Assembly: GCA_002269645.1 (NCBI GenBank)
Contig: NIVC01002307.1
Span: 62,001 to 126,000, forward strand
Source of the DNA: Macrostomum lignano
Lineage: Eukaryota
Reading direction: 5' to 3'
Length of the DNA stretch: 64,000 nt
The notes below the pieces were generated by a model. The model did no database searches. It was not told where the DNA came from and saw nothing but the letters and a program-made list of their open reading frames with translations. Both the position numbers and the translations under genes were made by a program. This document shows, in pieces, positions 1 to 64,000 of the stretch. The stretch's first letter is position 1. Every line of letters begins with the position of its first letter.

Positions 1-819
1 GTCCATGCGAACGCAGCAGTAAAGGCTTTCTCAATGATTATCACGTGTTAAAAAAAAACTTGCGGCGCCTTTTCATGCCTGCAGTTTTCACCTGGCGTAG
101 CCACTTGAGAGGTGTCTGGCCTGCTTCAAACACTGCCGCTGGCGGTGGCTAATGTCAGCACTAACACAAGTTTTGTTTAAGTGTGATTTTATTACGCTTG
201 CTCGAAGTTTTAAAGCTACCGGTTCGGTCATGATTTTGCATGTCGAGCACGATGAAACCATAAAATTTGGAAAATTTCTGAATGTGTCACGATAAAACAA
301 AATATTAATTATTTTTTACGCGCGAATTCTTCACGGTCTGGATGGGCTAAGGATTCTGGACAGTTTAAGGAATTTCTTGATTTTTTGTCGTCTTCACTGT
401 ATCACCAATTGTTAAATCTTACGAGTGTGGAAATTCTTAGAAAATTTTGTCCTTTTTTAACAAAGTTCAAAGGGTTTCTTTTGTTCCTGAGATTTCATTT
501 GCAAGAGACAGCATCTTTATTAACGATTTCTCTGCTTTAGACAGATGTGGGTCTAATATAAACTACTATATTTAAGTAGTGTGCACGAGACTACAAAGAT
601 TTTAAAACGAAGAACGAAACGACGAACGGACTACAAAAATCTGGTGTTCTAGGAAATCGGACTTTTTAAGCTGTTAGTGCGACATACTACTGACAATAGG
701 CTTGGAAGATAGTCAAAACCGAAAAAATATTCAAAACGGACATTTAATCGAAATAGAGTCATAAGTTAGAACTGCATTGTCGTGCAGTTGCTACGACGGA
801 CGCTGTCTTTGGTGGCTGA

Positions 820-1100
820 CTTTTGGGACTCTTTGGGGGACTGACATTGGTGTGCTGTATTTAGAGTGCTTTGGGACTGTCTTTGGGGCGCTGTCTTTGT
901 GAGACTGCCTTTGAGGGGCTGTCTTTGTGGGACTATCTATGGGGAACTATCATTGGGGGACTGACATTGGCGGGCTGTCTTTGGAGGGATGGCTGTGGGG
1001 ACTGTCCTTGGTGGACTGTCTTTGGGGACTGTCTTTGTGAGACTGTCTTTGGGGGACTGTCTTTGGGGACAGTCTTTGTGTGACTGTCTTTTGGTACGTT
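820..1100. repeat. Degenerate minisatellite (CTGTCTTTGGGGGA-like units)
   Basis: Recurrent ctgtcttt(g)n(g/a)a units from about 820 to 1100. Confidence 0.75.
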
Positions 1101-1273
1101 CTTGGGGGGGGCGCTGTATTGTGGGGGGGGCGCTGTATTGTGGGGGGGGCGCTGTATTGTGGGGGGGGCGCTGTATTGTGGGGGGGGCGCTGTATTGTGG
1201 GGGGGGCGCTGTATTGTGGGGGGCGCTGTATTGTGGGGGGGGCGCTGTATTGTGGGGGGGGGCGCTGTATTGG
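1101..1273. repeat. G-rich minisatellite, ~17-20 bp unit GGGGGGGCGCTGTATTGT
   Basis: About 9 direct copies with variable G-run length; the ORFs over it are repeat artefacts. Confidence 0.95.
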
Positions 1274-2036
1274 GACGCATCTTTGACAGTGTTAATTAAT
1301 TGAATCGAGTTTGTGACTTCCAATCTTCCTCATTTGGGCTGAAATTTTTCATTGAGTTTTTAGTTCAACACCCATTTTCCATTCATGGTCGGAGCTGTTT
1401 CTGTAGCAGTTCCGATATTATGCTCGTGCAAGTAACTACTTGATCTGTATCAATAATGCTAGCGTATACACATATTGTGAGCTTTATCTCATAAAAATGG
1501 CAGCTATACTGCATAATGCTAGCAACAAAATAACACTGGGTTATCTTGTCGAGTCTTCATTCAAAACGACCATTTTAGCTGAACAGTTTGAAAATGTAGC
1601 TAGCGTTACAGCAAAGCTACATTCACTACATTTTGTATGTAACATTGTTTAAGTGGCTAATAGTAGACTTCTTAGTTATAGTCCTTGGTAACCCTCGATT
1701 GCATTTTCTGTTCGATGTAGAGACACCACCGTTTCAAAAAGTTACTTTCAATGAGTTGATTCAGTCTACAAATGCTTTAATCCAAAAATGCTTTTTTCGT
1801 TACTTGATTTCTCGTGTAAAACCATTGTAAAACTTGATTTCTTGTGTAAAACCATTGACCATTAACCCGATCGCAGCCAGGTTTCCCATGGAAAAAACGG
1901 GGTACAGAGTCCTTGAATCTTCGACTGACGCGGCTAATACATATTAACTTTGCCTTTAATTGAGTTTATTTTATCCATTATTTATCCTGACCTAAATCTT
2001 AATGTGCTTTCCTAGTAAATGTTCGTTCATTCTAGG

Positions 2037-2212
2037 AACAACAACAAAATACGCTGTTAGCGTCACAAGGCGCGTCTCAAGGCCAGCAGGTCACGGACGA
2101 ACGCCACGCCGCCAGCTGAATCTGGGGCGCCCGGGTCAGCTAGCAGGCAGTCGACGAATTAACGCTGAGTGCGGGCCTGCCCCCGCCGGTAGGTTGCCTG
2201 CAGGTCTGTCAG
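2037..2212 (-). mobile_element. RTE-clade LINE, 3' terminal fragment with (TTG)n tail
   Basis: Minus translation LTDLQATYRRGQARTQR*FVDCLLAD resembles the RTE C-terminal R-x-RGRP..TW.D.L..D region. It continues the frame QPVQEV broken at 4328. The tail reads aacaacaac at 2037-2045 on the + strand. Confidence 0.65.
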
Positions 2213-4327
2213 GACATCTTCGACGGCCTGGAACGCTCTCCACCGCACAGGAGCATCCTCGCGTGCATGGACTTCAAAGGAGCCTACGAAACGGTCTGGA
2301 AGGAAGGCCTCGTTGTGAAGATGACTCGAGTAAAGATCGACCAGAACACCATCGGCTGGACGGAAGCCTTCCTTTCCGACCGACGCGCAAGAGTCCGCTT
2401 CGGGCACACCCTGAGCCGCCAGCGCGTCTTCCGAGAGGGACTCCCACAAGGCTCGGTCCTGGCGCCAACTCTCTGGAACATCTACGTGAATGACCTAGAG
2501 GAGGCAGTCACGACAGCAGCGCCGGACTGCGGCATCAGCCTCTACGCCGATGATTCGGCTGTCCTCAGCACCCAAGCCCTCACTGGCGAGCTGCGGAGCC
2601 AGGATACAACCGGCACTCACTGAAAATCACCCTGAGTACCAGCAAGTGCAACTACTCAACATTCACGCTCGCCCCCAACGAGGTGAACGGCAAGCTCCGG
2701 GTCCCGCTCGAGCTAGCCGGCGAGCCACTCCAGTTTGAAGAACACCCGACCTTCCTGGGCCTCATCCTGGACTGCCAGCTGAACTTCGCCCAGCACGCAG
2801 CCAACGTCTGCCGCCGCATGAGCCGACGCCGACGCGCTCTTGCCGACCTCGCAAACCGCGCGGTAGGAGCCACCCAGGAGGTGCTCCGGACGGCCTACCA
2901 GGCAACCATCCGCGCCGTGGCCGAATACGGATGCGGAGTCTGGGGAGCCAGCGCGGCACCGAGTACCAAACTGCTTATCGAACAGCAACAGAACAGCTGC
3001 GCAAGAATCATCACCGGATGTATGCTCCCAACTCGAACCACGGAGCTGCTTCGGACGGCCAACCTCCCCCCCTTTGGCCACACCATCCTGGAACGCGCCG
3101 CCTGCCTCCGAGAACGGGTGCTGCGCCTCCCGGAGGACGTCCCAGCACACCGGACTGCGGCCAGAGACACCACCAGCAGACTACGAAACCGCGCCTACGA
3201 GAGCGCCCGCCGACAAGAAGAGGCAAATTTTAACGCGCTACTAGACAATGATTACAAGCGCCCTTTCCGCGGCTGCTGGCGGCGAATCGCGAGAGAAATC
3301 ACCGGTCCCTGCGGCCTCGAAGACCGGCCCAGAGAGCCGTTCCCGCCACCGCCGCCCGACCTGGCACACCTCGCGCTCAACCGGTACAGCCAGACTTTCG
3401 ACCTCACCCTCGCCGACGGCTGCGGCAGAGCAGTCCCGACGAGCGTCCGCCGCGACAGGGCGATGTCAGCTCTCGAGCAGCTAACACCCTGTGACATCGA
3501 CGCGTGGACGGACGGCAGCGTCAAGGAGGGCATCCACGACGCATGGGGTGCCGCGGTAATCTGCACCCGCCTCTGGTGCCAAAAGATCACCGCCCCGGCT
3601 GGCCGGATCGCATGCAGCTTCCAGGCGGAGATGGTCGCGATCAGCGCCGCCCTCGACTACATTACTCAACTCCCGCCAGAGCACGGCCTTACAGTGCGGA
3701 TCCTCAGCGACTCCAAATCAGCACTCACGGCCCTCCAGAGCGGCCCCAGTAGGCAGGTCACCGCCGCCGGAAGCCGCTGCTGGGAGGTACTGGCCCACAT
3801 GTCGCGCCCGTGCGACTTCGTCTGGGTCCCGGCCCACTGCGACGTCCCGGGCAACGAGCAAGCAGACCGCTGCGCCAACGAAGCTAGACGCGGCCAACAG
3901 CAGGACGAACCCATTACGCTGCAGGCCGCCAAGGCCGCCATCCGACGCGCGCGGTTCGCCCGCGACCAGGAACTGCTTGGACGCCCCTGGCAACGACCAC
4001 CACGACACCTGACCAGGAAAGAAACGGTGGCGATTAACCAACTCAGAGCCGGGTGCTCCACCCTGGCCGGGGCCACACGTCACCGGGTCGGCCTGACTGA
4101 GAACGCCAGCTGTCCCGATTGCGGGGCGCCCGACACGGAGGAGCATATCATCCTTGAATGCCCACGCGGCGACGCCCTTCGGGCGAGCACTGAGGACGAG
4201 AGGGACATCCGCGACGACCCGGAGCGCCTTCTCGCCCTCCTTCGCAGGTTGGGGCGCCTCTGAGCGCCCTCCCCCCAGCTGCCAGCGGCAGCGTTGTGGG
4301 GCGGTGGAAGAAAAGAAGAAGAAGAAG
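2213..4327 (+). mobile_element. 5'-truncated I-group (Ingi/Nimb/I-like) non-LTR retrotransposon: RT, RNase H and CCHC knuckle
   Basis: RT motifs MDFKGAYETVW, GLPQGSVLAPTLWNIY and YADD (2267-2623), then a deletion/frameshift. ORF 2683-4263 has RNase H motifs (WTDGS, QAEMVAI, LSDSKSAL, WVPAHCDVPGNEQAD) and CPDCG..DTEEHIILEC. A (GAA)n tail lies at ~4306-4327. Confidence 0.92.
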
Positions 4328-5520
4328 CACCTCCTGCACCGGCTGTGGGCAGTACGTCGATCGGCGCGGATGATATGGCCTGCAAGCTGGAGTCGCCGAC
4401 GGCGCAACAGGTTGCTTGGACTGACCACCGATACAATGCCGCGTTGGTCACTCGCTCGTAGCCGATCTTGAAGGCGGCGCGCAGCAGGCCAGCGTGCGCC
4501 GCGTCAACTTTTTGATCGAGCGAATCCACCAGCGTCCAGGTCTCGGCGTTGTACAACAGGACGGTCTCTATCACCGCCTGGAACAACGCCGCCCTCTGGC
4601 GGTCAGGTAGGGCCTCACAGAACGAAAGGCAGCCCAGGTAAGCCTGCGGCGACGCCGCAAATCCTCGCGGACACCAGGAACCAGACCGCCGATATAGACG
4701 AACTGCTGACAACGCGGAAGCTCTGTCGCCTGTTCATCAGCGCCTCGGGACAAAATCGCAGCCTCGATTCCTGTCCGACACGCAGAGCACAACGGTTTTC
4801 TGCGTGTCGACCACCAGGCCGACACTCGCCGCAACAGCAACTAGCTTGTCTAGTTGTCGCTGGGCGCCCTCGACAGTTGAGGACAGCAGGGCGAGATCGT
4901 CGGCGTAGCCAAGCACGCTGAGCCGCCTCTCCAGTTGACGTCGACCCACGCGTCGCCGCAACAGAAAGCCGTTGTCGTTGGTAAGAAAAGCAATCCGCAG
5001 CACCCAGTCAAGCACCAGAACGAACAGAAACGGCGCATGCGTGTCTCTCAGAAGCACCCTGGAGGATGTCTCAAAGAAGTCCGGTAGGCCGTCCAGTGTT
5101 GAAACAGCAGCTCTCGTATCACGGTATATCTCAATGATGGCGGAAATTAGCTGCTCTGGCACGTTGTACTTCTGGAAATCTATGAAGATAACAATCAGGA
5201 TTGATTGGCGTGTCCGCGCCTCTTCGATGACTCGGTGAAGAGCTAGAATCTGCGTCACTGTGCCGCGATGGAGCCGGAAGCCGTTCTGCTCAGGACGAAT
5301 CTGCACGAGACAGCGATTCCTTCCCGGAATCAGCGGGACTGCTTGTTCCGCGGCGGCTCGAACTGCAGCACCTCCGCGTACTCGGCACCTCCACGTTTGC
5401 CGCCGAGCATGAAAGCGCTGGCAAAAGCGGCTGTGCGTGTCGGCGTCTCTGAGCGCGCGGTAGTAGCGCTGCGGTGACCGCTTCGGCGGACGGTAGAGTG
5501 CCGGAAGGTCCGCCCGATAC
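4328..5520 (-). mobile_element. Degenerate RTE-clade LINE RT region (frameshifted)
   Basis: EQNGFRLHRGTVTQILAL, IFIDFQK, LGYADDLALL, VLLYNAETWTL and RRRLQLAGHIIR are spread over several frames. Confidence 0.88.
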
Positions 5521-6666
5521 CAAAGTTATTTCGATCGAACGCATTTTTACTATCGAAGGTCATGAGCTTTATAGTATACAGTATAAAATCACTGCACCTC
5601 CTTTACACTTCCTTCGCTTTGAGAATTCGAACAGAAATGAAAAACGAAATTCATTGACGAGGACCTGAGCTTAATAGCATGAAGTTTGACCCATGCAGGC
5701 AACCCGCAACTTCTATGCTTGTGTTTTATTTCTGGCATTCCTGTCTTTTTTCCTGCATTGGATTTAATCACTACATGACAATTACGAGCTACATTCAACG
5801 TTTCAGTATATTGATTACATGTATATTTGGGACGGCCAGCCCCAGCCCCGATGCGCCATCATCGCCAGCCACAAGGGGTGAGGGGGGCGGCAGATGCCCC
5901 TTGGCCGATGTGAGTTTTGCAAAAAATTCGATTTACTTTTTAGGTCACAATATAAATGACCTTTTGACCTTATAATGGGAGGATCGCGGACCTTTTAGTG
6001 GCCTCTGCATGGCTGCGATTTAGATGCATTTTTTCCTTCCTTTCGTTTCCACTCTACCTCTGCCTCTTCTTTAATTCCTTTCTTTCTTCATTTCATTTTT
6101 TTCCAGTGGAGATTGGCGATGCCATTGCTGAGATGAACTTGCCTTCAGCTTCATGGCCCAAGCTCTTAGTCTTACACTTACATGTAATTTCAGCTATTTA
6201 CTCAGTTAGCTGGTAAACTACTTTTATCAAGACTCAAGTGCAAATCCGCGATTTCCAAAATTAGTAGAGCATATGTGACAAAACGATGGGATTATCCATT
6301 CCTATTTATTCTCCCAAAATCATGTATTGAAATAATAGCAGGACATGAATGCAAGGTTGAATTGACAATTAAGAGTTCGTACAACAACTGACTGCACTGA
6401 ATCGTAGTAAGATTTTAAACATTTCTTTTAAAAAGCAACAACAGCGCGTTGGAAAGGGCGGGGAGACAAAAGCATGAAACTAGGAAAACAGCTATAACTA
6501 ATACGCTTTTATCATTGGGCCAATACAGTTGATGAATGAAAAAAATTTGCAGCTAAAAAGTAAAGCTGTACAAATTAAAATAAAAACGAAGTTATAGACT
6601 CGACTCAGTCTTGCAAAGAACAACATTGTAATTGTAAATCAGGCCAAAACAATTAACTCCTTTTTA

Positions 6667-7307
6667 CTACTCGAAAGCCTCCTTGTCGTACATAAACTCG
6701 CCCAGGCCGGTTCCGACCCGCTTCAGGTTGGTCACGTGATCGCCCAGCTCTTTGATGGCCTCAACCTGCTCCTGAAGGTATTCGGTCTCCAGGAAGTCGC
6801 ACATTTGCGGATCGCCATGGCTGTCAGCCACTTTGTGCAGGTCCAGCAGGCTCTGCGTGGTTGATAAAATTAGGACATGACGTCATAGTTTAAAGTAACT
6901 ACAGTATGTACTTTTAATATCTATATGAACGCTTCTATACTATGGTTATAGCTATAAAATAGAACCAGTATTTTTGCACATACCTGGTTAACCACCTTCT
7001 CCAGCTCAAGAGCGTCGGTGATAGCCTCAAGCATGCTGCCCCAAGTCTGCTTCACGGGCTTCTGGATGTCCTGAAGCACGATAGTGCCGCCGCGCATGTT
7101 CTGGTACTTCATCAGCTTCTCAGCGTGTTCGCGCTCCTCCTTGGAACTCTTGTTAAAGAATTCGGCGATGCCTTTCAGGGCAACGTCGTCGCGACTAAAG
7201 TGAAAGTACATTGCTTGGTAAGTGTACGAGGCGTACAGTTCCATGTTGATTTGCTTGTTGACTCCGGCCTCGCAGTTCTCGTGGTAGTTCTGGCGAACTC
7301 GGCTCAT
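6667..7307 (-). CDS. FTH1: Ferritin, H-type, 169 aa; join(6984..7307, 6667..6852)
   Basis: Exons join in phase 0 across a GT..AG intron. Ferroxidase residues are present: [31 protein letters not shown]. Ends [11 protein letters not shown]. Confidence 0.96.
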
Positions 7308-7369
7308 TTTGTAGACTTTTCTAAGGTTGCTTTGAATATTAGGAACAGCAAAATATTCTAGCCGTATTT

Positions 7370-7403
7370 ACTGAGGTTAGAGCTAGAAGTAGGGGCTTTT
7401 ATG
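7370..7403 (-). promoter_or_regulatory. Ferritin core promoter: TATA-like CATAAAAG plus Inr TCAGT
   Basis: CATAAAAG at 7403-7396 starts 31 nt upstream of the A (7372) of TCAGT at 7374-7370, the canonical TATA-Inr spacing. Confidence 0.6.
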
Positions 7404-10400
7404 CATTAAAGTCTGTCTATGTGAAAGACGCATTGCAGCTCTTTCACCTACTATTCCCCGCTCTACTCCAATAACGTTTGAGGGATAGACTTGTTTTGCT
7501 CTTTCACATTAAATGTGAAAGTTTCCTAATACACAAGTCACATGCTAGACGCCCAAGCAGACAACCCAACCTCCTTACCAGCGTGCGTACATTTGTAGTG
7601 TACGCATGGCATACCATTCATTTACTTTTGTAGATTCTGTTTGAATAGCAGATACTGAATATTCATATGCATTTGCATACAGTTTCAATAAGTTAATAAT
7701 AAAACGCTGAGCAGTTTACATGTTTATACCTACTTCTATCAAGTCATTATCAAGTCAAGGTGGTCAGTCATTCAACTTTTTCATAGAAATTATTACAATC
7801 ATAAAAATGTGGTGGTATATCCATTACACATTTAAATGTGCATAAAATTTATGGATAAGTTTTTTATTTTTATTTTTATATTCTTATTTCTTCTTTGAAA
7901 CTTTGAACATTATAAAATTGAAATTAGAAATTACCGCAATTCAAGCTTTTAAGTAAACGTGTGAACGAAACAATTAATATTATAGAAGTTGCAGAGATTT
8001 ATAAACTGTGTTTAATCCAGAATCCACCCAGCAGATTTAAAAAAGCTTTCAAAATGTACAAGACACTGTACTTAAACTATATGAACTACTTTTCCAATTC
8101 AAATATGATAGCTGTTACACATGTAACACAGGAGAATTAATGTCGCTGACATGTCAGGCTTGAAGTTAAAGTTAACAAAGTAAGGTTAAATTGGCATGCA
8201 GCCATGCACAGGTTTTTATAATATCGCGTGAATAAATGAAAAAAGCCCGATATGGCGTATTTAATTGGATTGTCCTTACATGTACATTTAAGCATTACAT
8301 TCCCTATCTAGCTCCAGCTTAAGGTTATATTTGCAGTGGAGCAACCAGAAATTTGTTGAGGGGGATTCTGGAGGGTAAAGAGTAAAGACCCAAGGGGGGC
8401 GGAGGTGGTGGCTCTGTATTTTGGCGAAAATGCGCTTGGCAAGCCCCCCTTGATTTTTTTCAGGTCTTTGCTCAAGGGGGGCTACTATAGCAATCTACAG
8501 TTGTTACATATACATATACTTTGAAAAAACAAGACCTGATTAGAGTTCAGGGATGATGATCGATATTTCTAAAACTCTTGTGCCCACAATGAGTAAAAAG
8601 GGGCGAATTCAACAGTACATGTACTTGATCAAAATCTCAGCCAAGATCGATCCTAAAACGTCTCTTTGCCCAGTAAAATTTCGTTTCGTTTGTTCTGTTT
8701 GGTATAAAGTTATGAAAGCGTTGATAGCAACTTAAAGCGAAAACTTATAAATTTTATAAACAAAGCGATAGTGGGCTAACAATTAGCATCTAACATGACA
8801 AATAATTAACGCGCGAAGCTCTATGCAGAAGTTCTGATCTGTTAAAAAGTAAAGGTATAACAAAATTCTTTACACGAAACTTCTTACTGGCAAAATATGA
8901 TTTTCTCAGGGCTTAAAGTAAAATGTTTACTTTATAAAAATTTTGGGGTGATTGGCTTTTTTTTTCTAACAAGTGTACCTTTGAATGTACAGAAAAATTT
9001 GTTTTCTAAAAAATATCTTTTCAGATTGCTTATGCGGTACATCAGTAGTAATACCTTATTCGTATGTTATAGTAACAGTAAAATCATATATACAATAAAT
9101 GTTGTTATGGTCTGAACTGTAAATCTTTCTGCGGTTTTTCATGGTAGGCCAGTCAGTTGTAAGAAATTAAATGTTAATATTATTGACCAGTCTGTCATCG
9201 AAGCTATATACTATAGCTATTTTGTTTCGTTTTTTATTACATTTATTAGATTTATACAGTACTTAGTTTTCGATTTAGAACTAATTACTAACGACCTGAA
9301 CTTCCTGAAGGCTAACACCAAAGCAGAATTTTGTCCCATTATAATCTATCAAGATAACATATAATATGAATCTAGGCCTAGGGCACGGAATTTGAATGTT
9401 CTATTTTAGCCTTGGTTTGTTTTCTCATGACCCAAGTCAAGCTTAGAACTCAAACGAATGAGTGAATGAAGACAAGTAATACAGTTGATACATAATATAG
9501 AAACATGGCACCAATGTCTTGTCTCAATGGCTAGGCCTTCATTCAAAGGAACAATTTACAATACTTGCTTGTTCAGTTATTATGACTATGTATAGAAGAA
9601 GCTTAATAAGTTATTTTGATTTTTGGATATAATCTAGTTAATAGCATTTTGCCACCATACCCCTGCTCTGTACCTCTGTAGCTATAGGCATAGCCATACT
9701 GTATTTTACCATGCCATCTTTGTAACCACAATTTGTTATGTTTAAGATGGTCAAATCTCCTTAGACCTATATAAAATTTAACAAAATTAACAAAAACCTC
9801 TGCTTTCCAAAAGCAGAAAGTGAAACACATGAAACAAAATCAAAATTGATCAAAAAAAAAGCAAAAACTCTTTTAAATTTAGTGATTTGTTTAGTTTGGT
9901 ATAACAAATATAGATGCATTTTATATGTATAGCTCATAGCTGATAATTTTAATTAGCCAAGAATATAGTTATAAAAAGTTAAAATAAAAATAGGTAATTT
10001 TACAAAAAAAGATTTATTAACAAATGTATATTATAATAGGAAATTACATAAGGTATTCTAAATCTCCATAATCTATTACCATAGTTACCACTAGTCAAGA
10101 ACTCTAGCAATCTATAACTACATTTTGTTTTAAAAAGTACTATCCCAATTTTTTATATCTATATAGTCTATAGCCATAATTATGATAGAATACTATTAGT
10201 TAACTATAGAATACTACTAGTTAAATAGCAAGGTAACTTTGTCTTTAGTTTTGACTTTTTATCTTCAAATAAAATATTAGCTATTAAAACTAAGCCTAAG
10301 GCCTAGTTTCTTTTTTCATTGATATTATATTAAAATATTTCAAGTCTAATTTGTTTTTAAAAAATTAATTTGATAATTTCTTGTAATATAGAAACTAATT

Positions 10401-11252
10401 TAGACAGTAAATATGGAACAATTTTTTATGCTTTAAATATTTTTATAATATAGAATGTTCACAAAAGTCTACTAGGCACTAGATTTAAAATTAAAATATA
10501 AAGTTTTATGCAATAAAAATAAATTCATAAAAATAATCTCTTTATAGCTATAAGCCTCAGAGTTTTCTTTTTCATCAGAGACAAGGTGCAAAATTGCACT
10601 TTATGCTCACTTTCAAGGTGCAATTTTAAGGCTTAGAGTGCAATTTCTTTTTTTTACTTAAAGGCAATGCAAATAAGGCTTCAATGAAAAAATAGGTTAT
10701 GAGACTGCACTTAAACCACATCTACTTTTTATTTTAGGGTGCAATTTTAAAATTTAGAATATATATAATGCATATTCTGTGCATAAAAAATAAACCTAGA
10801 ATTAGGCATTATGCATAAAAATACAATTTTTTTATATAAATATATATGGGGAAATCCAAAAATCGGGGGCAAGTTTTATGAAAATTCGTTTTTTGGCAAT
10901 TTGAAAGCAATAAAGCTATAAAATAAATTTATTCATGTTTTTAAAAAGTAAAAAAGTCTATTAAAGCACAAATTATTTTCGTATAGCTTTATTTTTAATA
11001 AAATGATTTGTTAAAACGGTAAGTTTAATTACGACCTAAAATGAGTCTAATGAAAATGATTAAAAAGCTATAATAATGTATTTTATTAACTTTAACTATC
11101 TTATAATGTTACACTTTATAATTCTACAACATATTTAACATTATTTTAAGGTTTTATTTGTTTATCACTTTCGTTACTCTTGACAACGTGTATTTTGTAG
11201 AGTTCGTTTGCAATAAATTGTATTCAACGTAAGTTTATTATTTAAACATACA

Positions 11253-11960
11253 AATTCCCGTAAGGATCGGAAAATTGCATTTTACTCAGCTTCTACTAAA
11301 GCGATATGGAAAATTCTTTTTTTCCTGCATACACGCTGCGATGATACATGTTTTAGTGTAATTTCATTGTTCTTCGTCGCTTAATAAGCATACAGTAAGC
11401 ATCTGATTTGGAAGCCGGGTAACACATTGGAATTCCCATAAGGATTGGAAAATTGCATTTTACTCAGCTTCTACTGAAGTGATTTGGAAAATTCTTTTTT
11501 TCCTGCATACACGCCGCGATGATACATGTTTTAGTGTAATTTCATTGTTCTTCGTCGCTTAATAAGCATACAGTAAGCATCTGATTTGGAAGCCGGGTAA
11601 CACATTGGAATTCCCATAAGGATTGGAAAATTGCATTTTACTCAGCTTCTACTGAAGCGATTTGGAAAATTCTTTTTTTCCTGCATACACGCCGCGATGA
11701 TACATGTCTTAGTGTAATTTCATTGTTCTTCGTCGCTTAATAAGCATACAGTAAGCATCTGATTTGGAAGCCGGGTAACACATTGGAATTCCCATAAGGA
11801 TTGGAAAATTGCATTTTACTCAGCTTCTACTGAAGCGATTTGGAAAATTCTTTTTTTCCTGCATACACGCCGCGATGATACATGTTTTAGTGTAATTTCA
11901 TTGTTCTTCGTCGCTTAATGAGCATACAGTAAGCATCTGATTTGGATGCCGGGTTCACAT
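11253..11960. repeat. 178-bp tandem repeat, ~4 copies
   Basis: aattccc(a/g)taagg starts at 11253, 11431, 11609 and 11787; the copies are near-identical. Confidence 0.97.
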
Positions 11961-12899
11961 CTTGTGGTACCATTTTTTACCCAAAATTTTTAAGTCTAAA
12001 TATAGGCATATTACAAATACTATTACAAATAAGTTGATATTTAAATGAAAGAAAACAACTTAAAGATTATTTTGCAACAAGGAATTAGCGATATATTTAC
12101 TTTTAGAAAAAGATGTTTGCTGGCAAACTTTGCACTTTATATTAGTATGAATTTTTGCGAGTTTATATGGTTTTAGAAAAACTTTGAAATCCTTAGAAAT
12201 ACTTCATCTTTTTGAATTGAATAAAAAGTAAAACACAGATTACTTTCTGTTTTGTAATTAGTAAAAAAATTAGCCTTCTCTAAGGCCTACAAGTCTTAAA
12301 ATTAATTGTTTAATAATGAAAAAAAGTGAAACAAAAAATTGCAAATCGGTCAACTCGGACTTTCAAAATGCTTTTTTGTGGTTTTTTCTTATTTATTCAA
12401 CAATACAAAGCATGAAAACAATAGTTTTTATCCAGAACTATTTTCTAAAGACATATCTATCTTTCAAAAACCTTTTTTAGATACATTACTTTCCATCGAA
12501 TGTCCGCAGATTTGTTTTACCGTTTTATCCCACGTTTTTGGATTTCGCCATATGCTATACCCAAGATTGTTGAGTACATATTTGAATGTATACTAGAACC
12601 AAATACACAATATATACTAAATAAAATACACCCTAAAAATTCTAGTATAAATGATATCTTTTAAAGGGTCTATAAACTTTGTCAACTAGAAAATTGTTAG
12701 CCAGTAAGTTGCCACCAAAAAGTTGCAAGCTAGAAAGTTATTAGCTAAAAAAGTTGTCAGCTAGAAAATTGCTAGCCAAGGTTGCTAACCAGATTGCTAG
12801 CTAGAAGGTAAGAAGGTTAACACAAAGGACCATAGCATTTCTTTGCACATACTTTTGTCTTTTAGCTAGTGCTTCACTTGCTGGCTATTGCCATAAATG

Positions 12900-13710
12900 G
12901 CATCAGCTATTCCTAATGGTTGTTTTCTTTTATGAGTGCTTTTTGAGTGCTTTTAGTAGCTTAAATATCTATGGTGCATTTCACAAAAGTACTGTCTGTA
13001 TATGGCAATGCCACACTTCAACCCACTTGTTTACTTAATGCTGGCCATTTAGAATACACTGGCAAATGTTCCATGAAGAGATTGGGAAGCAAGGGTAGTG
13101 TCTCTGTTCATTAGGCATATGTCTGCCAATCCAGTTTTCTCAAAATAGTGAGTTATAATCTCCAGCTGCAGTGAAAAATCTACAAACATGATGAGCTCAT
13201 CAAAGCTAGCAGCAATTCAGTTTTCTAGTATAAATGCCAAAGCAGGCAAATAGTGCAACCATAGAGACACCTCTTTATCCTGCTCTAGGTCACACTTCAA
13301 ACCCTTCGACATTGCTTTGTAAATAACACATTGTTTTAAATTTAAGGGGCATCCTGTCAGCTAACCTTGATAAACTTCCTAGATGGTATTAATTTGGCCT
13401 AGCTCAAAGTTGCAAAGCTGGCTTTCATAGCTGGCAGTGCCTGGCACTATATTTGGGGCCATTTGGCATTTGTCTGTGCTAGAATTCTAAAAAATCATGT
13501 GTATGTTGCCTGTATTTTGTCAGGTAGCAGATCATAGATTAAAGGCTAAACATGCTCATGTCTCACTATATGCACTACAAGCTGTTAGGCAAAAAATTGC
13601 AAAACAGTGTCAAAAGTAAAAAAATTTGGTGGCTTGCTGCCAAATAAAAATTCTATTTGCATTAGGTCTAGAATCATGCAAGAGAAAGCACTATCCATTC
13701 TGATATTGAA
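12900..13710 (-). mobile_element. Fossil MULE/Mutator transposase
   Basis: Collinear minus-strand motifs across frameshifts: FLLHDS..NRIFI, TFDTV..QL, LPDKIQATY..FFRIL, GCPLNLKQ, YFEK/WIG, FPISSWNI, TSGFEVWH, IFKLLKALKK. Confidence 0.65.
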
Positions 13711-14656
13711 ATTTGTCAGTTATCACAAGTTCCTCTAGTGACCTAGGTTGCATGGGCAAGTTCTAAGCATACTTGTAGACATTTTGCACCATTTTCTTTA
13801 CTGTCATCTCTCTTGGGATAGAGCTACTCCAGTGCAACTTTTGGTTAGAAACTTTCAGACTAGAAAAGTTCCTGCTCCCCTTCTAGAGTATAGTTTATAC
13901 GTATCAGTTTCTAAACATCTTTTAATATTGTTTAACTATTGTTAATGATTAACAAAGTTTATTAATCCAATATTATCATAGATAACTATCAATGAAATGA
14001 TTAGAATCTATCTAAAATGATAGAAAAGGAAAGCTCAAAATCAACATTTTATTTTATTTTCTAAAGCAACATGTTTTGGTTTGCATTGCACATTATCAAG
14101 CAATTTATTAGCTGAAGTAAAATTGCAAAAATCAAAGTGACACAATTGTGACCTCAAATATATATATATTGAATGATTGGGCAAATAAGACAAGTATTAA
14201 AAAATAAGCATACATTACAAAAACTAGAATAGGGTTTTTTTCAGATGTGCAATAAAAAAGAGAAGGTTTTAGAGAATTGTCACAAAATACATGTATATAG
14301 ATGGTTGAAAGGGTGTTGCTTGCAGAGGAGAGGAGAGGAGAGGAGAGAGGAGAAAAACATGTACATTCCTTAGAGACCCTAAGTAAGTGTCCTGCACCAC
14401 TTTGAATGACGTAGCCCCAGTCAAAGCTTGTCACACTAGTATATAATCTATGGCTATATCTCCCACTCTACAGTTCCCTCAGTTGCATACCATCGTTAAT
14501 ATCCACCACTCTGGCTTTTAATCTTGTACTAATATGCTTGCTCATCTTTGATCTTAAGCACTGAAATACATTCTCTTTGACAGTTTTGCCGATAGAGCTA
14601 ATCTGTTGTTCTGGTCACCACAATAAACAAGTTGAATGTTCAGGCTTAGACTGAGT

Positions 14657-14973
14657 CATACATGCGCAACCTCTAAAATTCGGCCGGCCGTGCGACTTAG
14701 TTTTAACAAAAATGCGACATAGTTTTTTGGCCAAAAATGCGACTTACATGTAAAAAAATCCTAAAGCAAAATTAATGCAACTTACCAACTTAACGCAACT
14801 TACCAAGGGTAAACGGCAGAAGTAGCTATGACTGTCTTATTAAGCCAAAATGCCTCGTCAGCTACTTAGTACTACTACTTGGGTTTTTGGGTGGGCATTT
14901 TTGCGACTTCCTTGGTTGGCCGCCAAATCGGTCAGCCAGATCGGCCGACTCGGCCGACTGTTGCGCATATATG
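14657..14973. mobile_element. hAT-like MITE (317 bp)
   Basis: TIR CATAYATGCGCAAC at both ends; perfect 8-bp TSD GACTGAGT at 14649-14656 and 14974-14981. Confidence 0.85.
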
Positions 14974-15426
14974 GACTGAGTTTCTTTATGTACACAGCAT
15001 CTAAGATACCAAGATTAAAAATCTGCATTTCCCTAATCAATTATGCAAAACAGGTCAATGAAGGGTTCATTATATCAAAACAATCTTTGCACACAAATAA
15101 ATAGTCATTGATTGCCCTATTGCAGCCAAGGTCTAAATCGCACTGGACACACCTCTTTCCTATTGGTTGTATATCTGCCCATTAGGGCAGGTGTAGTCAA
15201 TGAATTATTATCAATAAATTATTTATACACTCAATGAGTAAAATGGACAGGAATGACCTCACGAAAACTTGCAGAAATGTTTTATTTGTGCTTAAAAATA
15301 TTCTAAAATTCTAATAAATAGTGTAATAACAATTTATTCCTGATGGTGTGCATTCCCTGTGTCATCCTGGCAGTGACGCCATTTACTCTTGCATTTTTCC
15401 ACTTTCTCCTGCTGCCTCTGTTTAAG

Positions 15427-15731
15427 AGCAAGGGGAAAGCACCTGACAACAACAACAAGGATGTTGAAAAAGAGAAACCAGAAGATGCTGCCAATGAGAA
15501 GAATTTAGAGAAAGAAAAAGCCATTGAGAATGCACCGCCTGCACCTGTGAGTCTTTTAAAGAATTATTTAAATAATGCGCCAACTGTTTTGTCAATGTTT
15601 GTCAATGTGGCCAGAAATTTACATTGCAGGCTGAAGTTGAAGAGACCTCGCCAGACACCAACGATGCTGCTAATGATGCTGACAATGCTGATACTGCAGT
15701 GGATGACACCACACATGACAAGTCTGAATAA
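15427..15731 (+). CDS. Terminal exons of an unidentified acidic, low-complexity protein; 15427..15546 + 15630..15731
   Basis: AG/GT-bounded exons join in phase 0: SKGKAPD..APPAP | AEVEETSPD..HDKSE*. Upstream exons were not resolved. Confidence 0.5.
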
Positions 15732-16224
15732 CTGGACTCAACTGGCATTGAAACAAACTGAAATTTGACGCATTTTTGTTTTCAGAAAAAAAACTTTTAC
15801 TTTGGGGTTTAGTTGGCTATATTGATTTTTTTAATTAGCATTTTTTTCAAAACAATGTAAATTTTCCCGTATTCAAGTTGCTTTTTTTAGTGCAAGACTT
15901 GACCAGTGAAAAAAATAAATTAAGAAATCTTTGTTTCTACTTTACAATTCTATTTTTACATGAACTGACTTAATAGTTCATTTATTGGTGTCATAATAAA
16001 GTAAATTTGTCTAATAGAAGTGTAATAGAAATACAGATTTTATTTAATTCATTGTAATAAACAGGAACATTAAAATTAATTATTTTCTGCTTCAGCAATT
16101 AGTGCTTAACGAAAGTAAAAACAAGAAATCTACAAGAAGCAGACAAAACGAGGCAGGTAGCCCCTCATCAGAGCTTTCTTCGAGACCCGCCAGCAACTGG
16201 AAACGGCTGAGGCCACTCTGAGCA

Positions 16225-19200
16225 ATGGGTCGCAAGAAGATCAAGATTGTCCGAATCGAGGATGAGAGAAACCGACAGGTAATGGCAGAGTACTTTATTT
16301 AAATATACCTCATTCATTAAATTCCTCGGATTAGCTGTATCTCAGGCTAATAGAGTAGCTTCATTTCATGCTAATAGATTAGCTTCATTTCTATAGATAG
16401 CTTTCATTCGGCTAATAGATTAGCTTCATTTCAGGCTAATAGATTAGCTTCATTTCATGCTAATAGATTAGCTTCATTTCAGGCTAATAGATTAGCTTCA
16501 TTTCATGCTAATAGATTAGCTTCATTTCATGCTAATAGATTAGTTCATTTCAGTGCTAATAGATTAGCTTCATTTCATGCTAATAGATTAGCTTCATTTC
16601 AGTCACACAGGACCAGTTCACACTCACACAGGACCAGTTCACACTCCCACAGCACTAGTTCACACACAGGACCAATTCACACACACAGCACCAGTTCACA
16701 CTCACACGGCACTAGTTTACACTCCCACAGCACCAGTTCACACTCCCACAGCACTAGTTCACACACAGGACCAGTTCACACTCACACAGGACCAGTTCAC
16801 ACACACAGGACCAGTTCACACACACACACACAGGACCAGCTCACACTCACACAGGACCAGTTCTCACACACAGGACCAGTTCACACTCACACAGGACCAG
16901 TTCACACTCACACAGGACCAGTTCACACACAGGACCAGCTCACACACACAGGACCAGTTCACACTCACACAGGACCAGTTCACACTCACACAGGACCAAT
17001 TCACACACACAGGACCAGTTCACACTCAAACAGCACTAGTTCAGACACAGGACCAGTTCACTCACACAGGACCAGTTCACACACACACAGGACCAGTTCA
17101 CACTTACACAGTACTAGTTCACACACAGGACCAGTTCACACACACACACAGGACCAGTTCACACTCACACAGGACCAGTTCACACACACAGGACCAGTTC
17201 ACACTCACACAGGACCAGTTCACACTCACACAGCACTAGTTCAGACACAGGACCAGTTCACTCACACAGGACCAGTTCACACACACAGGACCAGTTCACA
17301 CTCACACAGAACCAGTTCACACACACAGGACCAGTTAACACACACAGGACCAGTTCACGCTCACACAGTCTAATAGAAGTAGCTTCATTTCATGCTAATA
17401 GATTAGCTTCATTTCAGGCTAATAGATTAGCTTAATTTCAGTCTAAAAGATTAGCTTCATTTCAGGCTAAAAGATTAGCTTCATTTCAGGCTAAAAGATT
17501 AGCTTCATTTCAGTCTAATAGATTAGCTTCATTTCAGTCTAATAGATTAGCTTCATTTCATGCTAATAGATTAGCTTCATTTCAGGCTAATAGATTAGCT
17601 TCATTTCAGTCTAATAGATTAGCTTCATTTCAGTCTAATAGATTAGCTTCATTTCAGTCTAAAAGATTAGCTTCATTTCAGGGCTAAAAGATTAGCTTCA
17701 TTTCAGTCTAATAGATTAGCTTCATTTCAGGCTAATAGATTAGCTTGATTTCAGGCTAATAGATTAGCTTCATTTCAGGCTAATAGATTAGCTTCATTTC
17801 ATGCTAAAAGATTAGCTTAATTTCAGTCTAAAAGATTAGCTTCATTTCAGGCTAAAAGATTAGCTTCATTTCAGGCTAATAGATTAGCTTCATTTCAGTC
17901 TAATAGATTAGCTTCATTTCATGCTAATAGATTAGCTTCATTTCAGGCTAATAGATTAGCTTCATTTCAGGCTAATAGATTAGCTTCATTTCAGGCTAAT
18001 AGATTAGCTTCATTTCAGTCTAATAGATTAGCTTCATTTCAGTCTAATAGATTAGCTTCATTTCAGGCTAATAGATTAGCTTCATTTCAGGCTAATAGAT
18101 TAGCTTCATTTCAGGCTAATAGATTAGCTTCATTTCAGTCTAATAGATTAGCTTCATTTCATGCTAATAGATTAGCTTAATTTTAGTCTAATAGATTAGC
18201 TTCATTGCATGCTAATAGATTAGCTTCATTTCAGGCTAATAGATTAGCTTAATTTCAGGCTAATAGATTAGCTTCATTTCAGGCTAATAGATTAGCTTCA
18301 TTTCAGGCTAATAGACTAGCTTCATTTCATGCTAATAGATTAGCTTCATTTCAGTCTAATAGATTAACTTCATTTCAGGCCAATAGATTAGCTTCATTTC
18401 AGGCTAATAGATTAGCTTCATTTCAGTCTAATAGATTAGCTTCATTTCAGGCTAATAGATTAGCTTCATTTCAGGCTAATAGATTAGCTTCATTTCAGTC
18501 TAATAGATTAGCTTCATTTCAGGCTAATAGACTAGCTTCATTTCAGGCTAATTGAGTAGCTTGATTTCAGGCTAATAGAGTAGCTTCATTTCAGTCTAAT
18601 AGATTAGTTTCATTTCAGGCTAATAGATTAGCTTCATTTCAGGCTAATAGATTAGCAGTCTTCATTTCATGGTTTATTACTCGCGCAAGGCCACTAGCTT
18701 CATTTCAGGCAGGTGACAGGCTTCACTTCAAAGCGCAGTTCATTTCAGGCTGATGAAGAAGCATTTCACGAACTGTCAGTACATGGCGACCGAAATCGCC
18801 CTAATTATTTTCAACACTCACAATCGGCTACCAGCTTCGCCTAGCACTGAGGACAAGGCTACAGGCTCCAAGTATTCACAGTACCAGCACTGATATGGAG
18901 TGCAACAACCGAGGAGCCACACGACTGCTCGACATTGTACACACAGGACCATTCACACCAGACCAGTTCACACTCGCACAGGACCAGTTTACACACACAA
19001 GACCAGTTCACACACAGGACCAGTTCATACACACAGGACCAGTTCACACTCACACAGGACCAGTTCACACACACAGGACCAGTTCACACTCACACAGGAC
19101 CAGTTCACACACACAGGACCAGTTCACACTCACACAGGACCAGTTCACACACACAGGACCAGTTTACACCCATTAGATTGTCATCCGCCTACCCTGCCCA

Positions 19201-20258
19201 CTGTTTAGTATCTCAGCAAGAAGGACGGCAAGCACCCCTCTGGCCCCGACGATCCCGAAGGCGACAGCATGACGGACAGTCTGACCGCCGGCTCCGCCTC
19301 CGGTGCCACCGCTGCCACCGGCCACCAGGTGGCTCTGGCGGCCGACTTCGCCGGCAGTTCCACTCCGTCCTCCGCGGCTGGAGCCGCTTCCACTGGAATT
19401 ATTCAGCGTGTAGGCGGCGGAACCGGAAACAGCATCGGCGGCTTCTCCCTGGCAACAACAGTACAGTCGCACTTTAACAGCATCAACTCTTCGAATCTTC
19501 TGTCCCCTTCAACTGGCATTGTGGCTATACAGTCAAGTAGCCCGGCTAGAAGTCCGGCTGGAGCTGCTGGCAGCCTAGTCCAACAGTCCAGGTCAGGGCA
19601 GCAGCAGCAGCAGCAGTTGCGGACAGCGTCGGGACTCAGCGTCATGATCCCCAGAACCGGACAGCAGCAGCAGCAGCAGCAGCAGCCGTCTCTCATTGAC
19701 GCATCCGGAGCTCTGCAGACTCCGTCCGTCTCGGCGCTTCTACCAGCCAGCGCAGCGGCGGAATTCAACGCCTTCAGCTCCTACGGCGGCGGCGCTGGCG
19801 GCGCGGCGACAAGCGTCGGCCCATTGACTGCGGCAATTGAATCCGTCCTAGTGAAGCCGGAGCAGCAGATTCAGCAGCAGCAGCAGCAGCAACAGCAAGC
19901 TGGCAGCACCGTGTCGCTTTACCACACGCCTGGCGGCAATGCATTCACCCTGCAGCCAATGCAAGACGTCAATAGCATGGTTGTGCCAATCGCCGTATCT
20001 ATTGGCGGAGTTGGCGTCGCTACGTCTAATGTCGGCGCTAATGCCGGTTTAAACCAGCAGGTTATTGTGACTTCGTCAGCGTCCGCTGTCGGGTTGAATC
20101 CAGCAGCTGCAGGCGGTGGCAGCGCCGCTGGGGCCGACGCGCCAGCAGCTGGCGGTAGCGCTGGCGCCACCAACGCCGAAGGAGGAAGTGGCGCCGGGGA
20201 ACCGGACGCCAAACGACGAAGGCAGCAGGACTGGCCGGGTCAGACCGTTAGCGCTTAG
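16225..20258 (+). CDS. MEF2: MEF2 MADS-box transcription factor; exon 1 16225..16278, scrambled exon 2 ~18713..18918, exon 3 19209..20258
   Basis: Exon 1 reads MGRKKIKIVRIEDERNRQ|gt. Exon 2 remnants: LMKK, ELSV, EIALIIFNTHNRL, STDM. Exon 3 reads YLSKKDGK... with LSVMIP and a C-terminal NLS-like KRRRQQDW. Exon 2 is not open as written. Confidence 0.88.
16335..18710 (+). repeat. 24-bp minisatellite GCTAATAGATTAGCTTCATTTCAG in MEF2 intron 1
   Basis: Two blocks, ~16335-16601 and ~17368-18710, with period 24 (tttcag at 17941, 17965, 17989). The unit contains the palindrome GCTAAT-AG-ATTAGC. Confidence 0.97.
16602..17367 (+). repeat. CA-rich minisatellite (ACACAGGACCAGTTCACACTC, ~19-25 bp) nested in the 24-bp array
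   Basis: Dozens of direct copies; the same unit recurs at 18919-19170. Confidence 0.95.
18919..19170 (+). repeat. CA-rich minisatellite in MEF2 intron 2
   Basis: Same ACACAGGACCAGTTC unit as 16602-17367. Confidence 0.95.
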
Positions 20259-21330
20259 TACATTGTGTACTATTAGACCTAACTACTTAAGCTGCGTGGG
20301 GTGAATGCTATTATTAATGTTAGTACATCATGTACATTATAAAAAGGTTGCCAGGGAGAGGCAGAATGCGAGTGAACTTTAAAACAGCAATACAGGTGGA
20401 TTAGATTAAGCTATACAGTTAAAGGTCGTGAAAGTTGTTCTCGGTCATTCGAGCATTCAAAGTTTTTTTAGACTCGGTTGGCATCGAAGTGTTTGTTTTT
20501 TAGTTTGCTTTCGTTTTTTGCGTTTTTAAATAAAACTGTATTTAGAAAAATGCAACACGAACTCTTGCTTATTAAGAACGTTTCTCAATTCTCTGACTTG
20601 GAATTCACCGTGACAGATGCGCGCTGTTCTGCGGTTTTCAGTTGCTTTAAATTGGTTTGCCGTCTGCTTCTAGGCTAGGGTTAATTTGGTAAATGTGATT
20701 ATTCTAGATCAGAATTATTGTTATTTATAGTTTTTGCCTATTATTCAGCCAAGCTAGTGGATTGCTGCCTCTCAGTTTGCAACAATGCGCATATCCTTAT
20801 ATAAATATGAGTATAATATTATAATATAAATATATACTGAACTGTTGTTGTTTACACCGTAGAGATTGTACTATTGATTTCTATTTGACTATGGCTTATT
20901 AACAGTTTCTATGCAAATCATTTTTCTCCCCCTCCCACCCCTGTTTATTGTTGCAGATCTAAATATTTGCTTTTGGCTTCACAGTTTGCTTCTGCTGTTT
21001 CTTTTCTGTTGTCGCAAAAACTTTTGGTTATACTATGCGTTTCTGGCTACTTTAAGTAGCAGTCTAAGCTGGCTAGTTAGTCTGTTAGTCAGCGGGTTAA
21101 ATGCCTGTTTTCGGGGTCGCTAATTGAATCAGTGTGGACAGTTTGGCAAATTGCCAAGAGAGCTTTGAAGCCCCATAGTTAGTAGCCTTATTAGGCCGTG
21201 CATAAGTCTGTAAAATTAATGTCAAATCTCTTGTGATTTTATTTTCATTGCTTTATTGTTGCTTTCAAATTTAAGTTGAATTTCTGCTGTTACGCTTCTT
21301 TCGTGTTATACTACTCGTAATACGAGGCTA

Positions 21331-21927
21331 GGGGTGTCCGGAAAGTTCTGACAGTTTTGATCCCAGAGCACAGCTTTGGTGTCATTTTAAAGCCGTTCAT
21401 CGAAACCAGTCGATACGTGGACTGCCTGCTGTGCGACGCTGAGGCGCCCGACACCAACGGAGCGGACTTCGCTTCTTTCCAATGAATTCTGTCGCGTGTA
21501 TTTTGGTCATTTCATTAAACAGTTGTGTGAAGAACCACTCCGTCACTTGTAAGCAAATCTCACTGTTTAGCACCTTGCAAGATTTTGCTTAGTGAAGTGT
21601 TTTGATTTTTGTGATTATTGACACCATCATAAGTGTGCAATTGGAAGAAGGCCGAAGGCACTTACTTGAAGGCATGTTGAGAAGGCTGCCTTGAAGCTTG
21701 ATGATGATGATGATGATAAATGACTAAAATTTGTTTCTTTGAGGGCAAAATACATGTATCGCTTTTTATTTTTTTAAACTGTAAGACAGTTTTTTTACGC
21801 AGAACTTCTGAATGAAATAACCATAATACACGCGACTGAATTCATTGCAAAGAAGAGATGTGCCGCTTTAAAATGACACCAAAGTTGTGCTCTGGGATTG
21901 GAAGTGTCGGAACTTTCCAGACACCCC
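21331..21927. mobile_element. Tc1/mariner-like non-autonomous element with long TIRs
   Basis: TIR GGGGTGTCYGGAAAGTTCYGAC..ATCCCAGAGCACARCTTTGGTGTCATTTTAAAG, plus an internal inverted match (aatacacgcgac.gaattcattg.aaagaag). TA flanks at 21329-30 and 21928-29. Confidence 0.8.
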
Positions 21928-22689
21928 TAGTATATTCTCGTCTAACCTGCATCCTATCCTCTGTGTGCACATTTCATTCTCAAATGGCCAGTGTGATACC
22001 TACATGTATAGCCGCGTATGTTAGTAGGCTAATATGCATGTAAATGTTAACAGAATGCCGCTTATAGTTAGTATACTGCTGCTATTAAACTGCACCGCTA
22101 GCCCCCCCCCCCTCCCCCCGATTCTCTGCACATTTATTAAAGGCAGCCGTTTGTCTTTGTTTTTAATCGATCCGATTATACCATAGTTTGTGTGCTGGGG
22201 AAGGCTCTGGTATCGCCAGATTCTCTCTGTGTGTCTGCATCAGTTGCTGTGCTCTGTAATTTATTTGCTGTTTTTTTAATCTTTTGTTTGTCAACTGAAG
22301 CTTACACCAGCCAACAACAATCCTACTGGCTCAAGTTAATGACAATAACCCTGCTTATGCTACCCTATTAACTACTACAAAGCCGGCCTAAGTAGTAAAG
22401 AATGAAAGATTGTCTTTGTTTGACACATCTGTATACTACATGACAATATAAAATTATTTGCGTCATAATAGTTTCTGTTACACATGCTGTGTGTATTCAT
22501 AGGCTGCGTTATTAAGTATATTATAATTGAAAAATATCAGCTTGACAACTCCGTCTTTATCTGCTTCATTTTTTGTCAAAAAATAACGATCAGATGGGTC
22601 CATGAAAACGTTGATAACTTCAAAAGGTATGAAAAGGGCCAGAGTTAGTTGAGGCCAGACTGGTGACTTTCCCGTTGAAAACGATACCC

Positions 22690-24100
22690 GTGACAAGTCA
22701 GAGTCATTGCAAACAGCTCACTTGTGACTCTAGCGACTCTTTAACGACTCAAACAATCGTAATGCGGCGGTGAGGCAACTGTAGAGTCACGCGCATCACG
22801 TGAGTTGCAGAAGAGTCGCGAAAGATACACTCAGATACGCCTCAGATACACTCTACGGCGCCAGTCATTAAACTGGTTTCGTTTCGACAATAAAATGCCT
22901 CAAATTGATTCTTAGGCGACTTGTACCGTGACATCTCTTCGTTTTAGAGTCATTTCTTTCCTATTTTATCTGTTACCTGCAACGATACTGTGGCGACACA
23001 AGTGACTGGGACGCTTCTTGGCCAAGATACCGTTTCGTAGGGTTTTTACTTTTTGTAGTGTATCGGTTTGTACGAGCGTACTTTGATGATTGATGGAAAG
23101 TTTGGAAGGCCACGTTTGGCTGTGTCTTTAGCATCGTCCATGGCGGAACTTCTGCTGGCTAATAAAAACTTCCTCTCTTCCCCAACTTACACTTGGAGCA
23201 CACAAACTGTCATTGACAGATGAAAAATTTCGAACTCAGCAGGCAGACGTTGCCTTGCTCAAGCGAGCAGCACGTCGATTTTTAAAAACGTCTTTTGCTT
23301 GCTTCTTCTGCCTCTGTTATCAGTTTTTCTCTGGGGAAGCTCCTTCGTGGAGCAATGGGTAATGATGGCGATGAAAGCGGTACCTAGGCCCAGAAGCGTC
23401 TCAGAACAAAAAAATAGGAAAGAAGTGACTCTTAGAATTTGAGGCATTTTCTGCGACTCTGGGGCCGTAGTGTCGTATCTGAGGTTTTGCTTGAGTCACT
23501 GAGTTGCGTCCAAAGCGCATTTGCGTCACTTTATGAATTAGAATCGCATTCATAACAACTTTTCTTGAGTAATAATAAATTAATAATTGATTACACCTGC
23601 CCAATGGGCAGATGTGCAACCGACAGCTCAGCCGCAGCTATTGCGCGGCGCATCTGAAGGCTGCGTACGGCTGTTCAGTCCAAGGACTGGGGGGTCGCCA
23701 CACACACACCCTCAATTACCCCAGCTAATGCTGGCACCCATTTTACAGCTGGGTGAACTGAAGCAACGCAGAGTTAAGTGTCTTGCTCAAGGACACAAAT
23801 TGTTGCAGAGGGATCGGGAATCGAACCCCCGACCTTCAAGTCGTGAGTCCGACGCCCTAACCACTAGGCTACAACCCCCTCTCATGTTCTTGAGTTATTG
23901 TAGTAAAAATTTAGGCGTCAATACCCCTCTTGGACGAATTTTCTCGCGACTCTTACGATTCTAAAACTCACGTGACGCGCTCGTGACTCAACAGTTGCCT
24001 TTCCGTTACAATAAAGTCGTTTGAGTCGGAAAAAGTCACAAGAGTCCCCCCCCCCCAGAGTTGATACGCTCGTAGAGTCACTGAGTGACGTGTTTGCGAT
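22690..24100. mobile_element. Foldback-like element with long imperfect GAGTC/GACTC-rich inverted arms, interrupted by a SINE
   Basis: 22773-22822 is the inverted match of 23942-24000; 22835-22865 of 23455-23480; 22892-22906 of 23436-23450 (15/15). The order is collinear for inverted arms. Confidence 0.65.
23570..23880 (-). mobile_element. tRNA-derived CORE-like SINE (family A), copy 1
   Basis: Minus strand has A-box TAGCCTAGTGG, B-box GGTTCGATTCC, a CORE-like GTGTCCTTGAGCAAGACACTTAAC..CAGCTGTAAAATGGG and a (TTA)n tail. A close copy lies at 50993-51272. Confidence 0.9.
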
Positions 24101-24471
24101 GGCACTTTTAGCGATTATTGGCACGGTAACGTTGCCTTAACGCGCATCCTGAATGCGCATCAGCTCGCATTCTCTTTGAAAGCCTCCGGAAATTGGCCTG
24201 CATTGCGAAGCGCGAGAAAAAAACAAAGAAATTTTTTTTAAAGGAATCTTATGAACCCAAACTTTATAAGGATTAACAAAATTGGATTAAGTTGGCTTAT
24301 TTATTTATAATATATAACTAATATTATTTAATTGCGATTGTGGATAGGTGTAAAAAATGCGATTTTTTTCAAATTAGAGAAATGCCACTAAATTAGTTAT
24401 TAATAAACAGTACAGCATAAATGATAAACTTGTCAGCTGGCCGAATAAGGAAGGCTGCATGCTTGCTGGCC

Positions 24472-27089
24472 TCAGTTACGATCGGTGGCAACCGCGCACA
24501 CGGCGCACAGCTGCAGAAACTCGTCGGCGCCATCAGTCAGGGCCCGGTCGGCCAGGCCGATCTGCTCCAACACCCGCGGCCTCACCTGGTCAGTCAGCAG
24601 GTGGTCGTGCAGCTGGTTGAGCACCTGCTCGCCTGAGTAGCCGTCTAGCAGCAGGTTGCGCACCGCCTCGGTGACTGCGTCAGTTCGGCGCTGGTCAAGG
24701 GCGCCAGTCAGGACGGCGAAACGGTCGGGCGGCACCGCGCCGGACATTTCGTGCACCAGGCCGACGGTGAGCTGCTGGCCCGGGCCGGCGTACCTGGCAA
24801 GGCGGGTTGGATGAGAAAATGCACGGTTTCGATTCGAATCGGGGGGGGAGCTGAGGTGGCGCCCACTGAAGAATCGGGGGGGAGCTGAGGTGGCGCCCAC
24901 TGAAGAATCGGGGGGGAGCTGAGATGGCGCCCACTGAAGAATCTGGGGGGATCTGAGGTGGCGCCCACTGAAGAATCGGGGGGGGAGCTGAGTTGGCGCC
25001 CACTGAAGAATCTGGGGGGGGGAGCTGAGATGGCGCCCACTGAAGAATCGGGGGGATCTGAGGTGGCGCCCACTGAAGAATCGGGGGGAGCTGAGGTGGC
25101 GCCCACTGAAGAATCGGGGGGGGGGAGCTGAGTTGGCGCCCACTGAAGAATCGGGGGGGGAGCTGAGATGGCGCCCACTGAAGAATCTGGGGGGGGGCTG
25201 AGGTGGCGCCCACTGAAGAATCGGGGGGGGGAGCTGAGATGGCGCCCACTGAAGAATCTGGGGGGGGGAGCTGAGGTGACGCCCACTGAAGAATCTGGGG
25301 GGGGAGCTGAGATGGCGCCCACTGAAGAATCGGGGGGGGGAGCTGAGATGGCGCCCACTGAAGAATTGGGGGGGGAGAACTGAGATGGCGCCCACTGAAG
25401 AATCGGGGGGGGAGCTGAGATGGCGCCCACTGAAGAATCGGGGGGGGGAGCTGAGATGGCGCCCACTGAAGAATTGGGGGGGGAGAACTGAGATGGCGCC
25501 CACTAAAGAATCGGGAGCTTAGATGGCGCCCACTGAAGAATCGGGGGGAGCTGAGGTGGCGCCCACTGAAGAATCGGGGGGGAGCTGAGATGGCGCCCAC
25601 TGAAGAATCGGGGGGGGGGAGCTGAGATGGCGCCCACTGAAGAATCGGGGGAGCTGAGGTGGCGCCCACTGAAGAATCGGGGGGGGGAGCTGAGATGGCG
25701 CCCACTGAAGAATCTGGGGGGGGGAGCTGAGGTGGCGCCCACTGAAGAATCTGGGGGGGAGCTGAGGTGGCGCCCACTGAAGAATCGGGGGGGGGAGCTG
25801 AGGTGGCGCACACTGAAGAATCTGGGGGGGGAGCTGAGGTGGCGCCCACTGAAGAATCGGGGGGGAGCTGAGGTGGCGCCCACTGAAGAATCTGGGGGGG
25901 GAGCTGAGGTGGCGCCCACTGAAGAATCGGGGGGGGGAGCTGAGGTGGCGCACACTGAAGAATCTGGGGGGGGAGCTGAGGTGGCGCCCACTGAAGAATC
26001 GGGGGGGAGCTGAGGTGGCGTTCTCTGAAGAATCGAGGGGCGGGGAGCTGAGGTGGCGCCCACTGAAGAATCGGGGGGGGGGAGCTGAGATGGCGCCCAC
26101 TGAAGAATCGGGGGGGAGCTGAGGTGGCGCCCACTGAAGAATCGGGGGGGAGCTGAGGTGGCGCCCTCTGAAGAATCGGGGGGGGGGGAGCTGAGGTGGC
26201 GTTCTCTGAAGAATCGAGGGGCGGGGAGCTGAGGTGGCGTTCTCTGAAGAATCAAGGGGGGAGCTGAGATGGCGCCCCCTGAAGAATCGGGGGGATCTGA
26301 GGTGGCCCAGCCTCACCTGGCAGCGCTGTGCAAATAAGTGAGCGCCTTGCGCAGGTCGCCGCCGCTGGCGTCAACCAAAGCCCGCAGAAACTCGTCGGTG
26401 GCGGTCAGCCGTTCGGCTGAGCAAATCTCGCCGACTCGTTTGAGCAGAGCAGCCTGCGGCAGCGGTTTAAATCTGAACTTGGCGCACCGGCTGCTAATGG
26501 GTGGGATGATTCTAGACACATAGTTGCAGATCAGGCAGAACCGGGTGGTCTTGGCGCACACTTCCATTGTGCGGCGGAGGGCTGACTGTGCCGCCGTGGT
26601 CATGTTGTCGGCCTCGTCTAGGATGATCAGCTTCAGCGGCGGGCACGCTTTGCCGCTGGGCGGGATAAGAGGGTTGGAGATAAGCCGCATAGGATACTAC
26701 TTACTGTGCAGCTATGAGTAGCATTTTATGAGTTTTTTAGGCGAAAAGAAAAATCGATAAAAGTCGACTCACTCCGGTCGTTTAGCGTTGGCGGTCAGCT
26801 GGGCGAAAGTTTTCACTTTGTCGCGAATGACGCCGATGCCGCGCTCGTCGGAGGCGTTCAGCTCCAATAGGCGATCGCGGAGCAGGTCCGGGCCGAACAG
26901 GTCTCTGGGGCATGGGTAGATGGATAGATAGATAAAAAGATAAATAGATAGATAGATAGATGGATAGATAGATAGATGGATACATAGATAGATGGATAGA
27001 TAGATAGATAGATAGATAGATAGGTAGATAGATACATAGATAGATAGATAGATGGATAGATAGATAGATAGATGGATAGATAGATAGAT

Positions 27090-27127
<38 letters not shown>

Positions 27128-27197
27128 GGATGGATAGATAGATAAAAAGATAGACAGATAAATAGATAGATATATAAATACATAGATAGACAGACAC

Positions 27198-27228
<31 letters not shown>

Positions 27229-27491
27229 CACAGACAGCAGTCCCACCTGGCCAGGGCCAGGGCGGCGGAGGTCTTGCCGGTGCCGGGGCTGCCGTAGAAC
27301 AGCAGGTTTGGCAGGTCGGCTCCCTCGGCCGCGCACTTCTTCAGCACCGCCACCGCCTCCTCCTGGTGCGACACCTCGTCCAGAGTGGCTGGCCGGTACT
27401 TCTCCACCCAGGGCGTCGGACGTTTGGTCGACGACGCCGAGCGAGGCTTTGCGTCCGATTTGGAGGCGGCGAAGTTGAGCAGAAAGTTCTC
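24472..27491 (-). CDS. RFC4: Replication factor C subunit 4; exons 27247..27491, 26773..26904, 26317..26655, 24472..24793 (345 codons, no own ATG)
   Basis: PWVEKYRP, Walker [27 protein letters not shown], Walker B LIILDEAD and SRC motif. All junction phases match (2/2/2). Confidence 0.95.
24838..26308. repeat. ~31-38 bp minisatellite (G)nAGCTGAGRTGGCGCCCACTGAAGAATC in RFC4 intron 3
   Basis: About 40 direct copies with variable G-runs fill nearly the whole intron. Confidence 0.97.
26915..27236. repeat. (AGAT)n/(AGAC)n microsatellite in RFC4 intron 1
   Basis: Seen directly in the sequence. Confidence 0.97.
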
Positions 27492-27532
27492 CTGCAACCG
27501 AATAGTTTGCGAAAGGATCCAGAGTATTAGAA

Positions 27533-28372
27533 ACAACAGACCCCATCTATTAGACAGGCAATGGACTAACAGACCCCATCTATTAGACAGGAAATAGACT
27601 ACAAGACCCCATCTATTAGACAGGCAATGGACTAACAGACCCCATCTATTAGACAGGCAATGGACTAACAGACCCCATCTATTAGACAGGCAATGAACTA
27701 ACAGACCCCATCTATTAGACAGGCAATGAACTAACAGACCCCATCTATTAGACAGGCAATGAACTAACAGACCCCATCTATTAGACAGGCAATGAACTAA
27801 CAGACCCCATCTATTAGACAGGCAATGGACTAACAGACCCCATCTATTAGACAGGAAATAGACTACCAGACCCCATCTATTAGACAGGAAATAGACTAGC
27901 AGATCCCATCTATTAGACAGGAAATAGACTAGCAGATCCCATCTATTAGACAGGAAATAGACTACAAGACCCCATCTATTAGACAGACAATGGACTAACA
28001 GACCCCATCTATTAGACAGACAATGGACTAACAGACCCCATCTATTAGACAGACAATGAACTAACAGACCCCATCTATTAGACAGGCAATGGACTAACAG
28101 ACCCCATCTATTAGACAGGCAATGAACTAACAGACCCCATCTATTAGACAGGAAATAGACTACCAGACCCCATCTATTAGACAGGAAATAGACTAGCAGA
28201 CCCCATCTATTAGACAGGAAATAGACTACCAGACCCCATCTATTAGACAGGAAATAGACTAGCAGATCCCATCTATTAGACAGGAAGTAGACTAGCAGAT
28301 CCCATCTATTAGACAGGAAATAGACTACCAGACCCCATCTATTAGACAGGAAATAGACTAGCAGACCCTATC
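27533..28372. repeat. 33-bp minisatellite CCCCATCTATTAGACAGG(C/A)AAT(G/A)GACTA(A)CAGA upstream of RFC4
   Basis: About 25 copies with period 33. Confidence 0.96.
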
Positions 28373-28954
28373 TACTGGACTAGAAAATCATGACTTATCT
28401 ATTCGTGCAAAAATAATTTAATATCGAAGTCGCACAGCATAACATATATAAATATTGAATAGAATTAGTGACTTCGAATATAGCAATCGGGTGCCTCACA
28501 AAATTATTGGCATAACAGGAATTTTTGAATCAGTTAAATACGGTTTAATGACGTCACGAATTTTCTAATTTCAAATCAATAAACGAATTTCAGAAAAAAT
28601 TAAACTTTTAGAAGAGCTAACTAAACTAATAGAGTGGGAGCTATTTAGTGGCGAATAATGTAAGGGGCGCTGATTGTGAAAATGATAAAAGTAAAAAGAC
28701 AAATCGAACAAGGACGCGAATTTAGCAAGATTTAATTTAAAAATTACCGGAATTGTCAACAAATGAAAGATTTTTTGATTTTTATAGATGATTAAAATAC
28801 AAGCTTACTCACGGGTCACAATTGATTTCTTATAATAATAATGACTATTTACGGCAATAGGAGTTTTACGAGAGTAAGAGAGGATTATAGTTCATTAAAA
28901 CTGAATGGGAATCGAATGGGAACAAAAAATCAAATCGAAATTAAATGTCAAAAA

Positions 28955-29125
28955 GGGTCAAAGGTCACACAGGGTCAGGGGTCAAAGAAGATCAAAGGAA
29001 GACCAAACAAGCCCAAAGGTCAAACGTGGTCGAATTTCAAACAAGGTCAAAGGTCAAGCGAAGACCAAATGGCAAAATGGCGAAAAAATCAAACGAGACC
29101 AAAGGTCAAAGGTCAAACAAGGTCA
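28955..29125 (+). promoter_or_regulatory. Cluster of AGGTCA half-sites including three DR1 elements
   Basis: RGGTCA-A-AGGTCA at 28955-67, 29044-56 and 29103-15, plus single half-sites. Function is unproven. Confidence 0.3.
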
Positions 29126-29149
29126 CTTTACGCTAGCTAGGCCAGCCAA

Positions 29150-31779
29150 TCAAATCTGGCCGACCTCGTGCAGGTAGGCGGCCATCAGCTTAGTACCCTG
29201 GATGTAATTCCTCTTGGACAGTTTCTCATTCTGGCTGTGAGCTCCGTCGTCAGCTTGGCCCATGGGCAGCAGCAGCACATTCTTGCCCGTGCTCTCCTGC
29301 AGGCTAAGCGTCACCGGGATGCTGCCACCCTCCCTAGTCATGTCCGGCTCAACTCCGTACACAGTTTTCGTAGCCTTGGCGGCGGCCTGAAAGTGCGGAT
29401 GCTGGAAATCGCTGAACCAGTGCCGGCCCCCATGCTGAGGAATGATGCGGCACTGGTTGGGGCTGCCCCGCTCCCGGAACAGCCGTTCGCAATAGGCCAC
29501 CACTTTGGCGTTGACCTCATCCGGCGTCTGGTTGGGCACGATTCGAATGCTGAACTTGCCAATCACTCGGCGGGGTATCACCGTCTTGGCGCCTTCGCCG
29601 TAGAAAGCGCCCTCGATGCCGTGGACGCTGAGCGAGGGGAAACGCCAGCGGTGCTGCAGCGTCTTGGCCTGGAAATTGAAAGGCGTGGCGAATGAACTCT
29701 AGAGCGGCTTACTTATGGCGGGAGGCGGCGCCCACTGAAGACTCTGAGGAGGTGGCGCCCACTGAAGACTCTGAGGAGGTGGCGCCCACTGAAGACTCTG
29801 AGGAGGTGGCGCCCACTGAAGTCTTTTTGGGAGGTGGTGCCCACTGAAGACTCTGACGAGGTGGCGCGCACTGAAGACTCTGACAAGGTGGCGCCCACTG
29901 AAGACTCTGAGGAGGTGGCGCCCACTGAAGGCTTGGAGGTGGCGCCCACTGAAGGCTTGGAGGTGGCGCCCACTGAAGGCTTGGAGGTGGCGCCCACCAA
30001 AGGCTTGGAGGTGGCGCCCACCAAAGGCTTGGAGGTGGCGCCCACTGAAGACCCGGTGGGAGGAGATGACGACTGGGTAAGCCAGTTAGGGGCTATAACT
30101 CGATGAAGACCCCCTACTCACCTTAGAAGCGTGCAGCAGGCCGTGGAGGCCATTGTCAGCCTTGAACTCATCAACACTGAAGTCCATCTTATCGTAGAGA
30201 GCCTCCTCCTCAGGGGCGATTCTTAATGGATGATTGAGGGGGCGATTCTTAATTGAGGGGGCGATTCTTAATTGAGGGGGCGATTCTTAATTGAGGGGGC
30301 GATTCTTAATTGAGGGGGCGATTCTTGGTGGATGATTGAGGGGCGATTCTTGGTGGATGATTGAGGGGCGATTCTTAATGGATGATTGAGGGTCGATTAT
30401 TAATGGATGATTGAGGGGGCGATTCTTGGTGGATGATTTAGGGGGCGATTCTTAATGGATGATTGAGGGTCGATTATTAATGGATGATTGAGAGGGGCGA
30501 TTTTAATGGATGATTGAGGGGCGATTCTTAATGGATGATTGAGGGGCGATTATTAATGGATGATTGAGGGGCGATTCTTTGGGGATGCTCAAGGGGGCAC
30601 TTAGGCGATTATGAGTTGAAAGGCGATTTTCAGGTAACGCTTGAGGGCGATTCACAGAAGAATTGATCAATTGACGATTATACGAAAATACAAAATTTCC
30701 GACTTCACTCTCAACTCAAAGGGGGGGGGCATTTTTAAATCGCTAACACTAAAAAGCGAACCTCTTTGTAAGCCTCGACGGCATTGAGCCAGCCCAGCAC
30801 TGGCCCCTTGTCGTCGCTGGAGCCTCGGCCGTAGAGGTTCCCATTGCGCTCGGTGAGCTCGAACGGCTCAGTGTCCCAGCCGTCCTCTTTGGCAGCCGGT
30901 TGAACGTCCAGATGGCCGTAGATGAGCAACGTCTTCTTCTTGTCGCTGTTGGCGTTGCTGGGCAGATCCGCCAGTAGGCAGGGCGGCAGCTGCAGCTTGG
31001 TGCCGTCCGTTAGTTTCTAGGAATGGATACAAGTTGTAGAAAACTCAGATTTGAACTCCTTTGTAGCTAATCAGATTATCTTCACTTTAACTTATCGATT
31101 CCACCAGTTTCACGATTCTAAACTCCGGATTTCCCGATCCTAAACCCCGAATTTCCCGATCCTAAACCCCGAGTTTCCCGATCCTAAACCCCGAATTTCC
31201 CGATCCTAAACCCCGAATTTCCCGATCCTAAACCCCGAGTTTCCCGATCCTAAACTCCGGATTTCCCGATCCTAAACCCCGAATTTCCCGATCCTAAACC
31301 CCGAATTTCCCGATCCTAAACCCCGAATTTCCCGATCCTAAACCCCGAGTTTCCCGATCCTAAACTCCGAGTTTCCCGATCCTAAACCCCGAGTTTCCCG
31401 ATCCTAAACCCCGAATTTCCCGATCCTAAACTCCGGATTCCCCGATTCTTAACTCCGGATTCCCCGATTCCAAACTCTGGATCCCCGATTCGAAACTCCG
31501 AATCCCCGAATTCCAAACTCCGGATTCCCCAATTCCAAACTCCGGGGGAACTTTAACCTTGCCGCTTACCTGTTCGCCCAAAGGCGCCAATCGAACGGAG
31601 GCGCCCAGCGACTTCAGCTCATCAGCGGCCCGTTCCACCATGCGAACAACTTCGCCGCGATGATCTGGCCAGGCGCTGACTGACCTGACAGCGACAGCGT
31701 CGCGCAGTCGGTCGATGTAGCGCGACTGGTTGGCGTCGATGCGGCTGAATATGCGCTGCAGGTCGGCGTTAGCTGACAT
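29150..31779 (-). CDS. CNDP2: Cytosolic non-specific dipeptidase (M20); exons 31570..31779, 30762..31016, partial 30122..~30217, 29150..29668; about 110 central codons absent
   Basis: [48 protein letters not shown] and [10 protein letters not shown] are present. The EGMEE/ISDNY/DLHSG region was not found. Confidence 0.88.
29722..30052. repeat. 24-30 bp minisatellite GAGGTGGCGCCCACTGAAG(ACTCTGAG/GCTTG) in the last CNDP2 intron
   Basis: About 12 copies; the core is shared with the RFC4 intron 3 array. Confidence 0.93.
30212..30600. repeat. Minisatellite GAGGGGCGATTCTTAAT(GGATGATT) in a CNDP2 intron
   Basis: About 15 degenerate copies abut the truncated exon. Confidence 0.9.
31120..31545. repeat. 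22-bp minisatellite CCCGATCCTAAACCCCGAATTT in CNDP2 intron 1
   Basis: Period 22; degenerates toward 31545. Confidence 0.95.
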
Positions 31780-32502
31780 TTTGATAACGGAATTGAAGCA
31801 TGCATGCAGTTGTGCCGGGTGTCGGGCTTCTATAGGATTAGTAAGCATGTGTTTGATGTGACGGATAGCGAGAGAAAAGAGAATTACGCCCTAATGATGC
31901 TTGGAGACTATTTTTTGGGTGCATACTATCTAATTGGTTTTCTTTAGATTCGCTTTTTGATAACCATAATGTCAGAGAAATTTACATTAGCAAAATTTAA
32001 TAGAAAAAATACAGAACATCTAAGTGAAGTCAACATATTCCCCTTCGTTATGCGAAATTCAAAGTGAAAAAACGTAGAGACTTTTTTCGTATGGACAAAA
32101 ACGTATGGACAAACGTCAGCACAACTAGGCTTAAGAGGGACTGAGGGAATAATCCAAGAGTCAATAGCTAGCCCAGGCTTGAATGAAGAAAACTGTCTGT
32201 AGTCACACAGGATACATGTAGGTAGGATTAGTTCTGACCTGAGCGGATTAAGACGCGAGCAATAGAAGCAAATCCAGCAACAGCTGGTAGGATAGGCTGT
32301 TTTCTCGGACCCACGTGGCGAGTAACACAACAAGCCCCGATGAGCAGCAGCGATGATGTGGCAAGATTACAAGCTCTAGACCAAAATAGCATAAATAGGA
32401 CTGTACCACCGAGCCGAAAACATCCTACAACTCAAACACTCAAACGGTATATTGTCTCCGAGTGGAAAATACTAAGAATTCAATCAACATCCAGTCGATA
32501 CC

Positions 32503-33207
32503 ATGCAGCAACTGACCGCGATCCTGCTACTCGTCCTGTACGCATCGGCCCCGGCTGCAGCAATGCGAGACAAGGAGGAGGAAGAGCCCAAGCCCACCTA
32601 CAAGGTCACGGAGGAGGTCTGGTTCGAGGTTGAAATCAAAGATCTGGACGGACCGGGCGACGATTTTACTGGCAAGTTTACAATTGGTGTGTTCGGCGAG
32701 GACGCACCGGCCACTGCGATGAACTTTGTTGCCTTGGCTAAGGGTTGGCGATCGGCCAAGGGCGACGTGCTGCACTACAAGGGCACGCCTGTGCACCGGG
32801 TTGTGCCGGACTTTGTAGTCCAGATGGGCGACGTGACCCGCAAAGACGGCACCGGCGGCGCCAGCATCTTCGGCAAGTCGTTCAACGACGAGCCGTTCAT
32901 CTTGTCGCATCGAAGCCCTGGCTGGGTTGCCATGGCGAATCACGGCCCGGACACCAACGGCTCCCAGTTCTACATCACCCTAACCAAGGCTCGCTGGCTA
33001 GACAAGCATCACGTAGTGTTCGGCAAAATCCTCCGCGGTTTTGACGTCGTCAACACCATCGGCGAGGTGCCAACCAATTCGAAGAATGCCCAACCGAAGC
33101 GCAAGATACGCATCATTGACTGCGGCGTTGTCAGCATCAAGAAGCCGTACGTGCTGAGCAAGGACGAACTTGACGCCACAACTGACATAATGAGCCGAAG
33201 CGAATAA
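32503..33207 (+). CDS. PPIB: Secreted/ER cyclophilin (cyclophilin B-like PPIase), intronless, 234 aa
   Basis: Hydrophobic signal peptide; VTEEVWFEV, HRVVPDFVVQMGD, MANHGPDTNGSQFYIT and WLDKHHVVFGK retain the active-site R, F, Q, W and H. Confidence 0.93.
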   Translation: MQQLTAILLLVLYASAPAAAMRDKEEEEPKPTYKVTEEVWFEVEIKDLDGPGDDFTGKFTIGVFGEDAPATAMNFVALAKGWRSAKGDVLHYKGTPVHRVVPDFVVQMGDVTRKDGTGGASIFGKSFNDEPFILSHRSPGWVAMANHGPDTNGSQFYITLTKARWLDKHHVVFGKILRGFDVVNTIGEVPTNSKNAQPKRKIRIIDCGVVSIKKPYVLSKDELDATTDIMSRSE

Positions 33208-35113
33208 CTATCTAACAGGCATTGCAGCAGACAAGCTGTCAATCTTAATAATCTTTTAATTGCATATCCAGTCATTAGCAACTCTCATACAACGATACGT
33301 GCACACATCGCTAAACTTTGTTGCCTTAACCAACTAACAGTTAAATAAACCTAGCATAATAATAGTCAAAAGCATCTTTGGACTACAAAAAATGACTTAA
33401 AGACAAAAGCAGGTTTCAATTCTAAGCATTATATTAAACTATAATAATGACAATAACAAAGAAAGCAAATTTCAGAACGGCATTAATGCATCATTAAGGA
33501 GTGCGCCGCCTCCGAAAACAGGCAAAATTGAATATTTATTGAATAAATGTAAGCAAAAACAGCAAATTCAAAGGCTAACTAATAAATAAATAGTGATAGG
33601 AACATTATGAGGACTGAAATCTATAACAAAACCAGAGTATGTAAATCTCTTTGACAAAGTTTCATATGGAACGCTGTGTTTTCAGAAAACAATATGATTA
33701 AATTTTACTAATAATAGATAACCAAGCCAATGCTTGGAATGAAAAGCTGAATAATGCACCTTTTGCAGCCTACTTAATCCTCATCGCATTGAATAAGATG
33801 CCAATCAAGGACAAAAAGTTGAAGCCGATTATTAATGCCTCGGTCACCGCGTCTTTTTCGTCTATCATGGCACAAGTTGTGAGTTCAACTTCATGTCTCT
33901 CTTTTTTTTACATTGCTACTTATTTTTCATGATGCACCCAGGATCAACTATGCTGCAAAAATGTATTGTAAACTGCTACACACCGAATATAATCTATAAC
34001 AATGTTTTCATAGACATCTGAAAACACACTGCACAATTTATATAGTGTAATTATGAAAAAAACCGGAGATTAAAACACGCTTGTTAATATTTGGCTAAAA
34101 GCAACAAATTAAAAATTCAGATGGTTAATTCAAAGCCAGTTCAACATAAGCAGGTTACAATTATTGTAATGCATTGTTATTACGCTCGTAAATGGCAATA
34201 GCCTTACTGTAGCAGTTTGCCTTTTTAATCCACAGGTTTAGCCGGGCAAGAGCTGTGCTTGGTCATGGCGAACAGTGAGATGGCGACGACTGTGTATAGT
34301 AAAAATGCCAGGTTAAAATTAAACATAAGAGTCTAATATTACTAATTTGATATAATTAGATCAGAGAGGACCCTGATTAGATTCCTAATTTTTGCTAAAT
34401 TAGCAAACGCAAGACGAAACAGGAGTAAATATTATTATAATGCAATAGAAATCAAGTTAACAGATAGATTACAGGAACCGATAACAACAGACAGGTGACA
34501 AGTGATATAGGGTTACATTACCGAGATAGGAGGTTTTCATTTTGTCAGCACACAAATTGTTTTTGATAGAATGGAGACTCAATGTTCAGCTTTTTATATG
34601 ATATGCCTTTCATATAGCTCTATTCATTAAACTTTTCGTTGAGAAAAAATAGGATTCTACAATATGATTGTTTAACACCCTACGCACAGCTCCACTCATT
34701 GGTTTTATGAATCTATTTTATCATTCTTAGCTTAATGACTGGGTAACAAAATGGTGTAACTGATGATAAAATTGTACTGAAAAAAAACTAAAACCTCCTA
34801 TCTCGGTAATGTATTTTTTCTCGGTAAAACCGGCCTCCTAAAATTTTCCTAGAAACGTAGATTCTCGTCCTTCGGCTTAATTAGTCCTTGACAGTAAATT
34901 GCTGACTGGCTAAGCTTTTCAATACAAAAAGCCTATTATTAAAAAGGCACAATTGACACATAGTTTTTAAAAAATGAAAGTTCCGACAAGCGATATGGAA
35001 TAGTTTCAACTAATTTATAAGATTGTTGGTTTTGAAATTCGCCCCCAAAAGATTGGAAATCGAATGATTTTTTAGCAAGACAGCGTTCCATGCTGTTTGG
35101 CCAGCCGTTCAAC

Positions 35114-38100
35114 TCAGTGCAGGCCGCCGCGCATTCTGACGTAGTTCTTCAATAACGAGCCGAAATCGTTGGACGACGAGGACAAGGAGGGACCGCCGCC
35201 GCCGCCGAGGCTGCCGCCAGAAGCAGCGCCGCTGACGCCAGGGCTGCCAGACTTTTTGGCCGCACCCGACGCCTCAATTAGCAGGTCCTCAACTGGGCCA
35301 GATTCGGCTTCTACGCTGGGTAGAGAGTCTGAAAATTAATTTCACAGCTTTACTAGCATTTCTACTTGTAAGTAGGCTATAGTGACGATTCGCATCGCTT
35401 CTTAAAGCTACCATCGTGAGCAACCACAGATACAGGCACAGCGGAACAGAATAGGAAGACAGAGAGGGCAGCTGCTCCTTAGTATTGGGATAGGAAGGTC
35501 CTGACCCCTGACATTTGAGATTATTGCTTTACTCGATCTCTCCTGCGGCGCTTAGACTTCTCTTTGCGAGATCACAGAAATCTCTTCTGTGGCGCCAAAA
35601 TCGCTCCTGTGGCGCCAAAATCTTTCCTGCGGCGCTAAAATCTCTCATGCGGCGCAAAAATGTCTCCTGTGGCGATAAAATCTCTCCTGCGGCGTTAAGA
35701 TTTCTCTTTGCGGCGCTAAAATCTCTCCTGCGGCGCAAAAATGTCTCCTGTGGCGATAAAATCTCTCCTGCGGCGTTAAGATTTCTCTTTGCGGCGCTAA
35801 AATCTCTCCTGCGGCGCAAAAATGTCTCCTGTGGCGATAAAATCTCTCCTGCGGCGTTAAGATTTCTCTTTGCGGCGCTAAAATCTCTCCTGCGGCGCAA
35901 AAATGTCTCCTGTGGCGATAAAATCTCTCCTGCGGCGTTAAGATTTCTCTTTGCGGCGCTAAAATCTTTCCCGCTGATTTACATTAGTCACACCGTAGTT
36001 AAGAGAAAGAAACTAGTAATTCGCATTTCATATACCGAAAAAGAAACTAGGTAATAATAAGTAGAACCTTTCTTGTTTTTCTATCTTTAGCTTCAAAGAA
36101 AACATTTTCAAAGAACTATTCAAAACAAGCTGTAAACGCAGAAGCACAAGCTATAGTTACAGGCCTAACGTAGCAGTTTAAGAAAGAGCAGACCATATAG
36201 AATTGTTATTTTATTTTCTATACAGACAGACAGCTAAGCAGGACACACCTCCCTCAATTGCGGCGGCGCAAGCTCAAAGTAGCACGGTCAGAATGTACAC
36301 TGCGCGCACAGGGTCAAAGCTTGTTTTATTAACCTCCGCTTTCCCTCTCTTACCCAAGTCTGTGTACTGCTGACCCCTTAGATACTGCCATCGGCCGCCG
36401 AAGCCAACGTTTAACTGGCGAAACTCAGTCGCTTTTCGTAGGTCTGCAAGTGGCAACGGGAGGCGAATATGGATAAACTAAACTGTACGCACAGTACGAT
36501 GCACTCAGCTCAGTGTGCCCGCGCAGTTCTAATAAGAATTGAGAGCGGAATGGAGCAGATCCTTCAGGTGGAATGGGGGGAATTCTATGCGGAATGGAGC
36601 AGATCCTTCAGGTGGAATGGGGGGAATTCTATGCGGAATGGAGCAGATCCTTCAGGTGGAATAGGGGGAATTCTATGCGGAATGGATCCGATCCTTCGGG
36701 AGGAATAGGGGGAATTCTATGCGGAATGGATCCGATCCTTCAGGAGGAATAGGGGGAATTCTATGCGGAATGGATCCGATCCTTCAGAGGGAATAGGAGG
36801 AGAATCAGATGCAGATATAAATCAGATTGACAAGCTCACAGTCGTAGGCGGCATAGGCGTCCCTCCTGTGCAGGAAGTACACGAACGCGTAGCTGTCTAA
36901 ATGCCGATGAAATCGTGTCTTAACAGAAATCTCTCTAATTGGACCTAAGCCGCGGCCTTTAAATATATTATGCAACTCTTTCTCTGGATCAGTCCACTCC
37001 TTTGGCAGGTGGCCGATAAATAGAATCCGGCGCTGCTGCACCTCCTCTTCGTCGCCGCTGTTGGGAGATAAGAACGAGGTGGGATAGATTTAGGTTTAGA
37101 ATTAGATTTAGGTTTAGGTTTAGTTCGGATTTGCTTAATAGGGATGAAGTAACAAAGGAACCGGGCCGGACACAAACATGAAGAGGGGCACAGTGGAGTG
37201 GATACAAGCACACCAAAGACAGAGTGAAGTGGATACAAGCACACCAAAGACACAGTGGAGTGGATACAAGCACACCAAAGCCACAGTGGAGTGGATACAA
37301 GCACACCAAAGACACAGTGGAGTGGATACAAGCACACCAAAGACACAGTGGAGTGGATACAAGCACACCAAAGACACAGTGGAGTGGATACAAGCACACC
37401 AAAGACACAGTGGAGTGGATACAAGCACACCAAAGACACAGTGGAGTGGATACAAGCACACCAAAGACACAGTGGAGTGGATACAAGCACACCAAAGACA
37501 CAGTGGAGTGGATACAAGCACACCAAAGACACAGTGGAGTGGATACAAGCACACCAAAGACACAGTGGAGTGGATACAAGCACACCAAAGACACAGTGGA
37601 GTGGATACAAGCACACCAAAGACACAGTGGAGTGGATACAAGCACACCAAAGACACAGTGGAGTGGATACAAGCACACCAAAGACACAGTGGAGTGGATA
37701 CAAGCACACCAAAGACACAGTGGAGTGGATACAAGCACACCAAAGACACAGTGGAGTGGATACAAGCACACCAAAGACACAGTGGAGTGGATACAAGCAC
37801 ACCAAAGACACAGTGGAGTGGATACAAGCACACCAACGACAGAGTGGAGTGGATACAAGCACACCAAAGCCACAGTGGAGTGGATACAAGCACACCAAAG
37901 ACACAGTGGAGTGGATACAAGCACACCAAAGACACAGTGGAGTGGATACAAGCACACCAAAGACACAGTGGAGTGGATACACACACAAAAGGAAGGGCGG
38001 ATACAAGCACACCAAAGCCACAGTGGAGTGGATACACACACAAAAGGAAGGGCGGATACAAGCTTACAGAGGCGCTTTGTTTAATCTTAGAGGATTAGGA

Positions 38101-39717
38101 AGCAATCAAATTATAAATAGATTAATAGAAAACAGATTTAATAAAATGCAAGCACACTAAATCCGAACTCAGTGCTCTTAGGCCATCTCTAAAAGATCGT
38201 TCGTGACTAATCCTTTTGGACAGGATTTTATATCTAGCTACAATATTCAAAGCCAAAAGCACACTTACTGAATAGGGTAATCCCGTTTAAAGATTGAGCT
38301 AGCGCTATTCTGCTCATCATTGGCGGCCGTCTCGGCGCAATCCTTCTCTGCTACCTCCTCTAGCCGCTGTTTCGCCTGTCCGCTATCCCACAGTGTGGAG
38401 TTGGTGAACTCCTGGGCATAGCCGGGCAGGCGGGAACAGGTGCCAGCTTCCGGCGCTTCTTCCCGCGTTGCGGACGCGGACAGGCAATCATTGGCGCCGT
38501 TGGACCTGGCTATGGCCTGGTGCACCAGCACGGGCTTGTCGTTGCACGGTACAACCTTTGAGCCTGTGCTAAGAGTAGTCAGATAGCTTGGCACCTTGTC
38601 TAACACGTTAGCAGATGTGCAGCTGGACTCAGCGGAGGCTTGATTGCCATTGCCAGCAAGGCGTTCAGCAAGGCGTTCATTGCCAGCCGAGGCGCGAACA
38701 TTCTTACTCGAAGAAGAAGTTCTCTTCTTCTTTCGCGAGTTGCTAGGAAGCGTTGAGGAAGATGAGGAGGAGGAGGCGGTTAGCGGTTGTTGCTGCTTGT
38801 TTGAGGAAGGCCTGCGCCGCTTTGCCGGCGGCTCTTTGAAGCTCAAAAACGTTGATGAAGCCGGACGGGAGTCTGCAACAAACATTGCTTCATCTTCCGC
38901 CTGAAGCGATGGCGGCGTCGAATCCACCGCCGACTCGGTCGGACCGTCGTCAAGGACGAAATCTCCGGGGAAGAGCTCCGGATGCGTGGGCGGATCCCAC
39001 ATGGTGTCTAGGTCTAAAATGTTGTTTTCAGCTAAGAGATTAAGATCAATCTCTGTTAATGTATTGAGGCAATAAGCAGTTGTCAAACGCGGCTTGCCCC
39101 TTAAGTAACTTAATTACATAGCAAATCTTTGATGCCAAAACAGAGATGCATCAACACAGGCTGAAGGCTCATGTAAAGAAAATGTGCTCAATTTTTATGC
39201 TGATGTTCAAGCGTGCTTAATCAGAAAAATTCTTAGTACTGGAGAATTCTTACTTCTATTTAACTTAGATGGATCTGGTCAGGGAAGTTAGCCAGCCAGA
39301 GGTTTGTCTATAAATAATTTTGAGAAGCTATTGCATATACTATAAACTAGTGATTGTTTTTTTATAAATTAAACTTGCTTCCTAAACTAGTGTCCATTCA
39401 GACTTTACTATACACGTTAGTTAGCAAATTTCTGGCAGGCAAATTCTGGCTGGTTAACAACTGACTAACTAACATTTCTATCCTTAATGGTGCAATGTTG
39501 AGCCCTGAGTCTTTTGGCTAAAAAGCTCATTAAAAAACCCCGAATAGGTTGATTGCTTACCACAAGACACTATTCCATCAGTGCATTGCCTGTCAATCAA
39601 ATTAATTGGACAACCAATTGTTGATTGATCAAACAATACATTTGGCAACAGATCTTGACTGCCGTGACTACTACTGCTGTGGCTACTGCTGCTGCCACTA
39701 TGGTGATCGAAATTCAT
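35114..39717 (-). CDS. PGC-1/spargel-like coactivator with C-terminal RRM, 487 aa; exons 39561..39717, 38269..39052, 36840..37057, 36354..36443, 35114..35328
   Basis: All four junctions are phase-compatible (1, 2, 1, 1). The RRM reads QQRRILFIG..DSYAFVYF..DAYAA..GFGGRWQY..YTDLDS, with terminal DFGSLLK. This parallels the PGC-1 family RRVIYVG..DSYGFITY..DAFAA..FCGRKQF..YADLDS..DFDSLLK. Confidence 0.8.
35535..35965. repeat. 81-bp higher-order repeat of ~20-bp (CTGCGGCGCTAAAATCTCTC-like) subunits
   Basis: ggcgcaaaaa recurs at 35651 and 35732 (period 81); about 4-5 units in the last PGC-1-like intron. Confidence 0.9.
36545..36800. repeat. 44-bp minisatellite GGAATGGAGCAGATCCTTCAGGTGGAATGGGGGGAATTCTATGC
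   Basis: About 5-6 copies. Confidence 0.92.
37186..38062. repeat. 31-bp minisatellite CACAGTGGAGTGGATACAAGCACACCAAAGA
   Basis: About 27 near-identical copies; they explain the six long ORFs here. Confidence 0.98.
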
Positions 39718-40554
39718 CTGAAATTGGTCAATTTAGTATAGAAATAAAATGGGGAAATTCATTTTTTGCATAGCTAGTAATTGGTAACAGCATGCAATCA
39801 TAAATAAAACCATTTGCTAAAATATTTGGATTTGCAACCTAGTTGATGAAAACTTGTAATTTGCCTCCAAATTTTTCTAATAGGTTTTAAAATGATTTGT
39901 CTAACATTAGCTAAAGCACATTGCTAAAATATTTAAAGTATTTTCTCTCCATGGACAAATTTTCTAACATTATGTAATACATGGTATACATAGTCAATTT
40001 CTAGATTCCTACAATCTGGTTTGCAGAATTTTTCTGTCCAACATCAGTTGTGCAAAAAGTGCAAACAGTTTTGCACATTTGTCAGCACTATTGATTTACT
40101 ATATTTCAATTTTTCCTTATCCACTTGAAACCAATTTAGCTTCACATTGTACCAACCAATACAATGCAGTTGGTATTGTGTGCAGCAATCTTGTTTGCAC
40201 ATGTAGAAATCATTATTAAGTCCAGCAATCAATTTAGTTATTATTTCTGATCGAACAGTGCAAGTCTCATGAAAATCGGTCCAGCCATTTTTTCTCTAAT
40301 CGATTGCGTACAAACAAACAAACAAGCAAGATTTTCATTTTTAGTATATTGGATATGATGTAATTCATACCTTTAAAACTTAATGACTACCATTGCTGGC
40401 ATGTTGTAGCATTCAATGGATTCAAGGGTTGCATTCAATGGACTTAGCACTTTCTATGATCTATTCAACTCATATCTCAAAATGGCTATGTTACTCAATA
40501 GTCACTACTTTATTTTGCACTGAAAATTTACTCTTATGATTTAATATGGCTGAG

Positions 40555-40720
40555 CAAGTCCATAGAAACAGAATGACAAATACTGATTGGCAATGATTAG
40601 TTGATGCCTTTGAAGCTAGCAATGACTAGGTGCTAGGCTAGCTAATGTCCTTAAATATCAAGAATTCCACTGCAAGATCAATCAGCACTACCTAGGTTTG
40701 AGAACCATCCAAATGGTAGC
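40555..40720 (+). mobile_element. Possible fossil Tc1-type transposase N-terminus
   Basis: Translation HRNRMTNTD..LVDAFEASND...LNIKNSTARSI with stops resembles the IS630/Tc1 HTH region. Confidence 0.35.
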
Positions 40721-43700
40721 CTTGTAAAAGTTATAATGCATCTAACCTTGTATCCATGCTTAATACCAAAAATGGTATCAGGATAAGGTTAGGTTTAGGG
40801 TTAGTATAGCATGTCAATCTGGATTTTAAAGTGTAGATTTTTTAAATTATGCTTCTGGTCTTAGCATATAATGTCACAATATAATTATATTATGCTCCTA
40901 GCCTCAAATATCTAATAGTTATTACTACATGCTAATAGACAATTTATGATTGAGGATATAAAGGAAACTAGTAGATATCAACTAGAAAATAACAAAAATC
41001 AAAAAATGGATCTTGTATTGCTATTTCTATTAGACCAAACTTTTTGCTCAGCATGCTTTCAAGCAACTTCTTGCCTATCAAGGAAGACAACACAGAATGT
41101 TGCTGGCAGTGTGCTTAAGTATAAACCCTACCGCACAATGAATTTTTTTTTTCTTTCTTCTTTAGAAGCTTTATATGCTCACATTGTAAATCTTCCAACT
41201 CTTTATCCATCGACTGTATATTTTTCTGTGCTTCCTCTTGTAATATCTGGCTTTTCTTACTTTCAGTAATCTTGCACTCTATTTCACCAGCTTTCCCTTA
41301 TACTATAACACTTTTTCAACATTGCAAAATGTCTTGCTGGCTTTTTCTTTAGTCTGTTTTATTACAAATAACATCTAACATGAAAAACATACAAAAAGCA
41401 TCTAAAAATGCAGAAAAGCGGTTAAAATGTGGTTATAATTTAGGCATGAATTTTTTACATTTTTAGATTTGCCCTGAACTTCATTAATTGCACATTTGTG
41501 CCATATTGTCTCATTTTCTAGCATGATGCAAATTTGCGCCAGAGTGGGAACACTGCATGCAAAGATTCTAATCCAAGTAAGCAGAACTGCTTTAGATATC
41601 ATTACTATTTAGAAGTGTCAAAACTGGTGTGGCCATTTGTGCCACTATATACCTATGATTTGCCAAAATATTAGGTTGCCAAAATGTTATATAGCTAGAC
41701 TAGACAATTCAAAACTACAATAAAAAGGCTATCAACAAAGGACTTACTTAATATAGTTTAAGTATATATATTTAATTTAAACATAATATATAACTTATAA
41801 GGGCCTAAGCCTAATTGAACAAAATAAGAAAGTTATAAAGCAAAACTGTTTTGCCAAATTTTACTAAAGTTTGTTTTGTTTTGTTTTGTATTTTGACAGT
41901 TTGTTAAATTTTATTAAAACAAAACTTTGCTACATTTCAATTCAAGCAAGGACAAAAATGAGTGGATTTAATATCTAATGCTATATGCCTATATAATTAT
42001 AACATTTAACTTTGTTGAGCCAATTTTAATGATCCAGAACTTTTTGAAATCAGGAAAAGTCACAAAGTGTAGGCCTACTGTACATTAGACTTAGAGTTGT
42101 AAAAATTCATAAGCCTAACTTTTATTTAATTCAAAAACCTTACAAGCATCCCTAATATTGGCGCCCTCTAAAATGTTTCCGCCTGTGTGCTGTGCAGGCC
42201 TACTGTATACTAATTAATTATTGTAATTAATTAGGCTAGGACTTTAGGACCTATTAGTATTTAACATTTAAGACTAATTCCCAGGTTAAGATTCCTTATT
42301 CTTTCTGTCGATGTACAGGGTGAATTTTTAATCCTCGGCTATCCATAGTTGACGGCAACGGATAAATGTTGCGGATAAATATGAGAGTACCTCAGACTTA
42401 GACCCTACAGTTACCGGACCAATCGAGGGGCCCCGAGGAGCTAGCTCATCACAGCTCCGCGCGCGCGCACTCATATATATAGGGCCCTTTCATATTGCTT
42501 GTTCTGGTTCCAGAATCAGAACCAATTTGTGAAGTATAACTTTTTGTCTCCATAACTAGAGGGAGATACGTGCTATAAAGTTTTTATTATTGAATGACAA
42601 TCGCCAAGAAGAAAGTGAAAAATTGTTTCAAGTAAGGTTGTTAAGGCAGTCAAACATTCAACAGATTTAAATAGTTATACTGCTGTTTTTCTTGGAAGAT
42701 CCGAACTGATTCTGATTCTGGAATTGGTAATATGAAAAGCCTCATAGAGAAGTCATTTCATATTTTATCATTAATAAGGTTATTTTTTAAACAAAATTTC
42801 AAACTATCTTATTCATTTTATTGTTCACAGTCTCATTTTAAGAAAGTAAGTTATTATAAAAACGTAGGGCTGACTTACCGAATTTTCTTTATTTCTGTAT
42901 AAAAAGTATGTCTTTATTGACACCAGCGATATTGAATTATTTTAATACTGACATAATTTCTTTAAATGCGGACCGGTAGCATGAGAAGATACTTCAATTC
43001 AATATTTTTTGCTCCCGTTGGCGTTATTTGATATTTATAGTTATGATATCATTGAATGTATTATTATTTAAGCATCTTATCGATAGAAACATCAAGCCAC
43101 TGTAGTATTTTTCTTACATTTAAAATGTTGTTGTCAGTGGGAAGGTAACTACACTATAATTCCTAAAACACAACACAAATTACCTAATCAATCAATTCTT
43201 ATCTTAGCAATGTACATTCTGAACTATCTTACCCATTGGCTTGTAATTTATTATATTTTGATTATTACTTTTTTGATTTATTTATATAGGGCTTCTATCT
43301 ATTTAGAAATTACATTTTAAATTTAAACTAAATCCAATGATGTTTTCTCTACCATTGTTGGCTAATATTTCAAGTTTTGGCATTTGCTATGCATATTTTT
43401 TCCTAACAGAAATTGATAACCTAATCATTTCTTAAATTCAGCTTTACTTGTCTCTGTTTATTTATTCTATTTTCTCCCTTTGTTTAGTTCAATCCTATTA
43501 TTCCCTTTCTCTCTTTCCTTTTTTCTGATTGGCTGCTAAAATATAAACTCAAATTTATATCTAGTTATCTTAGTATTTTCTTTATGTGGCACCTAATCTA
43601 AAAACGAACCCAAAAAGATACTTGGGCTGTCACTTTTGTCATTGGAGTTGGTGCTAGTGACATATTCACATTTCTATTGGCAATGCTATCAGTCTTGTCT

Positions 43701-44165
43701 TTAGAGTTAGTGTCAGTAGTCTATCTTGCTAATCTCTCTTGCAAATTTACTCAGTTCCATTATTTCTTGTTAGTCTCTAGTCTCATTCATTCTTTCTATC
43801 AATTTATCACTTCATATCTCATTCACATATTCAATTGACAATATTTTTGTTTATTTCTATACTATACTAGCCATCAACAATTAAAAATAGTGTATTTTAG
43901 AAAGAAAAAATATATCATTCAGTTTATCATTACAACAATTTATTCACTAAAATTTAACAAAACTCTATCCTATATTTTTTCTATCATTTTGTCAACCATT
44001 GATTTTTTAATTCACTTTTTAATTTGATTCTATTTAATTTTAATTCAAATTTCAATTGGTATTCATAAATTCATAGATCTATGAAAGTGTTGAAACTTTC
44101 TTAGTCATTTTTGTGGTTCACTTTCACTGGGCTATATTTATTGTTTTCTTTCTCTGTGTGTCCAG

Positions 44166-44558
44166 TAGAGGTCGGACGGGATTGAAATCTTTGGGCGGGA
44201 TCGGGATCGGGAATAATTTTTTTCTTGGGATTGGGATCGGTATTCGGGAATCGGGATCAGGTCTTTTAGTGTATTTTCCATGTAAAGTTAAACAAAATTG
44301 AGAAAAGATTGTCAAGATCAAGAAGTAAAACACAACGAAATTGATATGAAGTTTTGTAACCAACAAAGTAAATAATGTAACAAGTACAAGTTAAAGCAAA
44401 ATACCTTCAAGTAATCACTAATTCTATAAATTATTAATCGAAAGACCTGTTCCTGAATCTCGAGTTTTTTAGGGTTGGGATTCTGGTCCCGCGGGAATTC
44501 AATTTTCTTCGGGATCCCGAGATTTCGGGATCGGGATTGGGATCCCGTCCGACCTCTA
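44166..44558. mobile_element. hAT MITE (393 bp)
   Basis: Perfect 17-bp TIR TAGAGGTCGGACGGGAT, 8-bp TSD GTGTCCAG (44158-65 and 44559-66), and subterminal GGGATCGG repeats. Confidence 0.93.
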
Positions 44559-45067
44559 GTGTCCAGTTCAATCTTGTTATTCCTCTCTCTCTCCCTTGTT
44601 GCCAAAGGGCAAATGACACAAGCAGGGTATTCTGTCTATAATTTTTTCCTTAGCTCATTTTTACTTTTCATTATTTTATAGTTGTATTTCATTAGAAAAA
44701 TATTGAATGTTTAGTTATCACCTTTTGTTTGTAAATTAAAAATGTCTTAATATATATTAGTCATAATCTTGAGTCAAAGATTTGCAAAAATTTTGTCATA
44801 AGCCTTTACAACATATTTTGCCTTAGTTTTTCTAAGGCTAAGTTTATATGATTAGGTAGTGCCACATGGGATCACATAAGAATTGTATTGATTGAAACAA
44901 TAAAGGTTGTTTTCAGTGTATATGTCAAGTGTCAATTTTCGATTTACAAAGCTATTGGTTTTTATTACTTACTAGTCCATCACCATTTTTTTAATTTTGA
45001 TTTGTGTTTTTCCTTTCCAGGCTTTCTTCCAATAAATTTGGTGAAGCCAAACAGTCTAGCCCAGAAC

Positions 45068-48000
45068 ATGATGGAAACTGAAGAGACCAAGTAAGCATTT
45101 ATAATCTGTGTTTATATTTGTTTCTAAAAGAATTCACCTAAAGTGTTCAAAAAGCACAGTACCTACTCTACCCATTTTAGCTCTTTTGGTAAGATCGTGA
45201 AGATCTCAAAAATCAGCGACTCTGTGGTTAACCCGGAGCCGATGAAAATTGACGAAAGCGTCCTGCTGGATGACTTTCTCAGCCCGCGCCGTCTGGTGAG
45301 TATATTTTGCTGCAATTCAATTTATTAATGATCAGTATTTTATCATTTACCAATCTCTGAATGATGACGGTGAACCAAGCTAGCTGGCGTGTTGATGTTC
45401 GCTCGGCGGCTCTAGGCACCCTGGTGCTACGCCTTCGGAGACATCGTCTTCGAGGCGATTTTTAACTCGCCCATCAGTCCATCCCGCTGACTCCTGAGCA
45501 CACAAGCGCGCCAATACTGTACGCTGGCACGCACTCACACACACGCTCACACAGGGTGTACAGTGGCCCTGACCTTCTAATCGTCAGGCATGTACACTCT
45601 CTGTGCCCTGGGAGCTGGTCCTCGTGGCTGTGAATTGCTCGACAACCTCCTGCCTGCCTGTAACGCGGCGCTCTGATGTGCCAGCGGCCCAGGCTCGATT
45701 CCAAGTGCAGTCAAAATAATTTTAGGCTGAACTGGAATCTCGGCTTGGCTCTGCTCGTGCAATTAACGTCCTTGAGGACCAACCCCCAAGGCACAGTGAA
45801 ATGTACATGCCTAACGATAAATAAAGTTAGGGCCGCTGTACACTCCTGTGTGAGTGTGTGCCTGTGCGTATGACTGCGTACGTATCCGCGCGCTTGTGTG
45901 CCTGCTCAGGGGAGTCGGTGGAATGGGCAGCAATGCCTCTCGCCGGTTGTGTGACAATGTCGCTTGAAGTGCGCCAAAGGGGATGCTAGGCAGCCCCTTT
46001 AGTGAAATGAAACATAAATATAGTACGCTGTGTACTTTTACTTTCACCTCCCTCTCTTTGAAAGCGCGCCCTGACCGGAGTTGAGGACTTGGAGAAGGTA
46101 ACGCAGCTGGAGATGCAGGTGGACACTGGCGAGGCCAGCCTGGGCAATTTCGGAGTCCACCTGCCCAACCTGCGTCAGCTCAAGCTGTCCAACAGCATCA
46201 TCCCGTCGGTGCGGGACCTCGGCTCCTGCCTGTTCAACCTCAGCGTCCTATGGATGCCGCAGTGCTGCCTGGAGAATCTGGACGGTATAGCCAGTATGGC
46301 TCGGCTCAGAGAGCTGTACCTCAGCTATAACGAGATTGTTGACGTGTCTCCATGCGGGATGCTTGAGCATTTGGAGATACTCGACTTGGAAGGGTGAGGT
46401 TTGCCAGTCAGACATTTGCCAGTCAGACATTTTTCTGTCAGACATTTGCGAGTCAGACGTCGTCAGGCATGTACACTATGTGTGCCTTGGGGACGGGGTT
46501 GGCCCTCATGACTGTCGAATCGCACGACATCCCCCAGGCAAATTTTTGTGCACAAGCCCCAAACGAATGCGTTTGGGCACGGAATCGAACCAGTGGTCGT
46601 GGTGCTAAAGTCAGACGCGTTTACCACAAAGCCGTACAAAAATTCAGATCAGACCACCCTAATATGAAAATATGATTTCTAGAAAAACAACCCTCACATT
46701 CCAGTAACCTGATTGACGACATTCACAATGTGATGTACCTGTCGATGTGTTCGCAGCTCAGGCAGCTGTCGTTAGAGGGCAACCCCGTGTGCAGCCGGCC
46801 GGGCCCGAAGGAGGACGCGGTGAGTGGAACAGCAAATTCTTGCACGATTTGATATTTGATGACAAGAGGCATTCTACAATCACATCGATACCCTTAAGTT
46901 AAATGCTTGCTGTTACCGGAGAATGAACAGGAAATTTTCAGCTGCCACATTAAATTCAAGTGGCAATAAGTTTGTTGTCGGAAGTCAGTTTGTACAAAGA
47001 AATCGTACTTGTTAATAAAACATTCTAATGGTGGAAACACTTCCAATCTAGTTCTTGTTTAGTATTTTGGCTCATTATTCATAAGTTTGACAAACTTTGA
47101 GAATCCTATGCAAACTAGCGCGGACATTCTGCATACTATACTACTGCCTTAAAAGTAGCAGATGGAGAGTTATTAGGTAAAAAACGCGACACCTTCAGGC
47201 CGGCTACAACTACAGAGAGGAGGTGCTGCGCATGCTGCCCAGCCTGCAGTGCCTCGACGACGTGCCAACAGGCGAGCGGGACCCGAATCCCCAGCTGCGC
47301 CAGGCCACTCTGCAATTCGATGAGCACTGGAATTATATCAATAGCCTGCTGCAAGAGTCCGGCATGCTGGCTACGGCCGCCTCGTCCGAGAGTCTGGACA
47401 CTTCATCCGGCATTGGCAGCACCCTGCCGAGTTCCAATCGGCCGCGCACTGGCGCGTCTACGGCGGCCGCCAGTAGCGCCTCGCTGCCGCCAAGGCCGCA
47501 ATCGGCGCTGCGGATGCCCAGCGCGCAGAAGCGCCTCATGACTTCGAAGGGCCGGCCGGGCACGGCCAACCGGCCGGGATCGGCGCTAATCAGGCCCGGC
47601 TCGGCCGCCTCCAATGCCAGCAGCGCAGACGGTGAGGACCTTATCCTGGATGAACTTGGATATTTTAATTAATTCTAGGAGTTCCCATAAACTCAGAAAT
47701 TTTAATAAATTCTCGATAAACCTTGATAAACATGGATAAATTTTCATAGATTTCCAATAAACCTGGAATTTTTAATAAAATCCTAATAAACCCGGAAATT
47801 TTAATAGATTCCAAATAAACCCGGAAATTTTAATTGGTTCCAAATAAACCCAGAAATTTTGATAGTTTCCTAATAAACCCGGAACTTTTTTCAAATTCCT
47901 AAAAAACTGGAAATATTAGTAGATTCCGATTAAACCCGGAAATTTTAGTAAACTCTAAATTCAACCCTATGTTCTAAAACTACTGACTTTATTTAACCCT

Positions 48001-49498
48001 TAAAAAACGCGCAGACCTGATGGACCGATCGGACGAGTCGGCGCTGACCGCCGGCACCGTAGTCTGCGGCAACATTAGCAAAGCGCTGCGCAGGCGTCGC
48101 AGTCCGCAGTCTGGCGGCGGTGGCAGCAGCGGCGCGTCGACAGCCACCGCGGCGGCGGCGTCGTCGTCGCTGTCTTCGCCTGGCGGATTCGAGCGTCGGC
48201 CGCAGACGGCTGCCGGGGCTTTCTTTGCTAGACGCAGCGCCGCATGTTTTGGGCAGCAACAGCAGAGAGGACAGCAGCAGCAGCAGCAGTCCAGACAAAA
48301 GATAACGGAATTCAAAGACGACGAAACCTTTGACAGGGACCACGCTAAACTGGTCGAGGAACTGAAAAGCTGGAAGGTTGAATATGAAAAGTGAGTTATG
48401 CACTGCTTTTGAAGCCCCCGCTGATGTCCCTTCCTGAACCTTTGCTGATGTCCCTTCCTGAACCCCTGCTGATGTCCCTCCTGAACCCCTGCTGATGTCC
48501 TTCCTCAACCCCTGCTGATGTCCCTCCTCAACCCCTGCTGATGTCCCTCCTGAACCCCTGCTGATGTCCCTCCTGAATCCCTGCTGATGTCCCTCCTCAA
48601 CCCCTGCTGATGTCCCTCCTGAATCCTTGCTGATGTCCCTCCTGAATCCTTGCTGATGTCCCTTCCGGAACCCCTGCTGATGTCCCTTCCTGAACCCCTG
48701 CTGATGTCCCTCCTGAACCCCTGCTGATGTCCCTCCTGAACCCTTGCTGATGTCCCACCTGAACCCCTGCTGATGTCCCTCCTGAACCCCTGCTGATGTC
48801 CTTCCTCAACCCCTGCTGATGTCCCTCCTGAATCCCTGCTGATGTCCCTCCTCAACCCCTGCTGATGTCCCTCCTGAATCCTTGCTGATGTCCCTTCCGG
48901 AACCCCTGCTGATGTCCCTTCCTGAACCCCTGCTGATGTCCCTCCTGAACCCCTGCTGATGTCCCTCCTGAACCCCTGCTGATGTCCCTCCTGAACCCCT
49001 GCTGATGTCCCTCCTGAACCTTTGCTGATGTCCCTCCTGAATTTCTGCTGATGTTCCAACCTTCGCCTCCCTCGCCCCAGATCCGTCCGCCGGATTCGCA
49101 GCGAGCGCGCCCCCCAGGTGCTGGCGGTCACCCACGACGAGAGCGTCGAGCTCGGCTGCTCCGACGATGACGACGACGACGTTGATGACGAAGATGCACC
49201 GACCGGGAACGACGCTAGACCGCCGGCTGCCGCCGCCGCCGCCTCCGCCGCCCGGCCAGTCCCCGACCCAGACAGCGCGCGCTCTTCGCCGCCATCCTCG
49301 GCCAGCTCCGGCTCACTGTTCCACCGGGGCTCGTCGAATCCGTTCGCCACCGCCACAGGCGGCAGGCCGCACACTGCCGCCGACTTGGCACCGCTGGCCG
49401 CGTCGTCCTCGCTGAGCTCCCGGCTGCGGCGTCAAATGCCGACTGGCGGGCCGGCCGGCGGCCTCCTGCCGAACCGGCTGTCCCTGAACTCCAAGTAG
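45068..49498 (+). CDS. LRRC56: Leucine-rich repeat protein 56 (ODA8-like, ciliary dynein assembly), 602 aa; exons 45068..45090, 45181..45295, 46065..46393, 46705..46819, 47199..47631, 48015..48390, 49081..49498
   Basis: LSPRRL, LEMQVDT..SLGNFGVHLPNL, LDLEGN, YNYREEV..LPSLQCLDDVP and VCGNISKALRRR match the LRRC56 pattern. All phases are consistent. Confidence 0.9.
45581..45817. mobile_element. tRNA-SINE family B: minus-strand tail fragment (45581-~45645) plus a plus-strand copy (~45655-45817)
   Basis: B-box-like GGCTCGATTCC at 45692-702; the tail CCAAGGCAC..TGTACATGCCTRACGA is shared with 46460-46635. Confidence 0.55.
46460..46635 (-). mobile_element. tRNA-SINE family B copy in LRRC56 intron 3
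   Basis: The minus strand reads TGTGGTAAACGCGTCTGACTTTAG..GGTTCGATTCC (tRNA-like head) followed by the shared tail. Confidence 0.65.
47700..47960. repeat. Degenerate ~21-22 bp AT-rich repeat (TAAACCCGGAAATTTTAATAG..) in LRRC56 intron 5
   Basis: About 10 diverged copies. Confidence 0.75.
48415..49056 (+). repeat. ~22-24 bp minisatellite CCCCTGCTGATGTCCCTCCTGAA in LRRC56 intron 6
   Basis: About 27 copies fill the intron from ~25 nt after the donor to ~25 nt before the acceptor. Confidence 0.96.
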
Positions 49499-50992
49499 GA
49501 TGCGGGCACCGAGGACCGCCGTCTGACTGAAAATCGGCTCCTGGGGTTTCCTTTTTGGGATCCGACGTATGCTCTTCATTCCGATCAATTCCGGAGAATC
49601 GCCTTAACTATTGTCAGTTATTTCTTAAAATCTGCCCAACATCGCTTCAACCCATTTCTTATAATCGCCTTAACGAATTTCTAAGAATGGCCTCTAACTA
49701 ATTTCTTAGAATCCCTCCAACCAGTTTCTTAGAATCTCCCTGGAATCCCTTCAACCAGTTTCTTAGAATCTCCCTGGAATACCTTCAACGAGTTTCTTAG
49801 AATCTCCCTAGAATCCCTCTAAATAGTTTCTTTTTAATTTGCTCCAACCAATTTATTAGAATCATCCCTAGTTAATGCCGGAAAAACACCGTAACCGATT
49901 CCTGGAGAATCGCTCTCCAACAAATCCTGTTGAGAAAGTGCCTTTCAAAGTTGATTTAAGAACCGCTTGCTTCGAACAAATTAGTTCAAGGTGCAAGTCG
50001 TTTTGTTTAATTTCGTGGATTCAAAACCATTATTTAACTTATTAGTTAAGCAACATCGATATCAGATTTTATTATTGTTAACTTTAGTCCAACAAAGGTT
50101 TTGCTTCAGAATGGTTTTTGTCTGCTTTCTAAGAAAATCGTGTTTAAGAAGTAGTACTGCAGACAGCCCTACAAACTGTATTTGCAATTGGGCTGCATGC
50201 GCGATTCGTCTCATTGTTTTTTTTCCTGTAAATTTCCTGCCAATAATTAAACTGATATGCCTATGTTGATTTTCGTCAACCTAGCTTAATAAATGTCTCA
50301 ATGTACTTTTTATTTTTAGATTTGCTACTAAGTAAGTACTTATACGGATCGCATGTGCCTGCGCTTAACAATATCCGTCCATGCTTAATTATTTTCAAAG
50401 ATTTCCTGTTCGTCTTTTTTCACGCTTCGCTTTTAGTTTTTCGTATTTGGTGCTGCCTGTTGGTCTAACTTGCTTCTCCGTCCAAGTGAACCAATGAATG
50501 CGCTCGGCTTATGTTTTGGAGCGCGGGTTTTGTGTCACCTGAGAGTCTGAAATTTAGTTTCTAAAATAATATCTGAATTTAAAATATGCCTCTTTTTCGT
50601 TCTGCGATTTTCTGTTTTTTTAAAGATATCGTAGCTCTTCTCTTACCTTTTTGTTGTTCCGTGCCTTTTAGTATAACAACAAGCGAGACAAAGCTTTACA
50701 AATTCTTTTTACTATAGATTAGAAGTAGAATTAACTTACTATTTGCTTGCAATTACCTTTGCTGCCCCAAGTTCTTAGCTGTTCAACTGCTGACTGGTGA
50801 TGAGAATTACAAGCAGACTCAATCTGTGCCTTGAATTGTCAATGTTTACTACTTCTATAAAAGTTGTTTTAAGTATTTTTAATTACCACAATGTTTTCTT
50901 GTGAATTTATAACAGGTTAACAGTTCATGTAGGCTGTTGAGTATGCTCGAAGTCAGTGATTCAATTTAGGTTTCGAATATAACTTTTCGTTA

Positions 50993-51272
50993 ATAATAAT
51001 AAACAACCGACAGCTCAGCCGCAGCTATTGCGCGGCGCATCTGAAGGCTGCGTACGGCTGTTCAGTCCAAGGACTGGGGGGGGGGGGGTCGCCACACACA
51101 CCCTCAATTACCCCAGCTAATGCTGGCACCCATTTTACAGCTGGGTGAACTGAAGCAATGCAGAGTCAAGTGTCTTTGCTCAAGGACACAAATTGTTCCA
51201 GTGAGATCAGGAATCGAACCCCCGACCTTTAAGTCGTAAGTCCGACGCTCTAACCACTAGGCTACAACCCCC
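50993..51272 (-). mobile_element. tRNA-derived CORE-like SINE (family A), copy 2
   Basis: Highly similar to 23617-23880, with a (TTA)n tail at 50993-51003. Confidence 0.9.
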
Positions 51273-52813
51273 TACTAGGCTACAAACCCCCACTAGGCTA
51301 CAAACCCCCACTAGGCTACAACCCCCCCCCCACTAGGCTACAACCCCCCCACTAGGCTACAAACCCCCACTAGGCTATAACCCCCCCCCACTAGGCTACA
51401 ACCCCCCACTAGGCTACAAACCCCCACTAGGCTACAACCCCCACTAGGCTACAAACCCCCAATAGGCTACAACCCCCCACTAGGCTACAACCCCCACTAG
51501 GCTACAAACCTCCACTAGGCTACAACCCCCCACTAGGCTACAACCCCCCCCCACTAGGCTACAAACCCCCACTAGGCTACAAACCCCCACTAGGCTACAA
51601 ACCCCCACTAGGCTACAACCCCCATACTAGGCTACAAACCCCCACTAGGCTACAACCCCCCCCCCACTAGGCTACAACCCCCCACTAGGCTACAAACCCC
51701 CACTAGGCTACAAACCCCCACTAGGCTACAACCCCCAATACGCTACAACCCCCCAATAGGCTACAAACCCCCAATAGGCTACTACCCCCACTAGGCTACA
51801 ACCCTCCACTAGGCTACAACCCCCACTAGGCTACATCCCCCACTAGGCTACAACCCCCCAATACGCTACAACCCCCCAATAGGCTACAAACCCCCAATAG
51901 GCTACTACCCCCAATAGGCTACAACCCCCACTAGGCTACAACCCCCTGATAGGCTACAATCCCCCACTAGGCTACAACCCCCACTAGACTACAACCCCCA
52001 CTAGGCTACAAACCCCCACTAGGCTACAAACCCACACTAGGTTACAAACCCCCACTAGGCTACAACCCCCACTAGGCTACAACCCCCCCACTAGGCTACA
52101 ACCCCCCACTAGGCTACAACCCCCCCACTAGGCTACAAACCCCCACTAGGCTACAAACCCCCACTAGGTTACAAACCCCCACTAGGCTACAACCCCCCAC
52201 TAGGCTACAACCCCCCCACTAGGTTACAAACCCCCACTAGGCTACAACCCCCCACTAGGCTACAACCCCCCACTAGGCTACAACCCCCCACTAGGCTACA
52301 ACCCCCACTAGGCTACAACCCCCCACTAGGCTACAACCCCCACTAGGCTACAACCCCCCCACTAGGCTACAACCCCCACTAGGCTACAACCCCCCCACTA
52401 GGTTACAAACCCCCACTAGGCTACAACCCCCCACTAGGCTACAACCCCCCACTAGGCTACAACCCCCCACTAGGCTACAACCCCCCACTAGGTTACAAAC
52501 CCCCACTAGGCTACAACCCCCCACTAGGCTACAACCCCCACTAGGCTACAACCCCCCCACTAGGCTACAACCCCCTACTAGGCTACAACCCCCCCACTAG
52601 GCTACAACCCCCCACTAGGCTACAACCCCCCCCCACTAGGCTACAACCCCCCACTAGGCTACAACCCCCCACTAGGTTACAAACCCCCACTAGGCTACAA
52701 CCCCCCACTAGGCTACAACCCCCCCACTAGGCTACAACCCCCACTAGGCTACAACCCCCCACTAGGCTACAACCCCCCACTAGGCTACAACCCCCCACTA
52801 GGCTACAAACCCC
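51255..52813. repeat. ~17-22 bp minisatellite (C)nACTAGGCTACAA derived from the SINE head
   Basis: About 80 copies are contiguous with the SINE 5' end. The unit is the reverse complement of TTGTAGCCTAGTGG (A-box). Confidence 0.96.
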
Positions 52814-52928
52814 TGTAGCCTAGCTTTTCGTTAATGGAAGTTTAATATTCAATAACTTCAAATCATCAAATCGAATCAAACTACGAGTAAAGTTTTCCAA
52901 ACATCACATTGCATGTCAAGATTAACTA

Positions 52929-55900
52929 ATGGACGATATTCATCGCAATGCCCTGCTGAAGGCTCGCTGCGTGCTGGTCAGTCAGCTGGTAGCGGACAAT
53001 AAGCTTTGGGGCCTGCTACTAGAGAGAAAGGTGTTCACCAAGCCAATGCTGGAGCGAATCCTCGGCCAAGGAACTCCGCACGAGCGACGCCAACAACTGA
53101 TGGACGACCTGCCTAGACGCGGTCCGGACGCATTCGGCCAGTTTCTGGGCATCCTTCGCGACACCAGACAGCAGGACCTGGCGGACTATCTTGACGGCAT
53201 GGACCGGCACCTCAGGCACGGCCATCCGCTGCCGTCGGAGCCGCGGCCGCAGCCCAGACCGCCATCGGGGCCGAGTCAGCCAGCGCAGCCATCGCAGCCG
53301 CAGGATGATCCGTCTCGAAGGCCGTCAGTCGACCGTTCAGTCAGTCGAATAGGCGTGACCAACCAACCCAACATCCCCGATGACGTTCTGTCTGTACAGG
53401 AGGTAAGACGTTACTTAGCTGCCTACTGTATTATGTTATTTGCCTTTAGTTTATTCGTACTCACCAAGGGGGAGGGGGATTCTCTGGTGTCATCTGTTGA
53501 AGGTGCCGACGGCGTCGGGGTGATGACAGAATGCTTGAGAGACTAGATGAGAATGTCCAGCAGTTGAGGTTTGCCCACTGTCGAGGCTTGATCAGTGACA
53601 TCAGGGTGTTCATAGTCACCTGGTGCCAGCTGTTGAAGGTCCAGAAGCTCCGCCTGGGTGAAGACCAGCGACCAGTGAAGTCAGAGCTGAGTCAGGCACA
53701 TGTGGTCGACGTGCTGATGAACTTTGGAGGCTTGGCAAGGCTGCACTGAGGCACAGGGGTGTACTGAATACACTGGCGCTTATGGAAAAATTCGACCTTC
53801 TGGCAGAATCGTCGAATATCTCGACGGACCGGAGGGCTGGCGACTTGATTCTTGTTTAATAAGAGGGTGCGCAACAAAATAGTTTTCTGTGCCTGCGTTG
53901 CTTCGTTTCGGCGCAGCAAAAAATTGTCTGCTGTTAACATTTCACATTGAATCCTGAATCCTCTGCAGGTACTGGAACACCATGAGGATGGCCTGGAAGA
54001 GTTGAACTTTCACACCTGCGGCATCATTGACAGTACTGAGCTGATGCCTCAACCGGTGACGCAGCAGCACCTGACGGAGAAGAGCAAGAATGATTGGGAA
54101 TTCACATACCAGCTCCGCTCCAATCCGAAGGGTCTGCTGCTCATCATTAGCAATCGAGATTTCGTTAAGAAGAGTAAACGAACCGGAACGGAAGTCGACT
54201 GCGAGAACCTGACTCGCGTGTTCAAGAACCTTGGCTATGAGCTCTATAGGAACCAGGTTTTTAATGACAAAACGGCCGCAGAGATGAAGAGTCTCTGTCG
54301 CGAGTAAGTTTCGAAAACAGTTAAAGTTAAAAAAAACTGCAAAGTGATGACACGTTTAACACGATAGAAGTCGCGCTTAACCTTCATCTCACTCGCAGTT
54401 TCATCTTGGACCCCAGACACGAAAGCCTGGACTCCTGTGTTTTGTGCATTCTCTCTCACGGCGATCAAGGCGGTGTGATCTACGGCAGAGATGACCTCCC
54501 GGCGACCGAGGACGAGCTGTTCGAGCACTTCAACAGCGACCGATGCAAGCTGCACAACAAGCCCAAGCTGGTCATTATCCAGGCCTGCCGCGGCTCCATG
54601 AAAGACAAAGGCCACATTTTTGATCAAGTGAGCTGGCTGCTCGTCCAAGTTCGAGCGTTATTTATCCGAAATTACAGATTCAGTTCTGCAGCATATCAAC
54701 CTCAAGTGCTCCATCAGCATTTAAATCTCAAGTTGCTCCATCAGCATCTGACCTCATGTTGCTCCATCAGCATCTGACTTCAAGTTGCTCCATCAGCATT
54801 TAAACCTCATGTTGCTCCATCAACATCTGACTTCAAGTTGCTCCATCAGCATTTAAACCTCAAGTTGCTCCATCAGCATTTAAACCTCATGTTGCTCCAT
54901 CAGCATTTAACCCTCAAGTTGCTCCATCAGCATCTGATCTCAAGTTGCTCCATCAGCATCTGATCTCAAGTTGCTCCATCAGCATCTGACCTGCAGTATC
55001 CATTAGAAACCTATGTTTTAACCTTCAGCATTCATTAGAAACCTGTGTTCTAACCTGCAGCATCCATTAGAAACCTGTGTTCTAACCTGCAGCATCCATT
55101 AGAAACCTGTGTTCTAACCTGCAGCATCCATTAGAAACCTGTGTTCTAACCTGCAGCATCCATTAGAAACCTGTGTTCTAACCTGCAGCATCCATTAGAA
55201 ACCTGTGTTCTAACCTGCAGCATCCATTAGAAACCTGTGTTCTAACCTGCAGCATCCATTAGAAACCTGTGTTCTAACCTGCAGCATCCATTAGAAACCT
55301 GTGTTCTAACCTGCAGCATCCATTAGAAACCTGTGTTCTAACCTGCAGCATCCATTAGAAACCTGTGCTCTAACCTGCAGCATCCATTAGAAACCTGTGT
55401 TCTAACCTGCAGCATCCATTAGAAACCTGTGCTCTAACCTGCAGCATCCATTAGAAACCTGTGCTCTAACCTGCAGCATCCATTAGAAACCTGTGCTCTA
55501 ACCTGCAGCATCCATTAGAAACCTGTGTTCTAACCTGCAGCATCCATTAGAAACCTGTGCTCTAACCTGCAGCATCCATTAGAAACCTGTGCTCTAACCT
55601 GCAGCATCCATTAGAAACCTGTGTTCTAACCTGCAGCATTTATTAGAAACCTGTGTTCTAACCTGCAGCATCCATTAGAAACCTGTGCTCTAACCTGCAG
55701 CATCCATTAGAAACCTGTGCTCTAACCTGCAGCATCCATTAGAAACCTGTGTTTTGTCAAGCCTAAAAGCATCCCCTACTGTTCCAGACTGACTCGGCAT
55801 CGGGAGATAAAACAGACCAAACAACTGTTCAGAAGATTATCCACAGCCTGCAGGAGGAAAACTACAGCGACACGATGGACTTGGAGAAGCGAGTGCCTCT

Positions 55901-56153
55901 CTATGCGGACATTGTGTTCGCGCATTCCACCACGCCAGGTTTCGTATCCTGGCGGCACGAGCTCCGAGGCAGCTGGTTCATTCAGACCATTGCCAAGACT
56001 TTTGCAGCCTACGCTCACGAGGAGCACGTGTTTGACATGCTGACCACCGTGAACAGGATCGTGACGGAAACGTTCGGCGGGAGGCTGGGATACGTCTCCA
56101 TGCCGCATCCCATCAGCAGGCTGAGGAAGAAGTTCTACTTCTTTCCTAAGTAG
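52929..56153 (+). CDS. CASP2: CARD-containing initiator caspase (caspase-2-like), 467 aa; exons 52929..53402, 53969..54303, 54399..54627, 55788..56153
   Basis: CARD (HRNALL..LV..LL..LPRRGPDAFGQFL.IL), KGLLLIISN, ILSHG, QACRG, linker DQTD|S, SWRHELRGSWFIQ and LRKKFYFFP. Phases are consistent; orthology to CASP2 versus CASP9 is inferred. Confidence 0.88.
54700..54990 (+). repeat. 27-bp minisatellite TCAAGTTGCTCCATCAGCAT(TTAAACC/CTGAC) in caspase intron 3
   Basis: About 10 copies. Confidence 0.93.
54990..55752 (+). repeat. 32-bp minisatellite CCATTAGAAACCTGTGTTCTAACCTGCAGCAT in caspase intron 3
   Basis: About 23 near-identical copies with period 32. Confidence 0.97.
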
Positions 56154-57424
56154 AGTTCTTTGAGCAACTCTCTATTGAGCGTTGATTTTAATGTAATTGT
56201 TTTGATTCCCTGCCAAACTTTTCGCGTTAACAATAATAAAATTCAATGACAAAGCGGCACTTATGATTTCGAAATCAATTCTCTTAATTCTATACATGTG
56301 GCTCAAACAAACCTTTGCATCGATACGTGTCTTCCTAGTGAGTAATTACAGTTTGTAAAGCCGGTTTAATTCTATTCAAGCCATTCATTCATTGTCTGTA
56401 TAATTAATCTCAATGCAAGTTTACTACGAGCGTATTTAACCAATTATTTCTTTGTTGATATATGATTGCTATTACAGTATTTATGCTACAAGTCAGTATA
56501 CAGTACTGTATAATCGTTATTCAGAACTTGCCAAGCTAAAGCAGAAGTACTTGAGTTCGAGTCTTTCAAAGTACAATTTCTTTCCAACAGATCGGCTGAG
56601 AGTTCTAGGGTAATTTTTTTCATACTGCGTCGCTTTCTGGAGCTCTGGAGCTGACGGGGTCTTTGATGTTGAGAATGCCAACTTGAGCACAAATATTTCG
56701 ACAAGGAATGTCTAAATGGTGAGATATAGAGAGAGGAATCGTTGAATATCTCGACGGTCTTGAAGGCTGGCAACTTGACTTGATTGTTGTTTGAGAAGGT
56801 GCGCAGCAAAAAAAATAGCTGGCGTTTTTTTCAAATTTTTTGTTCTGCGTGGCTCCTCTCCAATGCAGCAGAAAATTAATTGTCTCAGTATAATAACGGT
56901 ATAACGAATAAAAAAAATGGCTTGAAATTCCTGCTGTTAATGCGACGACTGTTAGAGCAGAACAACTGAGATTTCTACAGTCACACACCGGCGAAATTGA
57001 TCTGAAATGCGATTTCCAACTAGATTGTCACGCCTCCATTGCCGCTTTTTAGGAATTGAGAATTCAATTCCATTTGTTAAATTGATTTTATCACTTTGCA
57101 TTGCATTATAAGCTCGTATCTAAAAATTGAAAAATCGTTTTCTCCTTTTCTATTAGCCTAGTTCGATTCCCCTAAATAACCGATTTTAGTAAGGACCCGG
57201 AGAAATGTATAAATACTCGTAATAATAAACTAAGTTTAATTTAAACATGAAAAGTATGTCATTTGTCCTGTTTTCCTCAAGGAAAAATCATTTGCCACTA
57301 TAAGATTTATTTTTCATTTCGCATGCTTTTTAAAACCTCTGATCCGTTAGTTCTTGAGATAGTTATTGTTCTATCAGTAAAAGCAAAAATAGTTTAGCTT
57401 TGATCTTTTTCCTTGTCTTCTTAC

Positions 57425-57931
57425 TCAGTCGAACGGTGACAAGCATTTGCACAGCACGGCCTTGAAGTACACATCAGTCTCCGCCACGTCGGATAAACCA
57501 GTTTTGAAACTCCATCTGGCGGCGCAGTTTTCAATTCCATTGAAGTTGTTCGGCTCACCGGTGCCCCAGAGACTGGCGCTCAGGCTGTTTCCGCATCTGT
57601 CCAAGATCCAACCGCTGCCAGGCTCTTGGCTGCCTGTGAGCTGCCGACCGCCTAGGAAAAAGCCGCCGGGAAAGAGCCTGATATACTTTGCAATGAACAA
57701 AGCGTCAATGTGGCTCATCTCGTCCTGGCTGGAGATGTCAGCCGCGACAGTGAGGCCCTGCTCGTCATTGTTGCATCTATTTGTGCCCGAAGTCCAATCG
57801 CTGGTTGGGAGCATCCGGTACTTTGCGTCGCAGAAACTGTCTCCGTAGCTTGTCGGACAGAGCAGACCCGGGGAAAGTCCTGGCAGCTGTCTGCGGTGAT
57901 TGTCATGGGTGTCATGACAGTGCGGGAGCAA
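57425..57931 (-). CDS. C-type lectin domain (EPN motif); 5' end unresolved
   Basis: CPTSYG..WTSGTNRC..FFLGG..W..LWGTGEPNNFNGIENCAA..LSD..VLCK shows the CTLD Cys/WIGL-like/EPN pattern. Confidence 0.75.
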   Translation of the reverse strand: MLPHCHDTHDNHRRQLPGLSPGLLCPTSYGDSFCDAKYRMLPTSDWTSGTNRCNNDEQGLTVAADISSQDEMSHIDALFIAKYIRLFPGGFFLGGRQLTGSQEPGSGWILDRCGNSLSASLWGTGEPNNFNGIENCAARWSFKTGLSDVAETDVYFKAVLCKCLSPFD

Positions 57932-58480
57932 ACACCGCGACTATACTGAGAGACACTGCGTTCGGCTTCCTGTTGGAGATTTCTCAGCTAGAACACTAAT
58001 TATAGCATTTTGCAGTCTAGTTGTGAACAGTGGCCTTTTCGAACATTCTTCTCTCCCTGTCGCGAGGAGAGTAGCGACATCTGACGGATAACCTAAATTC
58101 ATTATTAAATCCTTATTTCCCCGGGAAGCCCTCTGGTAGAGAATGGCCCTTTTAGAGCCATTAGAAACCAGGCGTTAGCGTTGGTTCTGTTCTTTGAACT
58201 GCCCTTCCCAAAACGTGCTAAAATTGATCATCCTCCTCTTAACTTAACCGTTGCTATGGATCTCTTGAGATATCTATGGCCGAACTTTTACAAGGCGCGA
58301 GCTACATCAGGAATGAAATAATGTAAAATAATTGGCAGTGAATTTTTATGTTACCTCCTATACATAGTAGCTTTTCTGAAAGCATGATTCAGGTAAATAC
58401 GAAAAACTCTTGTTCTCTTTTAACAATTGAGATTTATCATGCCGCTACAATTACGAACCTATAAAAGCTCAAAAACTGCC

Positions 58481-58807
58481 TCACTTCACGTAGACTCGAC
58501 CACGCTTGTTGCATTTGCAGTCGCGCACATTCCTGCTGCAACGGTCAAAGAGGAACAGCGTGCAGATGCCGGCTTCAATGCTGAAGGCTCGGCAGAGCCC
58601 TTCCTGGCCGCAGAAGAGCGCACACTGCTGACCTGAGCAGGCACCAATAGTTCTCACGTATCTGTCAGCAATGCAAAGCGAGCCGTTAATTGGAGTGAAT
58701 CTGTGCTGCTGTCGGGCTACATTTGGGCATGAAGACGATATCGTTGCGGTTACTATGGTAACGTAGTAGGTTGCCAAAACGATTACGGTCACTTTCGCGA
58801 GACTCAT
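58481..58807 (-). CDS. Signal peptide plus PAN/Apple-like domain exon (possibly the 5' exon of the lectin gene)
   Basis: MSLAKVTVIVLATYYVTIVTA, then CSGQQCALFCGQEGLCRAFSIEAGICTL; a GTGAGG donor overlaps the stop. Confidence 0.55.
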   Translation of the reverse strand: MSLAKVTVIVLATYYVTIVTATISSSCPNVARQQHRFTPINGSLCIADRYVRTIGACSGQQCALFCGQEGLCRAFSIEAGICTLFLFDRCSRNVRDCKCNKRGRVYVK

Positions 58808-58989
58808 TGTGGACTAGCTGCTAATAGATTTCTGTAATTCGATTTCTGACTTCATACATTAAATGCATCGCCGCGAGGTTAAAATTGATTGGATGCTTAT
58901 AACTATGGCTTTGCAGCTGTAGCGTATCAGAAGAAAAGCAAGTTAATTGGCTTGATTAATTGATCTGGAAATTTCCTGAATATTCTGCA

Positions 58990-59990
58990 CACTGAACACT
59001 GAACCAGCATGGGTAATGGTTGGATGACGAGAGCTACACACTGAACCAGCATGGGCAATGGTTGGATGACGAGACCAACACACTGAACCAGCATTGGGTA
59101 ATGGTTGGATGACGAGACCAACACACTGAACCAGCATGGGTAATGGTTGGATGACGAGAGCTACACACTGAACTAGCATGGGTAATGGTTGGATGACGAG
59201 ACCAACACACTGAACCAGCATTGGGTAATGGTTGGATGACGAGACCAACACACTGAACCAGCATTGGGTAATGGTTGGATGACGAGACCAACACACTGAA
59301 CCAGCATGGGTAATGGTTGGATGACGAGAGCTACACACTGAACTAGCATGGGTAATGGTTGGATGACGAGACCAACACACTGAACCAGCATTGGGTAATG
59401 GTTGGATGACGAGACCAACACACTGAACCAGCATTGGGTAATGGTTGGATGACGAGACCAACACACTGAACTAGCATGGGTAATGGTTGGATGACGAGAG
59501 CTACACACTGAACCAGCAAGGGTAATGGTTGGATGACGAGAGCTACACACTGAACCAGCATTGGGTAATGGTTGGATGACGAGACCAACACACTGAACCA
59601 GCATGGGTAATGGTTGGATGACGAGAGCTACACACTGAACTAGCATGGGTAATGGTTGGATGACGAGAGCTACACACTGAACCAGCAAGGGTAATGGTTG
59701 GATGACGAGAGCTACACACTGAACCAGCAAGGGTAATGGTTGGATGACGAGAGCTACACACTGAACCAGCATGGGTAATGGTTGGATGACGAGAGCTACA
59801 CACTGAACCAGCATGGGTAATGGTTGGATGACGAGAGCTACACACTGAACCAGCATGGGTAATGGTTGGATGACGAGAGCTACACACTGAACCAGCATGG
59901 GTAATGGTTGGATGACGAGAGCTACACACTGAACCAGCATGGGTAATGGTTGGATGACGAGAGCTACACACATGAACCAGCATGGGTAAG
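58990..59990. repeat. 42/43-bp minisatellite ACTGAACCAGCATGGGTAATGGTTGGATGACGAGAGCTACAC
   Basis: About 23 copies with two variant unit types. Confidence 0.97.
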
Positions 59991-62383
59991 TTGAATGGAT
60001 CATGAAAGACGAAAAATCACTAAGCAATTAAGCATTTGGAAACAATGCTAACGTCTCAGTACTAGCCATGTTTTACCAACCAAGTGCTAATAGTCTGCAT
60101 GTATTGGGTTTTGGGTGGTAAAGCTTTGGGTGCAAAATATTGATTGCTAATCTTTAAATGCTGATTGCGGAGTGCTTCAGATTCCGAGACTCAAAGGGAA
60201 TATCTCATTTGCCATGGCTTCAGAAACTTTTCGCAAGAAAAAATGTTAGCTTTTCTCAGCAAGAAATCGTCACCCGTTAATTGACGAGTGATTTTTCTGG
60301 TTTGAATAGCAGATATGCTTCCTTCTTTGCTGTGAGATTCTGTTCAGATGTCAAAGTTGATGTTGAACTTCAATATCCCAAATAAGGGTCTCGTGCTATC
60401 ACTGTATAGCTGAATGCAACTGCAATTGTAGTTTCAGACTGCGAGGGTTTTAACTTTTATAGTATTATAGTATATTGTACTACGAGCGTACTCTTTATAT
60501 TGTTCAGCGAAACTTATCGCACTATTCTACTTAGAAGATAAAGTAGTAAGCTTTGAAATAAAATTAGAATTATTTACTTGTAGATAATTGGAAGCATTAA
60601 TGTCCTACACAGAAATTTAAATCGCTTTTAGAAACAGGAATTGAATGCGAAAATATTGCCTAAACATTTTGCGAAGAATTGACTCGCGAACTACTTGTAT
60701 AGCTTTTTGTAATAGATGCTGCAGACATTGAATTGGAAGTAATTGAGATGCATAAATTTTTATGGCATTTTTTCTGCCACTATACATGTACTTCTAATAG
60801 TTTTTTTATTTAGAGAGCAGAGAGACACGGGGCAGCTAATGTATGGAACTTGTCCCTCTACAAACATATGTAAGGCTATATCAGTTAAGACTATAACTCC
60901 CTTCATCGGCTGCCTGGCACTTCAATGAAAGCATGCAGCGAATGTTTAGTGGTTTGGAAGCTTTGCAATTGTGTCCGGGCCATCCCGCTTTCTCAGTTTA
61001 AAATTAAGCCTCCTCATCAATTTGCTGGTTCAATCCATCTGCCTGGTTCTCCAGGCGACGACAGGTAGCTAAGATAGAGTAGCACTAGCTCATGAGTTGA
61101 AGCTGATTTATATGCGATTGCAACCTCGGAAAAAACACATATTTAGTTCGTTTGACTTTACAAGTATTGTCAAAAGCAAAATGTTTCGACAAAGCACCTA
61201 TGGTCCATTAGGTGTCCATCAAAGAAATTTATTTTAAATAAGCGTTTTGTGAGCGATTAAACAAAATACACGAAACTCTTAGCTAATTCAGTGCATACTT
61301 GTAAAAAACTGTTGTAGTTTTTATAAACTAGCATTTTTATTACTTTACTGGTTAATAAAAAAAAATTTTGCGTTGACATGTGCTTAGTCAACAACATAAT
61401 TTGATTGGTGATATATTTGTATTTTTACAGTGCATATACAACAATAGGCCAGAATGCCCAGCCAACTGGCATTAACTTAAAGTATGCAGTTTACGTAATA
61501 TTAACGTATTTTGGCATTTTTAGGCGCATGTGCCTACTTTACTTGACCAGTTAGTCATGCTTTGCTTTGCTACATGCTACATGCTTTGTTGCTTTTGTGT
61601 AACAAAGCATGTAGCATTTATGTAGCATTTATTTATACATAGCATTTATGTATACTAAGGACTAAGGAGGATAGAGACTAGAGCATCGTTAAACTAAGCA
61701 AAATTCTTTTAATTTAAGCAAACAAATGCAATTCGATTGCAATTCCACAAATCACATCATTTTCAATAGTCAACATTCCATCCTAATTTTTCTTTATTTA
61801 ACTTTCAACCTTAAGACAATTCTTTTATCCTAAGCTTCAAAAACTTATACTAAAGAAGGGCTAAGTTTTTAATTTTGTAATTTTAAATAGGAAATTTTGT
61901 TCTTATAAAATATGTTTTTTAACATCAGGCAGTTGTTATTTGTCCAGTGACTGGACAAATAGCCTTTTTGCTATTTTTCTAGTTAAATTGTTAACACAAG
62001 TGTCTATTTGTTTAGTGATGAATATTCTAGATTTTTAAGACCTTTTCTGGTATCCTGATTAATATTTTGTTATATACTAGTGGCAGTGCAGGCAAAGCAG
62101 ATATGTGTAGGGCCTAATGCATATGCAATTCAGTATCATTTGGTATAGGCCTATAAGACATACACTAGTTAATGAAGACAAAGTCTTTTCGCCCCAGTGA
62201 GCTTTGGGGTTGGAATTTTATAATACCTAGTGTTGTATCGATTATTTAAAGACTTTCAAGGCATTATTAACGCTGATGCTCCTAATATTTTGCGTCGTGT
62301 CATACATAAAGTTAGCCTAATAGATAAAGTAGGGCGAGAGTTTTAAAATGTCTCTAACGTCAAATGATTTATAGGAAGGGAAT

Positions 62384-63163
62384 TAGGGATGTCGATTCCC
62401 CAGGGAATTAATTATCTTATCGGGGACCCCGGTGAAAGAAAAAATAAGTAAAAACGGCGGAGCACTTAAATTGTAAGTGGAATTTTTTAAACTTTGATTT
62501 AAGCTTTGTACTACATGTTCAAGGCGCAGGGGTAAAAATTTTAAACAATGTTTTTTAAACTGTATTTGACAATGTGGCATCACGAAATCGTGCGCGCACC
62601 TTTATCGGAAAAGTGCATTTGTTGGAATGCATGCTAAACAGCTACGCTCGTGAGAGGATAATTAATGAATGAGACTGTTTTTATAATCGGAATTTTATTT
62701 CTTGCATATATATGTAAATCACCATTTTGTCCTTGTCTAATAGGGAGTATATGTATGACACCCCCTATGCGTCAGTGCCTGACGCATGACGCAGTGCTGC
62801 GCCTGCGTCAAGCCGTCAACGCAGACCAACACAGCAGTCACTAGTCAGTAAGGCTTCTTTTTCCTGACGGGTTTCTTTTCTACGTGCAATTTGCTTGATT
62901 GAATGACTTATTAGTGAAAAAACAATCAAACGTGTGTTGTGTTTCAAATACATGTAATGCATTGAAATAAGCAATTATGCGGTAAAAGAGCATAGACAGA
63001 GTTTCAATCAGCTTTCTGTGAATCAGTTTCTTATTTTAATGGCAAAAATTAAGTTACAAATGCATTTTTTCATATTTTTTCTCCCCAGGGTCCCCGGTTA
63101 AATTCCCCGGAGAGTATTCCCCGACAAGCTCCCCGGGGAGCACTCCCGGGGTCAACATCCCTA
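62384..63163. mobile_element. hAT-like non-autonomous element (~780 bp)
   Basis: TIR TAGGGATGTYGA, flanking 8-mer GAAGGGAA at 62375-82 and 63164-71 (one extra T on the left), and CCCCGG-rich subterminal motifs. Confidence 0.72.
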
Positions 63164-64000
63164 GAAGGGAAACTACGAGCATAAGTTCTGCAACACATAT
63201 ACAAGTAGCTAAGCATTAATAGACGCACTGCACCGATAAAATGTAATGGAATTGCTCGAATCACCGACACCAAGACCCATAAAACTGGAGAAACTGGCAG
63301 GATATAGTAGATACATGTAGGTCAGAATCAGAAGTGATCATGGGTGGGTGGGTCAAGTGATAATGGGTTCGACCTCGATTGTATTATTCCTTCTTAATCT
63401 TATGCAATTAATTGTAAATTAGGTATGAAGTAACAGTAATTATCCTTGACCATGCTAGAGTAAAGACAAGTCAAAGTCAAGTTAATAAAAATAGACACAC
63501 AGTGTAACAATAACAATGGTTTTTAGAGCCATTTTTCTTGTCTGTGTTTGTCTTTGTACATACATGTACATTTGGGAAGACTTATCTGGACCCAATCCCT
63601 TCTTATTCTACATGTACGCTGTTTTGGGTATGGGGGTTAGAGTTGGGCCGTCTGACACCCCCCTCCCCCCCCCTACCATAGTGGACTGGAGAGAAAGAAG
63701 CACATGCTATCGCTATTGGCTAGCCTGTCGTTCTCTTTTTCTTTACCTTCTGTCTTGTGTAGCGTACACTATCCAATGCACAAGGCCCAACTTTCCACTA
63801 AAGGAAGGTTCATATAGTCCGCCCATGGGCTTCCTCTTGCTTTCGCGTACACTCAAGGCCACTCACTCTCAACACCAGCCACTAGAGGCTTGTTTTAAAT
63901 AATCGATCGATAATATTAAATGTACACTTGAAAGCTTGCTTTGGATCCTAGCAGAAGGGGGAGAAAGTGGCCAAGGCCACCACACCCCACAAGGCAGGCA

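Follow-up and report, generated by a model that had tools for sequence, protein, structure and literature searches.

A spliced-leader AUG as the likely start codon of RFC4 in the flatworm Macrostomum lignano

The gene for the clamp-loader subunit RFC4 in Macrostomum lignano has no genomic AUG able to give a functional protein, and its start codon is very probably supplied in trans by the AUG at the 3' end of the spliced leader (SL), joined to the pre-mRNA at position 27491 of the window. By the window we mean the whole 64,000-nt stretch of DNA that was analyzed (contig NIVC01002307.1 of assembly GCA_002269645.1); positions are those of the window, and a slash within a sequence marks a splice border. 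RFC4 is a minus-strand gene of four exons, and every internal border is of the AG/GT type.

27247..27491, minus strand: RFC4 exon 1, whose first codon (GAG, Glu) is codon 2 of the gene; encodes ENFLL...PWVEKYRP...GSPGTGKT (Walker A); donor CCAG/gtggga
26773..26904, minus strand: RFC4 exon 2, with borders ccccag/AGAC and CGGA/gtgagt; its translation agrees with PAA59009.1
26317..26655, minus strand: RFC4 exon 3, with Walker B (DEAD), the first in-frame Met (exon-encoded residue 144) and the SRC motif
24472..24793, minus strand: RFC4 exon 4, with the Rep_fac_C domain and the TGA stop

Joined together, the exons form a 345-codon ORF identical to PAA59009.1 plus one additional N-terminal residue (Glu), and protein databases contain Macrostomum lignano entries that match the spliced model at 100% identity. 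The Pfam families AAA, DNA_pol3_delta2, RCF1-5-like_lid, and Rep_fac_C all score over their cut-offs. When numbering begins at the SL Met, the characteristic motifs fall at residues 68-75 (GSPGTGKT, residues 67-74 in the exon-encoded numbering), 140-143 (DEAD), and 182-184 (SRC). A search of the PDB gives human RFC4 at E = 6e-109 and yeast Rfc2, its orthologue, at 1e-87, with the remaining subunits at 1e-61 or weaker. The domains, the motifs, and an N-terminus of the form MxxFL are common to the M. lignano protein, human RFC4 (PDB 6vvo_D / 7z6h_D), and yeast Rfc2, and identity to vertebrate RFC4 is 54-57% over almost the full length. Every named non-Macrostomum database match that was checked carries an RFC4 annotation. 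Judged by these sequence comparisons, the protein is an RFC4 orthologue, nearer to RFC4 than to RFC2, RFC3, or RFC5.

Exon 1 of this gene contains no ATG in any frame. Across the spliced exons the first ATG in any frame is the in-frame codon 144, and because a start at that codon lies past the Walker A loop, it would yield a dead protein. The region upstream of exon 1 offers no better candidate. Its features, together with the two possible acceptors at the exon border, are as follows.

29150..29581, minus strand: last coding exon and stop of a CNDP2-like gene (Peptidase_M20), upstream of RFC4 on the same strand
27498..29149, minus strand: outron/intergenic region from the CNDP2 stop to the RFC4 acceptor; 1658 nt when the 6-nt acceptor is included
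28380..28391, minus strand: nearest in-frame upstream ATG, reading ATG ATT TTC TAG, a dead end
27535..28374, minus strand: 33-bp minisatellite of 25.5 copies within the outron, with one out-of-frame gene-strand ATG per unit
27492..27497, minus strand: trans-splice acceptor TTGCAG, directly 5' of exon 1 and the same in the RFC4 copy on NIVC01000364.1
27489..27491, minus strand: GAG, the first codon of exon 1, whose AG forms a second possible acceptor 3 nt downstream (tandem CAG-GAG)

The RFC4 frame is open upstream as far as a TAG at 28370, and this open stretch holds neither ATG nor GTG. An earlier note on this DNA, made from the sequence alone, had named a TTG as the only in-frame upstream start and had described the nearest in-frame ATG, at 28391, as stopping after three codons; both statements hold, the TTG at 27536 being the sole start-like codon of the open frame and the ATG running straight into TAG. 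The remaining in-frame upstream ATGs, at 28445 and 28895, meet stops within 16 and 9 codons, respectively, so that the 1658-nt region contains three in-frame ATGs in all, each stopped within 16 codons. In total, 30 gene-strand ATGs occur in the 1658 nt from the CNDP2 stop (29150) to 27491, and 26 of them share one out-of-frame register, mostly inside the minisatellite.

Two ways of starting RFC4 from this upstream sequence were weighed. Translation might begin at a non-AUG codon, either at TTG 27536 if the transcript is left unspliced or at a near-cognate codon within exon 1, and the frame open to 28370, with the TTG just 15 codons upstream, would permit the former. An unspliced leader would, however, bear up to 26 out-of-frame ATGs before the TTG, whereas the trans-splicing reported for RFC4 removes that codon, and after trans-splicing an in-frame AUG comes before every near-cognate codon. 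We consider a non-AUG start so improbable as to be barely credible. The other route would be a short cis-spliced 5' exon carrying a genomic ATG, such as ATGGGGTCT/GTTAGT in the 33-bp minisatellite, from which a protein beginning MGS-ENFL would be made. Candidates of the form 'ATG ... phase-0 GT' are plentiful between the two genes (40, among them 13 instances of ATGGGGTCT/GTTAGT), but not one of the 40 has the donor consensus of the species, GT[AG]AG. The earlier note's report of finding no ATG-bearing donor exon up to the CNDP2 stop is thereby upheld. These candidates are, moreover, units of a repeat that is not constant among the paralogues, and the MGS extension would disrupt the conserved MxxFL start. 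The RNA-seq-based annotation likewise ends the transcript at the acceptor, with the flag TRANSSPLICED and a 5'-partial CDS. A cis-spliced first exon is, in our judgment, highly improbable.

We therefore return to the SL as the source of the start codon. On the minus strand, positions 27491..27480 read GAGAACTTTCTG (GAG AAC TTT CTG) directly after TTGCAG, and the first RFC4 exon does begin at an acceptor at 27491, where the earlier note had placed it. TTGCAG agrees with the trans-splice acceptor motif of M. lignano, [T/C]TNCAG (PMC8629364). The note had also supposed, without being told the source, that the DNA came from a flatworm whose SL ends in AUG. The source is indeed Macrostomum lignano, whose SL is a 35-nt sequence, CGGTCTCTTACTGCGAAGACTCAATTTATTGCATG, with ATG at its 3' end; the 3' tail, written at different lengths, is ...AATTTATTGCATG, ...CAATTTATTGCATG, or ...ATTGCATG (PMC8629364). 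A likely role as start codon has been pointed out for the terminal ATG of the Macrostomum SL (PMC10468722). When the SL is joined in silico to 27491, no AUG of the mRNA comes before that of the SL (nt 33-35), which is in frame with no intervening stop, and the result is a 346-aa ORF beginning MENFLLNF.... The context of this AUG is weak, with U at -3, albeit with G at +4.

The N-terminus so obtained was compared with those of other RFC4 proteins. In the hit list of the protein search, 104 of the 116 full-length RFC4 orthologues start with M..FL, mostly as MQAFL; a sponge has MDAFL, and molluscs have MHAFL or MEAFL. The match between MENFL and an MxxFL consensus, put forward in the earlier note, thus has a counted basis. 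The RFC4 acceptor sits precisely at the boundary between codons 1 and 2 of this conserved N-terminus. Other metazoan RFC4 proteins begin with a Met (mostly in MQAFL) that is taken to be genome-encoded, whereas in M. lignano the acceptor CAG occupies the position of the Met codon, and the Met codon would come from another RNA. The placement of an acceptor at the exact end of the ancestral Met codon is, by this alignment, more than chance.

M. lignano is a hidden polyploid, and paralogous or homeologous gene copies are expected. A GenBank protein look-up in GCA_002269645.1 (Mlig_3_7) gives three RFC4 loci (PAA59009.1 / PAA70783.1, PAA84688.1), which are distinguished below as follows.

L001: NIVC01002307.1, the window itself (record bases 62001-126000); L001 position 8001 is window position 27488, minus strand
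L002: NIVC01001207.1, a paralogous or homeologous RFC4 copy
L003: NIVC01000364.1, a paralogous or homeologous RFC4 copy

Published annotation of these genes is in keeping with a trans-spliced 5' end. In the RNA-seq-based annotation of Grudniewska et al. 2018 (supplement, PMC5816591), Mlig028746.g1/g5/g6 is the RFC4 homologue and is flagged TRANSSPLICED, as one would expect from the earlier note's proposal that RFC4 is trans-spliced. The same source places it in the class 'Neoblast, stringent' and gives a transcript length of 1283 nt (PMC5816591). The stretch from acceptor to stop is 1038 nt, and about 245 nt of 3' UTR makes up the rest, so that a 5' exon of appreciable size would not fit. In GenBank, PAA59009.1, PAA70783.1, and PAA84688.1 are all marked '5' partial' with the CDS starting at AAC (27488), 3 nt inside exon 1, and the UniProt models of RFC4 start LQENFL or ENFL, with Met in none. 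The partial CDS of CNDP2 in GenBank starts 1 nt past the predicted junction. Both offsets, 1 nt in CNDP2 and 3 nt in RFC4, fit transcripts that start one base after the acceptor; for RFC4, such a start followed by trimming to a whole codon would explain why GenBank has 27488 and not 27491. A query made of the SL-translated prefix plus exon 1, run against the protein collection for transcript-derived proteins with the RFC4 N-terminus, gave no Macrostomum match.

The assembly itself appears to retain traces of the SL. Over the whole of exon 1 and the 55 nt that precede the junction, locus L002 does not differ from the window except that TTGCAG is replaced by TGCATG, and the deposited assembly there reads cggtGCATGGAGAAC, with TGCATG/GAGAAC at the junction. 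The four altered bases are exactly the 3' end of the SL (...TTGCATG) overlaid ungapped on the genomic sequence. A graded series is seen at the 5' junction of CNDP2 in the three copies.

L003: ttgcag/CTTCAA, 0 SL bases
L002: ttgATG/CTTCAA, 2 SL bases
L001 (window), 31799..31804, minus strand: tGCATG/CTTCAA, 4 SL bases
Window, minus strand: first exon base of CNDP2 at 31798, and its own ATG at 31779

The Mlig_3_7 assembly was polished by Pilon with Illumina shotgun reads and STAR-mapped RNA-seq (Wudarski et al. 2017, PMC5730564), and this use of RNA-seq would explain the graded replacement of bases at acceptors. We attribute it to a polishing artefact in which the last 2-4 bases of the outron were replaced by those of SL-bearing RNA-seq reads at three of the six junctions examined. 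Such traces would mark the exact junctions, with SL reads abutting GAGAAC in RFC4 and CTTCAA in CNDP2.

Taken at face value, the deposited L002 sequence would mean that this copy has a true genomic ATG (TGCATG/GAG) and that the RFC4 family is not strictly dependent on the SL AUG, and the assembly does read cggtGCATGGAGAAC at that place. The four changed bases are, however, precisely SL bases and would destroy the acceptor AG, and a graded replacement of 2 and 4 bases is also present at the CNDP2 junction in other copies of an assembly whose polishing used RNA-seq (PMC5730564). GenBank marks the L002 copy as 5'-partial, and all six UniProt models, which presumably come from the older ML2 assembly, are without Met, either reading through TTG CAG or starting ENFLL. 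A retrocopy origin of the L002 variant is ruled out, as L002 retains all three RFC4 introns. The genomic ATG seen in L002 is probably spurious, and a family freed in this way from the SL AUG is scarcely likely. We give equally little credence to the related idea that TGCATG and TTGATG are true alleles, with the SL 3' end written back into genomic DNA, for instance through short-patch repair that used SL-bearing cDNA as its template. If they were true alleles, one RFC4 homeologue would have gained its own ATG, and a route for the gain or loss of SL-AUG dependence would be apparent.

The traces also bear on which of the two tandem AGs is used. The SL might be joined mainly at the second AG, with the exon running from 27488 (AACTTTCTG) and the protein beginning MNFLL; the SL AUG would still be needed. 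In the tandem CAG-GAG both sites are in frame, and the GenBank CDS of all three copies begins exactly at AAC, in favor of this arrangement. Yet CAGGAG falls outside the [T/C]TNCAG motif and TTGCAG inside it, and M-NFL would disrupt the M..FL spacing of the 104 of 116 orthologues. The SL bases in L002 directly precede GAGAAC, not AAC, and one UniProt model begins ENFLL. Predominant use of the second AG is, on balance, very unlikely. We place the junction at 27491, a position indicated, to the nucleotide, by the motif, the annotated 5' ends, and the SL bases left in the assembly.

Other candidate traces were considered in the window. The 8-mer ATTGCATG at 39798 on the minus strand was rejected as a trace, being present in both paralogues with the true acceptor of that gene 73 nt downstream, and a second occurrence, at 18204 on the plus strand, was rejected as lying inside a tandem repeat. 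About two 8-mers of the ATTGCATG type are expected by chance in the window, and both extra copies are chance matches. A third SL trace was sought through exon 1 of a CARD-caspase gene, for which the search for paralogous loci returned nothing over threshold, and a BLAST-based count of runs of multi-base mismatches between paralogues was dominated by minisatellites. Within the window, no ungapped match of at least 22/35 to the SL was found that could represent an SL RNA gene, and Rfam reported only a tRNA.

In the mechanism that we favor, the RFC4 pre-mRNA would be made either from its own promoter or by read-through from CNDP2, and it would carry an outron full of out-of-frame ATGs. The spliceosome would join the 35-nt SL to TTGCAG/GAG at 27491 and discard the outron, and the minisatellite ATGs would be removed with it. 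The leader AUG would then directly precede GAG AAC UUU CUG, with the leader also bringing the cap. No other AUG would precede it in the mature mRNA, and it would open the 346-codon frame of a complete RFC4 clamp-loader subunit, of which the genome encodes residues 2-346 only. The use of the SL AUG by ribosomes in M. lignano is suggested by the schistosome precedent discussed below and by the N-terminal homology.

Whether RFC4 has its own promoter is connected to its relationship with CNDP2. Operons in this species have been defined by genes on the same strand, both trans-spliced, at a repeat-adjusted distance under 1 kb (PMC8629364). CNDP2 shares the minus strand with RFC4, the gap between the two is 650 nt once tandem repeats are subtracted, and SL traces are present at the CNDP2 junction, so that the pair qualifies as a candidate operon under this definition. 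Among the neoblast-stringent entries listed, RFC4 is present and CNDP2 was not found, which for those entries argues weakly against a shared promoter. The SL AUG would have different consequences on neighboring genes. Joined to CNDP2, it falls outside the coding frame and starts a uORF of 10 codons, and joined to the RRM gene at 39717, it comes directly before the gene's own ATG. Because the SL AUG is out of frame on CNDP2, its use at full efficiency on every mRNA is excluded, and it is not an obligatory start everywhere.

Every flatworm SL reported ends in AUG (PMC12582326). Initiation of translation at the SL AUG in Schistosoma mansoni was described by Cheng, Cohen, Ndegwa and Davis 2006 (J Biol Chem 281:733), as cited in PMC9851317 and PMC12582326, and by the account in PMC9851317 more than 40 S. 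mansoni cDNAs require this AUG. As these mRNAs are portrayed in the citing literature, they resemble RFC4 in that they receive an SL whose terminal AUG is in frame with their main ORF, they lack a suitable AUG of their own, and a conserved N-terminus is restored. S. mansoni is a parasitic neodermatan, whereas M. lignano is a free-living macrostomorph, and initiation at the SL AUG is, from those same accounts, experimental in schistosomes, whereas for M. lignano RFC4 we infer it. RFC4 is not among the S. mansoni SL-AUG genes listed in the citing literature. In Echinococcus granulosus, SL-bearing cDNAs need the SL AUG for their full conserved N-terminus (PMC3510090). The argument there is identical, an SL ATG that is in frame and needed to match the N-terminus of orthologues, but the evidence consists of SL-containing ESTs, whereas for M. 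lignano RFC4 it is genomic sequence together with the published TRANSSPLICED flag.

Start codons inside spliced leaders are also known to create so-called slORFs in nematodes, Oikopleura, and trypanosomes (slORFfinder, PMC9851317). As in RFC4, the leader donates a start codon in trans and thereby defines the ORF. The slORFs, however, mostly use near-cognate codons (e.g., UUG) and yield new or alternative ORFs, whereas RFC4 would have a canonical AUG and encodes a canonical conserved protein. Among the entries listed in the supplements of PMC12582326 and PMC5832876, none gives RFC4 (Smp_096360) as trans-spliced in other flatworms, and our literature search found no paper naming RFC4 or listing SL-AUG-dependent genes in M. 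lignano. RFC4 is a new and clean case of a known flatworm mechanism; the mechanism itself is not new.

RFC4 is a neoblast-enriched replication gene, and its translation would be strictly tied to trans-splicing. Such a coupling is consistent with the reported enrichment of trans-splicing in conserved and stem-cell genes of M. lignano. Once the leader AUG is added, the three RFC4 entries that GenBank marks 'partial' and the UniProt entries without Met are probably complete proteins, and annotation pipelines for M. lignano should prepend the SL ATG at trans-splice sites. Transgenic reporters based on RFC4 should keep the acceptor or be given an ATG. The Mlig_3_7 assembly, for its part, appears to hold SL-derived bases at some acceptors, where they produce false ATGs and erase AG acceptors, and this is relevant to any analysis of 5' ends or splice motifs in this species.

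The 5′ acceptor of CNDP2, the same-strand gene upstream of RFC4, differs in a graded manner among the three paralogous loci in a sequence comparison, from L003 (NIVC01000364.1) through L002 (NIVC01001207.1) to the window.

CNDP2 5′ acceptor and leader-joined region
L003, 3100–3105: acceptor, TTGCAG
L002, 1136–1141: acceptor, TTGATG
window, 31799–31804, minus strand: acceptor, TGCATG
window, 31770–31798, minus strand: 5′ UTR and uORF at the trans-splice junction, spliced leader (SL) joined

In the paralogue comparison, the altered bases correspond exactly to the SL 3′ end, and SL-type replacement is found at three of the six junctions examined (CNDP2 and RFC4 in three loci), counting RFC4 in L002. 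Pilon polishing with SL-bearing RNA-seq reads is probably the source of the SL bases at these acceptors. Such polishing of the Mlig_3_7 assembly would have made false ATGs and removed AG acceptors.

The CNDP2 5′ UTR consists of 19 nt downstream of the trans-splice site. On the CNDP2 mRNA, the SL AUG does not share the CNDP2 reading frame and starts a 10-codon uORF that overlaps the CNDP2 ATG (31779); therefore, the SL AUG must be bypassed, or else reinitiation must occur after it.

Leader sequence may also have influenced existing RFC4 models. UniProt A0A1I8FY93 and A0A1I8GJG3 (P0001 and P0124), which are taken to derive from the earlier ML2 assembly, have an N terminus of LQ followed by ENFLL. 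The LQ corresponds exactly to TTGCAG, six bases of the outron that are similar to the SL tail TTGCATG; these models may reflect alignment of SL-bearing transcripts into the RFC4 outron. Like RFC4, RFC3 (Mlig002688.g2/Mlig030012.g2) is flagged TRANSSPLICED and is neoblast-enriched (supplement, PMC5816591).

Two other genes in the window have possible links to the leader.

Features of the RRM-domain and CARD-caspase genes
39717–39723, minus strand: CDS start of the RRM-domain gene, TTTCAG then ATG
52908–52931, plus strand: SL-tail 8-mer, ATTGCATG, to the CARD-caspase gene ATG
52929–53546, plus strand: CARD ORF
54406–54777, plus strand: caspase-domain ORF

TTTCAG lies directly 5′ of the RRM-domain gene ATG, and both paralogues are alike in this respect. 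Trans-splicing at this site, if it occurs, would place the SL AUG directly next to the genomic AUG in the same reading frame (MMNFDHH...). The 8-mer is identical to the final 8 nt of the SL and stands 13 nt 5′ of the CARD-caspase gene ATG. It could be a further SL polishing trace or a chance match; about two such SL-tail 8-mers are expected by chance in the window.

RFC4 is dense in tandem repeats, in introns 1 and 3 and the outron; across the three loci, its exons are nearly identical and its repeat lengths unequal.

Repeats and further features of the window
24836–26306: 36-bp minisatellite, 41.7 copies, filling RFC4 intron 3
26917–27237: (TAGA)n and (AGAC)n, filling RFC4 intron 1
27535–28374: 33-bp minisatellite, 25.5 copies, RFC4 outron
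23805–23880, minus strand: tRNA-Val(CAC)-like sequence (ARAGORN; Rfam tRNA, 37 bits)
2683–4263, plus strand: RNase H ORF, retrotransposon fragment
4737–5306, minus strand: reverse-transcriptase ORF, retrotransposon fragment
6921–7307, minus strand: ferritin exon (Pfam Ferritin, E = 5e-25)

Roughly 600 nt 3′ of the RFC4 stop, the tRNA-Val(CAC)-like sequence may represent either a tRNA gene or a repeat derived from a tRNA. Pieces of a retrotransposon are present on both strands within 2000–5300, a GC-rich region (57–64% GC). The ferritin exon carries an ordinary ATG encoded in the genome.
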